Below are positions 1 to 64,000 of a DNA stretch of 64,000 nucleotides, in pieces. Numbering within the stretch: position 1 is the stretch's first letter; each line of letters opens with the position of its first letter. The position numbers were made by a program, and so were the translations under genes. The notes under the pieces are model-generated. The model searched no databases, was not told the origin of the DNA, and was given only the letters and a program-made list of their open reading frames with translations. The stretch is taken from assembly GCA_964531275.1 (NCBI GenBank), contig CAZHDZ010000002.1, positions 122,180 to 186,179 on the forward strand, given 5' to 3'. This DNA comes from an uncultured Gammaproteobacteria bacterium. Lineage in GTDB: Bacteria; Patescibacteriota; Microgenomatia; Levybacterales; GWA1-39-11.

Positions 1-420
1 TCCCTTAACAAGCGTAGAGGTTGGGATTTCCTCAATCTGGCCGTCCCTCATAACCTTCGCATTTGGACTTGACATTTTCTTTAAAGACGCAAGGGTCTTT
101 TCTGCCTTATATTCTTGGTAAAACCCAATAATCGCATTAAGAACTATCACTATGCCTATGAGAAAAGCGTCTTTGTAGTCTTGAAGGAAGAGTGACAGCG
201 CAACTGCAGCAATAAGGATATAGATCATAAAACTCGCAAATTGCTTAAAAAATATCTCGAGCGGGGAAATCTTTCTTGGTTCTGGCAATACATTCTCTCC
301 ATCTCGTTCTAGACGTGATTTGGCTTCAGTTTTGGAAAGTCCTGTATCTGGATTGGACTCGAGTTTTTCAAAAATCTGTTTGGGGTTTTGATTGTACGGA
401 AGAAGTGAGGACAGGTCCAT
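1..420 (-). CDS. P-type cation-transporting ATPase, N-terminal part (partial; gene continues beyond window start)
   Basis: Reverse-strand translation from the ATG at 420 reads MDLSSLLPYNQNPKQIFEKLESNPDTGLSKTEAKSRLERDGENVLPEPRKISPLEIFFKQF...IGFYQEYKAEKTLASLKKMSSPNAKVMRDGQ, the classic Cation_ATPase_N / first TM pair of P-type ATPases. It is absent from the ORF track because it has no stop in the window. Confidence 0.6.
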   Translation of the reverse strand, partial: MDLSSLLPYNQNPKQIFEKLESNPDTGLSKTEAKSRLERDGENVLPEPRKISPLEIFFKQFASFMIYILIAAVALSLFLQDYKDAFLIGIVIVLNAIIGFYQEYKAEKTLASLKKMSSPNAKVMRDGQIEEIPTSTLVKG

Positions 421-430
421 TGTTACATTC

Positions 431-632
431 TAGAAGAAAACAACTCTAAAGTAAAAGATTGCCAAGAACTTAAAGCACTCTTTTCTTTAGATAAACAACA
501 CTAAAGTAAAAGATTGCCAAAAACCTAAAGCACTCTTTTCTTTAGATAATCAATACTAAAGTAAAAGATTGCCAAAAACCTAAAGCACTCTTTTCTTTAG
601 ATAATCAATACTAAAGTAAAAGATTGCCAAGA
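431..632. repeat. 55-bp tandem direct repeat, about 3.6 copies (core ctaaagtaaaagattgccaaRaacYtaaagcactcttttctttagataaWcaaYa); each unit carries a ctaaag/ctttag inverted repeat
   Basis: The core ctaaagtaaaagattgccaa recurs at 446, 501, 556 and 611 with a 55-nt period. The array lies in the divergent intergenic region between the P-type ATPase and terC. Confidence 0.8.
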
Positions 633-690
633 ATTTGATATACTCATTTCTTGTGGGTATTCAACGAAATCTTTGATATACTCATTTGTT

Positions 691-1611
691 ATGGATGTAC
701 AAGGAAATCTTCTGATTCTATTCGCGGTAATTATAGTAGCCTTCTTGGCTTTAGATCTTGGATACTTCAACAGGAAAGCACATAAAGTAACACCAAAAGC
801 AGCTCTCATACAGTCAATTTTCTGGGTAGGGGTTTCTATCGCCTTTGCTTTTTTAATAGCAATTTACATGGGGCAAAAAGTTGCGGTCGAATTTATGAGC
901 GCGTACGTCACAGAAAAAATGCTGTCTGTAGATAACCTTTTTGTCATAATGCTTATTTTTAATTTCTTCAAAATTGAGGAGAGATTTCATCATAAGGTAC
1001 TTTTCTGGGGAATTATGGGAGCAATTGTTTTTCGTGCAATTTTTATTCTATTGGGAGCATTTATTATTCATAATTTCAGCTGGGTTCTTTATGTATTCGG
1101 AGCGATACTCGTGTATACAGGTATCAAGTTATTTTCTGACAAAAAGGAAGAACATGTTGATTTCAATAATAATCGCGCGGTAAGAATTACTAGAAAATTT
1201 CTTCCGATAACAAGCGATTACCATAATGGTAAATTTTTTACCAGAAAGAAAGGCAAAATTTTATTCACAGAGCTAGTGCTTATTATCGTACTTGTTGAGG
1301 CTACCGATATTGTTTTTGCTATAGATTCTATTCCTGCTGCATTTGCTATTTCTCAAAATCCTTTCATTGTTTTTACTTCTAATATTTTTGCGATTATGGG
1401 ACTAAGAGCTCTGTTCTTTTTGCTTCAGAATGTTATGGATAAATTTCATCATCTACAGAAAGCTTTATCTTTTATTTTAGTTTTTATTGGTGGAAAGATG
1501 CTGCTAGGAATTTTTCATCTTCATTTAGACTCATTAGTATCTTTCGGGGTTATTATGGCCGCCCTTATTATTTCACTTATTACATCTGTACTTTTCCCCA
1601 AGAAAGTCTAG
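691..1611 (+). CDS. TerC family integral membrane protein
   Basis: ORF track 673..1611 uses a TTG start; the ATG at 691 gives MDVQGNLLILFAVIIVAFLALDLGYF. The protein has multi-TM TerC-like composition and the DxxxD/LSVDNLFV-type motifs typical of TerC/Alx. Confidence 0.7.
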   Translation: MDVQGNLLILFAVIIVAFLALDLGYFNRKAHKVTPKAALIQSIFWVGVSIAFAFLIAIYMGQKVAVEFMSAYVTEKMLSVDNLFVIMLIFNFFKIEERFHHKVLFWGIMGAIVFRAIFILLGAFIIHNFSWVLYVFGAILVYTGIKLFSDKKEEHVDFNNNRAVRITRKFLPITSDYHNGKFFTRKKGKILFTELVLIIVLVEATDIVFAIDSIPAAFAISQNPFIVFTSNIFAIMGLRALFFLLQNVMDKFHHLQKALSFILVFIGGKMLLGIFHLHLDSLVSFGVIMAALIISLITSVLFPKKV

Positions 1612-2168
1612 AGGTAGCTGTCAAAAGGAACTGCTGTCTCTCCTCTAAATACCATTCCTGATGTAGATGAGCCTATTGGTAATGTTGCTAGAGCAACTAC
1701 TTTTGCCGCAACCTCCTCAGGAAGCCTGTCTCCACCTGGGTTCATGTTGGTTTTGACTTTGCCTGGGTCCAGAGCATTTATAAGTACTCCATTGTGTGTT
1801 CTTTTTAATTCGCCTGCTAAAGAAGCTAGATAATAAAGTTCTGCAGCCTTAGACATTCCATATCCAGCCCCTCCTTTTGCACCAACCTCCTCAAGAGCTC
1901 TTTTATAGCTTCCCCAACTTCCAAACATCTGAACAATTCTTCCATAATTTGCTTCTTGCATCGCTGGCAAAACAGCTTGTGTCATATTTACAGAACCCAA
2001 TGTGTTCACTTCAAGCTCCTGTCTTATTACATCTATTGATACTGTAGATGCTTTTACGTTGCGGTCTTCTTGAGGAAATACAACGGCACAGTTAACGAGA
2101 ACATTTGCTCCTCCATTTCTCGCGTAGACCCTTCTTGCCAAGTTCTTTACTGCATGCTTAGTTGTCAA
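1608..2168 (-). CDS. SDR family oxidoreductase, C-terminal portion only (N-terminal Rossmann segment missing; probable gene remnant)
   Basis: 186 aa containing NCAVVFPQED, the YGMSKAA (YxxxK) active-site motif and LINALDPG, but no TGxxxGxG NAD-binding N-terminus. Local GC is clearly higher than the surroundings. Confidence 0.5.
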   Translation of the reverse strand: MTTKHAVKNLARRVYARNGGANVLVNCAVVFPQEDRNVKASTVSIDVIRQELEVNTLGSVNMTQAVLPAMQEANYGRIVQMFGSWGSYKRALEEVGAKGGAGYGMSKAAELYYLASLAGELKRTHNGVLINALDPGKVKTNMNPGGDRLPEEVAAKVVALATLPIGSSTSGMVFRGETAVPFDSYL

Positions 2169-2212
2169 TTATTTTTATATTGATTTGCGGATATTTTGTC
2201 CTGGCGGATGCA

Positions 2213-3334
2213 TTAACTAGTTGCGGGTTTGCTTCCGCTATTGCCCCCAAAGCCAAATCCTTGATCTAGCTTGTTGTTGACACGATTTGATACAAAATCT
2301 CTAAAAACTCCCCGAATTTTACCCGGGATATTGGCTTCATCTGGTTTGTCATATAATCCATCTAGCCCTACAGCTTGCAATACTCCTTCTCCCAGCAAGC
2401 CATATCCTGTGTTTCCGGGCAACACATTTAAAGCCTTAGTTGCTGCACGAGCAGTAGCTCGTTCAACCCATGTCTCATTTGGAGCCCCCAACTCTAACAG
2501 TAATTTACCCAGATTTTTTGTATTGCTCCCAACAGCAGCATGAGAAAGTTTTACAACTTCTTTTTTAAGAGCCGATAAATCACCATCAGACATTGCAAGT
2601 AGCCACCCATCAGCTTTTGCTGACAATTCTGGAACAAGTATATTTCCTGGCAATTTAAAACGTCTTAATGCTTCCCCAACATATGGAATTAGACCAGTAT
2701 TTTGCTCAACTTGCATTGCCGTCATGTCTCTATACCATTTTGTATGCAATGCTTCTCTTACACCTACTCTTCTTACCATTTCTCCTGCCTCCGGGCTTGC
2801 GTCTCTTAAGATCTTATCCTCCAAGTGGTACCAATTACGTGTTAAAAGTTCCTGAGCCATACCAAATGTTGTTAGCTGAACGGGTTTATCACCTGATTCA
2901 TGTATATAATCAAGACTTTGTACTCTAGCTACTTCAGCTTGAATTACGTCTTGAGGAACACCCATCTGCATAAGTATTAGTTGAAAAGGTGTTGAGTGGC
3001 CCTTTTCATCAGGTTCCCAGACATTTCGAGTAAACCTTGTAAGCCAAGGTGCGTTGTGAGCATCTCCTGCTTTTGCAAATTCGTCTGCGTACTGTGTCGT
3101 TGCGCATTCAGTTAATGCAGACAACCAGTTAATATCTTGGAAATCCTTTACTGATATTCCGTTAGGTAGACTATCAAGTGCTGGTGCAATATTTATTCGC
3201 GAAGAAAGATCTAGAAGAACATTCGGTTGCAAAAAACCTGCTGGAGCTGTTGCTTCCAAATGGCTAACATAACCTTCAAGCCCTTGCGCAGTGCTTGTTG
3301 AAGTTGGAGAACCATTGCCTATTATTTCAGACAT
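2213..3334 (-). CDS. hypothetical protein (higher-GC, likely horizontally acquired); function not recognised
   Basis: 373-aa ORF with no motif I can assign. Codon usage and GC differ from the neighbouring AT-rich genes. Confidence 0.45.
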   Translation of the reverse strand: MSEIIGNGSPTSTSTAQGLEGYVSHLEATAPAGFLQPNVLLDLSSRINIAPALDSLPNGISVKDFQDINWLSALTECATTQYADEFAKAGDAHNAPWLTRFTRNVWEPDEKGHSTPFQLILMQMGVPQDVIQAEVARVQSLDYIHESGDKPVQLTTFGMAQELLTRNWYHLEDKILRDASPEAGEMVRRVGVREALHTKWYRDMTAMQVEQNTGLIPYVGEALRRFKLPGNILVPELSAKADGWLLAMSDGDLSALKKEVVKLSHAAVGSNTKNLGKLLLELGAPNETWVERATARAATKALNVLPGNTGYGLLGEGVLQAVGLDGLYDKPDEANIPGKIRGVFRDFVSNRVNNKLDQGFGFGGNSGSKPATS

Positions 3335-3396
3335 AGTATATGTTATCAGATAGATCTCTAGGTAATGAGAATTTTGATATATAATAATTTTTTCAT

Positions 3397-4533
3397 ATGA
3401 ACTACATAGAGGTTATTGATGAGATATTTAGCCAATTCAAAGGGCAAAAGTTTGCTATAAAATTTTGGAATGGCAAAACAATTCAGTATGGTTCCGGAAA
3501 ATCGCCAGCTTTCACTTTAATTTTCAAAGATGAAGTAACGGTTCAGAGATTGCTTGGTCAGGGTTCATTAGGTTTTGGAGAATCCTACATGGATGAGTCC
3601 TTACAGATAGAGGGTGACATTGAAAGCTATCTTCGCATGCGTCACCAATTCAAGCATATAAAGCCTTCTCTTCGTCTTGCCATTGCGCGAATTCTATCCA
3701 ACAAGCCAAGGCATAAAAGTCGCAAAGATCAAATTTCACATCATTACGATTTGGGTAATGATTTTTTTAAATTAATCTTAGACAACACAACCATGATGTA
3801 CTCATCAGCTTTCTATAAAAATGAAAAAGAAAAATTAAATAGTGCTCAAACAAACAAAATAGAATTTATTTGTAAGTGGCTTGATCTACCAAGTAATTCA
3901 CAAGTTCTCGACCTTGGATCCGGTTGGGCAGGATTTGCAAAAATAGCAGCTCAAAAATTTAAGTGGAATGTTATTGGGCTCACATTAAGCCAAGCGCAGC
4001 TTGCCTATTCGCAGGATCTAACTGAAAAAGAAAAATTGCAGAAGAAAGTAGTATTTAAAGAGCAAGATTTTGTAAAAGCTTTACCGTCAAAAAAGTTTGA
4101 TGGAGCGGTAATTATTGAATCTATAGAGCATGTTGGACAAAATAATCTTCAAAAATTCTTTAAGGATGTAGCAAAAGTTCTAAAATCAGGAGCACCTTTT
4201 ATCATTCAGACAACCGGAAGATACGAAATTCACAGAGTAGATAAGTGGACATTGAAGTATGTATTTCCAGGAGGTTATCTTCCAAGTAAGGGAGAGCTGT
4301 TGAAGTATGCTCAGGATGCAGGATTTACTGTCGAGCTTTTCCGCGATGATACAGATGACTACATTCGTACCATGACGATATGGATACAAAATCTGGAAAA
4401 GAATCAAAAGACAATTGAGAAAATGTTTGACAAGTCATTCTATAGACTATGGTATCTATGGATGCATGGAGCAAAAGTTAATTTTGAAATAGGAGACATG
4501 AGTCTTTTTCGAATAAAGTTGCGTCGAGCATAA
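3397..4533 (+). CDS. cyclopropane-fatty-acyl-phospholipid synthase family SAM-dependent methyltransferase
   Basis: HYDLGNDFFKL...MMYSSAFY and the VLDLGSGWAG SAM-binding motif, with overall length typical of the CFA synthase / mycolic acid methyltransferase family. Confidence 0.75.
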   Translation: MNYIEVIDEIFSQFKGQKFAIKFWNGKTIQYGSGKSPAFTLIFKDEVTVQRLLGQGSLGFGESYMDESLQIEGDIESYLRMRHQFKHIKPSLRLAIARILSNKPRHKSRKDQISHHYDLGNDFFKLILDNTTMMYSSAFYKNEKEKLNSAQTNKIEFICKWLDLPSNSQVLDLGSGWAGFAKIAAQKFKWNVIGLTLSQAQLAYSQDLTEKEKLQKKVVFKEQDFVKALPSKKFDGAVIIESIEHVGQNNLQKFFKDVAKVLKSGAPFIIQTTGRYEIHRVDKWTLKYVFPGGYLPSKGELLKYAQDAGFTVELFRDDTDDYIRTMTIWIQNLEKNQKTIEKMFDKSFYRLWYLWMHGAKVNFEIGDMSLFRIKLRRA

Positions 4534-4577
4534 CAAGTGATTGAGAAATGTAAGGATTTACTGTAATAATCAACTAT

Positions 4578-5429
4578 ATGGACCCTCAAGCACAACAGCC
4601 AACAGCTCAACAAAATCCTGTCCCAACCACCGATTCTATTGCTATATCATCTATTCCTGCTGAAATTCCGAAGAAAGTAAAAAGATTTGAACTCTTGATG
4701 TATATTGGAATTGGATTAAGTCTTCTTACTTCGTCGTCATTTTTCCCATTCCTTCTCTTTGGCCTTGGGCTTGTATATTTAACTGTCAGAAAAAAAATAC
4801 CTTGGGCAAGAACAGCCCTGACAGTAGTGGTTGCTTTCGGTGTTTTTTCGACGTTACTGAGCATGGGAGGAATGCTTTACAACTTTAATCTTATTTATCT
4901 TATTGCCTTGCCTACCGCTTTTATTCAGGTTTATGCCATGTGGCTTATTTATTCAAAAGAAGCTAATCAGTGGATCTATGGCGACTATTCATTGCCAGGG
5001 GCAACGCAACCTACTGTTAGTAGAATTTGGCAAAAAACCATCCCGCTTACTAATCTCATCTTTTTAATAATTTCTGCTATTGCTGTTTTTGGTGTGGATT
5101 TTATTATTCTTATTAATTCTTTTGAGCTTCTTCCTTTTTGGATCGAAATGCTAGTAGTATTTGCAGTTTTTATGATCTTTTTTTATCTTGAGAATTACAG
5201 ATTCAAGTCGAAATTTTCAGATTCGTTTTCCTGGGCAGATAACGGTATTTATTCATTAGTACTTATCAGGAATATAATTCTTTTCTTAAATTTCATACCA
5301 TTCATTCAGATTGCAGGTGCATTAGCAACGGCGGTTGGAATCATTCCCTACATTATTATTTATTCAGTCCTAATTAATAAAAGAGACAAGATTGGTGTAG
5401 TTAACGCTTCTACAAATAATTCATTCTAA
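4578..5429 (+). CDS. hypothetical 8-TM membrane protein, paralog A (MDPQ-family)
   Basis: 283 aa with a Q/P-rich N-terminus followed by TM helices. The C-terminal half (LLPFWIEMLVVFAVFMIFFYLENYRFKSKF...LNFIPFIQIAGA) is nearly identical in pattern to the 5881..6786 product. Confidence 0.6.
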   Translation: MDPQAQQPTAQQNPVPTTDSIAISSIPAEIPKKVKRFELLMYIGIGLSLLTSSSFFPFLLFGLGLVYLTVRKKIPWARTALTVVVAFGVFSTLLSMGGMLYNFNLIYLIALPTAFIQVYAMWLIYSKEANQWIYGDYSLPGATQPTVSRIWQKTIPLTNLIFLIISAIAVFGVDFIILINSFELLPFWIEMLVVFAVFMIFFYLENYRFKSKFSDSFSWADNGIYSLVLIRNIILFLNFIPFIQIAGALATAVGIIPYIIIYSVLINKRDKIGVVNASTNNSF

Positions 5430-5516
5430 AACAGTAAATTCATGAAGAATCAATACAAACTAGGTTCATCACAGTCTACCCGTAATGGTTCACTGCGTGA
5501 TATGGTGTCTCCTTAA

Positions 5517-5828
5517 ATGCCAGGAAATATTAAAATTTCCAGAGCCCAAATAATTCTAGGAGTTGTTTTTAATGTTCTAAGTTTTTTGATTTTAATATTA
5601 GCCATTAGGGGAAGTTTTGAGATAAAGGATTATGTAGGGGCGCTTCTTTGGAGTTTGGTCTGGGCAACACCTCTTTTGCTTGGAAAGCTTTTTGTTGCTT
5701 ACTTAGCTATTCGTAAAAACTTAAATACCTTAAGAATTCTGCTGTTGCTTTGGTTCTGCTTGGACATAATCGCTTTTTTGATAGTACTTCTTTATATGGA
5801 CTTTTTCCGTGTGTTGAAGTACTTTTAA
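5517..5828 (+). CDS. truncated paralog of the MDPQ-family membrane protein (N-terminal half only)
   Basis: The 103-aa LLGKLFVAYLAIRKNLNTLRILLLLWFCLDIIAFLIVL aligns to AVGKLVLVHFFLRKRSNVIRILLLGWVCLDMIIVM of the 5881 gene. The conserved C-terminal half is absent. Confidence 0.4.
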   Translation: MPGNIKISRAQIILGVVFNVLSFLILILAIRGSFEIKDYVGALLWSLVWATPLLLGKLFVAYLAIRKNLNTLRILLLLWFCLDIIAFLIVLLYMDFFRVLKYF

Positions 5829-5880
5829 TTTCTTAGCCCAAGAAGTAACTATCTTAGGCAAGCAATGTGTAGTAAATCTA

Positions 5881-6786
5881 ATGGATCCACAGACCCAAAT
5901 TATTCAACAACCTGTCCAACAAAATTTACCAGAAGGTAAGATCCATGCAATGCCTAGAGCTATGATTTTATTCTCATTCTTAATGTATGTGGGTGCATTT
6001 TTGAGTATAGTTGGTCCTCCCATGATGCTTAAGATGTTGGATTCTGGTTTTTACTCTTCAAGAACAAACGATCAGGCATTATTCCTAAGCGCTTTAGTTA
6101 TTGTACCGTTTGCAGTGGGAAAGTTAGTGCTTGTACACTTTTTTTTGAGAAAGAGAAGCAACGTAATAAGAATTTTATTATTAGGGTGGGTTTGCTTGGA
6201 TATGATCATTGTGATGGCAAATTCGCTTGGTAGCGCTGGTAGTTTTATGGCTCCAATGTTCATTCCGTTTCTTGCTCCTCTTGTTCAACTTATTTCACTC
6301 TTTTTTCTTTTCAGTGCCAGCTCTAGAGAATGGTTCATAACAGGGTTTTCTAGTACATCAGAACTTTCGAGGAGGTATTGGTACAAAATTATACCGAAAA
6401 CAAACATTGTATTTCTGGTACTGTCCTGCATCTTAGTATTTGGGCTAGACTTGTTAATCTTATTGTCTTCACCTATGCTTTTTCCTTTTTGGATTGAAAT
6501 GCTTGTCGCTTTTGGAGTCTTTATGGGATTCTTCTATGCGGAATGCTACACCTTTAGATCTAAGTTTTCTCAATCTTATTCAAGCGTTGATATCCCACTG
6601 TACTGCCTAATAGTTCTACGAAATTTTGTTCTATTCCTCAACTTTATTCCTTTAATTCAAATTATTGGTGCTATATTATCTGCAGTGGGTATTTTGCCTT
6701 ATCTTATTGTGTATGTGATATTAATTAGGATTCGAAATAAAGAAACTATGGTTGCGCCAGTAGCTATTCCTCAACCTCAGCCCTAA
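5881..6786 (+). CDS. hypothetical 8-TM membrane protein, paralog B (MDPQ-family)
   Basis: 301 aa; the same start (MDPQTQ) and the same C-terminal FPFWIEMLVAFGVFMGFFY...LNFIPLIQIIGA block as the 4578 gene. Confidence 0.6.
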   Translation: MDPQTQIIQQPVQQNLPEGKIHAMPRAMILFSFLMYVGAFLSIVGPPMMLKMLDSGFYSSRTNDQALFLSALVIVPFAVGKLVLVHFFLRKRSNVIRILLLGWVCLDMIIVMANSLGSAGSFMAPMFIPFLAPLVQLISLFFLFSASSREWFITGFSSTSELSRRYWYKIIPKTNIVFLVLSCILVFGLDLLILLSSPMLFPFWIEMLVAFGVFMGFFYAECYTFRSKFSQSYSSVDIPLYCLIVLRNFVLFLNFIPLIQIIGAILSAVGILPYLIVYVILIRIRNKETMVAPVAIPQPQP

Positions 6787-7493
6787 AGCTTGCTAGCCTT
6801 TGACATTACCAATTCTGCTGCTACTTCAAATTCGTTACGTAATTTGGTAACTTTTACTTTTTTGGGATCTTTAAAGATATCCTTCGGATAAAGCGGCTTA
6901 CCAAAGGCAAAAATAATTTTCTTTTTTCCAGAAAGAATATTTGGGATAGTAAAATGTTCAGTGCCTGAAATTTTGACTGGAATTATTGGCAAACCCGTTT
7001 TGTAGCTTAAGAATGCTACTCCCCCTCTTGCCTTAGGTTTCTTAATATCACGAGTTACCCTGCCATGTGGAAATATACCTACGTTTCTCCCCTCTTTGAG
7101 AATCTGAAGATGATGAGGAAGGGCTCGTTCGTAGTCCTTAAGACCTTTATATGTTGGATATGCGCCAATTAACCTAAAGAAAAAACCTCCATAAAAGAAA
7201 TTTTTCCAGAACCCTAGGTATTTGTAGCTTGCCAAGGAGACATAGATTACTGGAAAATTTTTTGATAAGAACGGCAGAACAGATACCATAAGGAGTGGAT
7301 CCATTTCACTTAGGTGATAAGGCGCAAATATTGCATTGCTCTTGAGTCTTTCAACGTTTTTTATTCCTTTAATTTGAAGCGAGCAAAACAAAATCATAAC
7401 CGTTCTTAGCGGGAGCCAAACTGCTCGTTGAAAAAATATAGGGGAGGTGTATTTGTTCATTTTGAAAATGACTATTGACAGAAGAATTTGCAA
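6783..7493 (-). CDS. lysophospholipid (1-acyl-sn-glycerol-3-phosphate) acyltransferase, PlsC family
   Basis: HxxxxD-type block (APYHLSEMDP) and FPHGRVTRD (the FPEGTR-equivalent) characteristic of PlsC/LPLAT acyltransferases. Confidence 0.6.
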   Translation of the reverse strand: MQILLSIVIFKMNKYTSPIFFQRAVWLPLRTVMILFCSLQIKGIKNVERLKSNAIFAPYHLSEMDPLLMVSVLPFLSKNFPVIYVSLASYKYLGFWKNFFYGGFFFRLIGAYPTYKGLKDYERALPHHLQILKEGRNVGIFPHGRVTRDIKKPKARGGVAFLSYKTGLPIIPVKISGTEHFTIPNILSGKKKIIFAFGKPLYPKDIFKDPKKVKVTKLRNEFEVAAELVMSKASKL

Positions 7494-7514
7494 TGATTAC
7501 ATTTTATATACACC

Positions 7515-8162
7515 ATGAATTTGTTAGTAACATTATTTTTTCTTCAGAACATTATAGTAACAACTCTTCTTGGTTACAAATTCTTTTCTCAAAAAAACCC
7601 AGTATTTAAGAATTTTGGCATTGCCTTATTCCTAAATGCAGTAGCATTTGCTATTTGGTCATATGCAATTATCACCCAAGCCTCAGATCTAGGATTTTAC
7701 GTAACTGCTGGTGCTGCACCATTTATTGGATCCTTAGTTTTTTTAATGTTGGTAAGTGCGCAAAAAGTAAGCGAATCAATGAGAAAGAATCTTGTTATTG
7801 GATCTGCGGTAGTAGGTTTGGTGCTATTTGCTTTAAGAACTTTTGTATATCCATCAGCTCCTTCAATTTCTGAAGAAGGTTTGTTCTTCTTCAACTTACA
7901 CCCGATAATTCAAATGTTGTACGCCTTGGGCTTAGGATTTACTGCCATTCCAGCTATTAGTTTTGTGGCCGCAAAATTTAAAGGCAGATATTCTGCTATT
8001 GTGCGTTACGGATTTCTTTTAGAGGTAATTGGCGGAATTCTGCTTATGACAACATCTAATACATTCATGCTTTATATTTTGGGTTGGGTAATGGGTATTA
8101 CTTATTTTGTCCTGTGTGTTACTCTCGTTTTTAATAAAAAAACTTGGTCTCTATCCAATTAG
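7515..8162 (+). CDS. hypothetical multi-TM membrane protein
   Basis: 215 aa, about 6 hydrophobic helices, no recognisable motif. Confidence 0.45.
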   Translation: MNLLVTLFFLQNIIVTTLLGYKFFSQKNPVFKNFGIALFLNAVAFAIWSYAIITQASDLGFYVTAGAAPFIGSLVFLMLVSAQKVSESMRKNLVIGSAVVGLVLFALRTFVYPSAPSISEEGLFFFNLHPIIQMLYALGLGFTAIPAISFVAAKFKGRYSAIVRYGFLLEVIGGILLMTTSNTFMLYILGWVMGITYFVLCVTLVFNKKTWSLSN

Positions 8163-8224
8163 TATTCTGCCACTCTTCCTCTGCTAGAATAGCATACCTT
8201 TATGAAAGTTCTACATATAGGTTT

Positions 8225-8251
8225 ATGAAAATTTTACTTATACGACTATGA
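8225..8251 (+). other. 8-codon uORF (MKILLIRL) whose TGA overlaps the ATG of the downstream gene (ATGA) and which mimics its N-terminus (MRILLTG)
   Basis: atgaaaattttacttatacgactatga versus the gene start atgagaattttgcttactgga. Confidence 0.35.
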
Positions 8252-9186
8252 GAATTTTGCTTACTGGAATTTCAGGTAATTTAGGTTATGAAGTAGCTAG
8301 TGAATGTATTAAGAAAAATATTGAGATAATTCCTCTTGTGAGAAATAAGATATCAGTAGAGGAGTTATTTGACGTGAGTATATTCCCCGAAATCATAGAA
8401 ACAGATCTCTTAAGTGACCAAAAAATAAATCTTAGCTCATCAGTTGACGCAATTGTTCATTGCGCGGGAATTGTGCATTTTAAGAAAGCAGAGAATAATA
8501 ATGAGAAAATGCTCACAAAAATGATTGAGCTTGCTAAATGTATTGATGCCCCACTTTACTTTGTGAGCACAGCTTTTACCTTTAGGCCTCACAATGAGAA
8601 CTTTGTCCCGAATAACTCATACGAGCAAGACAAGTATAACTGCGAGAAATTGCTTAAAAATTCAGACATTCAACATTCCATAATAAAACCTTCTGTTCTT
8701 ACTGGCAGCAGTACAGACGGCTCTATAAGAAATTTTACAGGCTACTACTCTCTTCTTAAGGGTCTTTTGCAATACGCTGATATCTCTAGTAATAATGGAA
8801 TCAAATTAAGAGTTCCAAGATTCACGGGTTACTCAGACATTGTTCCTATTGATTTAGTTGCGCAAGAGATTGTTGGAATGGTGAAGTCACATACGCTTAA
8901 CGAATTGTATCTAACAAACATGAATCCACCTAAAGCGATGTGGCTATTTTCTGAGACGTTAGATTACTTTAACCTTTCTGAAGTCGTATCGATGGTAGAC
9001 ATGTCATTTGATCAATTTGGTAAGTTAAAATTGACTAAGGAAGAAAAGGAATTTCGTGAATTTAGCCAACACTTTTTGCCATACTGGGAACTTGGTTATA
9101 ATTTCCCTAATTCTGCGTTAAAGAATGCGTCTGTAGATAGAACTTATTTAAAGAAAATATTAGACTATTTTATATTACATAATTGA
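8248..9186 (+). CDS. NAD(P)-dependent epimerase/dehydratase or thioester-reductase-like extended SDR
   Basis: N-terminal LLTGISGNLG Rossmann motif and a YEQDK YxxxK motif. Confidence 0.6.
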   Translation: MRILLTGISGNLGYEVASECIKKNIEIIPLVRNKISVEELFDVSIFPEIIETDLLSDQKINLSSSVDAIVHCAGIVHFKKAENNNEKMLTKMIELAKCIDAPLYFVSTAFTFRPHNENFVPNNSYEQDKYNCEKLLKNSDIQHSIIKPSVLTGSSTDGSIRNFTGYYSLLKGLLQYADISSNNGIKLRVPRFTGYSDIVPIDLVAQEIVGMVKSHTLNELYLTNMNPPKAMWLFSETLDYFNLSEVVSMVDMSFDQFGKLKLTKEEKEFREFSQHFLPYWELGYNFPNSALKNASVDRTYLKKILDYFILHN

Positions 9187-9189
9187 TTA

Positions 9190-10272
9190 ATGAGTAAAGA
9201 AATTATTAACTATAGTCAATGTTGGGAAGATCCCACCATTCTTCTTAGGGCACTAAAGATATCAAAAAATGACATTGTTCTTTCGATAACTTCAGGAGGA
9301 GATAATACTTTGTCGATCGTGTCAAAGGATCCTAAGAAAATCGAAACAATTGATACCAATAGTGCTCAAAATTATCTTTTTGACCTAAAACTTTCCGCAA
9401 TACACTCCTTAAGTTATGATGAAGTACTTGAGTTTTTGGGGTTATCAGATTCTACTGATCGTATAGGGCTTTTTAAAAAACTTAAAGGAAATTTAAATTC
9501 AAAATCATTCAGTTGGTGGTTAAGTAAACCAACTCTTATTGAAAAAGGAGTAATTCATGTAGGAAAGCTTGAGCGCTTTCTCAATGGATTTCGAAGATTT
9601 GTGCTTCCTTTAATTCATGCCCAGAGTACCATAGAAGAATTTTGCTCGCAGGTAACACTTAGGAGGCAGCAAGTTTTTTACGCAAAATTTTGGAATACGT
9701 GGAAATGGAGAGCGTACTTCAAGATTTCGTCTCACCCTTTTGTTCTTAATCGCTTTGCAAGACAAAAAGAAATGACTTCCAACGTATCAACAGGAATAGT
9801 TACAACTAAATACTTTGATCGGCTTGAAAAAAGTCTTAATCAACAGCTCCTCTCAAATAACTATTTCATGACGTATTGCCTGAAAGGAAGCTTTTCAGAC
9901 ACTAAGCCGCACTATTTGAATGCAGACTCTTACAACAATATTAGAGCTTCCAAAACAGCAATAAATGTTACAACCATAGACGCTCTATCCTTTCTTAAAT
10001 CCGCAAAGACTAATACTTTTTCGAAATATAATCTATCCGACATCTTTGAGGCATTACCCCCAAAAGAATATGAAATGCTTTGGGAAGAAATAGTTAGAAC
10101 TGCTAAGAATAACGCTACTGTTGCCTACTGGAACAATCTTATAAAGAGACCTCTACCTTACCATTTGAAGCAAGTTGTTAGGGAAGACATGCGTCTGTCA
10201 AAAGTGTTAAGTAATCAGGATAGAGTCTTTTTTTATGACGGCTTTCACGTATGCACGATAATCAAGAAATGA
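9190..10272 (+). CDS. DUF3419 / BtaA-like protein (SAM:diacylglycerol 3-amino-3-carboxypropyl transferase family)
   Basis: N-terminus INYSQCWEDPTILLRALKISKNDIVLSITSGGDNTLS...IDTNSAQNYLFDLKL matches the BtaA/DUF3419 signature (YxQxWEDP ... SGGxN ... D-N-AQ ... LKL) as I recall it. Confidence 0.55.
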   Translation: MSKEIINYSQCWEDPTILLRALKISKNDIVLSITSGGDNTLSIVSKDPKKIETIDTNSAQNYLFDLKLSAIHSLSYDEVLEFLGLSDSTDRIGLFKKLKGNLNSKSFSWWLSKPTLIEKGVIHVGKLERFLNGFRRFVLPLIHAQSTIEEFCSQVTLRRQQVFYAKFWNTWKWRAYFKISSHPFVLNRFARQKEMTSNVSTGIVTTKYFDRLEKSLNQQLLSNNYFMTYCLKGSFSDTKPHYLNADSYNNIRASKTAINVTTIDALSFLKSAKTNTFSKYNLSDIFEALPPKEYEMLWEEIVRTAKNNATVAYWNNLIKRPLPYHLKQVVREDMRLSKVLSNQDRVFFYDGFHVCTIIKK

Positions 10273-11147
10273 AAAACAACCTATTTTATAAATTTTATGT
10301 GTATCAAAATGAGCGATTTCCTCTGATTGTGCTTGCAATAAGTTTGCTTCCTGCAGTTCTTAGCTCTAGTGTAATTGTAGAAAGTGCAGCTTCCGTGCCC
10401 AAGATAGGACTGACAGTTTTAATCGCAATACTTTATCTGCTTCACGTACGTTTGTTAGATGATAGACGGGATTTTTTGCATGACAATAAATTTCACAAAG
10501 ACCGTCCTGTTCAGATGGGAATTATTTCTAAGAAAGAGCTTATCTCTATAGATATACTTATAGTCCCACTATTAGTTCTTCTTGCACTTCTTAGCGGACC
10601 ATTGGCATTGCTCCTCATGCTACTTCTCATATCCTTTTCTTACTTTGCAGAGCAAAATTTTCATATTGGATCATTTCTGAGCCGACACTTCTTCCTCTAC
10701 AACTTGTTGAATACGTGTCAGACGATTGGTTTGCAAATATTTATATACTTTTTCCTCAATAGTAAATTAGAAATTAACAATCTTTTGTTTTTACATTTTC
10801 TTTTTACTTGTCTCGGTACCCTAGTATTCGAATTTGCACGGAAAGTAAAACGGCCTGGTAAAGATGGTTCTGGAAAAGACACCTATACTCACTTCCTGGG
10901 TTTTAGAAAGTCTATTTTTGCTTACTTGTTCTTATGCTGTATCAATTTGAGCATTTTTCTAGCCATTGCAACAATCATTGCTAAAGATAGTTCAGGCATA
11001 GTTGTGGGCACTATTTTGGCTGCTATCTTAATTTTAGGCACATCCATATTCCACCTTAAGAAGAAGGAAGCGTATTCTGAAAAAATAATGCAGCTATCCT
11101 TCATTTTGTCTTATGCAGTATGTAATTTAGTAATTTTTCTCTTATGA
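10269..11147 (+). CDS. UbiA-family prenyltransferase-like membrane protein
   Basis: LDDRRDFLHDNKFHKDRPVQMGIISKKE parallels the UbiA motif NDxxDxxxD...RP...G, and the protein has 7-8 TM helices. The ATG at 10269 overlaps the upstream stop (ATGA). Possibly a DGGGP-synthase-like enzyme. Confidence 0.5.
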   Translation: MKNNLFYKFYVYQNERFPLIVLAISLLPAVLSSSVIVESAASVPKIGLTVLIAILYLLHVRLLDDRRDFLHDNKFHKDRPVQMGIISKKELISIDILIVPLLVLLALLSGPLALLLMLLLISFSYFAEQNFHIGSFLSRHFFLYNLLNTCQTIGLQIFIYFFLNSKLEINNLLFLHFLFTCLGTLVFEFARKVKRPGKDGSGKDTYTHFLGFRKSIFAYLFLCCINLSIFLAIATIIAKDSSGIVVGTILAAILILGTSIFHLKKKEAYSEKIMQLSFILSYAVCNLVIFLL

Positions 11148-12733
11148 AACAATATTTTGACAGCGCAAATATTGCGGAGAGTTATTCTGGGATTGTTCTT
11201 CCCCTAACATCCTCCTTTGCCAAAATGGTTTACTCTCGTGTATACAGAGATTTGCTTAAAAAATCTGGAATTTCTGACAAGAAAGTCGAGTCATATAGAC
11301 ACATATTTGATGGGCTACTCGCATTTTTTTATGGGCGGATGTATTACAACATGAATAACTGGTATTTAATGGCGGCTTTTGCACCGGGATATAAAGCGAA
11401 TAAGAAAAATTTTGAAAGAATGATTACGAGTAATATAAAAGAGGAAATTGTTACCTCTATTAAGCCCTCTCTTCTATATAGACTCATATATCCTGAAATC
11501 CTAACATATAAAATTATTACGTATGGTTACAACGCTAAAAGATTCAAACTAACAGTCAGAAAAAAAATGAAAGCACTAAATGAATTGGATTTCGCAACAC
11601 TTTCCTACAAAGAATGCATTCAGCTTTTTGATCGAATCAATAAAGACTTTCTTAACAAATGGTACGTAGCTGTTGAAAACGATTTTTTTGTTATGACTTA
11701 TCTAGGAATTCTCAGTAAATTACTCACTGAGCAAGAATTTCAAAAAGTACTTACCTTCAAAAGTAAAGCCACAGAACAGGTTCAAGAAATAATTCAGTTA
11801 AGTAGTGAAATGGGAAAAGTAAAACTCTTGTGGAATGCAATTTTGAAGAATAATGAAAAAGAATTCTGGAAGCAGCTGTCTCTTAATCCTAAGATTAAAA
11901 GAATGTACAAGAACTATTCAGTAACTTTTGGAGGTAGATTCGCAAATGAACTAAAACTGGAATCTATTGGTGCAGACGAAGATATTACAAAACTTTTTGA
12001 CACTCTCAAAATGTATAGAAATTTTAAAATAGAACATTCTGTCCAAAGAGAAATTGGCATAACATCTAGAAAAAAAATGCTCGTTCAATTAATTCTAGGG
12101 CAATTTAAAAAATATGCTTCTCAGCGTGAAGAATTTAGGTTGCTACGGTCAAACACATATGGTTTGACCAGAAAGCTCTTTCGCAGAATGGGACAAATTT
12201 TAGTTGAGAAGAATCTTATTTCTTCAATTGATGACGTATTTTATTTAGAGCTCAATGAGCTATTGTCTGATTCAATATTACAAAATAAAAAGCTTAAAGA
12301 TATTATCTTAAAGAGAAAAAAAATATATGAAGAATATAAAAAAATTACTCCTCCAAGTCATTTTGAGACTGAAAACAACAAACTTCCAAAGCTTACAGAA
12401 AGAAAAACTATAAAAACCAAGATCATTCAAGCAAGGCCAGCATCTCCTGGAATTATTAGGGGGAAAGTAAGGGTTTTTAAAGATTTCTATATGCCAGATA
12501 AAATCGATTTTGATATTCTTGTTACCTCCCATACCGATCCTGGTTGGACTTCTCTAATGGGGCTTTCAAAAGGGATGATAATTGAGCATGGAGGGATACT
12601 TTCTCATGCATCAATTGTTGCAAGAGAGCTAAAAATTCCGGCTGTGATAGGCGCCATCGATGCTGTAAGCTTCCTACAGAACGGACAAATAGTCGAAATT
12701 GACGGCTCAACGGGAGTAATTAAAATACTTTAG
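11144..12733 (+). CDS. protein with a C-terminal PEP-utilizing-enzyme mobile (phosphohistidine) domain and a novel N-terminal region
   Basis: The C-terminus ARPASPGIIRGKVRVF...LVTSHTDPGWTSLMGLSKGMIIEHGGILSHASIVARELKIPAVIGA is the conserved His-swivel domain of PEP synthase / PPDK / rifampicin phosphotransferase. The N-terminal roughly 430 aa were not recognised. Confidence 0.6.
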   Translation: MKQYFDSANIAESYSGIVLPLTSSFAKMVYSRVYRDLLKKSGISDKKVESYRHIFDGLLAFFYGRMYYNMNNWYLMAAFAPGYKANKKNFERMITSNIKEEIVTSIKPSLLYRLIYPEILTYKIITYGYNAKRFKLTVRKKMKALNELDFATLSYKECIQLFDRINKDFLNKWYVAVENDFFVMTYLGILSKLLTEQEFQKVLTFKSKATEQVQEIIQLSSEMGKVKLLWNAILKNNEKEFWKQLSLNPKIKRMYKNYSVTFGGRFANELKLESIGADEDITKLFDTLKMYRNFKIEHSVQREIGITSRKKMLVQLILGQFKKYASQREEFRLLRSNTYGLTRKLFRRMGQILVEKNLISSIDDVFYLELNELLSDSILQNKKLKDIILKRKKIYEEYKKITPPSHFETENNKLPKLTERKTIKTKIIQARPASPGIIRGKVRVFKDFYMPDKIDFDILVTSHTDPGWTSLMGLSKGMIIEHGGILSHASIVARELKIPAVIGAIDAVSFLQNGQIVEIDGSTGVIKIL

Positions 12734-12734
12734 T

Positions 12735-13739
12735 ATGAAGATAAAAATCTACAAAGCAGAAGTGAATTTGCCAGCTGCTCTACTCGGTTTTTTAGATAGG
12801 ACTTATGGCACTCATAAGAATTACGACCTTTTTTTGAACGATTTTAAAAAAGCTTTTGCTTACTGCGTTGAGAGTAGCAATATAAAGTTTATTCCATTTA
12901 TTATTGAGAAAGACAAGGAAATGTTGGGTCACATTTCTTTAATCCTCGATCAACGATTGGGTCCAGCTACAGCTTTTTTCGGATTTTTTGAACTGGTGAA
13001 TGATAAAGCAGTATTTGATCTATTGTGGACAGAGCTTTGTAGTGAGGCGAAAAAGAAGGGTATTAAAATGCTTTTGGGGCCTGTTAATGGAAGTATTTGG
13101 CATCAGTATAGGAACATTAGTAAAAGTGATACCTCTGAGTATTTTAATTCTGAACCGATGAGTCAAAAGCATTACTTCGCTTTTCTTAAAGGCAGCAATG
13201 CAATAAAAGAAATAGAATATCATTCTGCATATCGAGAGAATTTTGCTGCCGTAATGTCTAAAATTAAGACCTCGGAAAGTATTCTTAAAGACTCTGGTTT
13301 TACTATAGAGCAGGAGGAAAAAATGGACCTAGGAAAGCTTATTAAGATTGCACATCTCTCAAAAACAGTTTTTTCTAAAAGTTGGGGATTTACAGAATTA
13401 ACAAAAGAAGAATTTTTAAAGCTCTATCCATCAGACAAAATTGAAGAAAATCTTAACAAGCTCTATATTCTTTACAAAAGAGAAGAAATTATTGGTTACT
13501 GTAGCACTATTATTGAAGATAAAGATACATTAATCTGTAAGACTATATGCATACTACCTGAGTATCAGGGGCTGGGATTGGGAAATGCCCTTGCCTTTAG
13601 AGTACATAAAGATGCAATTTCTGATGGATATTCTAAGATAATATACGCTTTGGTAAGAACAGATAATAAAATTAAGAATTTTCCTCAAAATGATGTTGTT
13701 ATTTTTAGAAACTACTCCACTTTTGAATTTAAAATATGA
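12735..13739 (+). CDS. GNAT-fold acyl-CoA N-acyltransferase-like protein (tandem GNAT halves)
   Basis: The C-terminal CILPEYQGLGLGNALAF block is a GNAT motif A-like Q/RxxGxG/A. A 334-aa length suggests a FemAB/MprF-C-like double GNAT. Confidence 0.4.
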   Translation: MKIKIYKAEVNLPAALLGFLDRTYGTHKNYDLFLNDFKKAFAYCVESSNIKFIPFIIEKDKEMLGHISLILDQRLGPATAFFGFFELVNDKAVFDLLWTELCSEAKKKGIKMLLGPVNGSIWHQYRNISKSDTSEYFNSEPMSQKHYFAFLKGSNAIKEIEYHSAYRENFAAVMSKIKTSESILKDSGFTIEQEEKMDLGKLIKIAHLSKTVFSKSWGFTELTKEEFLKLYPSDKIEENLNKLYILYKREEIIGYCSTIIEDKDTLICKTICILPEYQGLGLGNALAFRVHKDAISDGYSKIIYALVRTDNKIKNFPQNDVVIFRNYSTFEFKI

Positions 13740-14359
13740 ATCTAGCATTCTTCGGTTTTCTTGTCATGTCAATTGCTATTTTATTTATTTCTGAAATTGC
13801 CAGAAGAAAGCTAAATTTGCCTACGGAAATAACAAGAAGAGCTACACATGTAGTTGCTGCATTTATTGCTGCGATTTCCTCTCTATTCTTAGATAAATGG
13901 TTAATTGTAGTAGGATGTCTACTGTTTGCTGGAATAATGTTCTTATCTCGAAGAACAAGCCTTTTTAACTCTATACAAAAAGTAAAAAGAAAATCTTTGG
14001 GTGAAGTGTTCTTACCATTAAGCGAGGCAATAACAGCTTTAATTTTCCTGCCCATAGGACGGATCGAATTTCAGTATGGAGTGCTTGTCATGGGTCTTTC
14101 CGATCCTCTTGCTGGATTTATAGGAACGCGTTTTGGAAAACACGAAATTAAAATATTAGGAAACACAAAAAGCCTCGAGGGGTCACTTTCTTTCTTTCTA
14201 TGTACATTGATGTTGACACTTGTCTTTGCTCCCACGATAGGAATTAACTTACTAATCCTGCCCTTGTTATTAACGCTTATAGAGATTTGCCTAGGCTATG
14301 GTACAGACAACCTTGTGCTCCCTATCGCAGGAGCTACTCTGCTAAGTTTTTGTATATAA
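13736..14359 (+). CDS. CTP-transferase-1 superfamily membrane protein (polyprenol/phytol-kinase- or CdsA/CarS-like)
   Basis: GLSDPLAGFIGTRFGKHEIKILGNTKSLEGSLSFF resembles the VTE5/Sec59 GDxxAxxxGxxxGxxK...KSxEGS motif. 207 aa, multi-TM. The ATG overlaps the upstream stop. Confidence 0.45.
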   Translation: MNLAFFGFLVMSIAILFISEIARRKLNLPTEITRRATHVVAAFIAAISSLFLDKWLIVVGCLLFAGIMFLSRRTSLFNSIQKVKRKSLGEVFLPLSEAITALIFLPIGRIEFQYGVLVMGLSDPLAGFIGTRFGKHEIKILGNTKSLEGSLSFFLCTLMLTLVFAPTIGINLLILPLLLTLIEICLGYGTDNLVLPIAGATLLSFCI

Positions 14360-14569
14360 AATTCTCAAAAGAAAATTTTCTTTGCATTTCCTTACTATAA
14401 TCTTGTCGTGTTGGATGTCAGAAATCTGCATACTTTAATGAGTATGTTAAATATGATTTCAAATACTCTCTCTGTGTTATCTAGGAGGTTTTACGCTCTT
14501 TGCGGAATTAAAGGCCATGAAGTGTACTCACTTTTTGTCCAAGTTACTATGCATTGAGAATGTAAATAC

Positions 14570-14812
14570 TTGTGCTATAGTGAATTTATGAAGAAGAAAT
14601 GGGGAATTTTTGATCAAATTTTGTGGCTCTACTCCCTTCTTGCTACTATTTTTTATATTCTAGTATTTCTTTCTGTCGTTTTAAATCCTTCACCTGGTGC
14701 TTCTACAAATTCCGAGATTTCAATGGGTGGTATAATTTTTGTTGTGAGCCTTATACCGGTATTATTATTTCTTATTCGTGAGGGATATTTCCACTTCAAA
14801 TATTCCAAATAA
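14570..14812 (+). CDS. small hypothetical membrane protein
   Basis: 80 aa with two hydrophobic helices. Confidence 0.35.
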   Translation: MCYSEFMKKKWGIFDQILWLYSLLATIFYILVFLSVVLNPSPGASTNSEISMGGIIFVVSLIPVLLFLIREGYFHFKYSK

Positions 14813-15072
14813 TTTAATAGCTGTTTCTAGGAACTACCCCTTTTTGCTTTTGGGACGAAATACAGAACCTGTGATAACTGCTACAAAAAGTGCACGTAGT
14901 CCTTTGCCAATACCGGTAATAATCGAAGCTATAATTGCACTTATCTGCTTGGCAAATTGTGTTAATAAATTCTCAGTAACAGGATCCAGTTTTGGTTTGT
15001 CATTCTCGGCCATAAAATTAGTATAGCAATTAATTTACAAAAATCTCCTTAGTGTGTTAGAGTATTTTTATA

Positions 15073-15474
15073 GTGAGCTCTCCGATGAAAGAAAAATCCG
15101 CATCAGACCAAATTGATGCAATTGTTAAGAAGTTTGATGGTTGGCGTAGTGAGAAACTTGTCCTTATTCGTAAATTAATAAAGCAGGCAGACCCTGATGT
15201 CATAGAAGAAGTTAAATGGAAGTCTCCTTCAAATCCGGATGGTGTTCCTACGTGGTCTCATGATGGAATAATTTGCACAGGGGAAACGTATAAGAGCCAT
15301 CTTCGAATTGCATTTGCAAAAGGCCCATCCCTTAAAAATTCGGAAGGTGTAATGAATTCTTATAGGGCAGTAATTATTCGCGAGGAAGATGCTGTTAATG
15401 AAAAAGCCTTTAGTGAGCTTGTAGCTGAGGCGGTAAAACTCAATCAGGAGAAGAAAAAAAATAATGGAAAATGA
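15073..15474 (+). CDS. DUF1801 (YdhG/YdeI-like) domain protein
   Basis: The pattern ...[19 protein letters not shown]...[10 protein letters not shown]...LRIAFAKG is typical of DUF1801. Confidence 0.55.
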
Positions 15475-15841
15475 GAAAACAATACAACGAGTTCGTGCAA
15501 TGAAGGTTGCTGGAGTATATCCATTTTATGTTGCAAAGGCAGAGAAAAAAAATCGTTCAAAAGATGAAGTAGATGAAATTCTTTGCTGGCTAACGGGATA
15601 CAGTAAAAAAGAATTAGGTGAACAATTAGATAGTGATACAAATTTTGAAATGTTTTTTACGAAAGCTCCTCGCATGAATCCTTCGCGAGCATTAATTAAG
15701 GGCATGGTTTGCGGAGTTCGTGTTGAAGATGTGAAAGATCCTATCCTACGTGAAGTTAGGTATTTAGATAAATTAGTTGACGAACTGGCTCATGGAAAAG
15801 CTATGGAAAAAATCTTACGTCAACCTCAAGCGGCTATTTGA
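15464..15841 (+). CDS. DUF2200 domain protein
   Basis: [17 protein letters not shown]...[11 protein letters not shown] matches the DUF2200 family consensus. Overlaps the upstream gene by 11 nt. Confidence 0.55.
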
Positions 15842-16434
15842 ACAGTAAATTCTGTAGGCGCTACGTCATTCTTTCCTTCATGAGGCTCAAGCATTGCGTG
15901 AATGCTATTAAACCAATTTGTCCATAATGTTTTTGTTGGATCTGTGACTCTTTGCGGTTCTTCAGCAACAGAAAATCCTTGGCCCAAACACAAAGCCAGT
16001 ATTTCCGCAATATTCTCGTAAGGTTCTGTAATTACCAATTTACCATCTCTTCTTAATACCCTTTTGCTGGAATTTAGTATTTTTGCGTACAGGTCTTTTT
16101 GCCGACCATGGTTTTGAATCTCCTGTGAATCATGATAGCCGTTATCAAATATTTGCTCTGTGTCAGACCAATCTAGTAGATGTCCGTCTGTTCTAAGCTC
16201 ATCGAATACGTTATTTAAATACAAACCACTAATTGATTGCTCTTGGAAAGGAAGACTACAGTGATCATCGATTTGCCATTTAATCAAATGAAGATTGTCC
16301 GGCTTATCCAGCACGGGTCTTACAGTTGGATCAAGGGCAATGTACTGAGCATTGCTATTTTGTACCGATTGTCTCAGAAAAAAATCTGCTTTTGTACCGC
16401 CTCCAATATCAACGTAAATTGACTGCTCTTTCAT
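15826..16434 (-). CDS. class I SAM-dependent methyltransferase
   Basis: Motif [12 protein letters not shown] and post-motif LRRDGKLVI. Confidence 0.5.
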
Positions 16435-16475
16435 GGCTGGGAGTATATCTTATTATAGGATTAAATTCAATGAAG

Positions 16476-17072
16476 TTAGTTAATCTGTGCAGTTTTGACT
16501 TCGCCTGCTCGCTTATATTTAGCAAAAATTACCCCACTCGGTGTAACTGTTGATTCATAGAGGTGAAAAGCAAAAGGTCTTGTCCCTTTCTCAAATAACC
16601 GTTTTCCGTCCCCTATGGTGACAGGAAAAGTCTTAAGCCAAAATTCATCTACCAAGTCGTGTTCCATTAAGGTCTGAACAAGATTTGCGCTTCCGTATAC
16701 CTGCAAGTCTGGGCCCTCGGAGTTCTTCAATTCTTTTAATTCTTCAACACTTTTTATAACTTTAGTATTTTCCCAGCTAGGATTTTCTAGAGTACTAGAT
16801 ACAACATATTTAGTGATATCGTTAACTTGAGGCCACATGTCTGTGTGAGTCGGCCAAAAATTTACCCAAATGTCATAAGTTTTTCGTCCCAGGAGGAGGG
16901 CCTTCGTCTCTTCCATTTGCTTATTCATTTCCTGACCACCAACTTCATCTTCAAAATGTGGACCCATCCACCCGCCATATTGGAAATTGTTAGAAGTATC
17001 TTCCCCAGGACCACCTGGTGCCTGGATAACTCCATCAAGGGTAAGAAATTCGAGTACATAGATTTTTCTCAT
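16476..17072 (-). CDS. dihydrofolate reductase family protein (RibD C-terminal domain-like)
   Basis: MRKIYVLEFLTLDGVIQAPGGPGED...LLLGRKTYD is the typical YwjB/RibD_C DHFR-like N-terminus. The ORF track starts 10 codons earlier (17102). Confidence 0.6.
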   Translation of the reverse strand: MRKIYVLEFLTLDGVIQAPGGPGEDTSNNFQYGGWMGPHFEDEVGGQEMNKQMEETKALLLGRKTYDIWVNFWPTHTDMWPQVNDITKYVVSSTLENPSWENTKVIKSVEELKELKNSEGPDLQVYGSANLVQTLMEHDLVDEFWLKTFPVTIGDGKRLFEKGTRPFAFHLYESTVTPSGVIFAKYKRAGEVKTAQIN

Positions 17073-17117
17073 GTAATTAATTCTATCACCCTTTTTTGGC
17101 ATGATATTATTAAATTT

Positions 17118-17687
17118 GTGGGAATAATAACTTATTTTGATGTATTAGCCGTACTTCTCTTTGTCTTGATCTGGATTGGGATTGTAACTTTCCTTAGAAT
17201 TAAAAAACAAAAAAGTTTTATCTATTTATTATTTTTCACTATTTTCTACTTATATCTTTTTAAGGTGCTTGATTACACGTTATTTCAATTTCAATCTTTA
17301 TTAATTCTAAAATATTTAATGCCAAATCTTATACTTAGAGGTCAAGAAGCAGGTGAAAGTATCAACGTAATTCCTCTTATTACCCTTACAGGCGAAGATG
17401 TAAGAACATCTTTTCTGAACATAGTGATGTTAGTACCTTTTGGCTTCGGATTGCCCTTTATTACCAAGTTCCGTATGAAGAATGTAATTGTTGTAGGATT
17501 GGCTTTTAGTATTGTTATTGAGCTGCTACAACTATTAACAGGTAGTATTGCTGGGATTACGTTCAGGATTTTTGATATTAATGATGTATTTTTTAATACT
17601 CTTGGCGTTATCTTAGGCTACACTCTATTTATGTGGTCAAAACAAATTTTTCATCGCATATTTCCTAGGCTTGCTCTGGAGTATTAA
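17118..17687 (+). CDS. VanZ-like family membrane protein
   Basis: The C-terminal part of ORF 16827..17687 (LITLTGEDVRTSFLNIVMLVPFGFGLPF...LLQLLTGSIAGITFRIFDINDVFFNTLGVILGY) is VanZ-like. The true start must lie after the convergent/overlapping DHFR-like gene; the GTG at 17118 is plausible. Confidence 0.5.
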   Translation: MGIITYFDVLAVLLFVLIWIGIVTFLRIKKQKSFIYLLFFTIFYLYLFKVLDYTLFQFQSLLILKYLMPNLILRGQEAGESINVIPLITLTGEDVRTSFLNIVMLVPFGFGLPFITKFRMKNVIVVGLAFSIVIELLQLLTGSIAGITFRIFDINDVFFNTLGVILGYTLFMWSKQIFHRIFPRLALEY

Positions 17688-17855
17688 GCACCTCGCTTTT
17701 GTGGTTGATGCTATTGATGAAGTGGTAGCTTCCGTAAAAGAAAAGTGATGGGAAGTTTTTGTAGGCGTTTATGATTACGAAATGTCTACAAGTTATACTG
17801 CTCCAAGGGACCTGCCGGAATTGTCATTGAGCTTGCAGAGAAGATGAGGTAAATC

Positions 17856-18629
17856 TCATTTGGCTTCTACTTTACCTATCCATTTTCTAAATATTTGCTC
17901 TATTTCATCCAGCTGTGATTTTTCTTTAAAAGTGTGTGGTGCTTTTTTGATTATGTGAATTTCCTTATTTCCTGGTAGTTTGTCATAAAGTATTCGTTGG
18001 TGCGATGGAGGTGTACTTTCATCTTGATCTCCAACAATAAGGAGTACGGGCATTGTAAGACACGATGCTTCTGGCAAAACATCGTGTTTGAGTCTATCAA
18101 CCATGTGAGACCAGGGAAGTCTTTTGACCCCACCAGGTGCTCTATCACTTTTTTCTTCTTCCCATCCACTTTGCTCCCATTGTTTCATTTCATCTACCCC
18201 TCTTGATTCGGCACTTAATTTTCCGGAAACTACAGAAGAAATAGGAGCAAGACCTTTAACTTCTTTAGAGTGTTTTTCGGCATAAACAATAGTTGAGATA
18301 CCACCCAGGCTATGACCGACTAAATAGAAAGGTTCTTGATACCAGGATTGGGACTTTGACCATGTTATTACATCTTCTAAGTCTTCGTAGTAATTAGTCG
18401 TTGTTGCATCCTCATATCTTCCATCGCTTTCCCCAAATGTGTTAGTGGTATCGAATCTAACGACAACGAAGTCTTTGTCTTTAAATGCTTGTGCAAATGT
18501 AGCTATGTGTTCTTGCTCTTTGGAGCCGCTTAATCCATGCATAACGAAAGCTAAACCTTTCTGATTTTTTTCTTCATCAACAAGGACTACAACGTTTTGA
18601 CCTTTTCTATTTTGGATTTTCGTCTTCAC
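17856..18629 (-). CDS. alpha/beta hydrolase fold protein
   Basis: GHSLGG nucleophile elbow (GxSxG), with HG-containing N-terminal and Asp/His downstream positions. Confidence 0.65.
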   Translation of the reverse strand: MKTKIQNRKGQNVVVLVDEEKNQKGLAFVMHGLSGSKEQEHIATFAQAFKDKDFVVVRFDTTNTFGESDGRYEDATTTNYYEDLEDVITWSKSQSWYQEPFYLVGHSLGGISTIVYAEKHSKEVKGLAPISSVVSGKLSAESRGVDEMKQWEQSGWEEEKSDRAPGGVKRLPWSHMVDRLKHDVLPEASCLTMPVLLIVGDQDESTPPSHQRILYDKLPGNKEIHIIKKAPHTFKEKSQLDEIEQIFRKWIGKVEAK

Positions 18630-18695
18630 AAAAGGAGTATATCAAAGAAAAGAGAGGTTGAGGCAAGTTTGATTCTTATGGAATTAAGAACTTTG

Positions 18696-18766
18696 CTGGG
18701 ACGCTTGGATTCGAACCAAAATACACAGCTCCAAAGGCTGCGGTCCTACCATTAGACGACATCCCA
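18696..18766 (-). tRNA. tRNA-Gln (anticodon UUG), CCA not encoded
   Basis: The reverse complement folds as acceptor TGGGATG/CGTCCCA (U1:A72, characteristic of bacterial tRNA-Gln), D-arm GTC-TAATGGTAG-GAC, anticodon stem GCAGC/GCTGT with loop CTTTGGA (TTG), T-arm TTTGG-TTCGAAT-CCAAG, and discriminator G. Confidence 0.8.
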
Positions 18767-18860
18767 ACAAAGTTCTCAAACACTGACAACAAAATTCTCA
18801 AATTGTTGTCGTAGACAATTATACCAAACTAACCTTCACCTTCAACAAACTGCTATTATT

Positions 18861-19355
18861 TTGATTTTCGCAAGGTTTGAGAGTAATATGGGTAAAATGC
18901 TAGAAGATTTACAAAAATTTCTTGTTAAAGCAAAAACAAAAGGTTATGCTTCGTCGGGAGAATCTGGTGCCGTTGTTGAAAATGACATGTCAAAATCCAC
19001 ACGCTTTTTCGAAGGTAGTTATTCACTTCATGATAATTGGTTTGGCGGTGAGCCTTTCGGTGGCCGTGAGGTCGTTTGGAAAGACGAAAAGCCACATTGG
19101 ATGATGGTTTATTATGGTCATGATACAGGTATCGCAAAAGATTTAATACCATTTCTGATAAAGTGTCTTTCTCAAATACCAGAGGACATGCCCTTAAGAG
19201 GGCCAAGAGAGTTCTCCGAAGATGACTTTAGATATTTTAATACTTGGCATGGGACTTTAGAGGCCTTTAATGGAGAAGAGAAAATATTCTACAAAGGCGA
19301 GGAGGCCTATTCAGCGCGTTACGCTGGTGGTCTTGTTGACCAAAGAAAAGACTAA
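18861..19355 (+). CDS. conserved hypothetical protein (DUF5680-like)
   Basis: ...KGYASSGESGAVVENDMSKSTRFFEGSYSLHDNWFGGEPFGGREVVWKDEKPHWMMVYYGH. Alternative starts at 18888/18897 (MGKMLEDL). Confidence 0.45.
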   Translation: MIFARFESNMGKMLEDLQKFLVKAKTKGYASSGESGAVVENDMSKSTRFFEGSYSLHDNWFGGEPFGGREVVWKDEKPHWMMVYYGHDTGIAKDLIPFLIKCLSQIPEDMPLRGPREFSEDDFRYFNTWHGTLEAFNGEEKIFYKGEEAYSARYAGGLVDQRKD

Positions 19356-19407
19356 TTCTTACACTCCTTTTACTACTCGTTTACATTCTTCTGATACCCT
19401 TCATTCT

Positions 19408-19797
19408 GTGAATAAAAAGTTTTCAAAAATTGCATCAGTAATATCCGATATTATCGGTAGCCCATCCGCTTTTCTAGTAGCTGGATGTGCAATAACCGTA
19501 TGGCTCTTCTCGGGTCCTTTTCTGCAATTTTCCGACACCTGGCAACTTATCGTTAACACCTCAACTACCATCATTACCTTCCTTACTGTCTTTTTAATCC
19601 AACACACACAGAATAAGAATGACCGAGCAACTCAATTGAAATTAGATGAGATCTTGCATTCAATTACTAATGCACGTAATGATTTTATCGACTTGGAAGA
19701 AGTATCGGAGGAAAGATTAAAAAAACTGAGGCAGGAATACAAAAATATTAAGAAAAAAGAGCCTAAGTATAGCAAAAAACTAAAATCGAGGATATAA
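19408..19797 (+). CDS. small low-affinity iron permease family (Fet4-like) membrane protein
   Basis: GSPSAFLVAGCAITVWLFSGPFLQFSDTWQLIVNTSTTIITFLTVFLIQHTQNKNDRATQLKLDEIL matches the conserved core of bacterial proteins I recall as annotated low-affinity iron permease family. No ATG precedes the conserved region, so the in-frame GTG at 19408 is proposed. Confidence 0.5.
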   Translation: MNKKFSKIASVISDIIGSPSAFLVAGCAITVWLFSGPFLQFSDTWQLIVNTSTTIITFLTVFLIQHTQNKNDRATQLKLDEILHSITNARNDFIDLEEVSEERLKKLRQEYKNIKKKEPKYSKKLKSRI

Positions 19798-19809
19798 AAA
19801 GTGCTCCGC

Positions 19810-19839
19810 TTGACATATTATAGGACTAATATATATAAT
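19810..19839 (+). promoter_or_regulatory. sigma70-like promoter (TTGACA, 18 nt spacer, TATAAT) for the monooxygenase gene
   Basis: ttgaca at 19810-19815 and tataat at 19834-19839, about 20 nt upstream of the ATG at 19859, implying a short, SD-poor leader. Confidence 0.5.
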
Positions 19840-19858
19840 ACGCACTTGGCTTCAAAAT

Positions 19859-21202
19859 ATGGAACAAAAACACGTTGTTATTGCTGGTGCAGGAATTACT
19901 GGTTCTTATTTGGCAATAAGGCTATCTGAGAAGGGATATAAGGTGACTTTACTCGAGAAGCTTTCAAAGAAAGAAATACTCTCATCCGCATCCAAAAGAT
20001 CTTACAATTTAACCCTTTACGGTTATGCTCTTGATTTGCTTAAAAAAGCAGGCATTTGGAATGAAATCAAAACTCAAGTAATTCCACTTAAGGGCTCTGT
20101 CACTCAGTTGCCCTATTCACAAAAAACAATTACTTCAACAAATGATTCAAAAAAAGCACCTTATTATGCAATTTCGCGCTCTAACCTTCTTCTTATCCTC
20201 TTAGATAAGGCATTGGAGAAGAATAATGTCAAGGTTCTTTTCAGTTCAACACTTATTTCGGCAAATTCCTCTGCTCATACTGTTACATACAGAAATAGTG
20301 TGGGAAGAACTGTGAATGTCTCATGTGATTTTGTTGCGGGTTGTGATGGCGTAAATTCAAAGCTTAGAGAGTTCGTATTGAAAAATACAAAAGGTTCTCT
20401 TTCTAAAGAGTACTCGAGTTGGGTTTACCAACAGATTATTTTTACAAAAGATAAGGCTACCAAACTAAAGTTGCTTCCAAATTATGCATATACATGGAGC
20501 AGTAAGAATACAGTCATTGCTTCATTTCCTAATAAGGATGAATCGGTTACGGCTCTTCTCATTTATCCGTCAGAGAAAAGACCTACTTTTAGAGTATTTA
20601 AGAAATTATTTCCTTCTCTTTCTTCAATTGAGCTTGAGTTCGAACAGGCAGAAGACTCTACTGAGGGTAGATTTGTAACTCTCCACTCAACAAGTTGGTC
20701 CTTTAAAGAATTTATGGTTATTCTTGGTGATGCTGCACATGGATTCAATCCCTTTTTTGGGCAAGGAATATCAGCAGGGATGGGGGATGTACAGTCATTA
20801 CTAGAGGCAATTGACTCTAGTACAAATCTTGAGGTAGCATTTGATCGATTTGTTGAGATCAGAAAACTACAGATGGACGCTTTGGGCGAGTTGTCTAAGG
20901 AGGGATTCGAGAGATATAGAAGAGATAAATTGGCAGATTATGAAGTTATATATGACCGGATTGAGTCTTTGCTACATATGTATTTGCCACAATACATTGC
21001 ACCACCGATTTTTGAGTCTATATCCCAAAATCCTGGGTTTGCGCATACATATTTACAAAAAAGAATTAGTCAAAGGAATTTCTTAAATATGCTTGGCATG
21101 AGCGTGGCAGTGAAAACGATAATATTTCTGTTAGTTCTAAAGGAAAATTTTAGAAGCATAAAGCTTCCAACGCCGTCTCTTCAGTTGGAACGGAATGCAT
21201 AA
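19859..21202 (+). CDS. FAD-dependent monooxygenase / oxidoreductase (class A flavoprotein hydroxylase or geranylgeranyl-reductase-like)
   Basis: N-terminal VVIAGAGITGSYLAIRL...LLEK dinucleotide-binding motif, plus the GDAAHGFNPFFGQGISAGMGD fingerprint. Confidence 0.7.
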   Translation: MEQKHVVIAGAGITGSYLAIRLSEKGYKVTLLEKLSKKEILSSASKRSYNLTLYGYALDLLKKAGIWNEIKTQVIPLKGSVTQLPYSQKTITSTNDSKKAPYYAISRSNLLLILLDKALEKNNVKVLFSSTLISANSSAHTVTYRNSVGRTVNVSCDFVAGCDGVNSKLREFVLKNTKGSLSKEYSSWVYQQIIFTKDKATKLKLLPNYAYTWSSKNTVIASFPNKDESVTALLIYPSEKRPTFRVFKKLFPSLSSIELEFEQAEDSTEGRFVTLHSTSWSFKEFMVILGDAAHGFNPFFGQGISAGMGDVQSLLEAIDSSTNLEVAFDRFVEIRKLQMDALGELSKEGFERYRRDKLADYEVIYDRIESLLHMYLPQYIAPPIFESISQNPGFAHTYLQKRISQRNFLNMLGMSVAVKTIIFLLVLKENFRSIKLPTPSLQLERNA

Positions 21203-21212
21203 AAATGGCTAG

Positions 21213-22955
21213 TTGTGTCATAAGCAATTTGATGAGACGATACTTCATGTAATGAGCCAAGAGCCAGCTGAAGAATTCACTTTTCGAAATCTTTTTATTC
21301 CACTCACAACAACAAAAATTATTGCCTTTATTTCAATAATTGCTGTCCTAGTCTACTCTCCGGTCTTTCTGAATGGCTTTATTGCAGACGACTATTATTT
21401 GGTTGTTAATAATCCCCTCATACAGAGATTCTCCAACTTTACACATTTCTTTACAAATAGCTTTGGACTCATTGGAGGTTCGCCAACTGGAATTTATTAT
21501 CGCCCAATTATGTCTCTCCATTTTGCAATCGTCTATCATTTTTTTGGGGCCAATCCATTCTTCTTTCATTCTTTTCAGTTAGTTCTTCATGTAATAAATA
21601 GTCTTCTTTTATTCAGCTTTTTTAGAAGTTTTTTTACCCGCTCAATTGCTTTTGTGATGGTGTTAATTTTTGTGATTCATCCACTTAATGTAGAAACTGT
21701 TGCTTATATTTCTGCGTCACAGGATATTTTTTTTGTTACTTTTGGTTTGTTAGCGCTTAACGTTTCTACTCTCAAATTTAAATACCGTTTCATAATTGTT
21801 CCTGCTCTCCTTTTACTCAGTGTCCTTTCCAAGGAAACCGGAGTACTTTTTACCCTGTTCTTGCTGGGTCTGGCTTTTATGAAAGAAAGGAATTCTTTAA
21901 AGAAATATTCACTTGGGCTTGCTGTTGTGGGGGCAATTTATGTTGTTCTTCGCTTCTTGATCGCAAAAATTGGTTTTGCACATACTCCTCCGACTGCCAT
22001 TGGAGATTTAAGTTTAGTTGCTCGAGTAGAAAATATTCCTAAAATTTTTTTCTACTACATCTCGAACTTTGTTTGGCCTCAAAATTTAGTAATGCCTCAA
22101 GGGTGGGTAATAACGGAAAGGACTATCTCAAATTTCCATTTCCCCCTTGTAGTTGATAGCTTGTTGATTGCATTCATTCTTTACATGCTTATATTGCTCA
22201 GAAAGTCAAAAATGTTCAGATTGTATATCTTATTTTTGGCAATGTTCATCTTTGGCATGTTCTTTCATATGCAATTATTTCCTCTTGATATGACAGCGTC
22301 AGATCGTTGGTTTTATTTTCCCTTCATCGGAATTCTAGGAATGATTGGGGTTATGCTTAATAGTTTAAATACATTTTGGAGAAAAATTTGTATTATCTTA
22401 ATCCTAATTATTTCCTTAGCTTTGAGTGTTTCAACTTTTAAACGTGCTAGCTTGTGGAGAGATGGCTTAACTCTTTGGTCTCATGACATAAAGATTTCAA
22501 AGAACAATCCCGAAATTGAAAATGCTTATGGCTTTGCATTAATTGAGAATAAACAGTATCGTCAAGGTCAAATACATCTAGAGAGGGCTGTAAGGTTGTA
22601 TCCAAACGCGTCTTCGTGGACTAATTTGGGTGTTGCTCTGAGTATGCAAGGTGAGACCGATAGGGCTATTAGCTCGTTTAAGAAAGGCGTTGAGTACGGC
22701 AATTATTATTTAGCTTATGAGAACTTGGCGATTCAACTAGGAAAATCGAAAAGTCCTGAAGCACTCGCTTTTGCCGAAAAAGCTCTTGAGAAGTATCCGT
22801 TCAGCTCTAGGTTATGGCTTGTAAAATCTGTTTTGGAAAGTGAAGCCGGCAATAGTAGGGAGGCTTTTAGAGCAATCGAAAAGTCAGTTCGTTTCGGACG
22901 TAATCCACAAAACATAGAAATTTATAATCTATTGAAGCGCACTTACAATTACTAG
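21213..22955 (+). CDS. TMTC-like membrane protein: N-terminal GT-C-type (DUF1736-like) multi-TM domain fused to C-terminal TPR repeats
   Basis: About 11 TM helices with an early FIADDYYLV loop, followed by a soluble C-terminus with TPR-like repeats (NAYGFALIENKQYRQGQIHLERAVRLYPNASSWTNLGVAL...). Confidence 0.55.
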   Translation: MCHKQFDETILHVMSQEPAEEFTFRNLFIPLTTTKIIAFISIIAVLVYSPVFLNGFIADDYYLVVNNPLIQRFSNFTHFFTNSFGLIGGSPTGIYYRPIMSLHFAIVYHFFGANPFFFHSFQLVLHVINSLLLFSFFRSFFTRSIAFVMVLIFVIHPLNVETVAYISASQDIFFVTFGLLALNVSTLKFKYRFIIVPALLLLSVLSKETGVLFTLFLLGLAFMKERNSLKKYSLGLAVVGAIYVVLRFLIAKIGFAHTPPTAIGDLSLVARVENIPKIFFYYISNFVWPQNLVMPQGWVITERTISNFHFPLVVDSLLIAFILYMLILLRKSKMFRLYILFLAMFIFGMFFHMQLFPLDMTASDRWFYFPFIGILGMIGVMLNSLNTFWRKICIILILIISLALSVSTFKRASLWRDGLTLWSHDIKISKNNPEIENAYGFALIENKQYRQGQIHLERAVRLYPNASSWTNLGVALSMQGETDRAISSFKKGVEYGNYYLAYENLAIQLGKSKSPEALAFAEKALEKYPFSSRLWLVKSVLESEAGNSREAFRAIEKSVRFGRNPQNIEIYNLLKRTYNY

Positions 22956-23335
22956 TCATTTAAAACCTCAGGCAATTCTGCCTCGATTGGATAAAAGCGT
23001 ATTGAAAGCGAATTAACGCAGTGCCTGGTATCTTTTTCGGTAAGTTCTTCTCCTTCAAAAACATGTCCTAAATGGCCTTCACAATTAGCACATCTAATTT
23101 CTGTTCTTTGGCCGTCTTCATCCTCTACTCTTTTTACTGCGTCAGGGAAGTTCTCATCAAAAGCTGGCCAACCACACCCAGCATCAAATTTACTCTTTGA
23201 GGAAAAGAGTGGTGCGTTACATCTTCGACACACAAATGTCCCATCCTTGAAAAAGTCATCATATTCTCCTGTGAACGGCCGTTCTGTTCCTTTAAATTCT
23301 ATGACGTCTTGTTCTTCATTTGAAAGCGTGTTCAT
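22952..23335 (-). CDS. msrB: peptide-methionine (R)-S-oxide reductase MsrB
   Basis: CRRCNAPLF...GCGWPAF...RTEIRCANCEGHLGHVF: two CxxC pairs and the GWP and HLGHVF motifs of SelR/MsrB. Confidence 0.85.
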   Translation of the reverse strand: MNTLSNEEQDVIEFKGTERPFTGEYDDFFKDGTFVCRRCNAPLFSSKSKFDAGCGWPAFDENFPDAVKRVEDEDGQRTEIRCANCEGHLGHVFEGEELTEKDTRHCVNSLSIRFYPIEAELPEVLND

Positions 23336-23371
23336 GTACTCATTGTACAGTTTTGGGCGCTTAAATTATAG

Positions 23372-23653
23372 TTACAGAGTCTTTGCGATTTTATCAGTTT
23401 CGTCTTTAGCTCTGTATACAGTTTTCTCGCCATCCTCAATTGCTTCATCAACCTTCTTGTGGACTGCTTCTACGTCTTTCTTTTTTGAGTCCATCATATC
23501 CATTGCATGTTCTCGTGCATCATGGAGGGTACTTAGGACCTTTTCTCTAGTTTTTTTATCGGACAGAGCTACAGTTGCTGCAGTTACTCCTGCTCCTATT
23601 ACGGCTCCGGCGATACCTGCTGCAACAGTTATATTATTATTTGGTTTATTCAA
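23372..23653 (-). CDS. YtxH-like small protein (glycine-zipper N-terminus, charged helical C-terminus)
   Basis: AAGIAGAVIGAGVTAATVALSDKKTREK... resembles the YtxH/DUF948 arrangement. Confidence 0.45.
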   Translation of the reverse strand: MNKPNNNITVAAGIAGAVIGAGVTAATVALSDKKTREKVLSTLHDAREHAMDMMDSKKKDVEAVHKKVDEAIEDGEKTVYRAKDETDKIAKTL

Positions 23654-23754
23654 AATTATTCACCTCCATTCTTTTTACTATGCTACGTTCTTAGTGTAAA
23701 AATTCATGTAAATATATGTAATAGAGGTGTAAGGATGCCTGATATAATAATTAC

Positions 23755-24852
23755 ATGCAGCGAATATTATTGATTCTTAGTTTCTTACTACTGTCCTTCT
23801 TCTTTGCGCCTCAAGTGTTGGCCCAAAGCGATTTTTCTGAAAAGCGATTTGAAGGTACTATTATCGCAATCGCCGAAACAAGCAGAATAATAGAGGCCAA
23901 TGGCAATGCGCATCCATACCAGCGCCTGAAAGTTCTTGGTACTTCGGGCGAATTTAAAGGTAAGACGTATGAAGTAGAAAACGGTTCTTATAACCAGTCC
24001 GGGGTGGTATCCTACTCGGTTGGTGACAAAGTTCTTCTTTCTGCACAAAAAGATGTATCAGGAAGAACAACAATATTTATTAATGATTACGTAAGGCGCG
24101 GCCCTCTCTATCTGCTTGCAGCAATATTTATTGTCCTTGCGATAGTTATTGGTGGAAAACGTGGAATTTTTTCTTTAGTTGGTCTTATCCTTACTTTTGT
24201 CTTGATTTTTACGTTTGTACTTCCTGCAATCTCTTCCGGACAAAATCCAATAGTAATATCAATCATAGCCTCAATTGTAATTGTGCCCGTTACCTTTATT
24301 TTGTCGCATGGGGTTAACAAAAAAACTTTTTGTGCTATTTTCTCAACATTTATAGTTCTTGTTATTACCGCTATTCTCTCCCAGATATTTATTGGCGCAA
24401 CACATCTTTCCGGTTTTTCCTCCGATGAAGTCTCTTTTCTAAATACAATAAAAAAAGGAATGGTGGATGCAAAAGGATTACTCTTTGCAGGTATTTTAAT
24501 AGCCTTATTGGGGATTTTGGATGACATTACAATTGCTCAATCAGCAATCGTATTTCAACTCAAAAAAGCAAATCAAGAGCTAGGATTCCTTGAACTTTTT
24601 AAAAGGGCTATGGACGTAGGACGAGATCATATATCTTCTATGGCAAGTACGTTAATTCTTGTGTATGCAGGTGCGTCCCTACCTCTTCTTTTGCTTTTTA
24701 TAAATAGCCCTCTCCCCTATGAGCAGGTAATAAATTATGAAATTATTGCTGAGGAAATAGTTAGAACTTTAACTGCAAGTATTGGACTTATTTTAGCCGT
24801 ACCTATAACAACACTACTTACTGCCCTTGTTGCTTCGCAAAGAGCTAAATAA
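23755..24852 (+). CDS. YibE/F family membrane protein with signal peptide and N-terminal extracytoplasmic domain
   Basis: Signal peptide MQRILLILSFLLLSFFFAPQVLA, then a roughly 100-aa soluble domain, then the YibE/F-like TM core (LLAGILIALLGILDDITIAQSAIVFQL...). Confidence 0.55.
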   Translation: MQRILLILSFLLLSFFFAPQVLAQSDFSEKRFEGTIIAIAETSRIIEANGNAHPYQRLKVLGTSGEFKGKTYEVENGSYNQSGVVSYSVGDKVLLSAQKDVSGRTTIFINDYVRRGPLYLLAAIFIVLAIVIGGKRGIFSLVGLILTFVLIFTFVLPAISSGQNPIVISIIASIVIVPVTFILSHGVNKKTFCAIFSTFIVLVITAILSQIFIGATHLSGFSSDEVSFLNTIKKGMVDAKGLLFAGILIALLGILDDITIAQSAIVFQLKKANQELGFLELFKRAMDVGRDHISSMASTLILVYAGASLPLLLLFINSPLPYEQVINYEIIAEEIVRTLTASIGLILAVPITTLLTALVASQRAK

Positions 24853-25162
24853 TCTTAATTAGCGAACCCTTTTTAATTTTAAGTTTTTTTATATTCCCTT
24901 GCGGCATTTCCAGAACCCCATTGTATACTGGATTCCACAGATACAGCTTGTTGGGCGTTAGACTTTCCTTACATGCCACCACTTTTCCATCACTATCAAC
25001 AATTGCTACATCAATAGGATATTTCATAAAGAATGTATGTATTCCGAAATGAGTTTTAAAATAAATTGCGACTGGTTTTTTTGAAGTTAGCAGACCTTCG
25101 CTTTTTTCTTTCCAGGAATGTAACTTTTTTGCCTTAATTTTAATCATTCTTACAGCTCCCAT
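24845..25162 (-). CDS. DUF192 domain protein
   Basis: ...HTFFMKYPIDVAIVDSDGKVVA...NGVLEMPQG matches DUF192 (COG1430). The ORF track extends to a TTG at 25183; the ATG at 25162 is more plausible. Confidence 0.5.
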   Translation of the reverse strand: MGAVRMIKIKAKKLHSWKEKSEGLLTSKKPVAIYFKTHFGIHTFFMKYPIDVAIVDSDGKVVACKESLTPNKLYLWNPVYNGVLEMPQGNIKKLKIKKGSLIKII

Positions 25163-25177
25163 GATACGATATAGGAT

Positions 25178-25219
25178 ATGCAATTAGTAGATGACGTTTT
25201 TAGCGAAGCGAACATGTGA
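25178..25219 (+). other. 13-codon uORF (MQLVDDVFSEANM) duplicating the RBS region and first 8 codons of obg, 134 nt upstream
   Basis: ataggatATGcaattagtagatgacgttttt versus the obg start ataggatATGcaattagttgacgatgtattt. The four nucleotide differences in codons 1-8 are all synonymous. Confidence 0.45.
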
Positions 25220-25311
25220 GGGAGCCAAAAACATCCCAACTCACTCTAGCACAGACAAGAATTGTTGCTTTGATTTAATCATAGCTTCAGTCACATGTTA
25301 TAATATAGGAT

Positions 25312-26277
25312 ATGCAATTAGTTGACGATGTATTTATCAATGTAAAAGCTGGTAATGGTGGAAATGGTGCCACTGTTACAAAGCAGATGTATGCATCCAA
25401 AAAAACTATGCCCGACGGTGGTAATGGTGGCAATGGGGGCAATGTTTTCTTTAAGGCTGATGCCAATATCTCGGACCTTTCTCAATTCCAGTTCAAAAAG
25501 AAAATAAGAGGTATTGATGGGGTCTCTGGGTTAAATAAGGATTTAGATGGAGCAAACGGCGAGGATATTACTGTTCTTGTGCCATTTGGGACTAACATTT
25601 TTAATGAAGATACTAAGGAACATGTCGAATTGACCACAGATTTACCCTTTTGTGTTGCTTTTGGAGGAACCGGAGGAATGGGAAATCATGATTTCAAGCC
25701 AGATATAAAGACTTTTTCGCCTCGTCAACATTTAGGCACGATGGGGGATGATTTTAGACTACATTTAGTTCTTAATCTTATTGCTGATATTGGACTCGTT
25801 GGATTTCCAAATGCTGGAAAAAGCTCTCTTTTAAAAGCGTTAACCAATGCAACACCTAAAATTGGCGACTATCCCTTTACAACTCTTGATCCAAATTTGG
25901 GGGTTTTTGAAAAACTAGTTATTGCAGATGTACCCGGACTTATTGAGGGAGCATCAGGCGGTAAAGGACTAGGTATAAAATTTCTAAAGCATATTAAAAA
26001 AACTAAGCTTCTACTCCATTGTGTTGCTGCCACAGAAGACGACCCTTATAAGACATATATGACAATACGAAATGAATTTAAGGAATTTGATTCTTCTTTG
26101 CTTGAAAAGGAGGAAGTAATCCTTCTTACTAAAAGCGATCTTATTAGTGAAGGTGAGGTTGAAGTAAAACTTAAATCCCTTAAGAAAGCAAAAAAACCTG
26201 TTCTTGCGGTTAGTGTTTATGAAGAAGAGGCTCTTGCCGCAGTACGTCACCAACTACTAACTTCTCTTAAACCGTAA
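25312..26277 (+). CDS. obg: GTPase Obg/CgtA (short form without C-terminal extension)
   Basis: N-terminal glycine-rich Obg fold (NVKAGNGGNGATV...DGGNGGNGGNVFF), then the G domain with GFPNAGKSSLL (G1) and DYPFTTLDPNLGV (G2/switch). Confidence 0.85.
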   Translation: MQLVDDVFINVKAGNGGNGATVTKQMYASKKTMPDGGNGGNGGNVFFKADANISDLSQFQFKKKIRGIDGVSGLNKDLDGANGEDITVLVPFGTNIFNEDTKEHVELTTDLPFCVAFGGTGGMGNHDFKPDIKTFSPRQHLGTMGDDFRLHLVLNLIADIGLVGFPNAGKSSLLKALTNATPKIGDYPFTTLDPNLGVFEKLVIADVPGLIEGASGGKGLGIKFLKHIKKTKLLLHCVAATEDDPYKTYMTIRNEFKEFDSSLLEKEEVILLTKSDLISEGEVEVKLKSLKKAKKPVLAVSVYEEEALAAVRHQLLTSLKP

Positions 26278-26352
26278 TTATTAGCTACCAACCACCGATC
26301 ACCATCCACTAATTCAGTTTTCTTTCAGTCCTTTTCTGATAGAATATTCCCG

Positions 26353-27021
26353 ATGCGGATTTTAATTGTTGAGGACGAACAAAAAATAGCCAATTCCCTA
26401 AAGAAAGGTTTTGAGCAAGAATCATATGCGGTTGATGTTACGTATGACGGACGTGATGGATATGAAATGGCAATATCTGAAGAGTACGACGTAATAATTT
26501 TAGATAGACTTATGCCAAAAATGAGTGGTATCGAGCTTTGTAAGAAGCTCCGGGAAGAAAAAAATCATACTCCTATTATTATGTTGACAGCACGCGGGGA
26601 AGTTGATGATAAAGTAGAAGGTCTTAACGCCGGAGCGGATGACTATCTTCCGAAGCCATTTGCATTTGCGGAGCTTCTGGCTCGTGTGAGAGCTGTCTCG
26701 CGGCGTCCAAAAGCTGCTGTCGCCTCAGTTCTCCAGGTCGGTGACTTGACACTTGATTCTGTGACATTCGAAGCTGTTAGGGGGAAAATTAGAATTAGTC
26801 TTTCTAGCAAAGAGTATGCACTTCTAGAATATCTCATGCGGCATAAAGGCAAAGTAGTTAAGAAAGAGCAAATAATGACCCATGTATGGAATTATGATGC
26901 AGACGTGATGCCCAATTCAGTTGAGGTTTATATAACACATTTGAGAAACAAGATTGATAAACCTTTTGTTGGACGAGAGCTAATTACTACGGTTAGAGGT
27001 TTTGGTTATAAAATCGGATAA
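26353..27021 (+). CDS. OmpR-family two-component response regulator
   Basis: Receiver domain (ILIVEDE ... D51 in ILDRLMP ... K in LTARGE) plus a C-terminal winged-helix (LTxxEYxLLEYLMRHKGKVVxKEQI...VEVYITHLRNKID). Confidence 0.85.
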   Translation: MRILIVEDEQKIANSLKKGFEQESYAVDVTYDGRDGYEMAISEEYDVIILDRLMPKMSGIELCKKLREEKNHTPIIMLTARGEVDDKVEGLNAGADDYLPKPFAFAELLARVRAVSRRPKAAVASVLQVGDLTLDSVTFEAVRGKIRISLSSKEYALLEYLMRHKGKVVKKEQIMTHVWNYDADVMPNSVEVYITHLRNKIDKPFVGRELITTVRGFGYKIG

Positions 27022-27026
27022 ATTAG

Positions 27027-27242
27027 ATGTTTCACAACGCTAGATTACAACTCACTGCCTGGTATTTGATAAGCGTAGCCAAGCAAATAAATTAATATGT
27101 TTCACAACGCCAGATTACAATTAACGGCATGGTATTTGCTTAGTGTAACGAAGCAAATAAATATGTTCCATAACGCTAGACTACAACTATCGGCATGGTA
27201 TTTGCTTATGATCAAGGACAAAGCAAATACTAACTATTAAAT
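27027..27242 (+). repeat. three degenerate tandem copies (70, 66 and 80 nt) of the histidine-kinase 5' end, forming short uORFs that encode MFHNARLQL(T/S)AWYL...
   Basis: ATGs at 27027, 27097 and 27163, with the real gene ATG at 27243. Each copy starts atgttYcaYaacgcNagaYtWcaaYtNNcNgcMtggtatttg, and the differences fall almost exclusively at synonymous positions. Confidence 0.8.
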
Positions 27243-28253
27243 ATGTTCCATAACGCAAGACTTCAATTAACGGCATGGTATTTGCTTATGATCATGTTCA
27301 TTAGCCTTATTTTTAGCGTGGTCATTTATGCAAATGTCGATCGTGAATTAGTAAGATTCGAGAAATTTCAGGAATTAAGCCGTGATAGAGCCGCTCAATA
27401 TTTTGGGTCATATCCAGGAGCGGAAATCCCCAACACTGTTGACGAGCAACTTATAAATGAAGCAAGAGGTAGACTTTTAAGTGACCTTGTAATTTTAAAT
27501 GTTTGTATTCTCATTGCTGCAGGTGTTGCGGGGTACTTTTTAGCTGGTAGAACACTTACCCCCATTAGAAAAATGATTGAGGATCAGTCTCGATTCTTTG
27601 GAGATGCATCTCACGAGCTCAAAACGCCAATCACCTCTCTCAAGTCTGAAATAGAAATTTATCTTCGACTAAAGAAAAAAAGCTTAAAAGATGCTGACGA
27701 GGTGTTGAAAAGTAACCTTGAAGAAGTTAACAGAATGCAAGACTTAACTAATAACTTACTAACGCTCGCAACGCTTGAAAAAGCAGGTCAAAAGCTAAAT
27801 TTTACCCAAGTATTTATTCGTGAAGTACTCTTGGAAGCTTCAAAAAATGTAAGCGCACAAGCAAAGAAGAAAAAGACCAGCATTACAATAAAGGGTCAAA
27901 ATATTTCTTTTTCAGGCAATCAAAATAGTCTCATTCAGTTATTTACTATTCTTTTTGACAATGCCATTAAATATAGTAAGGACTCAAGCAAGATTGTTGC
28001 AAGCGCCCAAAAGACGAACGGATTCGTGAGTATAAAGGTAGTAGATAATGGAATAGGAATTCCTGAGGATGAAATAGAGAATATATTTGACAGATTTTAT
28101 AGAGTTGATAAATCAAGAACGTCGGGTGACGCTGGAGGTTTTGGCCTTGGGCTTTCGATAGCAAAAGAAATTGTTCTACTTCACGGTGGCGAAATACAAG
28201 TTAAAAGTTCGTCTTCCGGCTCTACATTTACGATCGATATCCCCTCAGCATAG
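27243..28253 (+). CDS. sensor histidine kinase (HisKA + HATPase_c), partner of the upstream OmpR regulator
   Basis: H-box GDASHELKTPITSL, N-box FDNAIKYS, and G boxes DNGIGIPED and GGFGLGLSIAKEIV, with two N-terminal TM segments. Confidence 0.85.
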   Translation: MFHNARLQLTAWYLLMIMFISLIFSVVIYANVDRELVRFEKFQELSRDRAAQYFGSYPGAEIPNTVDEQLINEARGRLLSDLVILNVCILIAAGVAGYFLAGRTLTPIRKMIEDQSRFFGDASHELKTPITSLKSEIEIYLRLKKKSLKDADEVLKSNLEEVNRMQDLTNNLLTLATLEKAGQKLNFTQVFIREVLLEASKNVSAQAKKKKTSITIKGQNISFSGNQNSLIQLFTILFDNAIKYSKDSSKIVASAQKTNGFVSIKVVDNGIGIPEDEIENIFDRFYRVDKSRTSGDAGGFGLGLSIAKEIVLLHGGEIQVKSSSSGSTFTIDIPSA

Positions 28254-28290
28254 GCTTGACAGTTACTACTGATTACAACATACTTAACTT

Positions 28291-29244
28291 ATGAGCTCAG
28301 ATGAGGTACATAAATATTTTGAAGTAGGGTTAAAAAGCGGAAAAAGCATTGCTGACATTAAAGCAGAGCTTATTTCTGCAGGAGTTGAGCCTACTTTGAT
28401 TGATACTGTAGCTGCAGAAGTAGAAAAGATTAGGGGAGAAATGCCGGAAGCCCCGAATCCAGCATCTCTTTCAAAAAGGATGTACCCCATAATTACTATC
28501 AATCGCATAAAGGATCCCAAAAGAAGCTATGCATTCCCTATATTTGGAGGCTTAACGAAGGGAATTATCCTAATTCCACAATTTGCCATGCTCTGGTTTG
28601 CTTCTCTATGTATGGGAGTGGGACTTCTTATTAACCCTTTTGTAGTGCTTTTTACGGGCAAATACTGGATGCCTGCCTATAATTGGGTTGTCCGATTCGT
28701 CAACATACAGGTAAAAATAAGTTTTTTCTTCAGTGGACTAACCAATAGATATCCTGGATTCAACTTCTCAATCCAAGACAGCTATATAGTAACTGTGCCC
28801 TATCCGACAGCTCCTAGCAAGCTATATGCTATACCTCTCTTTGGATTTGCGGTGAGAGCCATATTAACTCTTCCCTTTAATATTTACTCCTCAGTACTCA
28901 CGAGTGGTAGCTCTGTAATGGCTTCATTCTCTTCTTTCTCAGTTCTTTTCAAAGGATATTATCCGGAAAGTACATATGAGCTAGAAAGAGATTCATTAAG
29001 AGTTAATCTTGCTGGAACTCTGTACTTTGCGGGTATCAGTGACACTCTTCCCACCTATAAAATTTCAAAAAATCATTTAGGACTTAAGATGATATTTATA
29101 ATAATTGGCGCAATTTTAACAATTTTGAATATGTTAAGTAATTTCAGTGATCAAAATGATTCTCAAGGTAGAAATAGATATAAATCCTATCTAACACCCA
29201 CTCCAACATACGAAATTCCCTATAAAATAGAAAATACCAACTAA
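28291..29244 (+). CDS. DUF4389 domain membrane protein (two repeats)
   Basis: VLFTGKYWMPAYNWVVRFVNIQVKISFFFSGLTNRYPGFNF matches the DUF4389 signature (LFTGRYP ... W..RV.AY ... TDxYPPF); a second repeat has KGYYPESTYEL. Confidence 0.5.
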   Translation: MSSDEVHKYFEVGLKSGKSIADIKAELISAGVEPTLIDTVAAEVEKIRGEMPEAPNPASLSKRMYPIITINRIKDPKRSYAFPIFGGLTKGIILIPQFAMLWFASLCMGVGLLINPFVVLFTGKYWMPAYNWVVRFVNIQVKISFFFSGLTNRYPGFNFSIQDSYIVTVPYPTAPSKLYAIPLFGFAVRAILTLPFNIYSSVLTSGSSVMASFSSFSVLFKGYYPESTYELERDSLRVNLAGTLYFAGISDTLPTYKISKNHLGLKMIFIIIGAILTILNMLSNFSDQNDSQGRNRYKSYLTPTPTYEIPYKIENTN

Positions 29245-29256
29245 GTGTGGTATAAT
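29228..29256 (+). promoter_or_regulatory. candidate extended -10 promoter (tagaaa, 17 nt spacer, TGgTATAAT) giving a roughly 170-nt leader for the DEAD-box helicase gene
   Basis: Sequence tagaaaataccaactaagtgTGgTATAAT; such long leaders are typical of cold-shock DEAD-box helicase genes. Confidence 0.35.
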
Positions 29257-29429
29257 TACTCTAGGTTATTAAGCAGATAGTGTTTGACTCGTTCAAACCG
29301 AAGGCTCAACTTCTTTAAGATTTTCACCCTTCACCTTGCCCAACAATCTCATTTTTTTGAAAGCGCATTCTTGGGAATCGCATTAGTGCTAGATTTTTTA
29401 TTCCCGTTGTGCTTTCAAATTATCAAATT

Positions 29430-30707
29430 ATGAATAAAACATTTTACAAAAATAATAATGGTACTTCTGGCTCAGGTGGAAGAAGAAGCTTTGCTGGTCG
29501 TGGCAGCTACACCCAGTCGGGAAGCTACAACCAAAAAGGTGGTAGTCTTTCCAGAAATCCTCATGCATTTAGAAGCACACCACAAATGCGTGGTGGAAGA
29601 AAAATGTCCACATTTAATCCTTCAATGCTCGTAAATGAAGTAAAGGAATACACTCCTGTAGAGCAGTTTGTCCCAATACATAAATTCACAGACTTTAATT
29701 TAGATGAAAGATTAATGGCAAATATTGTTTCAAAAGGCTACGAACTTCCTACCCCTGTTCAAGATGAAGGTATTATTCCCATGCTTGAAGGCAAGGATAT
29801 TATCGGAATTGCCAATACAGGTACGGGAAAAACTGCTGCCTTTTTGATACCACTCATAAATAAAGTTCTTCAAGACCGTAACAAAAAGGTAATTATATTA
29901 GCTCCAACCCGCGAATTAGCTGTTCAGATTAGGGACGAATTTGAAGATTTTACGCGCGGTATGCATATCTACTCAGTGCTTTTAATAGGAGGGGTTAATG
30001 CTTATAGACAGAAAATGGGCTTGAGAAATGAATTTAATTTTGTGATAGGAACCCCTGGACGTGTGAAAGACATGATAATGGATCGAAAATTAAATCTTGC
30101 ACTCTTTGATAGTGTGGTTCTTGATGAGGCAGACCACATGGTAGACATTGGATTTATTCATGACGTTAAATACTTTATTTCGCTTCTTCCAAGAAAAAGA
30201 CAGTCTCTTTTCTTTTCGGCAACAATTGATGGAAAAGTTAAGGAAATCCTTAATGATTTCGTGACCAATCCAGTAACAATTTCTGTCAAAACTCACGATA
30301 CTGCTGATAATGTAGAGCAAGAAGTTATCAAGACTGAAAGCCAGAACAGAAAAATTGAGCAGCTCCATGACTTACTTATCAAGAAAAATTACGAAAAAGT
30401 TATAATTTTCGGTCGCACAAAATGGGGAGTACAAAAGGTCTCTGACGAATTAAATAGACGAGGGTTCAAAACAGGAGCGATCCATGGCAATAAGAACCAA
30501 AATCAAAGACAAAGAACCCTCACTCAATTTAAAAGGAACGAACTAACTATTCTTCTAGCAACTGACGTTGCCGCAAGAGGACTTGATATTGATGATGTGT
30601 CACACGTTATAAATTACGATATGCCGGCAACTTATGAAGATTATATTCATAGAATTGGTCGTACTGGACGTGCAAATAAGCGTGGGACTGCCTTAACTTT
30701 CGTCTAG
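29430..30707 (+). CDS. DEAD-box ATP-dependent RNA helicase with an Arg/Gly/Ser-rich N-terminal extension
   Basis: Q motif (LPTPVQ), motif I ANTGTGKTAAF, motif II VLDEADHM, motif III SAT, and motif VI HRIGRTGRA. The N-terminal 60 aa are rich in GGRR/RGG. Confidence 0.85.
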   Translation: MNKTFYKNNNGTSGSGGRRSFAGRGSYTQSGSYNQKGGSLSRNPHAFRSTPQMRGGRKMSTFNPSMLVNEVKEYTPVEQFVPIHKFTDFNLDERLMANIVSKGYELPTPVQDEGIIPMLEGKDIIGIANTGTGKTAAFLIPLINKVLQDRNKKVIILAPTRELAVQIRDEFEDFTRGMHIYSVLLIGGVNAYRQKMGLRNEFNFVIGTPGRVKDMIMDRKLNLALFDSVVLDEADHMVDIGFIHDVKYFISLLPRKRQSLFFSATIDGKVKEILNDFVTNPVTISVKTHDTADNVEQEVIKTESQNRKIEQLHDLLIKKNYEKVIIFGRTKWGVQKVSDELNRRGFKTGAIHGNKNQNQRQRTLTQFKRNELTILLATDVAARGLDIDDVSHVINYDMPATYEDYIHRIGRTGRANKRGTALTFV

Positions 30708-30947
30708 CGCTATTAGCTTCTCTTTTTCTTTCTTTGGTAACTTTTTAATTGCAATTTCCCTTTTTAATGCTTTGCTGAGATTTTCTGCCTCCTCTTTATA
30801 AACTAACTCGACAGGTCGTCTTCCCGTTGTGTATTTTGCACCACCCTTTTCTATTCCATTGTGCTCTTTCAATCTCCTTTCCAAGTCGCGCGCTATCCCG
30901 CAATAGTATGAGTTATCTCGACATTTTAATAGGTATACAAAATACAT
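30693..30947 (-). CDS. GIY-YIG nuclease superfamily protein (UPF0213/YhbQ-like)
   Basis: YFVYLLKCRDNSYYCGIARDLERRLKEHN...GAKYT; 84 aa. Confidence 0.7.
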   Translation of the reverse strand: MYFVYLLKCRDNSYYCGIARDLERRLKEHNGIEKGGAKYTTGRRPVELVYKEEAENLSKALKREIAIKKLPKKEKEKLIALDES

Positions 30948-31005
30948 GTACTAGGAGTAACTATACTGGATTTTAGGTGCAAAATGTGATACAATAAGTA
31001 CCTTC

Positions 31006-31278
31006 ATGCAAGTAAAAGTTGTTAATCCATGTACCCGTTGCGGAAAAGAACGCATAGAGGGAAAAAAGTATTCTGAAGAGATTGCTACATTTTTTGGCAC
31101 CTCCACAATAATTCATGTGGATACTGTTTGTCCTGATCCAGAATGTCAGAAAATCGTTGAGGAAAAATTGGATGCTCAGAAGGCTAAGTCTGATGAACTA
31201 AAGGCTGAAAAGCAAAAAAAGCTTGATGTAGCAACCGCAGCAAGAAAAGCAAAAGCTGCTGCTGCAATCAAAAATTAA
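31006..31278 (+). CDS. hypothetical small protein with a CxxC...CxxxxC zinc-ribbon-like N-terminus and a Lys/Ala-rich tail
   Basis: CTRCGK...CPDPEC; 90 aa. Confidence 0.4.
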   Translation: MQVKVVNPCTRCGKERIEGKKYSEEIATFFGTSTIIHVDTVCPDPECQKIVEEKLDAQKAKSDELKAEKQKKLDVATAARKAKAAAAIKN

Positions 31279-31639
31279 GTTTTACTACTTCGAGAGACTA
31301 CGATTGATATTTTCATAGGGATAATAGCTATATGGTAATTCTGCTGTTCTGGTTAGAAGCATGTAGTATGAATGCAAAAAAACTACGAACAAAAGCAGGG
31401 CAAAAGGTATGAGGAGGAGATAATGATACTGGCCTTCGGGTAGCTTTCTTTTTCTTGGCATTTGATGATTATACATAATCCACTTTACTGTATGCTAGCT
31501 GTTTTGTAAGAAGAAGTTTTTTAATTCATGCTAAAAATCCTTGCTCCTCTTCCCGATAGATCTAAGCTTGCCATGCATGTAGAGCTTGTTTATATCCCAT
31601 AAAAGTCAGGGAAATGCTAGACTTTATAAAGTACTAAAA

Positions 31640-31897
31640 ATGAAACGTAAAGTAAAAGTGTGGTTCAAGGCAAAAGAATATGGTTGGGGATGGTATCCGG
31701 CATCTTGGCAAGGATGGCTAGTCCTAGCTTCTTATGTCGTTATAAATTTCCTTACATTTCTTGAAGTTGACAGAATTTCAGACACTGCACAAGATTCCCT
31801 TATTAACTTTTTTCTTCCTTTTATATTCTTTCTTTCAGTCCTACTTGTCATTTGCTACATGACAGGAGAAAGACCTCGTTGGCGATGGGGAAAGTAA
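31640..31897 (+). CDS. small hypothetical membrane protein
   Basis: MKRKVKVWFKAKEYGWGWYPASWQGWLVLASYVVINFL...; two TM helices. The ORF track starts earlier (31586). Confidence 0.35.
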   Translation: MKRKVKVWFKAKEYGWGWYPASWQGWLVLASYVVINFLTFLEVDRISDTAQDSLINFFLPFIFFLSVLLVICYMTGERPRWRWGK

Positions 31898-32149
31898 ATC
31901 ATCGTGAAAATCCTAAAATTTTTTGTGAAACAAAAATTTGTAGACTTTGATGAGAATTGTTATAGAAGATATCTATTGTAAGAAAAATTTTCACGTAGTC
32001 TAATGATCATGGTTCTCGGCAGGACTCTACAAATTGCCCCTCTGTAAAGTCCACTTGATAATTCTTAGTCTTTAATCTTTCTGCCCGCGAAAGACAACTT
32101 TTGGCAGAGTTGTTCATTGTGGTCAGTTTTTTGAAAGGAGGTGACTATA

Positions 32150-32686
32150 ATGAATATAAATAGAAAAATAATGATGAGCGGGCTTTCAATAGTCTCAGCT
32201 CTCACTCTTCTCGGAGGCACAGCATTCGCTGCTTTTACAGTTCAAGCACAGACAACAAACAATACTTTCTCAACAACAACTCCAGGTCTTTTGGTTTCTG
32301 TTAATGGAGGAAGCGAGGGTACTTCTGTTGCTGGTGTAAACGTCTCAGGACTTATTCCTGGAATAGTAAGCCCAACCCAAAGTTTTACAGTGCGCAACAC
32401 TGATACTGATGCAGGAGCAAACACTGCAACGACTATGCAGCTAACTCCAACTGGAGCAAATACTCTTTCAGGTGATGATTTGTCAATAACTGTTAATTGT
32501 GGAGGAGGCGATATAACAGGTACCTATACGGCTTGGATTACAACTCCTCAGTCAATAGGAACAATCGCTCCTGGAGCAACTGCTAACTGTACGATGACTG
32601 CAACTTTAAGCAGCTCTGCACCGAATTCTGCAGCTGGCAAAAGTGCTGTATTTGACGCTACCTTCACAGGTACCGTTGGTCTTTAG
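32150..32686 (+). CDS. TasA/camelysin-like secreted protein with a SipW-cognate-class signal peptide
   Basis: A strong SD (aaaggagg) sits 5 nt before the ATG at 32150. The signal peptide ends ...GGTAFAAFTVQAQTTNNTFST, resembling the AFT/NNTF hallmark of SipW-processed TasA-like proteins; the mature part is Thr/Gly/Asn-rich and beta-rich. Confidence 0.6.
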   Translation: MNINRKIMMSGLSIVSALTLLGGTAFAAFTVQAQTTNNTFSTTTPGLLVSVNGGSEGTSVAGVNVSGLIPGIVSPTQSFTVRNTDTDAGANTATTMQLTPTGANTLSGDDLSITVNCGGGDITGTYTAWITTPQSIGTIAPGATANCTMTATLSSSAPNSAAGKSAVFDATFTGTVGL

Positions 32687-32750
32687 TTCTTTTTCGCCGG
32701 TGGTGGGCGACTGCCTGACTCACCACCGACACCGGTAGCAATTAATTAAT

Positions 32751-33320
32751 ATGAAACAAACAACTCAAAAGCTTCTCCACTCTCCTGCAGCACAGCTATT
32801 TTCTGCAGTTATGAACGCTCTTTTGATAGTCTTTATCTTCGGAATGGTACCGGTTGTGCTTTTCATATTTATTACTTCTAGAAGCCCTATGCTTTGGGGA
32901 ATTAAGTCATACGTTGTGCAGACAGGGAGCATGGAGCCAGCACTAGAGGTTGGTAGCATGGTTTTCACTTATCCGCAAAAGAGTTATGAAGTTGGTGATG
33001 TTATAACTTTTAACAGAGGGAAAATTATTATTACTCACAGAGTTCACAATATAACTTCAGCAGGATTTGTCACAAAGGGAGATGCCAACAGTTCTGTCGA
33101 TGCGCAGATTGTGAGCAAGGGCAATATTATAGGGAAAGATGTCGTTGTTGTGCCTCTAATAGGTCGCTTAACAGGATTTATTAAGACTCCATTTGGATTC
33201 GGACTACTGCTTGGTATCCCTACTCTACTATTTGTTATATACGAGGCTTTTCAAATTAAAAAGGAATGGGAAAAATCAATTGAGCAAAAAATTATGAAGA
33301 AATTGAATTATGAGGTTTAA
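32751..33320 (+). CDS. signal peptidase I, SipW-like (ER/archaeal type)
   Basis: VQTGSMEPALEVGSMVF (SGSMEP box) and ITHRVHNI (catalytic His box), with N- and C-terminal TM anchors. Confidence 0.75.
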   Translation: MKQTTQKLLHSPAAQLFSAVMNALLIVFIFGMVPVVLFIFITSRSPMLWGIKSYVVQTGSMEPALEVGSMVFTYPQKSYEVGDVITFNRGKIIITHRVHNITSAGFVTKGDANSSVDAQIVSKGNIIGKDVVVVPLIGRLTGFIKTPFGFGLLLGIPTLLFVIYEAFQIKKEWEKSIEQKIMKKLNYEV

Positions 33321-33786
33321 AAAGTATTATTTATTCGCGCCTATTGCGGGCACTCTAGTATTAATTCTTGTCTCCTCTACTCTAGCTATATTTACCACAC
33401 AAGCAAAGGCTTCCAATAATACTTTTTCAACTGCTTTAGTATTTGGTAGTCCTACCCCAACTATTACTCCCACTATCACAATCACGCCATCAGTGACTCC
33501 AACTACTACACCAACCCCAACTACAACGATAACTCCAACACCGACGTCTACTCATGATGACTGCGACACCAATGTAGTTGTAATAGGAGGGGGAGCTGGC
33601 TCTAATACAGAAGCTATAGTGGAATGCGAGACCTCAACAACAGTAAATCAAAGCAATAATACCACCAGCAACACCACAGTTAACCAAACGTCCTCTACAG
33701 GCAATAATTCTTCTTCTCACAACGTAACGACTGGTAATTCAAGCAACACTACGACTACAACCACAATAACCTCTACAAACAATTAA
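33310..33786 (+). CDS. second TasA-like SipW-cognate secreted protein with a Thr/Pro-rich linker and Asn/Ser/Thr-rich C-terminus
   Basis: The signal peptide ends LAIFTTQAKASNNTFST, followed by (PTxT)n repeats (PTPTITPTITITPSVTPTTTPTPTTTITPTPTS) and then N/S/T-rich sequence. Confidence 0.55.
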   Translation: MRFKKYYLFAPIAGTLVLILVSSTLAIFTTQAKASNNTFSTALVFGSPTPTITPTITITPSVTPTTTPTPTTTITPTPTSTHDDCDTNVVVIGGGAGSNTEAIVECETSTTVNQSNNTTSNTTVNQTSSTGNNSSSHNVTTGNSSNTTTTTTITSTNN

Positions 33787-34016
33787 GTATTACCTATAAC
33801 TTTTACAGTTATTACATCGCCCTTACTTTTCCTGCGTAACATTGAGTAGTAACAAGTTAAATTTACTTAATTTTTATTTAACTTTATTTTAATTTTTATT
33901 TAACTTAGTTTTATACTATACTGTAAGTAGATAGTATCCACGCTGCTTTTGTTAAAAGAAATTATCTGAATTTTGAGCCCCAGTATAGAATACTGGCGAA
34001 ATCATAAATATACATA

Positions 34017-35504
34017 ATGAGTTCAATCGAATTAAAGAAAAATTCAAATCGTTTAGAGAAAAATAAAAGTTTTGTGTATAAGGGAGTGAGCTACATGCAT
34101 TATGCTGATATAGCTTTCCATCAAAGTGCATACTATCTCTTTACAAGAAAGCAAAAGATTCTCATTGTTGCTCTTCTACTAACCATAGCGGGTGCATTTC
34201 TTTTCAACTGGCATGCAACATTAATTTTCGCAGTTATATTTGTCACAGCGATATACTTCATTGATTTTTTCTTTAACTTTTTTCTCATCTTTAGAAGTTT
34301 TACAAATAAGCAAGAGCTTTCATTTACGAAAGACGAAGTACTTGCCTATAACAAAAGTTGGCCTACTTACACAATCCTTTGCCCTTTATACAAAGAATGG
34401 GCAGTAATTCCACAATTTGTTAAGGCAATGAAAAATCTTGATTATCCCAAAGAAAAGTTACAAATACTTTTCTTGCTCGAAGAGGATGATGTGCAATCGC
34501 AACAAGTTGTTAAGGAGTTTAATCTTCCTTCATTTTTCGAAACCGTGATTGTTCCACACTCTCTCCCAAAAACAAAACCAAAGGCAATGAATTTTGCATT
34601 GTCTAAAATTAAAGGAGAGTATTGTGTAATTTACGACGCAGAAGATGTGCCAGATACTTTGCAATTAAAGAAAGCGATTCTAGGATTTGATTTATCTGGT
34701 GAAAAAGTAGCATGCATACAAGCAAAACTAAATTTTTATAATCCGAGTCAAAATCTTTTAACAAAGGCTTTCACTGCTGAATATTCATTATGGTTTGAGC
34801 TTATTCTTCCGGGGCTACAGACGCTTAATGCTCCTATACCTCTTGGTGGTACGTCTAATCATTTTCGAACTGAAGGTATTAAGATGCTTGGTGGGTGGGA
34901 TCCATTTAACGTTACAGAAGACGCTGATCTGGGCATTAGACTTTTTAAAAAGGGTTACAAAACTGCAATTCTAGATTCAGTTACTCTTGAAGAGGCAAAT
35001 AGTGATTTTCTTAACTGGTATAACCAAAGAACTCGGTGGATAAAAGGATATATACAGACATACGTTGTTCACATGCGTCATCCCACTACATTTGATAAAA
35101 AGTTTTTGAATTCACATGTATTCTTGTTTCAGTTGATTATAGGGTCCAAAGTTTTCTCTCTTTTAGTAAACCCGTTCATGTGGATGTTAACTCTTGCTTA
35201 TTTTGTGTTCCAATTTCAGTTTGGTGCTTTTGTTGAATCGCTCTACCCGCCAATAGTTTTGTACTTTGCAGTAGCTACCTTAATATTTGGTAATTTTTTG
35301 CAGATTGTATATTACATGATCGGTTGCTACAGAAAAAAAGAATTTGCACTTTGCAAATATGCATTAATAATCCCACTCTATTGGATTGGAATGAGCGTTG
35401 CAGCATGGAAAGCATTATATGAAACGTTCTATAAGCCTTATTACTGGTCAAAAACAAAACATGGTTTACATCTACAAAAGCCTGTAGTTTCTACAAATAG
35501 TTAA
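34017..35504 (+). CDS. family 2 glycosyltransferase, processive beta-glycan synthase-like (BcsA/NodC-like), paralog 1 (single-domain)
   Basis: D...DAED (VIYDAEDVP), TED (VTEDADLGIR) and QxxRW (QRTRWIKGY) motifs, with 2 N-terminal and about 4 C-terminal TM helices. Confidence 0.8.
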   Translation: MSSIELKKNSNRLEKNKSFVYKGVSYMHYADIAFHQSAYYLFTRKQKILIVALLLTIAGAFLFNWHATLIFAVIFVTAIYFIDFFFNFFLIFRSFTNKQELSFTKDEVLAYNKSWPTYTILCPLYKEWAVIPQFVKAMKNLDYPKEKLQILFLLEEDDVQSQQVVKEFNLPSFFETVIVPHSLPKTKPKAMNFALSKIKGEYCVIYDAEDVPDTLQLKKAILGFDLSGEKVACIQAKLNFYNPSQNLLTKAFTAEYSLWFELILPGLQTLNAPIPLGGTSNHFRTEGIKMLGGWDPFNVTEDADLGIRLFKKGYKTAILDSVTLEEANSDFLNWYNQRTRWIKGYIQTYVVHMRHPTTFDKKFLNSHVFLFQLIIGSKVFSLLVNPFMWMLTLAYFVFQFQFGAFVESLYPPIVLYFAVATLIFGNFLQIVYYMIGCYRKKEFALCKYALIIPLYWIGMSVAAWKALYETFYKPYYWSKTKHGLHLQKPVVSTNS

Positions 35505-36932
35505 ATGGGATTCATAAAGAAAAACTTACTTGATATTTTATGTTGGCTGCTTTTAGTGGCCGGGGTTTTTGCTGTTTATGTAGTAGCTATTGAAAAAAAC
35601 TTTACATCATCCGTAGAAAGAGGAAGATACGCCCTAACAAGAGCAATTGTTGAAGATAAGTCTTTTAAAATAGATAGCTATAAAGAGTTTTCGTACCCTG
35701 ACGTTAGTTTTAAAAATGGCCATTACTATAGTCGATTTCCTGCAGGCATGTCTTTCCTGATGGCACCTGCACACATGATAGCTTTAAGGATATCTCCACA
35801 AAATCCACAAATTGTTGGTTTTGAATTCGTATCACTACTCTCTGCACTTTCAGTAGGATTTTTATATATCTTAGGACGAATTAATAAATTCAGCATTTCA
35901 ACTTCATTGCTTGGAGGCTACGTATTTGCGTTTGCGACTATTCTATTTTCATTTTCTGGGGGTTACTGGGCACATATTCCTTCAATTTTTGTTGTCTCAT
36001 CTGTTCTTGTTATCTTTTCTCTTTTCCTAAAAAGTCCAAAGTACCGGCATATATTTCTAATTGCGTTACTCTATTCCATTGGATTCAGCATAGATTTTCC
36101 GAATGCACTTTTCCTTTTCCCGATTATTTTGTTTATTCTTATTGCAGGTTACAAGAAGGGGAAACTTACTTTTCTGAAATATTTTGGTCTCATTATTACT
36201 CCTATTATTCTTATTATTTCGCTAATTCTCTTGTATAACACCTTAAGCTTCGGTAAACCCCTAGCAATTGGACAGTCTGCTTCAGTATCAGTTGGGACGA
36301 GATTTAAAACAAGCTTTATTCCATTAAAAGACTGGACTTCAGAAGGAGTATTTGATGACAGAAGGCTTTTTCCAGGCCTATACACTCAATTAATTAGTTC
36401 TCAACGAGGTCTTCTCATGTTTTCCCCTATCGTTTTCTTGGCTTGCATTGGCTTTATAAGTCTTTTTAAGAAAGACAAAATTTTCAGCACGGTAACTGCG
36501 AGCATTTTCTTGATTAATGTTATTTTTTATTCTGTATGGCAAGACTATTGGGGTGGCTGGAGTTATGGACCAAGATATCTGCTGGCAGTTCTTCCCATAT
36601 TTCTTTTGCCGACTCTTTTCTTTATTAAAGAAAAGCTGAAGAATATTTTGTTTCTAGTTTTATTTATTTTAGCCTCATTCTGGGGAATTTTAATTAACAC
36701 ATTGGGTGCTCTTACGGGCATACTTTTACCGTGCCCCTGCGAAGGATATTATGGACTTAAATATTCTCCACTCCAAGCTTTTAATCACCTTTATACCGCA
36801 AGCGATATTAACTCATTTTTTTACGATTCCTTCCTCCGTTCATTATTATCCCCACAATATATGTTCTTGCTTCTATTTTCTGTAATCATGTTGTTTTTTA
36901 TAGTTCTTGTATTAGTACATGAGAAAAAATAG
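35505..36932 (+). CDS. GT-C family (ArnT/PMT-like) membrane glycosyltransferase, paralog of 53999..55540
   Basis: About 12 TM helices. The first loop ERGRYALTRAIVED resembles the DEGRYAEISREM loop of ArnT/PMT_2. Confidence 0.5.
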   Translation: MGFIKKNLLDILCWLLLVAGVFAVYVVAIEKNFTSSVERGRYALTRAIVEDKSFKIDSYKEFSYPDVSFKNGHYYSRFPAGMSFLMAPAHMIALRISPQNPQIVGFEFVSLLSALSVGFLYILGRINKFSISTSLLGGYVFAFATILFSFSGGYWAHIPSIFVVSSVLVIFSLFLKSPKYRHIFLIALLYSIGFSIDFPNALFLFPIILFILIAGYKKGKLTFLKYFGLIITPIILIISLILLYNTLSFGKPLAIGQSASVSVGTRFKTSFIPLKDWTSEGVFDDRRLFPGLYTQLISSQRGLLMFSPIVFLACIGFISLFKKDKIFSTVTASIFLINVIFYSVWQDYWGGWSYGPRYLLAVLPIFLLPTLFFIKEKLKNILFLVLFILASFWGILINTLGALTGILLPCPCEGYYGLKYSPLQAFNHLYTASDINSFFYDSFLRSLLSPQYMFLLLFSVIMLFFIVLVLVHEKK

Positions 36933-39525
36933 TACACATTTTTATTTTTGGATAACTGCTGCAGTAGCATCAATATTGAGCATTGCCAGTTACATCTATT
37001 ATCTAAATCAAGGCGTTACAGTCGCTTACAACGATGCCAGAGCGCATTTAGATATGGCAAGACTGGTCGTTGATAATCTAAAACCCGGTATCGCACAAAT
37101 GGGAAGCGTTTGGTTACCACTTAATCACGTGCTTATGCTTCCGCTTATATGGAATTACACGCTGTGGCAATCTGGATTTGCAGGAAGTTTGGTGTCAATG
37201 ATCACGTTTATTGGAAGCGCACTTTTCATCTTTTTACTTGTTAATGAACTGACGAAAAAAGCACACGTAGCCTTTCTAGGTAGTCTTGTATTCATTTTAA
37301 ATCCAAACGTGTTATATATGCAGACAACACCCATGACAGAACTTACGCTTTTATTCTTCTTTACAGGCACAAGCTACTTTCTCTGTAAGTGGGTAAAAGA
37401 AAATTTCAACATTATCTATTTAATATTATCTGCTTTCATGGTATTTGGTGCCACCCTCACGCGGTATGATGGATGGTTCCTATTTATCTGCCTCATACCC
37501 TTAATAGCCGTTATGTCATTTGTTTCTGTTATTTCAAAAAGAACTGATATAAAACGAGCAGTTCTTGTTCAGTTAGCAAGAATTATTGAAGGAAGAATTG
37601 TAATTTTTTCGACAATTGGAGGCTATGGAATCCTATTATGGCTATTATGGAACCAAATTATTTACGGACAAGCCCTCTATTTCATGATCGGTCCATATTC
37701 AGCATATGCGCAGCAAACAAAGATTAAAGAGGCTGGGTCCTTATTAACCTACCACAACCTTCCACTCTCCATACAGTCTTATTGGTGGGCGATGGTTGAC
37801 AATACAGGCTCGCTATTGTTATTGCTAGGCGTAATTGGCTTCTTATACTTCCTTATTAAGCAAAAAATTAACCCAATTGCTTTAGCGCTATACACACTAC
37901 TTACCCCGTTGGTTTTCCATATACTTTCACTGTATGCAGGGAATTCAATATTAGTTGTGCCCGAGCTTGGTTCATCAGCTACACAAGAAGCTCATACCTC
38001 ATGGTTTAATGTAAGATATGGGTTAATGATGGTTCCCGCTGTTGCTATTTTTAGCGCATATCTTGCAAGTAAAGCCCGACTTATTGCAGTAATATTATTA
38101 ATTTCGATAATTGCTCAAGCAGGTTTGTTGTATATTAGAAATGATGTTATTACACTAACTGATGGTGTGATCGGGACTAGTTCACTGGACGTTGGAGATG
38201 CAAGCACCTGGATGAGGAGTGAGGTTGCTTCTGGAAATGGCCACATTTTAACCTCTATTGCCTACAATAATGCTTTAGCTTTTAGCACTGGTATTCCCCT
38301 AAAGAGGTTTATTCATGAAGGCACGGGAAATTACTGGTCAGACTCATTAACAGCACCCTCCAAGCATGCTACGTGGATAGTTATGGCAAATGGAGATGTA
38401 GGAGATGCAATATATACATCTTTAGTAACAAAGAAGAATCCTGATTTTAAGAATAACTTTACTCTGGTTATGAAAGGGAAGCATACGAATATTTATCAAA
38501 GAAACGAAACCTTAACGGATAAAAAAAATGCTGTTTTGGGTGTAAATATGGAAAATCTCAACATTCATGGCATGAATTCATATGATCTTGTATACAGAAC
38601 ACATAGGGAAATAGATGAAACCCTCAGTACTGCCGCTTCTCATAATATAAATACAATCCGTTTTTGGGGTTTTGGCGAAGGCTTTAAAGACTCATTCCAA
38701 CCAAATCTCGGAGAATTTAACTATAAAATGTTTGATAATTTGGCATACGCTGTTCATGAAGCTGAAAAAAAGAACCTAAAAGTAATTATCACATTCTCGA
38801 ATTATTGGAAGGATTATGGTGGAATAATTCAGTACTTAAAGTGGCACAACCTACCTAGTGCAACTACTACTCAAAAAGATGAATTTTTTCAAAATGAAAA
38901 AATAATTGTAAGCTTTGAAAAGTATATAAATGAGCTCTTGAGCTATAAGAGTTTGTACACAGGCAAACCCTTAAAGGAAGAGAAAGCTATTCTCGGATGG
39001 GAGCTAATGAATGAAGCGAGAAGTTCCACGGTTAAACGACAGGATATAATATTAAAATGGATGGATCGAACTTCTACTTATGTTAAGAGGCTAGATCCTA
39101 CTCGTCCAATTTTCGCAGGAGTAGAAGGTTTTACAGCTCAGTATCAACCTGATGGACATGGGCCGTTATTAGAAGATGTAGCGAAGCTTAAAAATATCGA
39201 TATCTTAACTGGTCACTACTACATAAGGGAAAATGATAAGTCTTCAATCGCTGAAGTGTTTTCGTATTGGCAAAAGATACAAAAAAGCAGCGGAAAACCT
39301 CTTCTTGTTGAAGAGGCTGGATTTGTAAAGAATAAAAAAGGGAATGAAAATAAAAACAGAATAGACCTATATAAAGACATATATAAAGAGGCTGATTCAA
39401 GAGGGCTTAACGGAGTGCTTCTTTGGAATTGGGCTCTAGCGATAGACAGTAGTTTTGGAATTTCCCCAAAAGATAAAAATGATAGTGCTATTTTAAATTT
39501 AATAAAAACGCAGGGAGCTAAGTAG
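36919..39525 (+). CDS. fusion protein: N-terminal GT-C-like multi-TM domain (paralog of 45212.. and 52378..) plus C-terminal GH5-type glycoside hydrolase domain
   Basis: The N-terminal roughly 500 aa are multi-TM with YNDARAHLDMARLVVDNLKPGIAQMGSVWLPLNHVLMLP. The C-terminal roughly 330 aa carry NTIRFWGF, a TIM-barrel strand LKVIITFSNYW, and a GWELMNEAR (NEP-like) catalytic acid/base motif of GH5. Confidence 0.55.
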   Translation: MRKNSTHFYFWITAAVASILSIASYIYYLNQGVTVAYNDARAHLDMARLVVDNLKPGIAQMGSVWLPLNHVLMLPLIWNYTLWQSGFAGSLVSMITFIGSALFIFLLVNELTKKAHVAFLGSLVFILNPNVLYMQTTPMTELTLLFFFTGTSYFLCKWVKENFNIIYLILSAFMVFGATLTRYDGWFLFICLIPLIAVMSFVSVISKRTDIKRAVLVQLARIIEGRIVIFSTIGGYGILLWLLWNQIIYGQALYFMIGPYSAYAQQTKIKEAGSLLTYHNLPLSIQSYWWAMVDNTGSLLLLLGVIGFLYFLIKQKINPIALALYTLLTPLVFHILSLYAGNSILVVPELGSSATQEAHTSWFNVRYGLMMVPAVAIFSAYLASKARLIAVILLISIIAQAGLLYIRNDVITLTDGVIGTSSLDVGDASTWMRSEVASGNGHILTSIAYNNALAFSTGIPLKRFIHEGTGNYWSDSLTAPSKHATWIVMANGDVGDAIYTSLVTKKNPDFKNNFTLVMKGKHTNIYQRNETLTDKKNAVLGVNMENLNIHGMNSYDLVYRTHREIDETLSTAASHNINTIRFWGFGEGFKDSFQPNLGEFNYKMFDNLAYAVHEAEKKNLKVIITFSNYWKDYGGIIQYLKWHNLPSATTTQKDEFFQNEKIIVSFEKYINELLSYKSLYTGKPLKEEKAILGWELMNEARSSTVKRQDIILKWMDRTSTYVKRLDPTRPIFAGVEGFTAQYQPDGHGPLLEDVAKLKNIDILTGHYYIRENDKSSIAEVFSYWQKIQKSSGKPLLVEEAGFVKNKKGNENKNRIDLYKDIYKEADSRGLNGVLLWNWALAIDSSFGISPKDKNDSAILNLIKTQGAK

Positions 39526-39542
39526 ATGAGTGTTTAAAAAGA

Positions 39543-40091
39543 TTAGGCTTCGGGTGTTGCGATTTGAGTTGCCGTGATCACAAATTCTAGACCACTTTTG
39601 AGATTGTTGAAATGAGGTTCGTAAGGAAAATACAGTTGTCTTTCTTCTTCAACCCCAAGCTCCCAGCGACTGACATCCCAGGCTAGTCTATCTCCATTTT
39701 CCGAATATTGCCCTAATCCCTGATAGGTAGGTACACCCCCTACTGAAAGGCTAATTCTTGCAAGATCAATCTCTGGATCTATTTCATCAAACGCAAAAGA
39801 CATTGATACAGGTCCCTCGGAAAGGACTCGTGTTTTGTCCGGTTGCATTTCGTATACTACTTTTGTCGGACCCAGAGGCATATCTCCCTCGATAGTTTTG
39901 CTTGATGTTGCGGCTAGACTAAAGTTCCAACGACCTTTGCCAAGACCTTCTACGTCTAGGTCTACTGTTCCTAATTCGATATCTTCAAAGTCTCTTTCTC
40001 CATCTATATTTGGCTCAAAGTCTTCAGGTATTCTAAATTTCTCACCAAGTTTTACGTTAAGTTGTGGTCTAGGATTCTCTTCTGAGGTCAT
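39543..40091 (-). CDS. hypothetical protein (acidic, no TM helices)
   Basis: 182-aa ORF with no recognisable motif and slightly elevated GC. Confidence 0.35.
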   Translation of the reverse strand: MTSEENPRPQLNVKLGEKFRIPEDFEPNIDGERDFEDIELGTVDLDVEGLGKGRWNFSLAATSSKTIEGDMPLGPTKVVYEMQPDKTRVLSEGPVSMSFAFDEIDPEIDLARISLSVGGVPTYQGLGQYSENGDRLAWDVSRWELGVEEERQLYFPYEPHFNNLKSGLEFVITATQIATPEA

Positions 40092-40132
40092 TTGTAAAGT
40101 ATAAGGGTGGGGCTAAATGGAGTCAATAATTG

Positions 40133-40951
40133 TTATAGTGACCAGATCTTGAAGTTCTTAAATTCTACGTCCATAAAATCTGTTCTTATTCCTGCGTAAT
40201 TATCTTCACTTATAGGTCTTGAGCCATATCTAGATCCCTCGTCTGTTGCTGTAAGATACGTGGTCCATGAGCCTCTATTCTGCAAATCTCCTTCAAGCGT
40301 TATGTTAACCTTTCCATTGTCATTTCTGACAACGGTCTTAATACCTATCCACGAGTTGAGGGGAATGAGATTTGGATTTGAATTTCTATTATATGTTCCA
40401 TTGAGCACTTTCTTGTAGGCCAATGTATAGTATGACCCATTTAATTTCTTTTTAATTACCATAGCACCATCAACTCTTAATCCTGCGTAGTACAGAGTTT
40501 GGCCATCCATTGCGTATCTGCTCATGAGTAAAATTCCATTCCCTTCACTTCTATTACTACTAGAAAGCGCGTTGTAACGATTTATTTTGAAATAATTTGT
40601 TTGAGCAAAATTGCCCCATCGTGGTCTTGTGATAAGCCTTAGAAGATTTTGTGGTTGTCTTCCTCCGTTAGTATCAGTACTGCTACTTTTTGCGTACATT
40701 TGGAAAATAGGACTGGAAGAAGGAAGATCTCCCTGGAGTGATTTACCAATTCCGTCTGTGACTGTGATTGTTCCACCAGAATTAACCCACAAATTTGGGT
40801 TATTGCTCGTATCCATGCTGCCGGCGCCGAGAATTGTCATATTCTGGCCTGGGGTAAATGAATAAAGAATAGCTGCGTAAGCTTGAGTGGCTCCAACTAA
40901 ACTTAAGAGAAAAAGGGCAAGCAGTATAACTTTCATTTGATGCTGCTTCAT
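40133..40951 (-). CDS. secreted protein with a LamG/concanavalin-like jelly-roll domain
   Basis: Signal peptide MKVILLALFLLSLVGATQAYA. The beta-rich body contains a YAGLRVDG block similar to the C-terminal domain of the adjacent deacetylase. Confidence 0.4.
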   Translation of the reverse strand: MKQHQMKVILLALFLLSLVGATQAYAAILYSFTPGQNMTILGAGSMDTSNNPNLWVNSGGTITVTDGIGKSLQGDLPSSSPIFQMYAKSSSTDTNGGRQPQNLLRLITRPRWGNFAQTNYFKINRYNALSSSNRSEGNGILLMSRYAMDGQTLYYAGLRVDGAMVIKKKLNGSYYTLAYKKVLNGTYNRNSNPNLIPLNSWIGIKTVVRNDNGKVNITLEGDLQNRGSWTTYLTATDEGSRYGSRPISEDNYAGIRTDFMDVEFKNFKIWSL

Positions 40952-42540
40952 CGGTCCTCATAATATACCTTTACGTCACTAATTTCAACTTTTGCCTTAT
41001 TCTGAGTTCCTGAATACACACCAAATCCAATTCCACCATTTGGAATTGTGCCAACGGTTCTAGAAGATATGAGAGTCCTATTGTTGTAGAGGCATTCGAT
41101 TAAATTGCCTGTTACTCTCATTCCTATATATGCTCCGTCAGAAAGCGTTAAATAGTAATTACTTCCTGTCTTTGTAAGTACTATTCTTTTGCCATCTACT
41201 TTTTGGTCAAGAGTTACTCCGTCAGGGTTATAGGTGCAAACAACCATATTATTTCCATCAATTGCTCTTGAGATTACACTAAAGTTCTTTCCACTAACAA
41301 GCTTTGCGTTTGCACTTACAGTGTAGTCAGTCCAAAGATATGACCCGTCTAAAAATGTTGTTAGACTTGCACTTTTGGTGCCAACATTCAACGTCATAAC
41401 TCCTTGAGAAATTGTGTAGTCGAGATTTCCATTGCTACTTACCCAATTCTCGTTTTCTTCTACAAAAAAGTTGCCCGTAAAAGGAAGACTTTTTGATTGG
41501 CTCGCAGCCATGGTATGTATAAATTCCGTAATTTTTACATTCTCTGAGGACTTTATTCTTCTAACAAGTCTTTTCTCTGCATTGATTTTAAAATTATTTC
41601 TAAAGTAACCGGTTCTTTTATCTGTTTTAAATTGGATCATATATTTGTTGTATACACTTGCAGTAAGCGCCAAGATCTCCCCAGCAGTACTTTCCGTGCC
41701 ATAATCTCCAAATGGAAATGCATAACTTGTTACTGTATTGCCCAGAAGATCTTCAATATCTCTTTTCGAATCTGTTAAGTCCTGAATAATTCTTTCTCTA
41801 TATTCCTTGTCATTTTCTAGTCTGTTCTCACGATCAAGCCATTTCTTGTTAGTCATGAAATGTCCCCTCTTCCCTTCTTTATTTATTTTGATAAGATTGT
41901 GATCATTTCTTCCATGAGACTGTATATCCCATCTACCTGTCGCAGCCATTTCCAGCACTTCTTCTCGAGTTATGTAATATGGGGATTTTTCATTTGTAGT
42001 CGAATGAGCAGTGATAACATACATAATTGCCTTAAAGCCCAATGCCTGAAGTAAAGGATCGGAGTTATAGTAGCTCGTCTTAATACCGTCATCGAAAGTT
42101 AAAAGAAATGATCTATCGGGAAGTTCAATCTTTCCTTCCAAAAAATCTTCAAATTCTCTAAGCGTTACGGTCCTGTACCCTTCCTTCTTAAGAGCAAGCA
42201 TTTGTTGAGTAAAATTCTCGAGAGAGATTTCTTCAGTAGGATCTTCAATCTTACCGCTCTCTCTTGTAACTCCGTGATATACAAGAACCGGAACTGCATC
42301 CGCATTTCTGTTTTCAATTTTATTAACAACAAGATTAGATACAACTTTTTGATAGTTATTTAGATCGTCATTCATTTGCTTCTGTAACTGACTCTCACGA
42401 CTTTGCACTTTGGCAGCTTTTTCAAATATGAAATCAATTGCCGAAGTGTGAAAATAGTACTTTCCGATTAAATTGGAAAGTACAAAAAAAAGTAGAAGAA
42501 CTCCAACTATCTCTACAAGAAATTTTAACCTCTTATCCAT
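40948..42540 (-). CDS. polysaccharide deacetylase (CE4, NodB domain) with N-terminal TM anchor and C-terminal LamG-like domain
   Basis: LLTFDDGIKTSYY (TFDDG motif 1), HGRNDH (His motif), and an N-terminal TM helix. The C-terminal roughly 170 aa form a jelly-roll-like domain. Confidence 0.7.
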   Translation of the reverse strand: MDKRLKFLVEIVGVLLLFFVLSNLIGKYYFHTSAIDFIFEKAAKVQSRESQLQKQMNDDLNNYQKVVSNLVVNKIENRNADAVPVLVYHGVTRESGKIEDPTEEISLENFTQQMLALKKEGYRTVTLREFEDFLEGKIELPDRSFLLTFDDGIKTSYYNSDPLLQALGFKAIMYVITAHSTTNEKSPYYITREEVLEMAATGRWDIQSHGRNDHNLIKINKEGKRGHFMTNKKWLDRENRLENDKEYRERIIQDLTDSKRDIEDLLGNTVTSYAFPFGDYGTESTAGEILALTASVYNKYMIQFKTDKRTGYFRNNFKINAEKRLVRRIKSSENVKITEFIHTMAASQSKSLPFTGNFFVEENENWVSSNGNLDYTISQGVMTLNVGTKSASLTTFLDGSYLWTDYTVSANAKLVSGKNFSVISRAIDGNNMVVCTYNPDGVTLDQKVDGKRIVLTKTGSNYYLTLSDGAYIGMRVTGNLIECLYNNRTLISSRTVGTIPNGGIGFGVYSGTQNKAKVEISDVKVYYEDR

Positions 42541-43859
42541 ATTGATTTTTTAATAGTAAAAAGGGAATAGAATATCAACCAAGAAAGAATAAAGGTAGAC
42601 ATAAGGCTCATGATTGGTCTAAAAATCCACTTATAATCGCTGTTTTCTTCGAATTTATACGCAAGCCCGTACAAAAAGCCTACAAATGCAATTCCTACTA
42701 TATACAAAAAACCTGTCTCAAAGTTACCCCGGAGAGGCAGGTAGATTATGTGTCTTGCTACAATAAAAGGTCCAAGCAATACAAAAAGGATGTGCGTATA
42801 ATAGACGGCTGCAGGAATAAAAGGCTTCTTCCAATAAAAGCTACCGGTAAAGAAAATATTGCGAATAAAACTTTTCTTCCATCTAACTTGCTGCTTAATA
42901 AATTTAGGAAAAGTATCGGGAATATTTGTCCAAACTTTAGCAGATTTTGAGTACACCACTTTCCAATCCTTTGCGGGATAATTAACTGAAGTTACAAATG
43001 GGGAATCTTTGTATTGCTTCTTTAGTTTTTTCTCAAGAAATTTACTTCCCAGTACGAAGGCTGTTAATGTTCTATCTGTGGCAAATCTAAATTCTTGACC
43101 CAAAAATGTGTCACCTTCCCAGGCAGGTATGAAATTGTAAATTGCTTCTCGCCTAAAAACAGCTAGGGGTCCTGAGACACAAGTTACCGCGCCAAAGACA
43201 CTTTCAAAAGCTTTTCTAATAGAGAACTGGCCCTCATACCAAGTGTCCTGAATTTTAGTAAGCAGGTTCTTCTCTGAGTTAAGAGCTCTGCAATGTCCAC
43301 TGACTGCACCAATTGATGAATCGTGTGCAAATATAAGCTCGATCTTTTCAAGAGCATCTGGTGCAAGCACAGAATCGCTATCAGAAAAAGCAAGAATGCT
43401 ACCTTTGGATTCAAAGATTGCTTTTGCTATTGCTTTTTTCTTCCCAAGATTTTGAGTTAATGTAATAACTTTAATTTTGTAATTCTTAGCCAGCCTTGCA
43501 AGTAGAAGTGGTGTAGCATCGTCACTTTGATCATCAACAATTATTATTTCTTTATTTGTGTAGGTTTGGTGAATGATAGAAAGAACACATCTCTCGATAA
43601 GTGCTTCCTCATTTCGCACTGCAACAATACACGTAATAAGATTTCGTCCACCTTTAGTAAAGCGCGAATTCTTAGCAACAATATATGGATCCTTATAGAA
43701 ATTAAAAACAGTAAAAAATACAAAAAGAATTCCAAGAGTAACGGTCACTCCATAACCCAAGAAAAGCACACTCTCATTTCCTTGCGAGAATAATAGCTTC
43801 CCAGCAAGTATAGAAACAATCGTTAGAAGTATGACGTGAGAGGCTATTTTTTTTCTCAT
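42525..43859 (-). CDS. family 2 glycosyltransferase (membrane-embedded, PgaC/Bcs-like)
   Basis: IIVDDQSDD, AFSDSDSV (DxD), QVRWKKS (QxxRW), and N- and C-terminal TM helices. Confidence 0.7.
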   Translation of the reverse strand: MRKKIASHVILLTIVSILAGKLLFSQGNESVLFLGYGVTVTLGILFVFFTVFNFYKDPYIVAKNSRFTKGGRNLITCIVAVRNEEALIERCVLSIIHQTYTNKEIIIVDDQSDDATPLLLARLAKNYKIKVITLTQNLGKKKAIAKAIFESKGSILAFSDSDSVLAPDALEKIELIFAHDSSIGAVSGHCRALNSEKNLLTKIQDTWYEGQFSIRKAFESVFGAVTCVSGPLAVFRREAIYNFIPAWEGDTFLGQEFRFATDRTLTAFVLGSKFLEKKLKKQYKDSPFVTSVNYPAKDWKVVYSKSAKVWTNIPDTFPKFIKQQVRWKKSFIRNIFFTGSFYWKKPFIPAAVYYTHILFVLLGPFIVARHIIYLPLRGNFETGFLYIVGIAFVGFLYGLAYKFEENSDYKWIFRPIMSLMSTFILSWLIFYSLFTIKKSIWIRG

Positions 43860-45142
43860 TATATTGTTCTGCCAATGCCTTTGTAATAAATATCTTGATC
43901 CTTAAAAGCGTCTCTACTTAGGAAATTTCTTCCATCGACAAGAACCTTAATGCCATGCTTTTTTAGAAGCTCTGGAGTAAGCACTTTGAATTCCTTATGT
44001 GTTGTAGCAAGAAGGATTGCATCAGCTCCTTCCAGAGCCTCCTCGATAGAATTAACATTAGACTTGGCAGGAATATATGGGTCATAAATTCTTAAAATAG
44101 CTCCTTTATTCTTTAGATCCTCAAGCATTTCATAGGCAGGACTTTCACGATCATCATCAATATTGCCCTTGTATGAAAGCCCCAAGAAAGCAATTTTTGA
44201 TCCTTTTACAGATTTTTCAACTGAATTAAGTCCATTGAGCATTAACTCAACTGTTTTTTGAGGCATTTGATTATTTATTCTTCGGGCAAGAGAAAGGAAA
44301 TCGTGATGAAATCCATTCTTCTTTGCATATTCAATAAGATAATAAGGATCCACCGGAATGCAGTGCCCACCCACTCCACATCCTGGGTAATGTGCCATAA
44401 ACGCAAAAGGCTTCGTTGCAGCACCATCGATAACATTAACAACATCTATCCCTAGCTTTGAAAAGGATAATGCCAATTCATTTACAAAAGCAATATTAAT
44501 ATCACGAAAAGAATTCTCAACAACCTTACAGGCTTCTGCTTCTTTCAAAGAACCCATCTCTTTCACTGATGCTGTGAGAATTGTTCTATAAAAAGTTGCA
44601 GCACGTTCCAAGCTTTCATCATCAAAGCCACCAACAACTCTATTTATATTTTCTACATTCCATTTTGGATCTCCGGGATTAATTCTCTCTGGGCAGTGAC
44701 TTAAGAAGAAATCAATTCCACATTTTAAGCCTGAGCTTTCCTCAAGAATTGGCGCCATGACATCTTCACTTACTCCTGGGTTAACTGTCGACTCCAGAAT
44801 AATTAGTTGACCTTTCTCTAAGTGCTTACCGATTGATTCACATGCAGAAACCACTGGTCCGTAATCTGGCATATGATTGTCATCAATTGGTGTAGGCACA
44901 CAAACAATAACTATTTCTGCTCCTTTTATTTTTGAAAAATCATTTGTTACGGTTAGATTTGATGTAGGAAGATATTTTTCAACAGCTTCATCTTTGAAAG
45001 TAGGAATTTTATTATTGAGCTTTTCGACTGTATTAGGATTTCTGACAATGCCAGTGACACTATAACCTTTCCTATCTGCCAAAAGAGCCAGTGGCAAACC
45101 CACATAGCCTAATCCTATAATTGCTATTTTACTACCACTCAT
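43859..45142 (-). CDS. nucleotide-sugar 6-dehydrogenase (UDP-ManNAc/UDP-GlcNAc dehydrogenase WecC/TviB-like)
   Basis: N-terminal IAIIGLGYVGLPLA Rossmann, a catalytic GGHCIPVDPYYL block, and a C-terminal UDPG_MGDP_dh_C-like end. Confidence 0.8.
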   Translation of the reverse strand: MSGSKIAIIGLGYVGLPLALLADRKGYSVTGIVRNPNTVEKLNNKIPTFKDEAVEKYLPTSNLTVTNDFSKIKGAEIVIVCVPTPIDDNHMPDYGPVVSACESIGKHLEKGQLIILESTVNPGVSEDVMAPILEESSGLKCGIDFFLSHCPERINPGDPKWNVENINRVVGGFDDESLERAATFYRTILTASVKEMGSLKEAEACKVVENSFRDINIAFVNELALSFSKLGIDVVNVIDGAATKPFAFMAHYPGCGVGGHCIPVDPYYLIEYAKKNGFHHDFLSLARRINNQMPQKTVELMLNGLNSVEKSVKGSKIAFLGLSYKGNIDDDRESPAYEMLEDLKNKGAILRIYDPYIPAKSNVNSIEEALEGADAILLATTHKEFKVLTPELLKKHGIKVLVDGRNFLSRDAFKDQDIYYKGIGRTI

Positions 45143-45211
45143 AGGTACATATTATATCTTATAATGATTCCTTAGGCAACCGAGAGTATGTGGTTTTTAA
45201 AGAGACATCGC

Positions 45212-46747
45212 TTAACTTTTTCTTTTATATACGAAGATTTCACCATTTCTATATACAACATCAAAATACTTGTTGAGCTGAACATTTGAACTCAACTGTC
45301 TCCATATTGCATCGGTCTTATCATGTCTCACAATTAACCACCTAACATGATCCTGAGGTTTTTCCAATGCATTCTCCCAGTGGGGATGATTACCAACATA
45401 GATAATATTTTCAAAAGGTATATTAAGGTCAATTGGGTCTGCACTTCTCGCAAAATCGTCAAACATTACATAACCATAATCGTAATTATCCCTAACAAAG
45501 TTTGTTGCAGGAGAGGGTCTTCTAGAAGAAAGTCCTACAATTCCATCTTGAAGAGACACCGGTGTCCCACTGACCACAAATAGATATGCCTGAACAGCAA
45601 TTACGGCAATAATTACTGGTTTTAGGTACTTATGTAAGGAAGCTGTTAAAAGAGCTAAAAATACTGCTACGGCAGGGACCATAATAATTCCATACCGAAT
45701 GTTAAAAAGAGTCCACTGGTAGTCTTGTGGAACAAGCTCTGGCACTAGTAAAATTGAAATACCCAAGTAAAGTGTTATCACATAGAAAATATATGGAGTA
45801 AGTAAGGCTAAGCTGGCCGCAAAAGTTGCTCTGCTTTTAGAAAAAATTGTTTTCCCTATTCCTAAAAGTACTCCAAGCAATGCGACAATTGAAACTACAA
45901 CACCTGCATTTTGAGCTGATGCTAACGAATAATAGGTAAGAGAATTTGTAATATTTTTATATGATGGAAGTTCTCCGCGAGCCAACCAATCCATTTGTTG
46001 CGATTTTGCAGAATAAGGGCTATTTAAATAATAAGCAGGATCATTAAATATAAGATAACACCACAATGACCAGAGACCTATTCCAAAGAATGCAAGAACT
46101 GCATATATTACAATACTGCCTTCTATCTTCTTGTACTTATACCCTTTCAGTAAGCCAATGATAACTACTGCTATGACTTCAAAAATTACTAGAAACCACG
46201 CGTCATAGCGCATTAAGGTTCCTGCAAAAGCTGCAAATGAAGCAAGAATAAGTGGCCCAATCGTTCCTTTCTTCGCCCAAAGGACAAGATAGTACGAGGA
46301 TAAAATCAAAGAACAAATTAAGGGTAATTCTCCGAGGGGAGTTGTCTGCATATATAGTATGTTGGGATTTAATGCAAAAACTACAACTCCTACGATTTGT
46401 GCAAACCTTGAAGGGGTAAAAAGTCGAATTAGCTTGTATACATATAGTACTGAGACAACATAACTCAATGCTGCAACAATTGTTCCTGCAAGGCCACTTC
46501 TCCACAGAAAATCATTCCATACAAATGGGAGCATAAGCATATGAGGTAGTGGCAACCATGCTCCTCCTAATTGTCCAAAGCCAGGAGTAAGTCCGCTAAC
46601 AACTCTTTTTGCTATATTTATATGTGATTCAGCATCTCCATAAGCAAGTATTAAGTTGTTGGTGAATGCATAGAAAATACTACTCATGCTTGCTACACAT
46701 GCAAGTAAAATAATAGAAAGTAATATATTTTTGTCTACTCTTGTCAT
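45212..46747 (-). CDS. GT-C-like multi-TM membrane protein (paralog of the N-domain of 36919.. and of 52378..)
   Basis: AYGDAESHINIAKRVVSGLTPGFGQLGGAWLPLPHMLMLPFVWNDFLWRSGLAG aligns with the other two paralogs. About 12 TM helices. Confidence 0.5.
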   Translation of the reverse strand: MTRVDKNILLSIILLACVASMSSIFYAFTNNLILAYGDAESHINIAKRVVSGLTPGFGQLGGAWLPLPHMLMLPFVWNDFLWRSGLAGTIVAALSYVVSVLYVYKLIRLFTPSRFAQIVGVVVFALNPNILYMQTTPLGELPLICSLILSSYYLVLWAKKGTIGPLILASFAAFAGTLMRYDAWFLVIFEVIAVVIIGLLKGYKYKKIEGSIVIYAVLAFFGIGLWSLWCYLIFNDPAYYLNSPYSAKSQQMDWLARGELPSYKNITNSLTYYSLASAQNAGVVVSIVALLGVLLGIGKTIFSKSRATFAASLALLTPYIFYVITLYLGISILLVPELVPQDYQWTLFNIRYGIIMVPAVAVFLALLTASLHKYLKPVIIAVIAVQAYLFVVSGTPVSLQDGIVGLSSRRPSPATNFVRDNYDYGYVMFDDFARSADPIDLNIPFENIIYVGNHPHWENALEKPQDHVRWLIVRHDKTDAIWRQLSSNVQLNKYFDVVYRNGEIFVYKRKS

Positions 46748-48864
46748 ATGGCACCTTTAAAAATATTGTTCTTCAAATGTAAACCGTGCTTTGTCTTTGA
46801 CCAATGGTGTGGTGCAGTAATTAGCTTATATACAGCCATCCATGCAGCGGCACTCATGAGTAACCAATATATGGGCACAAAAAGAGCGTATTTAATAAGC
46901 GCATAGTGCCCATGCTTTGCGCATCCGATCATGTAGTAATACATGTAAAGGAAATTCCCACAGATGAGAGAAGCAATGCCAAGATAAAGAACAGGTACTG
47001 GGAATAATGATTCAATTATTGGACCAAATTGAGACCTAAATAAGAAATAGAGAATTGTTAGCATCCACATTGCGGGGTTAACAAACATTGAAAATATTTT
47101 GCCCCCAATAACCATTTGAAAAAACAAAAGATCAGGTTTTCTAAATGTACTTGAGAAATCTCCTGGTTTTCTCATGTGCAAGAAATACGTTTGAATGTAC
47201 CCTTTTATCCATCTCGTTCTTTGCCAAAACCAGTTATTTAAATCACTATTTGCTTCCTCTAGAGTTACTGAAGAAACTATGGCTGTTTTGAATCCTAATT
47301 TTGCGATTCTCATCCCTAGATCTGCGTCTTCTGTTACATTAAATGCATCCCAACCCTTCAACATCTTAAGATCTGAAGTTCTAAAGTGGTTTGAGGTTCC
47401 ACCTAATGGGATTGGAGCTTTTATAGATTGTAGGCCCGTAAGAACCAAATCAAACCATAGTGAATACTCGGCTGTAAACGCTTTTGTCAGAATATTTTGA
47501 TGGGGATTGTAAAAATTTAACTTAGCCTGTATGCACGCTGTTTTACGCCCTGCCCTCTCAAATGCAAGAACTGCTTTTTTAAGTTGCATAGGTTCTGGTG
47601 CATCTTCGGCATCAAAAATAACAACAAACTCTCCAGTCGCCCGAAGCAATCCATAATTACAAGCCTTTGGTTTTGTCTTTGGGAATGAATGAGGAACAAT
47701 AATTGCTTCAAAATATGAAGGTAGGTGAAGTTTTTCTATGTAAGAAAGGCTTTCAGTATCATCTTCCTCCAAGAGCAGCTGAACCTGCAACTTATTTTTT
47801 GGATAGTCTAACTTTGATATCGCTTGGGTAAATTGAGGGATTACCTGCCATTCTTTATAAAGCGGGCAAAGAATTGTGTACCTTGGGAGGCGTTCATCAT
47901 TGATTTCTGAAAGCGCTACATCTTCTATAACTATCTCTGCTGGATTTGCAAAGCTTCTTATGATTAAGAATAGGTTAAAAAGTAAATCCAGAAAATATAA
48001 TGTCGTTATAATCCCAACAAAGGAGATAAGAGCTAACTTCCAGTCTGAAGCAAAGGAATACACGCCAGCAGTTAGCATTAAGAGCATTAGTGTAATTTGT
48101 CTTTGATTGAATCTATAGAATGCACTTTCATCCTGAGGAAGCTCTGAGTAATGAACAAATTCTTTCCCGTCGTAATGAAATCCATTGCCTTTTTCTTTTG
48201 CAATTCGTGGGTGAAAAGGAATTACTACGTGTCCAAGAACTTTAAGACGCAACTTTTCCTTAACTAATGTCATTATCCCATGAAGGGTTCTATTGGCAGG
48301 TTTTTTGAAGAATCTTCTTGAAGTGTTGGCTTTGAAAGCAGTAACGATATAGCCGGCGTCTTTTGAACTTTGTATAAATTCAAAGTCAAAAATAGATGAA
48401 TTTAAATTTAAACGCTCATAAATTTCTCTCTTAAAAACAACTAAATCCAGCTGAAGATCTACACCTACTAATTTTCTCAAAAACCCCTTAGCTACTCTTT
48501 TATTGCTTGCGTAGACAATGTCGTTTGATTCCAACTCTTGTATCATTTGACTAACGATATCAATCGGGTATTTGCTTCCAAATTCCATTACGCAAATATT
48601 CTTATACGATGAATTTTTCAAACCTCTTTGAATGTTGTAACCACGACCCGGCTTTCCGTCTCTTTTTATTAACTTAATGGGATAATGGCTTAAGAAAACC
48701 CTCGTGTCCCACTCAGAACTTTCTGAAAATGTGTCGGCAACAAAAATTATTTCGTACGAGTCACGCTGACCATCAAACAAAGCGTCAATTTTAGTTACTA
48801 TTGACTCAAAACTTTTTCTGACGCCGGATACATGAACAATAAAGGAGGTTTTTGGAAGATTCAT
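46744..48864 (-). CDS. bifunctional glycosyltransferase: N-terminal DPM1/ArnC-like GT2 domain, TM region, C-terminal processive BcsA/NodC-like GT2 domain (paralog 2)
   Basis: The N-terminus has IIFVADTF...RDGKPGRG. The C-terminal half has the YTILCPLYKEWQVIPQF block shared with 34017.., plus FDAEDAP, TEDADLGMR and QRTRWIKGY. Confidence 0.75.
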   Translation of the reverse strand: MNLPKTSFIVHVSGVRKSFESIVTKIDALFDGQRDSYEIIFVADTFSESSEWDTRVFLSHYPIKLIKRDGKPGRGYNIQRGLKNSSYKNICVMEFGSKYPIDIVSQMIQELESNDIVYASNKRVAKGFLRKLVGVDLQLDLVVFKREIYERLNLNSSIFDFEFIQSSKDAGYIVTAFKANTSRRFFKKPANRTLHGIMTLVKEKLRLKVLGHVVIPFHPRIAKEKGNGFHYDGKEFVHYSELPQDESAFYRFNQRQITLMLLMLTAGVYSFASDWKLALISFVGIITTLYFLDLLFNLFLIIRSFANPAEIVIEDVALSEINDERLPRYTILCPLYKEWQVIPQFTQAISKLDYPKNKLQVQLLLEEDDTESLSYIEKLHLPSYFEAIIVPHSFPKTKPKACNYGLLRATGEFVVIFDAEDAPEPMQLKKAVLAFERAGRKTACIQAKLNFYNPHQNILTKAFTAEYSLWFDLVLTGLQSIKAPIPLGGTSNHFRTSDLKMLKGWDAFNVTEDADLGMRIAKLGFKTAIVSSVTLEEANSDLNNWFWQRTRWIKGYIQTYFLHMRKPGDFSSTFRKPDLLFFQMVIGGKIFSMFVNPAMWMLTILYFLFRSQFGPIIESLFPVPVLYLGIASLICGNFLYMYYYMIGCAKHGHYALIKYALFVPIYWLLMSAAAWMAVYKLITAPHHWSKTKHGLHLKNNIFKGAI

Positions 48865-49043
48865 TTGATACCTCCTGTTCGTGATTTTATATATCGATTA
48901 AATTCAGCCCAGTCTATTCTGTAGGATTTACCGATTTTAACAGCGGGTATTTCTCCCGAATGAATGTACGAATAGATAGTAATAGGATTGAGTCGTAATA
49001 CTTGCGCTATTTCTTTAACTGTTTTGAAATTCTTATTAACCAT
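48861..49043 (-). CDS. excisionase/MerR-like helix-turn-helix DNA-binding protein, translationally coupled to the downstream bifunctional GT2
   Basis: FKTVKEIAQVLRLNPITIYSYIHSGEIPAVKIGKSYRI matches the excisionase-family HTH (LTVKEAAELLGVS..TIYRLI..GELPAVKIGR.WRI). Its stop overlaps the GT2 start by 4 nt. Confidence 0.65.
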   Translation of the reverse strand: MVNKNFKTVKEIAQVLRLNPITIYSYIHSGEIPAVKIGKSYRIDWAEFNRYIKSRTGGIK

Positions 49044-49218
49044 TATAATTTAATATAGTATGATATATTTATATATAGTTACTATAACACTTAGCTTCAA
49101 AAAAGCAAGCTTTTTTATAGAGATATTGAGGTATTCATACAATTCTCTTACTTAATCCATGAACAATGAAAGCTATTCTAAATAGTCCAAATTCTGCTTG
49201 AAAATATCGAATTCCAGA

Positions 49219-49752
49219 CTAAGCCTGAGGTTTTGCCACAACAACAAATCTTTTAGAATCTAAAAAGCCTGTACACGTATAAATTGTTATCCTACTGTCG
49301 TTAGTGTTGTCGATTATGTACGTCTGAGATGGATTAACAGTTGCTGTATACTCAATAACGAATTTTTTCTTATAGCCGTTTTCCATAATTATGTAGACTG
49401 TTTGACCAGGTTTTACTTTTGGAAGATCTGCCAAAAGATAATTCCAGTTGTGACCATACATCACACTGTTCCCTTTTTGTCCTGGTAGAGGTGATGAAGA
49501 CAAGTATGAGACCCCTTGGTTGCTTGTTTCCCACATATTCCCTTTTGTAATAGCAGGAATAATAGGCAAATTAACTTTTATAGACGGAATCTCTATTCTT
49601 TGAGGAGCTTCAAAACTAAGAACATTGACGGAAGTAGGAGCTTTTTCAAAGGACAATAAGTATGGAGAATGACGAAGAAAGAAAAGATAACAACTAAAGA
49701 TAAGAAAACCTAAGCCTAATAATAGTATGAGATTGGGAATTAAGTTTCTCAT
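49219..49752 (-). CDS. sortase (class E-like transpeptidase)
   Basis: N-terminal TM anchor, His box VMYGHNW, catalytic ITIYTCTG (TLxTC) and a downstream Arg (KRFVVV). Confidence 0.7.
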   Translation of the reverse strand: MRNLIPNLILLLGLGFLIFSCYLFFLRHSPYLLSFEKAPTSVNVLSFEAPQRIEIPSIKVNLPIIPAITKGNMWETSNQGVSYLSSSPLPGQKGNSVMYGHNWNYLLADLPKVKPGQTVYIIMENGYKKKFVIEYTATVNPSQTYIIDNTNDSRITIYTCTGFLDSKRFVVVAKPQA

Positions 49753-49763
49753 AAAAAGAAATC

Positions 49764-50363
49764 TTAATTTGAACGAGTTTTTAATCGAAGAATGAGTCCT
49801 GTTATCGTAAGCAATACACCAACTGTGAAGATTTCAGCTATGAAAAGCATGTTTCCTGTTGAAGCCAAATTGGTTCCTTGAGCAGACTGAACAATAGAGC
49901 CTTTGCCGTCACTTCTTCCATCAGTTCTACCATCGGTTCTACCATCAGTTCTTCCATCTCCTCCGCTCGTACTAGATGCAGAGCATGTATAATTCTTATT
50001 TTGAGCTAGATACGGGACATCCGAAAGTCCCCATGCCTCTCCGCTAGGAACAAATATCCACCCCTGACTTTGATATACCTTAATTTCATCTTCAGTTAGA
50101 TTTCCGATTTTCATCCAGTTTGTTTGGATACCAGCACCATCACTTCCACAAAAACATTGCATTGCATTTTCGCCTTCAGCATATACAACATCTTTTCCTA
50201 TTTTTGATCCAATACCAACTATGCCATGGGTGCCATCCTGATAATTTGCAATAACTGTTCCAGTTGGAACAAGACAAGAAGTGAAAGAATCTTGTGCAAA
50301 AGCAGGTTTTGTCAACGCAAGAACACAGGCTGCTAAAAATGATAAGAGAAGCAATTTATTCAT
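49764..50363 (-). CDS. sortase substrate: secreted protein with DGRT repeats and a C-terminal LASTG sorting signal
   Basis: Signal peptide MNKLLLLSFLAACVLALTKPAFA, then GDGRTDGRTDGRTDGRSDG repeats, then LASTGN plus the hydrophobic MLFIAEIFTVGVLLTITGLIL and a basic RLKTRSN tail (cell-wall sorting signal). Confidence 0.7.
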   Translation of the reverse strand: MNKLLLLSFLAACVLALTKPAFAQDSFTSCLVPTGTVIANYQDGTHGIVGIGSKIGKDVVYAEGENAMQCFCGSDGAGIQTNWMKIGNLTEDEIKVYQSQGWIFVPSGEAWGLSDVPYLAQNKNYTCSASSTSGGDGRTDGRTDGRTDGRSDGKGSIVQSAQGTNLASTGNMLFIAEIFTVGVLLTITGLILRLKTRSN

Positions 50364-50431
50364 ATCGAAGCAGTAGTATAGTATATTACTCTGGGCTTGT
50401 CAACAAGTATATTGCTAGCCTAATTTCTCAA

Positions 50432-51385
50432 TTATAGAGACGTCTCAAGAGGCACAAGAGGCATTGTAATCGCTTGTAAATATGTTAGTGCTGAATGTAA
50501 TTGTCCCAACAACATATAAGCAAGAATTCTCATTGAAAATCCCAAATAAAGAAAAGCTACAACCAACCCCAAAGTGCTTGGATGATGCTTCTTCTGATAA
50601 TATTTAATGCCCTGAATTTGACGTTGCAATATATACAATTTGTGGAATTTCTTGTCTGTAGAAGCACCACAAAGGTGCGTTGAGGTAAATTTAGGCGTAA
50701 ACATAAACTTAAATCCTGCATCATGAATTCTTTTACACCATTCTAGATCGTCCATATAAAGAAATATTCTTTCGTCATTCCCTCCAGTTTTTTCAAACAC
50801 TTTATACTTTAAAAAGTAGAAGCATGTTGGTGCCCACTCTACCTGCAAATCCTTTTTGTATAGTTCTTCTTTGTAACCATAAATTTTACTTATTCTGTCC
50901 TTAATAAAAGGAATACTTTCAAAACCTAATAGCCAAAAAATGGTTCTTCTAGGTGTAGGTAGATACCCGCCATAAGTTTCAAATTTGTGCTCGGCATTGA
51001 ATAATTTACAAATCATCAAATCAGTATCTGGGTTCTTTTCCATGTAATTAAAAGAGTTGGCAATCGCATCTTCTTCAAGATACAAATCAGAATTTAATAA
51101 GAGTATAAAATCCGCATTTTTAGATGCTCTCATGCCAACGTTATATCCGATCGAAACCCCAGCATTTGTAGGATTAATTATTAAAGTTACTTGAGGGTAT
51201 TTTGACTTGATCATTTCAACACTTCCATCCGAGGAAGCATTATCAACAACTATAATTTCTGCCTTGTGCTTACTTGTCTTCTGACAATACGCAACGGCAC
51301 TTAACGCTTTTTGTATGCAAACGTCAGTAATGTCTCTTGTGTTGTAGTTAAGAATTACGAGTGATACTTTCATATTATTTTTCAT
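50432..51385 (-). CDS. family 2 glycosyltransferase (WbbL/rhamnosyl- or hexosyltransferase-like, soluble GT-A)
   Basis: MKVSLVILNYNTRD...IIVVDNASSDGS and DDLEWCKR (DxD region). The ORF track starts at 51439; the ATG at 51385 or 51373 is more likely. Confidence 0.7.
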   Translation of the reverse strand: MKNNMKVSLVILNYNTRDITDVCIQKALSAVAYCQKTSKHKAEIIVVDNASSDGSVEMIKSKYPQVTLIINPTNAGVSIGYNVGMRASKNADFILLLNSDLYLEEDAIANSFNYMEKNPDTDLMICKLFNAEHKFETYGGYLPTPRRTIFWLLGFESIPFIKDRISKIYGYKEELYKKDLQVEWAPTCFYFLKYKVFEKTGGNDERIFLYMDDLEWCKRIHDAGFKFMFTPKFTSTHLCGASTDKKFHKLYILQRQIQGIKYYQKKHHPSTLGLVVAFLYLGFSMRILAYMLLGQLHSALTYLQAITMPLVPLETSL

Positions 51386-52376
51386 TGACCTCCTGATAGA
51401 ATGTCTTAAGCTCCAATGCAGCTGCCTTAGGCATCCCATCTTTTGTCCAGATTTCAGTTGATCCGCCAGTATTTATCCAGTAATTAAGTCCAATAACATT
51501 TGGGTTTTCGGACAATAAATCCAAGACTTCTTTTACCCATTCTGCCTGCTCCACTTCGCTCATATTTCCATTAATATCAGGTATGGGCGCGCCAAACTCT
51601 CCTAGAATAACTTTCCCTCCGCTCATTTTTGCAATTTTTGTTATATCAGAATTTAATTGTGTAGGGCTTTTGACATAGTGGTCTATCGTTACAATTCCCC
51701 CCATTTTTTCTGTGGTATTTCGATCCATAACAAGCTTTGCAATGTCAAAATTCATAGAACTGTAATTTGATGCCACTTTCTTTCCTATTTTTTCAAACTC
51801 TTGTGTTGTTGCGTTGTATTCATCGATAAGAAATTTTCTGTGTCCATTGACATCTCCGTTCTGTCTAGGGTCACCAGGCCCTCCATTTTCACATTCAGGG
51901 CACGGAGAAAATACGTCGCCATCTTCAAAGAGTTCAGAATTAGTTCTGATGAACTCTCTTGTCAACTTAAGATGTTGTGCCCTATCAATCTTCGAATACC
52001 CAAACCAACCTTCCCATCCAGAAAAATTTCCACGAAACCACACTTTTAATTTATTCTCGCGAGCAATTTTAACCCAACGTCGCAAGATAGGAAGAAATTC
52101 TGAGTCATATGGAGTGGCAATCCCCACGTGAGTTGCTCCAATTTCTGCTATTTCCTTTACCTGAAGCTCTATAGTCTTATTAAATGATTCATCATTCAAC
52201 TTTTCTCGAGATAGATCTCTTGAGTACTTCATTGTATCAACGGATTCAAACTTCCATCGGTTCTCCGCAGGCTTAAGATAGTTATAGGCAAAATATAGAG
52301 ATATAGCTATTAGAATTACCCCTACTGTAATAAGACCTGAAGCAAAATGTTTTTTATGTTGTGGCTGTATATCCAT
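51375..52376 (-). CDS. membrane-anchored glycoside-hydrolase-like (GH5/cellulase-like TIM-barrel) protein
   Basis: N-terminal TM helix, then IGATHVGIATPY...KLKVWFRGNFSGWEGWFGY, similar in pattern to the GH5 domain of 36919..39525. Confidence 0.4.
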   Translation of the reverse strand: MDIQPQHKKHFASGLITVGVILIAISLYFAYNYLKPAENRWKFESVDTMKYSRDLSREKLNDESFNKTIELQVKEIAEIGATHVGIATPYDSEFLPILRRWVKIARENKLKVWFRGNFSGWEGWFGYSKIDRAQHLKLTREFIRTNSELFEDGDVFSPCPECENGGPGDPRQNGDVNGHRKFLIDEYNATTQEFEKIGKKVASNYSSMNFDIAKLVMDRNTTEKMGGIVTIDHYVKSPTQLNSDITKIAKMSGGKVILGEFGAPIPDINGNMSEVEQAEWVKEVLDLLSENPNVIGLNYWINTGGSTEIWTKDGMPKAAALELKTFYQEVNEK

Positions 52377-52377
52377 A

Positions 52378-54006
52378 TTATCTTTGTGGCCCAAGAGAAG
52401 CCTCTGTATTAAGGTTCTTTACATATTCCTTCTTTAATTGATAAATGTCTGCAAATGGGTAGCTTCCCACCTTGTCATATCTTGCAAGACCACTATTATC
52501 TTTAAGGAGTTTGAATGTTTGATCATTTAAATCATTGGTTCTCATAATAATCCACCTCGCCCATCTGTCAGGTGAAGAAGTTGCAGCCAACCAGTAATTG
52601 CCAGTACCTTCATGAATAAATTTCTTCATAGGATATCCTGATGAGAAAATTATCGCGTCATGAGATGCCGCAGATATTAATATAAAACCGTCATCCCCTG
52701 CATTATTCTTGAGCCATCCCGAAACCTCAGAAACATTTTTTTGACTTGAACCAACCTGAGCATCATCAATTGTTACTGCATCATGATTAACAAATGTAAA
52801 GAAGGCTACAAATAAAAGAATCCCAATAATAAGAAGCTTCATCTTCTGAGCTCTCCCGATTAGATAACCTATAAATATTGCGATTGATGGCATAAGCATA
52901 AGACCATATCGCACGTTGAACCAAGTATTACCGGATAAACCTTGAATAAAAAGCACAGACTGTCCCATAAAAAGTGCGAGGATATTAAAAACTAGAGGAG
53001 CAAAAAGAGCTAATGCCGCAATTTTATAGGCTGTTTTAATTTTCTTGTCTAAGTAAAAAACAATTGCACCAATTGCTCCAAGTACAAGCACGAGAGCATT
53101 GGAGTTATATGCGAGAGCATACAAATATACCTGAGTAGAAAATATTATATTTTTCTTAGTTTCTAGATTGCCTGCGGCCTCAAGCTGCAACTGCTGTGCG
53201 TAAGCGGAATAAGGACCATAAATGAAGTAAAGTGGATCTTTAAAAATTATAAGATTCCATAAAAGCCACAGCACTACACCTAAAGCACCAACAGTAGCAA
53301 AGAATAGAAATCTTGCCTCGGCCCCCCTAAATCCAATTTTCTTGTACGTATAAATCGTAACGATAATAGTTGAAACGGCAAGCAAGAACCATCCATCATA
53401 ACGAATTAATGTAGAAAGCATAACCCAGAATGAAGCTTTTATTAATGAAAGAAGTTTCTCGCTTTTAAAGAAGTTGAGTAATTCAAAGCAAGCTGCTGTC
53501 ATAGTAGCAAGTAGCAAAAGTTCAGTCATTGCAGTTGATTGCATGTATAACACGTTAATATTTGCTAAAAATACGGCAACCGCGACAACTCTCCCAAGAA
53601 CATTTACATTTAACCTTTTTAGGTAGTAATAAATTAAACCGCCGGTTGCTACAAAAGAAATCATTGATTGCAATGCGCCCGAAAGTCCCGAATGCCACAT
53701 AAAGTCGTTCCAAATCGTTGGAATCATAAGTAAATGAGGCAAAGGAAGCCATACAGATCCTAACTGCGCAAGCCCAGGCTTAAGTCCTTCAACAGCACGA
53801 CGTCCAATATCCAAATGTGATCTGGCATCGTTATAAGAAAGACCTAATCCATTTTGTAAGTAAAAATAAAATGCACCAATAGATATCAAGGAAAGGACCA
53901 GCATGAGAAACACAATCCCGTAGCGATTTACAACATTCTTCCCTTTTGCAATTAACTCACTTGGGACAGTTATAGAAATTGTTGGATCGAAGAATTTCTT
54001 AAGCAT
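52378..54006 (-). CDS. GT-C-like multi-TM membrane protein (paralog of 45212.. and of the N-domain of 36919..)
   Basis: SYNDARSHLDIGRRAVEGLKPGLAQLGSVWLPLPHLLMIPTIWNDFMWHSGLSG, with about 12 TM helices. Confidence 0.5.
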   Translation of the reverse strand: MLKKFFDPTISITVPSELIAKGKNVVNRYGIVFLMLVLSLISIGAFYFYLQNGLGLSYNDARSHLDIGRRAVEGLKPGLAQLGSVWLPLPHLLMIPTIWNDFMWHSGLSGALQSMISFVATGGLIYYYLKRLNVNVLGRVVAVAVFLANINVLYMQSTAMTELLLLATMTAACFELLNFFKSEKLLSLIKASFWVMLSTLIRYDGWFLLAVSTIIVTIYTYKKIGFRGAEARFLFFATVGALGVVLWLLWNLIIFKDPLYFIYGPYSAYAQQLQLEAAGNLETKKNIIFSTQVYLYALAYNSNALVLVLGAIGAIVFYLDKKIKTAYKIAALALFAPLVFNILALFMGQSVLFIQGLSGNTWFNVRYGLMLMPSIAIFIGYLIGRAQKMKLLIIGILLFVAFFTFVNHDAVTIDDAQVGSSQKNVSEVSGWLKNNAGDDGFILISAASHDAIIFSSGYPMKKFIHEGTGNYWLAATSSPDRWARWIIMRTNDLNDQTFKLLKDNSGLARYDKVGSYPFADIYQLKKEYVKNLNTEASLGPQR

Positions 54007-55540
54007 GTACCCTCCTTGCTTTAAATGTAAATATAAATATCAGAACTAAAATAGGTGCAGTAAGTAAGGCATAGAAGAGTGTTGGACTTATAAAGTTTTT
54101 TAAAAGGGAGTTGTAGACAAAAGATTTTGAATTACCTGAAAGCACAAAATTTAAATTGCGGTCTATTGAGTACCTCTGAACTTTACCTGTTTGCTTTTCT
54201 AATGCCAAGACCTGAACCTTTGGAGGGTTTGCACTTGAGCTAATTGCTCCCAACGCATTAACAGAAATAGAATAAGAAGCCATAACCAAAAATAAAATTA
54301 AAAAACTTTTTTTCTTAACATACTCAGTAATTGCTTGAGCAAGCAAAATTGAGAGGATAGCATATGCAGGTATTAGATAACGAGAACCAAATGCCCATCC
54401 TCCCCATGGATCTCCCCATAGCGAATAAAGAACTACATTCATAACAGCAATAGAAACAAGGAGATTCACTTCTTTTTGTCTTTTCTTCCAGACTGCAAAT
54501 ATACCCAAAATCCCAAGAAGCATAATTGGCGTAAAATAAACGATTCCACGATCAGGACTTAAGAAGTGTATATAAAATCCATTGAGAAGATTTCTTGTTC
54601 TAAAGAATCCTGTTGCCGTCTTGTCTTGATTCCGATCTCCTGCAACTATTTCCTGCACAGGCTGATCTACTACAAGATTTGAAGTCGTTGGCTTTCCAGC
54701 AGCATTAATAGCAGCAACAGAATCAATCGTTCCAGATAACTGCAACGGCTTATTATATGAACCCAGACTGAACCACACATAAAATGCCAGTGGAATAAGA
54801 ACTACTAACGGGGTGAGTATTGAAAGTAGATGTAAAGAGATAGTAAATCCCTTTTTCTCCATTTTTCCCCAAATTATTCTTCCTGTTGCCCAGAGAGCAA
54901 TAGGCAACATGAGAACTAAATTAGGATAATCAACAGGTACGGAAACGGCTAATAAAAACCACACCCCAGCTAAGCTAGCAAAATTCTTCCATCTCAGCAA
55001 TAAATAAACAGACAAGAGAATTAAGAAAAGAGAAATGTGATGCTGATATAAAGTTACTGCATAAGTAAATGCAGGTGTTGCAAAAAGAAATAGTGCGCTC
55101 GCGGCCAAGGAGGCGTAGATGTTAGCGCCAAGAATTCTCGCTATTTTTACTATTAAGAATGCGTTAATAAGAGCAAATAACGCAATTATTGCGACCGTCC
55201 CAACCTGGGCGATGCCCAAAACCCTACCTAATAAGTAGCCTGGCATTGCAATAAAAGAAACCCCAGGGGCAAAAAGGGAAACATAATTTCCATTTGTGTA
55301 ACCTAAATCGGGAGTTGCAAACTTAGCAACAGGAAGACGGAATATAAGAGAATTGTCCTCAATGTATGAATATAACAACGCAAATCTTCCTCTCTCTGGA
55401 GAAAGCTCGAAAGGGCCAAATTCTTTCCATTTTGGTGTGTTAAGATCATTGGATGTAGGATTACCTGATATTCCCCTAAGAGAAACCAGAAGTACTAAGG
55501 CAAAGAGAATAAACGTACTGATAAAAATTAATTTACGCAT
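53999..55540 (-). CDS. GT-C family (ArnT/PMT-like) membrane glycosyltransferase, paralog of 35505..36932
   Basis: ERGRFALLYSYIEDNSL...TNGNYVSLFAPGVSFIAMPGY parallels ERGRYALTRAIVEDKSF...KNGHYYSRFPAGMSFLMAPAH. Confidence 0.5.
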   Translation of the reverse strand: MRKLIFISTFILFALVLLVSLRGISGNPTSNDLNTPKWKEFGPFELSPERGRFALLYSYIEDNSLIFRLPVAKFATPDLGYTNGNYVSLFAPGVSFIAMPGYLLGRVLGIAQVGTVAIIALFALINAFLIVKIARILGANIYASLAASALFLFATPAFTYAVTLYQHHISLFLILLSVYLLLRWKNFASLAGVWFLLAVSVPVDYPNLVLMLPIALWATGRIIWGKMEKKGFTISLHLLSILTPLVVLIPLAFYVWFSLGSYNKPLQLSGTIDSVAAINAAGKPTTSNLVVDQPVQEIVAGDRNQDKTATGFFRTRNLLNGFYIHFLSPDRGIVYFTPIMLLGILGIFAVWKKRQKEVNLLVSIAVMNVVLYSLWGDPWGGWAFGSRYLIPAYAILSILLAQAITEYVKKKSFLILFLVMASYSISVNALGAISSSANPPKVQVLALEKQTGKVQRYSIDRNLNFVLSGNSKSFVYNSLLKNFISPTLFYALLTAPILVLIFIFTFKARRVHA

Positions 55541-55541
55541 A

Positions 55542-56579
55542 TTATTTTTTTAAAGAAACCAGCTTTCTGTAATTGCTATAAAACAGCCTATTGCTAACTA
55601 ATTTTTTTCTCAATTTGGATAGATTGACAAGCAAAATTCTTGCAGCAAGATTATTGGTGTAGTAAATATCATATTGCATTTTTGAGATGCTAGTAAAGCT
55701 TCTTTTTAACATGTCGTCTCCTCTACTAAAATCGAAAAGTTCCATTCCTTCTTTGTGCAGACCCTCAAATAACGAATATGCAAGAATTTTCCCTGGTGTT
55801 AGGAAAGCATAAGAATTGTTAAAAGATTTATTTATACCATGGTATATTTTTCCCGATCTTACTCCTATTTCGTATGCAATTGGCTTTTTTTTGTAATAAA
55901 GAACATTCATCCCAATATTGTCTCTCCCATTTTTTACTAAGCTGGCAAAAAACGCCCTATTCAGCGGATTATTAAATGTTCCTATGTTCTTTTTTTGTCT
56001 ATAGCTAATTCTGTCTATCTTCATGGCAATTTTTAGAGACTGAACGCTACCTCTATTCATCTCGAATGAAATATCACGTCCGTATTCTTCATAAACTTTC
56101 TTAATTTTTCTCATGTTCTTACTTTTAACAAATCTGAAAGGATTATTTTCAAAGGGCAGTTGGAGATTTACGCCAGTCTCGAGTTTTTCAATGCCTCGCT
56201 GTGAAAATAAACTAGCTAGATCTTCTGGGACCTCAGTCAGAACAAAAGAGCCTTTAGCCTTCAGGGCATTAAAAAGTGTATTAATAGTCGCCGTCTCATA
56301 TTTATCGATAAGAAGTGCACTTCTATCAACAAAAAGCCCACCAGGGTTTGTATAGAAAGAAATACCAAACTTCTTTACCAAAACAAGAGGCAATAAGGCT
56401 TTTAGCTTGTTTTTATGTCGTATGCAGATTATTACGGGTTTTAAATCAGGATATACTTCACTACATATCTGAAACCACACATATGAATTGAAGAAATGAG
56501 CACATACTGAGCTATCCCACAGGGATTTCCATTCTTCTATTAAGCTTTCGTTTATAAATTCAATATATTCGATTTTCAT
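55542..56579 (-). CDS. FemAB/CelD-like GNAT-fold acyltransferase (Acetyltransf_6-like)
   Basis: 345-aa soluble protein with a N...W...F...Y...W N-terminal pattern and a C-terminal GNAT-like core. Weak assignment. Confidence 0.35.
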   Translation of the reverse strand: MKIEYIEFINESLIEEWKSLWDSSVCAHFFNSYVWFQICSEVYPDLKPVIICIRHKNKLKALLPLVLVKKFGISFYTNPGGLFVDRSALLIDKYETATINTLFNALKAKGSFVLTEVPEDLASLFSQRGIEKLETGVNLQLPFENNPFRFVKSKNMRKIKKVYEEYGRDISFEMNRGSVQSLKIAMKIDRISYRQKKNIGTFNNPLNRAFFASLVKNGRDNIGMNVLYYKKKPIAYEIGVRSGKIYHGINKSFNNSYAFLTPGKILAYSLFEGLHKEGMELFDFSRGDDMLKRSFTSISKMQYDIYYTNNLAARILLVNLSKLRKKLVSNRLFYSNYRKLVSLKK

Positions 56580-57331
56580 TATAGATTTGTAAAAAACACT
56601 TCATTCTTCTTCGGCATTTTTCCGGAAGGAAAGAGCAGATCAAATTGCGTTTTGTAGAGCTTTACAAGCTTTTCTTTTGCATCCCAATCTGTCTTGAATA
56701 CATATCTCTTGCCTTTTGCTGCGCGTTCAATATCAATCATGTTGTAGGGAAAATCTGACCAATAGATGACGTTATGAAAATCCTCAGAGGACTTAAATGT
56801 AAGAGTATGATCGACATGCCCACCTACAGCCAAAGGAGCAAATACATATGCATTCTTTTCAATGAAAGAGAGTTTATTTTTTATCAGGTCAACAGTTTTT
56901 ACATCTTGTTTTGCTATCTTTTTACCGATAATGTTCAATCTATATATCGGGTACATAACTGAAAATTCTGTTAGAAAAGTACTTAAGAATTTTTCTAGAA
57001 AATTTTGAGAGTACTTCTTTCTCCATAATGCCTCTGAAAATCCCAAATTCACTACATTTACTCCCATTCTTTTCATGACAATACTGTCTTCTACTACTCT
57101 TTCTTTGTAATACGAGTTTGCTGAGCTAAAACCCGCTCTTTGAGTAGATTTCTGGGCTGACAATGTACTCTTTCTCCCTGCTTTTGTAAAGATATTTATA
57201 ACCGTTACATTTGTTCTTTTTGTAAGTCTACTCATGAGTCCACCAGCTGAAAGCACCGCGTCATCTAAGTGTGGTGACAAAAAATAACAGTTAATCTTTT
57301 CTTTTTCAATTTTTTTAATAAGATTTTCCAT
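56579..57331 (-). CDS. PIG-L / LmbE family N-acetylglucosaminyl deacetylase
   Basis: YFLSPHLDDAVLSAGGLM matches the PIG-L motif SPHPDDExLGxGG; there is a downstream HxDH-type region (GGHVDH). Confidence 0.7.
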   Translation of the reverse strand: MENLIKKIEKEKINCYFLSPHLDDAVLSAGGLMSRLTKRTNVTVINIFTKAGRKSTLSAQKSTQRAGFSSANSYYKERVVEDSIVMKRMGVNVVNLGFSEALWRKKYSQNFLEKFLSTFLTEFSVMYPIYRLNIIGKKIAKQDVKTVDLIKNKLSFIEKNAYVFAPLAVGGHVDHTLTFKSSEDFHNVIYWSDFPYNMIDIERAAKGKRYVFKTDWDAKEKLVKLYKTQFDLLFPSGKMPKKNEVFFTNL

Positions 57332-57332
57332 A

Positions 57333-58406
57333 TTAGATTGATACTGCTTTAATGTATTCCCTACCTACGTATTCCCAATTAAATTTGTTAGCGTATTTTT
57401 TCCCTTTTTTAGCAATAGCGTCATGTGTTTTATGGTTTTTAGCTACTTCTCCTATTGCATGCGAAAGTTTTTCCGTGTCAAAAGGTCTGATTTTTATGCT
57501 TAATCCATTTGGTATCCATTTAAGACCAGGAATGTTAAATGAAATTAATGGAACTCCGGCACTTAAACTTTCTAGACAAACCATAGAAAATGTTTCGAAC
57601 CTTGAAGGAACTACAACGCAAATAGCACTAGATAATAATTTTTGTTTTTGAATTGAATTAACTTTACCTTTTAAGATCACTTTCGAATCAAGTTTAAGAC
57701 GTGTAATGTACTTCTTTAAGATGGTTAATTGCTTTGCTTCTCCACTCCCGGCCAAAACAAGTTTTTGTGGGATATTTGCTTTTTTATACGATTCCAGCAG
57801 AAGGTCCAACCCTTTCTGATTAACCTCTAACCTTCCAATAAAGAGTATGTATCTCTTGGGAGAAGCGAACGTCTGGATTTTCTCTATGCCGTTTGGGATA
57901 ACGACTATGCTTGCTTTTTTATTTTGTAGCTTAACTTCGTTTTTTATTTGGTTTTGGGTAACTATGAACTTATTGTATTTTTTCAGGCCAAAATTCTCTA
58001 CTAAATCAAAAGGCAGCTTATACTTTCTTTTCATGTCGGAAGCACTAAGCATATGAACAAGTCCAATAACTGGTTTTTTGGTAAACAAAGGCAAAAATGA
58101 AGTTGAGAATGGAGGAGTAAAGTTCTCTACCCATACATCAAAATTATTCTTTCTGACGATACTCGGCAATAATAGTTGGTACACGATTTGTCCTAGCTTA
58201 GGGCCTCCAAAAGCAATACCAATCCTTCTATACGCAACACCTTCAACTTTTTCGTTTTTTGCCCCAAAATACCTGCCTGTTATTACTTCTACATCAAATT
58301 TTCGGGAAAGTTCTTTAGCACTTTTGTGAACAGCATAAGCACCACCACCGGCATAATGCGGGTTTTTTATATCGTCATAAGTAGAAATTATTATTTTTTT
58401 TGTCAT
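57333..58406 (-). CDS. family 4 glycosyltransferase (GT-B)
   Basis: FIGRLEVNQKGLDLL...LVLAGSG...VVPSRFETFSMVCLESLSAGVPLISFNIPG (EX7E motif). Confidence 0.75.
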   Translation of the reverse strand: MTKKIIISTYDDIKNPHYAGGGAYAVHKSAKELSRKFDVEVITGRYFGAKNEKVEGVAYRRIGIAFGGPKLGQIVYQLLLPSIVRKNNFDVWVENFTPPFSTSFLPLFTKKPVIGLVHMLSASDMKRKYKLPFDLVENFGLKKYNKFIVTQNQIKNEVKLQNKKASIVVIPNGIEKIQTFASPKRYILFIGRLEVNQKGLDLLLESYKKANIPQKLVLAGSGEAKQLTILKKYITRLKLDSKVILKGKVNSIQKQKLLSSAICVVVPSRFETFSMVCLESLSAGVPLISFNIPGLKWIPNGLSIKIRPFDTEKLSHAIGEVAKNHKTHDAIAKKGKKYANKFNWEYVGREYIKAVSI

Positions 58407-58407
58407 G

Positions 58408-59667
58408 TTAAAAAAAGAGTGATGAAATTCTATTAGCTATATAGCCTGCTTTTTTAAGAGAAAACATAGGAGTTCTTTTTTCGTGCTCTTGAAATAGAAT
58501 GTGCCCAAATGAACGTGAGCTTTCTTCCCAACTGAATTGTTTTGCCCACTTATATGCTTCTTTTGAAGCCAAGTCTCGAAGCCTCTGATTAACTATTAAT
58601 TTTTTAATGCTTCTTGAAAAAGCCTTGGTATCTTTAAGCTTGACTAATATTCCAGTTTTGCCATCAACTATTGAATCTCTCAAGCCTTTAGTGTCTGAAG
58701 CAATCACCGGAGTTCTGCAAGAATTTGCCTCAATTACTGTGATCCCCCATCCTTCCACGGTTGATGGCTGAACAGCAAACCAACTCTGAGAAAGAAGTCG
58801 TATTTTTTCTTCTTCACTTACCTTCCCCAAAAACAAAATTTTATCTTCTAACCCTAGCTTTACAACTAAATCCCTGAGACTTCCCAAAGTATCTCCTTCT
58901 CCGACAATATAGAATCGAGCATTGGCAAATCTTTTGGCCACTGTTGCAAATGCACGAATTGCAACATCAACATTTTTGTAAGCCTTTAGCCTGCCAAGAT
59001 AAATCATCGAAGGAAAATCAGTTTTTTTGAATTTCTTGGTCGGCATTTCTATTCCTGGATTGACAATCTGAACTCTTTCCTCAGATGCGATTCCTGCTTT
59101 TACTATTTCACGTCGTGAGGATTCTGATACGGTTATTACTTGGTGATTCTTATAGACAAGAGGCATAACCTTGCCTTCAATAAAACGTCCTATATGTGAC
59201 ATTGGAAATTTCATTTGCTCAATGAAAATCTCCTGATGCACATGATGAACTAATAATATTACGGGCTTTCTTGTAAAAAGAGGAGTAAAAAATGGAATAC
59301 CATTTTCTGAGTCAATTATTACATCGTATTTATTTCTAAACTTAAAAATTGTATAAAGTATTGCCCAAAGATATACCGTAAAGAATCCACCGCGTCTTAT
59401 TATGTTAACCATTCCTATAGTCTCGTTTCGACTACTTTGACCGTCATTTCCACAGAATAGTGTTACTGAATTTCCTTCTTGGGCCCATCTTTTAGATAAC
59501 TCTTGAATATAGACCTCTGCTCCACCTGACCATGCGTGCTTAGTATCTCTCCAATTAAAGACTAGGACTCTAAGACCCTTGCCTTTTACTTTTTTACCCG
59601 GTATGAATAGCCCACCCAAGTCTCTAAGGTTTGAAAGGACAATTAATGATTTATCTAAGATACTCAT
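58408..59667 (-). CDS. family 4 glycosyltransferase (GT-B)
   Basis: YLGRLKAYKNVDVAIRAF...YIVGEG...VQPSTVEGWGITVIEANSCRTPVIASDTKGL. Confidence 0.75.
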   Translation of the reverse strand: MSILDKSLIVLSNLRDLGGLFIPGKKVKGKGLRVLVFNWRDTKHAWSGGAEVYIQELSKRWAQEGNSVTLFCGNDGQSSRNETIGMVNIIRRGGFFTVYLWAILYTIFKFRNKYDVIIDSENGIPFFTPLFTRKPVILLVHHVHQEIFIEQMKFPMSHIGRFIEGKVMPLVYKNHQVITVSESSRREIVKAGIASEERVQIVNPGIEMPTKKFKKTDFPSMIYLGRLKAYKNVDVAIRAFATVAKRFANARFYIVGEGDTLGSLRDLVVKLGLEDKILFLGKVSEEEKIRLLSQSWFAVQPSTVEGWGITVIEANSCRTPVIASDTKGLRDSIVDGKTGILVKLKDTKAFSRSIKKLIVNQRLRDLASKEAYKWAKQFSWEESSRSFGHILFQEHEKRTPMFSLKKAGYIANRISSLFF

Positions 59668-59669
59668 AA

Positions 59670-62114
59670 TTAAAATATTGATGACGCGTACTTCAAAGGC
59701 GTGACAATTGCTTTTTTGAAAGCAAGAACACCGAAGCTGATAATCTTTCTCTCAGCAATACCAATAACAATAAGAGTTCCAGCAAATAGTGCTAAAGTTT
59801 TTCTCTCAAAAGACCCAAGGAGGACGATGGGCCCAAGAATTCCACGAGTTACAGAAACTTTGGGGAACTTAAAGTCTGGCTTAGGAAGTCGAAGTCCAGG
59901 TTGAGGCACAACGACCGGAACAACTTCAGCTGCTCTTTCCTGTTCTTGTTTTTTCTTAAGAAGATGAAGACCGTGAACAGTTTTCTCCCAATAGAATGGT
60001 TTGAAAATCAATTGGTATAAAGCCATGAATCCAGCAACAGAAATCATGAGCCAATAAAAGGGTATTAAGAACGTGTATTTTATAAGTGGGTAATGCTCTC
60101 TTTTCATTACTCCAATCATGTAGTAGTACATAAATAGGAAATTTCCGAATATGAGAGAGAAGGCTGCCATGTAAAAAACAATGGCAGGGTAAAGTTTTTC
60201 TATTGTGGGTCCAACGTAAATATAAAGCGTAAAGTATGCAATTGTTGCAAGCCAAAGCAAGGGGTTAATCAGAATAAACGCAATCTTACCCCCAATGATC
60301 AGGTGAAATATAGGAAAATGATGTCCGCGTGTTTTTGCAAAGGCAAGACTATTTCTCGTATGCACAAGATACGTCTGCATGTAGCCTTTAATCCAACGTG
60401 ATCTTTGCCTTATCCAATTTCCCCACTTACTGTTAGCCTCCTCAAGGGTCAGAGAATCAATAATCGCCGTCTTATAACCACCTTTAAATAAACGCATACC
60501 TAAATCGGCATCTTCAGTTACGTTGAACGGATCCCACCCTTGCAACATATGCAGATCCTCAGTTCTAAAGTGATTTGAGGTCCCTCCTAGTGGAATGCTT
60601 GTATTAATTGATTGAAGTCCCGTTAGTGTAATGTCAAACCATAGCGAATACTCAGCTGTAAAGAACCTTGTAAGTAGGTTTTGTGAGGGGTTGTAGTAAT
60701 TTAGTTTTGCCTGCAAGCAAACGACATCTCGCCCGGCTTTTTGAAATGCTGCATAAGCTTTTTTCAACTGCATTGGTTCTGGCTTATCCTCGGCATCAAA
60801 AATGACTAGGTATTCACCCCTAGCAAAAGAGAGCCCATAATTACATGCCTTTGGCTTAGTCTTTGGTTGAGAATTAGGAACAACTACAACCCGTACATAT
60901 GATGGTAGCTTCATCTGCCTTGCAGCAAGTATTGATTCTTTATCGTCTTCTTCAAGAAGCAGCATGACGTCCAATTTCCTTTTTGGCCATGATAACTGAG
61001 ATATATTCTCTACAAATTGGGGAATAATATGAGCTTCTTTGTAAAGAGGGCACAAAATTGTATATATGGGTAGATGCTTGTCTTGCAATACTGAAAGCTC
61101 TCTTGGTGTGAAAGAAATTTCCTGAGGAAAATGGAGACTTTTAAGTACTACAAATAGATTAAATACTGTGTCAGAGAAGTAAATAAAGCTTAATATGGCA
61201 ACAATAAACGAAAGAGTTGCAACCGGACTCAAAACCACTCCCATAATAGCAAGCTCAATAAGAAGTGCTATCGTAAATTTTTGACCTGAAGTAAATGTAA
61301 TGATAGATGATTTGCTGTGATGCAGTGTCGTGTGAGTAACGTATTTTTTTCTCTTATATCGGATTCCTGCACCACGCATTGTATTTGTCTTTTCAGAAGG
61401 AACGATACGAGGAGATAACTTGGCCAATTTGAGATTTAGCGCAGAAGAACCAATCTCATATACAGTTCTAATTATTCCGATTTTAGATTCTCCCTTTTTT
61501 CTCTTTGAAAAAGTTATGTCGTGATTTGTAATCGAGAACCCCGCTTCGCGTGCACTATGCAAAAAAGCTAGATCAAAAGTCCAAGCAGAAGATGGCTTGA
61601 AATATATTGTAGATATTACTTCTTTTTTAAATACTTTAAGCCCTGATTGTATATCATGGTCAAGGCCAAACAAGAACTTTCCAAATCCAAATCTAAAACC
61701 ACGACTAAGAGTTCTTCGAAGAACATTGTCTTTGTACCTTCTTCTATTGGAACAAACAATATCTACATCCTTTAGCTTAAGAGCCATTTTTGCGATTTCT
61801 TCGGGAGGATATTGAAGATCAGCATCGATGAGGGCCAAATTAGAATATTTAGCTTCGGAAAAGCCCTCAAATAACGAATAAGCCTTTCCTTGCTTTCCCT
61901 TTTTGAGCAAATGCCTTACAGGATAATTTTCTGTAAGTTTTTTTACTATTCTTGCGGTTCCGTCTTTTGATCTATCATCTATTATTAGAATTTCAAATTT
62001 AAATTTACCCTTCTCTAAAGAAGCTGATAGTCTTTCTATTAATTCCCTAACAGAACCTTGCTCGTTGTAAGCCGGAACAATTATTGATATCTCTTTTTTA
62101 AATATGTTTTTCAT
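59670..62114 (-). CDS. bifunctional glycosyltransferase: N-terminal DPM1/ArnC-like GT2 domain, TM region, C-terminal processive BcsA/NodC-like GT2 domain (paralog 3)
   Basis: The N-terminus has ISIIVPAYNEQGSVRELIERL...ILIIDDRSKDGT...LIDADLQYPPEEI. The C-terminal half has YTILCPLYKEAHIIPQF, VIFDAEDKPEPMQL, TEDADLGMR and QRSRWIKGY. Confidence 0.8.
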   Translation of the reverse strand: MKNIFKKEISIIVPAYNEQGSVRELIERLSASLEKGKFKFEILIIDDRSKDGTARIVKKLTENYPVRHLLKKGKQGKAYSLFEGFSEAKYSNLALIDADLQYPPEEIAKMALKLKDVDIVCSNRRRYKDNVLRRTLSRGFRFGFGKFLFGLDHDIQSGLKVFKKEVISTIYFKPSSAWTFDLAFLHSAREAGFSITNHDITFSKRKKGESKIGIIRTVYEIGSSALNLKLAKLSPRIVPSEKTNTMRGAGIRYKRKKYVTHTTLHHSKSSIITFTSGQKFTIALLIELAIMGVVLSPVATLSFIVAILSFIYFSDTVFNLFVVLKSLHFPQEISFTPRELSVLQDKHLPIYTILCPLYKEAHIIPQFVENISQLSWPKRKLDVMLLLEEDDKESILAARQMKLPSYVRVVVVPNSQPKTKPKACNYGLSFARGEYLVIFDAEDKPEPMQLKKAYAAFQKAGRDVVCLQAKLNYYNPSQNLLTRFFTAEYSLWFDITLTGLQSINTSIPLGGTSNHFRTEDLHMLQGWDPFNVTEDADLGMRLFKGGYKTAIIDSLTLEEANSKWGNWIRQRSRWIKGYMQTYLVHTRNSLAFAKTRGHHFPIFHLIIGGKIAFILINPLLWLATIAYFTLYIYVGPTIEKLYPAIVFYMAAFSLIFGNFLFMYYYMIGVMKREHYPLIKYTFLIPFYWLMISVAGFMALYQLIFKPFYWEKTVHGLHLLKKKQEQERAAEVVPVVVPQPGLRLPKPDFKFPKVSVTRGILGPIVLLGSFERKTLALFAGTLIVIGIAERKIISFGVLAFKKAIVTPLKYASSIF

Positions 62115-62115
62115 G

Positions 62116-62307
62116 CTATTTAGAACCTACTTTGTGGTACTCAATAAATTTATTAAGTGATTGATTAGACACACGATAATGTCCCCCGAATTCCACAGCT
62201 TCGAGAGATCCTTCTTTTATGTATTTGTAAATCGTGAGAGCAGACAAACGAAGAAGCAAAGCAACCTCTTGCACAGTATAAAAATCGGCAGATGAAAAAT
62301 ATCCCAT
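62116..62307 (-). CDS. excisionase/MerR-like helix-turn-helix DNA-binding protein, immediately upstream of (and coupled to) the bifunctional GT2
   Basis: FYTVQEVALLLRLSALTIYKYIKEGSLEAVEFGGHYRV. Its stop lies 1 nt before the GT2 ATG. Confidence 0.65.
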   Translation of the reverse strand: MGYFSSADFYTVQEVALLLRLSALTIYKYIKEGSLEAVEFGGHYRVSNQSLNKFIEYHKVGSK

Positions 62308-62520
62308 ATAATTTTACTAGAAGCTGTGAATTATAGCCAAGCTAAGCTATTCTGTCAACTATAGGGTTCTATCTACTGCTTTGAATTATTGTTAAGTTTG
62401 CTTAACTATGCTTTAGACATAAATGCAATGTACTGTGTTGCACAACATAATCGCATGGAGATGTATGAACTTGGTAGGATTTTTGTCACACAAGGAAAAG
62501 AAATGTAATATACTTAATTA

Positions 62521-64000
62521 ATGCTTCTTTTAATTTTATTTTCGTTCATAGCAGGTTTCGTAACCATACTCTCACCTTGTATTTTGCCGATTCTCCCCAT
62601 AGTCCTTTCCGGCTCTTTGAATGGAGGACACCGAAGACCAATAGGCATTGTAATCGGTTTTGTTCTAAGCTTTACCCTCTTCACACTTTTCTTATCGGCA
62701 ATAGTTAAGGCAACCGGTCTTTCTCCTGAACTTCTGAGAAATTTTTCAGTCCTTATTATTCTTTTCTTCGGCACTGCTCTTCTTCTTCCTAATTTTCAGG
62801 TTCTTATGGAAAAACTATTCACAAAACTTGCAGGAAGTGTAAGTGGAAAAGTTAGTCAAGGGAACGGATTTTGGAGCGGACTACTGCTAGGCTTGAGTTT
62901 AGGACTCATTTGGACTCCCTGCGTTGGACCTATAATTGCGTCCGTTATAACCCTTGCTGCAACAAGCAGTGTGAATGGAAGCGCAATTTTAATCACAGTT
63001 GCTTACTCAATAGGGACAGCTATTCCAATGTTTGCAATTACGTACGGAGGACGGAAGTTGCTTCAGAAAGTTCCGTGGCTACTTCGAAATACAGGGAACA
63101 TCCAAAAAGTCTTTGGGATACTTATGATCTTAGTTGCAATAGGCATCTTCTTCAACTTGGATAGAAAATTCCAATCAGCGGTTCTTGATAAGTTGCCGCA
63201 ATATGGAGCTGGCTTAACCAAAATTGAAGATAATGCAGCTGTAAAAGAACAGCTTGAAAAAGTGAGAGCAGACAAATCGAGTCTGTCACTAGATATGGGA
63301 ATGCATGCAACTGCACCGGAGTTAATTCAAGGAGGAGACTGGTTCAACACAAAACCCCTCACTATTAAATCCCTCTCCGGCAAAGTTGTACTAATAGATT
63401 TTTGGACCTACACATGCATCAATTGCATAAGAACTCTCCCCTATCTTAAGTCTTGGTATTCAAAATATGAAAAGGATGGATTCGTTATTATTGGAGTACA
63501 CACCCCAGAATTTGCTTTTGAAAAAGACTCAAAGAATGTTAAGCAAGCAATAGCAGACTTTGAAATAAAATATCCTGTCATGCAGGATAACGATTACGCT
63601 ACCTGGAGCGCATACAACAATCGCTATTGGCCTGCACACTACCTCATAGATAAGAATGGAAAAATTCGCTACACACACTTTGGAGAAGGGGAATACGACA
63701 AGACAGAGGAAATGATCCAAAAACTCCTTAAAGAGACTGGTGCAAATATACAGGACAAGATAAAAAATGAATCGTATGATGTAGATTCCCAAACTCCCGA
63801 GACATATTTAGGGTACGCTCGAATGCAAGGATTGGCTTCACCTGAAAGTGCCGCTCACGATACAAAAAGCGCGTACACGATTCCATCATCACTAAATCTT
63901 AATACATTTGCTTTTGCTGGAAACTGGACAATTGAAGAAGAAATGGCAACTGGAGAAGAAGGCTCGATAATCGACTTCAAGTTTCTAGCAAAGAACGTAT
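62521..64000 (+). CDS. DipZ-like thiol:disulfide interchange protein (CcdA/DsbD membrane domain fused to a thioredoxin-like domain), 3' end beyond window
   Basis: From the ATG at 62521, the frame is open to the window end (hence absent from the ORF track). The CcdA half has SPCILPILP and TPCVGPI; the redoxin half has FWTYTCINCIRTLPYL (CxxC). Confidence 0.7.
   Translation, partial: MLLLILFSFIAGFVTILSPCILPILPIVLSGSLNGGHRRPIGIVIGFVLSFTLFTLFLSAIVKATGLSPELLRNFSVLIILFFGTALLLPNFQVLMEKLFTKLAGSVSGKVSQGNGFWSGLLLGLSLGLIWTPCVGPIIASVITLAATSSVNGSAILITVAYSIGTAIPMFAITYGGRKLLQKVPWLLRNTGNIQKVFGILMILVAIGIFFNLDRKFQSAVLDKLPQYGAGLTKIEDNAAVKEQLEKVRADKSSLSLDMGMHATAPELIQGGDWFNTKPLTIKSLSGKVVLIDFWTYTCINCIRTLPYLKSWYSKYEKDGFVIIGVHTPEFAFEKDSKNVKQAIADFEIKYPVMQDNDYATWSAYNNRYWPAHYLIDKNGKIRYTHFGEGEYDKTEEMIQKLLKETGANIQDKIKNESYDVDSQTPETYLGYARMQGLASPESAAHDTKSAYTIPSSLNLNTFAFAGNWTIEEEMATGEEGSIIDFKFLAKNV

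Follow-up and report, generated by a model that had tools for sequence, protein, structure and literature searches.

Two small genes in the window (the whole 64 kb stretch of DNA that was analyzed) encode stand-alone winged HTH (wHTH) proteins, HTH1 and HTH2, each the first cistron of a long operon and directly upstream of a giant GT2 glycan synthase gene. The explanation favored here, at a probability of roughly 0.55, is that each HTH protein works as a BldC-like, stand-alone wHTH that (auto)regulates specifically the synthase operon to which it belongs. The pairing of HTH and synthase genes is more than chance and represents a conserved gene pair, although the arrangement is of an ordinary kind.

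Gene organization

The genes of the two operons are as follows, with domain assignments beyond the HTH and synthase genes taken from Pfam.

Operon A
48861..49043, minus strand: HTH1, first cistron, 60-aa stand-alone winged HTH (HTH_17/excisionase-family DNA-binding domain)
46744..48864, minus strand: GT2a, 706 aa, degenerate GtrB/DPM1-like N-domain lacking DxD plus BcsA-like processive GT2 synthase domain (QRTRW)
45212..46747, minus strand: PMT_2 (GT-C)
43859..45142, minus strand: UDP-sugar dehydrogenase
42525..43859, minus strand: chitin-synthase-like GT2
40948..42540, minus strand: polysaccharide deacetylase

Operon B
62116..62307, minus strand: HTH2, first cistron, 63-aa stand-alone winged HTH (HTH_17)
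59670..62114, minus strand: GT2b, 814 aa, polyprenyl-phosphate sugar transferase-like GT2 domain (DAD intact) plus BcsA-like processive synthase domain (TED, QRSRW)
58408..59667, minus strand: GT4
57333..58406, minus strand: GT4
56579..57331, minus strand: PIG-L deacetylase
55542..56579, minus strand: Acetyltransf_6
51375..55540, minus strand: three proteins without a Pfam match
50432..51439, minus strand: GT2

An earlier note on this DNA had described both HTH-GT2 pairs, and their positions, minus-strand orientation, 4-nt overlap (HTH1/GT2a), and 1-nt spacing (HTH2/GT2b) are all reproduced here. The first junction is an ATGA in which the GT2a ATG (48864..48862) overlaps the HTH1 stop codon, with the GT2a Shine-Dalgarno sequence AGGAGG at 48876..48871 within the 3' end of HTH1; at the second, HTH2 ends 1 nt before GT2b. 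The remainder of operon A (40948..46747) consists of tightly packed ORFs on a single (minus) strand, and the ORFs in the remainder of operon B (50432..59667) are contiguous or overlapping, also on the minus strand alone. Operons A and B are best explained as long operons for a synthase-dependent surface glycan of an uncultured, ultra-small Patescibacteria/CPR (Microgenomates-type) bacterium.

HTH proteins

Both HTH1 and HTH2 score above the curated gathering/trusted cut-offs of Pfam PF12728 HTH_17 (50.1 bits, E 3e-13, and 46.2 bits, E 5e-12, respectively; cut-off 27) and NCBIfam TIGR01764, "excisionase family DNA-binding domain" (48.2 bits, E 1e-12, and 51 bits; cut-off 28.8). With AF2 models that adopt an HTH fold, this bears out the excisionase/MerR-type HTH assignment proposed earlier; the accompanying signature GE(I/L)PAVK(I/F)G fits HTH1, but HTH2 has GSLEAVEFGGHYRV. 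The two proteins are 40% identical and are the only HTH ORFs recovered from the window by a six-frame HMM scan. HTH1 has a single other match in 5.8 billion proteins (80% identity, in the relative L088), and HTH2 has 206 small homologues. An alignment of 50 family sequences contains 13 invariant and 12 nearly invariant columns, and purifying selection on the HTH ORFs is strong, with dN/dS of 0.07-0.19 for six orthologue pairs (0.07 for HTH2 and its counterpart in the relative L001). These small ORFs are genuine genes under constraint. It is very improbable that they serve mainly as cis-acting leaders whose translation delivers ribosomes to, or unfolds, the start of the synthase mRNA while the peptide itself is unimportant: a short leader lacking a Shine-Dalgarno sequence and the tight coupling to the synthase start would suit such a role, but the amino acid sequence is strongly constrained (dN/dS about 0.1), AF2 predicts a confidently folded, family-typical domain, and GT2a has a strong Shine-Dalgarno sequence of its own.

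The AF2 models (pLDDT 82.9 for HTH1 and 81.2 for HTH2) share the topology beta-alpha-alpha-beta-beta-alpha. The top PDB matches of the HTH2 model in Foldseek are BldC-DNA complexes, Pukovnik Xis, RacA, NmlR, and pSK1 Par, all of them DNA-binding wHTH domains; for BldC-DNA and the modelled HTH, TM is 0.71/0.78-0.86 and rmsd 1.3-1.9 Å. BldC contacts DNA through T27, R30, W31, and K33, and through H46/R48 of the wing (PMC5859096). These residues align with T25, K28, Y29, K31, H43, and R45 of HTH2, among which K31 is the majority residue in the family and the others are invariant or at least 90% conserved. By sequence, the match to BldC (phmmer, 6AMA/6AMK) is not significant (E 0.45-0.52), and identity in the structural alignment is ~25%. 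At 60 and 63 aa, with a wHTH alone and neither coiled coil nor effector domain, HTH1 and HTH2 have the size and architecture of the BldC family. They do not qualify as classical MerR activators, since both end after helix 3 and 25 of 27 HTH promoters have spacers of 17-18 nt.

The charge of the proteins varies. HTH1 is strongly basic (net charge +7). Members of the HTH2-type subfamily carry hardly any net charge (mean +0.7, pI 7.5), which is unusual for a DNA binder. Acidic residues adjoin the wing in this subfamily (LEAVEFGGHYR), at a place that is basic in typical HTH_17 proteins, HTH1, and BldC.

Synthases

GT2a and GT2b are 44% identical over 715 aa. Both paralogues carry the motifs FDAED, TEDADLG, and Q(R)(S/T)RW of processive membrane GT2 synthases (BcsA/PgaC/HAS-like), and the Pfam matches of the synthases are Glyco_trans_2_3 and Glyco_tranf_2_3. 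PDB sequence matches place BcsA on aa 344-629 of GT2b (E 2e-12) and ArnC/DPMS/GtrB on aa 7-220 (E about 1e-18). The DPM1-like N-terminal domain attributed to both synthases in the earlier note is intact in GT2b, which qualifies there as a polyprenyl-phosphate glycosyltransferase (GtrB/DPMS/ArnC-like), but is degenerate in GT2a: the DxD is lost (VMEFGSK versus LIDADLQ in GT2b, DAD to EFG), and Pfam GT2 matches are limited to aa 327-620, with none on aa 1-250. The GT2a orthologue in L088 (67% identity) likewise lacks the DxD motif. All NCBIfam equivalogs fall far below cut-off on the synthases, so no specific product is assigned. GT2b has 282 relatives in GTDB genomes, mostly from Patescibacteria. 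Although described as "giant" in the earlier note, GT2a and GT2b represent the short, split form of the family, most synthase relatives being GT2-GT2-GT4 fusions of 1,540-1,620 aa.

Conservation of the pairing

Among 80 related synthase loci, 71 were informative in having enough upstream DNA, and in 22 of these an HTH gene immediately precedes the synthase gene in the same orientation; the pair predicted from the window is thus conserved next to orthologous synthases in related genomes. All 22 HTH matches adjoin the upstream side of a synthase and none lies elsewhere in the 80 loci (~900 kb of related DNA), with -7 to +68 nt between the end of the HTH reading frame and the start of the tblastn match to the synthase. 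In L088, the relative of HTH1 overlaps the GT2a orthologue by 4 nt, in the arrangement of operon A. When contexts were sampled from the HTH side, the HTH gene was followed by a giant GT2 synthase gene in seven of seven. The proposal that HTH gene and two-domain synthase travel together as a unit holds in one direction, as the HTH is always accompanied by a two-domain synthase where found, but neither an HTH nor a remnant of one precedes 49 of the 71 two-domain synthases for which sufficient upstream sequence exists. Nine upstream ORFs scanned at HTH-less synthases contain no other type of HTH. Two thirds of the related synthases function without the HTH, which is therefore dispensable.

The closeness of the two genes also bears on a possible but unlikely alternative, that the HTH protein works by binding protein, as an accessory subunit, an assembly factor, or a sensor of the synthase, its wHTH having been recruited for a non-DNA role or sequestered as a feedback partner. 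Stop and start codons overlap or are separated by -17 to +26 nt at essentially all loci, and such translation would make the HTH protein beside the nascent synthase. The HTH co-occurs exclusively and co-diverges with the synthase (identities of HTH and GT2 covary, Spearman 0.58), the HTH2-type proteins are near-neutral with acidic wing flanks, and MamR provides a precedent for an HTH_17 protein within a structural operon (PMC3905215). Against this, the most conserved HTH positions are the equivalents of the DNA-contact residues of BldC, HTH1 is strongly basic, and binding to protein alone would leave unexplained why the promoter is conserved and has a specific element beside it. The earlier note had also raised a non-DNA role; no HTH-GT2 fusion turned up in 206 close homologues or in the best 150 of 23,732 profile matches, nor did any other positive evidence for such a role.

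The same loci weigh heavily against a recombination function. An excisionase (recombination directionality factor), or a factor in a switch that swaps the two synthase cassettes by inversion or recombination, would fit the "excisionase family" domain models, the structural similarity to Pukovnik Xis and RdfS, and the presence of two paralogous cassettes on one strand. However, no recombinase Pfam domain occurs in the scanned window ORFs (55 of the 58 with at least 110 aa), in agreement with the earlier note, or in the seven annotated foreign contexts, where the upstream neighbors are ordinary chromosomal genes that differ between genomes. Flanking inverted repeats were not found around the two cassettes; the cassettes share no DNA segment longer than 48 nt (81% identity), which is not recombinogenic, and the synthases, only 44% identical, do not support the idea of close paralogues able to recombine. 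Most genomes sampled have a single cassette. An excisionase identity is not supported, as the scanned window ORFs and seven contexts yielded no cognate recombinase and no flanking repeats were found, and the recombination-directionality or phase-variation factor suggested earlier is considered highly implausible.

Promoters and candidate operators

The upstream features are as follows.

49044..49110, minus strand: conserved promoter/operator block of operon A, with the next three candidates
TTGCTT(49108..49103)-16-TGnTATAGT(49086..49081), minus strand: candidate promoter of operon A
TTGAAG(49100..49095)-17-TATATA(49077..49072), minus strand: alternative candidate promoter of operon A
49086..49074, minus strand: palindrome TATAGT-A-ACTATA of operon A, overlapping the candidate -10 of HTH1; a third ACTATA is at 49059..49054
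62330..62364, minus strand: operon B promoter, with CTATAG (62364..62359), -35 TTGACA (62358..62353), 17-nt spacer, and -10 TATAAT (62335..62330)

The operon A block is ~93% identical to its counterpart in L088, compared with ~78% for the HTH1 coding sequence, and DNA further upstream is unalignable. The palindrome occurs once in the window, and the best match of the HTH1 promoter is 9/12, which is not near-consensus. Repeats of ~10 bp, A[CA]TATAT, also lie upstream of HTH1 and are suggestive only. In operon B, CTATAG abuts the -35, and a leader of ~16 nt without a Shine-Dalgarno sequence follows the -10. This promoter is the sole 12/12 sigma70 match in 45000..64000, its sequence CTATAGTTGACA occurs once in the window, and the block is kept in L001 and eight further relatives while the flanking DNA diverges.

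Across loci, mean scores of the best -35/-10 match are 10.6 of 12 for HTH-linked loci, 9.5 for HTH-less relatives, and 8.6 for background (HTH-linked versus HTH-less, Mann-Whitney p 8e-6), and most loci have the -35 at positions -49 to -51 relative to the ATG. Of 24 HTH promoters, 16-18 have TATAG or TATAAG no farther than about 10 nt from the -35, versus 8-9 of 53 sites in the background (Fisher p 1e-5 to 1e-6). Phylogenetic relatedness inflates these values, as does overlap with -10-like TATA sequences and with the aaCTATG context conserved at the start. TATAG is also found in 3-4 of 9 HTH-less promoters.

CPR genomes are AT-rich (window GC 36.7%) and the recognized element would be short, so that an HTH protein might have many genomic targets. 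BldC, the closest structural analogue, controls a large regulon via degenerate AT-rich direct repeats (PMC5859096). A pleiotropic or architectural regulator of this kind, with the synthase as one target among many, is nevertheless unlikely: the HTH subfamily was never seen away from the synthase (80 loci and seven contexts), the longer candidate operators are unique in the 64 kb, and two paralogous HTHs, each tied to its own synthase paralogue, argue for a local and specific function.

Proposed regulation

Of the roles suggested in the earlier note, autoregulation of the synthase operon is the best supported, by the constant position as first cistron, the conserved TATAG-type promoter, and the match to BldC in fold and contact positions. 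We infer DNA binding, local targets, and repression by the HTH proteins. The conserved module comprises, in this order, a near-consensus sigma70 promoter, a short leader lacking a Shine-Dalgarno sequence, the HTH gene, and the tightly coupled giant GT2 synthase gene. The HTH protein, predicted to be a BldC/Xis-type, MerR-like winged HTH consisting of the DNA-binding domain alone, most likely binds AT-rich TATAG-type elements abutting or overlapping the -35/-10 of its own promoter and in this way would control how strongly its operon is transcribed. Since these promoters are already close to consensus, the most likely sign is negative autoregulation, which would keep a very large and costly membrane synthase within a homeostatic limit. 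The two HTH proteins have different recognition-helix and wing residues and different promoter elements, so control by each is probably confined to its own operon. Several findings count against this reading: the near-neutral charge of the HTH2-type subfamily, the many related synthases that lack an HTH, the non-significant sequence match to BldC, the 9/12 score of the HTH1 promoter, and the inflated motif statistics together with TATAG in some HTH-less promoters.

A more speculative and rather improbable extension is that the HTH2-type protein, being near-neutral, acidic beside the wing, and always co-translated with the synthase, acts as a feedback coupler instead of a conventional repressor, partitioning between the DNA of its promoter and a synthase domain in the cytosol (e.g., the GtrB-like domain, or the pseudo-GtrB domain in GT2a). 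If so, operon transcription would report synthase occupancy or activity at the membrane, in a partner-switch or "trigger-enzyme"-type circuit by which CPR bacteria, a group with very few regulators, would control the synthesis of envelope glycan.

Comparison with known systems

Classical MerR regulators (CueR, SoxR, BmrR, and NmlR) share with the HTH proteins the N-terminal wHTH topology and an operator, a candidate one here, within or next to the -35/-10. Unlike them, HTH1 and HTH2 lack the dimerization coiled coil and effector domain, and the promoter spacers here are an optimal 17 nt rather than the 19-20 nt needed for MerR-type activation by DNA distortion. In eps operons of Lactococcus, EpsR is a small HTH regulator encoded by the first gene of the exopolysaccharide cluster, and EpsR-type proteins are XRE-family HTHs that belong to Wzx/Wzy-type pathways. 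EpsR is thus comparable as a small DNA-binding protein from the promoter-proximal gene of a polysaccharide biosynthesis operon, but it is an XRE protein and not an HTH_17 wHTH, comes from another phylum, and serves a pathway that is not synthase-type.

The HTH_17/TIGR01764 excisionases (mycobacteriophage Pukovnik Xis, 4J2N, and RdfS, 8DGL) resemble HTH1 and HTH2 in domain model, fold, and size; in contrast to phage/ICE excisionases, no integrase partner, mobile-element context, or att-type repeats were found for HTH1 and HTH2, and the chromosomal neighbors vary. MamR of magnetotactic bacteria is a 72-aa HTH_17-like protein embedded in the structural mamAB operon (PMC3905215). It is not a first cistron, its pathway is unrelated, and it is not a family member by score (the MamR NCBIfam model gives E 1e-4 with the HTH proteins, far below cut-off).

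BldC from Streptomyces (6AMA/6AMK) is the founding member of the "BldC family" of stand-alone MerR-like wHTH regulators, a trait of which is asymmetric head-to-tail cooperative oligomerization on direct DNA repeats (PMC5859096). BldC is basic, pleiotropic, and tied to no particular operon, whereas here the HTH gene heads one specific synthase operon and proteins of the HTH2 type are near-neutral. Like HTH1 and HTH2, BldC is a protein of ~60-70 aa with a wHTH alone and no coiled-coil or effector domain, and it is their best structural match (TM 0.71-0.86); it shares with them the wing motif GGH-x-R, equivalent helix-3 contact positions, and AT-rich sites, which are candidate sites in the operons described here.

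The HTH-synthase gene pairs

Two minus-strand pairs, each with a small helix-turn-helix (HTH) gene directly preceding a GT2 synthase gene, were described in the earlier note, and the ORF lists agree on both. HTH1 and GT2a head operon A, and HTH2 and GT2b head operon B:

48861..49043, minus strand: HTH1, 60 aa
46744..48864, minus strand: GT2a, 706 aa
62116..62307, minus strand: HTH2, 63 aa
59670..62114, minus strand: GT2b, 814 aa

HTH1 and GT2a overlap by 4 nt (ATGA), with the canonical AGGAGG Shine-Dalgarno sequence of GT2a lying within the 3' end of HTH1, and HTH2 is separated from GT2b by 1 nt. The two HTH proteins are 40% identical, and both score above the curated thresholds for Pfam PF12728 (HTH_17) and NCBIfam TIGR01764 ("excisionase family DNA-binding domain"), which places them by sequence in these families. 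The excisionase/MerR-type signature previously quoted for both proteins fits HTH1, but describes HTH2 only in part (GSLEAVEFGGHYRV). No third HTH copy was found in a six-frame HMM scan of the 64-kb window, and Rfam and tRNA scans returned nothing relevant close to either locus.

A recombination-directionality or phase-variation factor, acting on the two synthase cassettes, was one of the functions suggested for the HTH protein, but this reading lacks support. The window ORFs scanned (55 of the 58 of at least 110 aa) and seven annotated contexts of HTH2 homologs gave no recombinase, no inverted repeats flank the cassettes, and the longest DNA stretch common to both measures 48 nt (81% identity). 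DNA repeats, inverted ones included, do not exceed chance level either between the cassettes or around them.

Fold and predicted DNA contacts

AF2 models of HTH2 and HTH1 (pLDDT 81.2 and 82.9) both have the beta-alpha-alpha-beta-beta-alpha arrangement of a winged HTH. The top Foldseek matches in the PDB are BldC-DNA complexes (TM 0.71/0.78-0.86, rmsd 1.3-1.9 A), followed by Pukovnik Xis, RacA, NmlR, pSK1 Par, and further MerR-family DNA-binding domains; sequence matches to the same structural neighbors are weak (E about 0.5). In BldC, T27, T29, W31, and K33 contact phosphates, K26 and R30 contact bases, and H46, R47, and R48 of the wing dock into the AT-rich minor groove (PMC5859096). In a HMMER alignment the corresponding HTH2 residues are T25, Y27, Y29, and K31 for the phosphate contacts, L24 and K28 for the base contacts, and H43, Y44, and R45 for the wing. 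Across 50 sequences, T25, Y27, Y29, Y44, and R45 are invariant, conservation is 90% or more at L24, K28, and H43, and K31 is the majority residue at below 90%. Because the positions equivalent to BldC contacts are conserved, the DNA-binding face of HTH2-type proteins looks intact.

The net charge differs between the subfamilies. HTH1 is basic (net charge +7), as is the aligned BldC segment (+6), unlike the HTH2-type subfamily, whose mean net charge (+0.7, pI 7.5) is close to neutral and which has acidic residues flanking the wing. The HTH protein may instead have a protein-binding or coupling role, for which its near-neutral charge in the HTH2 type, its exclusive linkage to a synthase, and the precedent of MamR (PMC3905215) would speak; however, no HTH-GT2 fusion of the Rosetta stone kind, which would support this role, exists among 206 close homologs or the best 150 profile matches.

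Many of the top matches in the exhaustive profile search carry 2-10 HTH_17 domains in tandem on one polypeptide, such as the protein matches P0123 (479 aa), P0125, P0131, and P0146 (818 aa). These covalently linked domain arrays recall how BldC and Xis bind DNA as multimers.

Conservation of the pair

A search for the HTH-GT2 pair in related genomes had been proposed as a check, and the pair was found from both sides. On the synthase side, with one genome per GTDB species, 282 relatives were found and the best 80 loci were inspected. Nearly all relatives are from MAGs of Patescibacteria/CPR (Levy-, Curtiss-, Woese-, and Roizmanbacteria, WWE3, Dojkabacteria, and Saccharibacteria), the closest named relatives being from Levybacteria, Curtissbacteria, and Woesebacteria (Microgenomates). 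An HMM built from HTH1 and HTH2 and iterated until convergence matched in 22 of these 80 loci, exactly once in each, on the same strand and immediately upstream of the synthase. The spacing in the 22 loci, taken between the HTH reading-frame end and the start of the synthase tblastn match, is -7 to +68 nt, or -17 to +26 nt between HTH stop and synthase start with called codons. The HMM matched no HTH copy elsewhere within about 900 kb of related DNA.

On the HTH side, HTH2 has 206 homologs, and all 120 listed are stand-alone proteins of 50-98 aa. All seven sampled on long contigs precede a GT2-GT2(-GT4) protein of 1,170-1,570 aa, while the upstream neighbors vary (CTP synthase, zinc-ribbon protein, RND/ABC pump genes, sortase). 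HTH1 has a single other relative (80% identity) in 5.8 billion proteins, which overlaps a GT2a ortholog (67% identity) by 4 nt. The operon-A pair thus rests on two loci, since the HTH1 search returned only itself and this relative. A pleiotropic, BldC-like role for the HTH protein is possible, but is disfavored by the presence of two HTH paralogs, each linked to its own synthase paralog.

The dN/dS of the HTH genes is 0.07-0.19, and identity among the HTHs varies together with that among the synthases (Spearman 0.58, on non-independent pairs). Judged from these values and from adjacency, the HTH-synthase pair is a real unit that has been co-inherited vertically. It is also lineage-restricted, and the HTH is dispensable to the synthase family overall: 49 of 71 synthase loci whose upstream DNA spans 260 nt or more have none. 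Nine small ORFs upstream of HTH-less synthases contain no other HTH type, and pseudogene remnants of the HTH, also sought upstream of such relatives, yielded only noise (E above 1). In a neighbor-joining tree of the synthases, the HTH-bearing loci form one large clade with several HTH-less sub-lineages inside it; the outlier L054 and the very divergent GT2a fall off this main clade.

For many GTDB representative MAGs with this CPR-typical synthase, the record title reads "uncultured Gammaproteobacteria," "Pseudomonadales," or "Bdellovibrionales," apparently as placeholder or mislabeled taxonomy.

Synthases and surrounding genes

GT2a and GT2b are 44% identical across 715 aa. The N-terminal domain of GT2b resembles the polyprenyl-phosphate sugar transferases ArnC, DPMS, and GtrB (E about 1e-18), and its C-terminal domain, with TED and QRSRW motifs, resembles BcsA, a processive synthase (E 2e-12); GT2b scores far below the cut-off of every NCBIfam equivalog. 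A DPM1-like N-terminal domain had been attributed to both synthases, but the GT2a copy (aa 1-250) is degenerate, having no Pfam GT2 match and having lost the DxD motif (VMEFGSK versus LIDADLQ in GT2b, DAD to EFG). In the sole GT2a ortholog this domain (L088:404-1165) is nevertheless 67% conserved, and there too it lacks DxD and a Pfam match; it is probably a retained pseudo-glycosyltransferase domain. Although described as "giant," the window pair belongs to the short, split form of the family. Most relatives are one polypeptide of 1,540-1,620 aa, with about 450 aa and a GT4 domain in addition, while the window GT4 is a separate gene next downstream of GT2b (58408..59667). The order in the fused form is GT2 (polyprenyl-P transferase-like), GT2 synthase, about 450 aa without a Pfam match, and GT4, as in loci L009, L011-L013, L015-L019, and L021 among others (e.g., L016:569-5284).

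Operon B further contains a second GT4, a PIG-L deacetylase, an Acetyltransf_6 protein, three proteins without a Pfam match, and a GT2. Operon A contains a PMT_2 (GT-C), a UDP-sugar dehydrogenase, a chitin-synthase-like GT2, and a polysaccharide deacetylase. Both are surface-glycan operons.

Several other genes were observed in the window, which has a GC content of 36.7%. Upstream of the HTH1 module are:

49219..49752 and 49764..50363: sortase and putative sortase-substrate genes

The putative substrate (199 aa) has a signal peptide, (DGRT)n repeats encoded by a 12-nt tandem repeat (49906..49953), a LASTGN motif, and a C-terminal TM segment, and its gene has its own 11/12 promoter (50403..50375). 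A sortase gene also lies directly upstream of the HTH-synthase module at L091:2974-3531 and on the JGI contig of protein match P0119, two unrelated metagenomic contigs. A single-domain BcsA-like GT2 paralog (34017..35504, plus strand) is preceded by three small proteins (181, 189, and 158 aa) and followed by two large ones (475 and 868 aa), with no Pfam match in any of the five; the region 34017..39525 (plus strand) may represent a distinct synthase system. Among the few other regulators in the window is a pair made up of an OmpR-type response regulator and a histidine kinase (26353..28253, plus strand).

Promoters, candidate operators, and proposed regulation

The regions upstream of 28 non-redundant HTH genes contain near-consensus sigma70 promoters, with a perfect TTGACA-17-TATAAT in the window's HTH2 locus and in the related loci L001, L003, and L005. 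The best match within 200 nt has a mean score (of 12) of 10.6 for HTH-linked loci, 9.5 for HTH-less relatives, and 8.6 for intergenic background (HTH-linked versus HTH-less, Mann-Whitney p 8e-6), and the HTH2 promoter is the sole 12/12 match within 45-64 kb of the window. Since the -35 box is usually at -49 to -51 relative to the HTH ATG, the leader is about 16 nt and has no Shine-Dalgarno sequence. The context a-a-(a/c)-t-(a/t) is kept just before the ATG in the 28 loci (e.g., window 62308..62330). The promoter block is more conserved than the flanking DNA both between HTH1 and L088, where it is about 93% identical and the coding sequence about 78%, and between HTH2 and L001.

AACTAT(A)/TATAGTT was considered as an operator from its 9-13-fold raw k-mer enrichment over background, a signal due in part to the conserved aaCTATG start context. 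Because many matches were this context or overlapped -10 or -35 boxes, only a narrower test, for TATAG near the -35, was used. Of 24 HTH promoters, 16-18 have TATAG or TATAAG no more than about 10 nt from the -35; of 53 background TTGAC-plus-(-10) sites, 8-9 do (Fisher p 1e-5 to 1e-6, weakened by kinship among loci and by the likeness of the motif to -10 boxes). The element adjoins the -35 in the HTH2 clade (ccTATAGTTGACA) and is at the start of the spacer in other clades (TTGACAnTATAGG or TATAAG). The region upstream of HTH1 contains TATAGT-A-ACTATA, a perfect palindrome overlapping the candidate extended -10, and a further ACTATA 20 nt downstream; both long candidate operators occur only once in the window. 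The TATAG element near the -35 is suggestive as a candidate operator.

The most economical reading is that a stand-alone BldC-like winged HTH protein regulates the operon headed by its own gene, and would do so by binding AT-rich TATAG-type elements that overlap the core promoter. Repression, as negative autoregulation, would be the expected direction, since the promoters are near-consensus, their 17-nt spacers have the optimal length, and the candidate sites overlap the -35/-10. MerR-type activation by spacer distortion was considered and is excluded by the same optimal spacers. HTH1 differs from HTH2 at putative contact positions (K28S, K31H, H43S) and the promoter elements differ too, so cross-regulation between the two operons is unlikely.

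Comparison with known systems

Polysaccharide operons headed by the gene of a small regulator are a familiar design, and a local transcription factor in this position is not surprising as a principle. The CPR HTH-synthase pairing was not described in the literature found by our searches. Patescibacteria/CPR have small genomes with few recognizable regulators, and their surface glycans are presumably central to epibiotic life. Here a dedicated, conserved module of a strong promoter and a BldC-like winged HTH appears to front the largest glycan-synthase gene, and the short promoter and 60-aa protein offer a testable handle on the control of envelope synthesis in uncultured CPR. HTH1 and HTH2 are not classical MerR regulators and, judged by context, are not excisionases. 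They are of the same structural type as BldC, to which their sequence homology is not significant, and any sharing of its binding mode is hypothetical. To our knowledge the BldC family has so far consisted of pleiotropic regulators, and the HTH module would add an operon-specific example to it.
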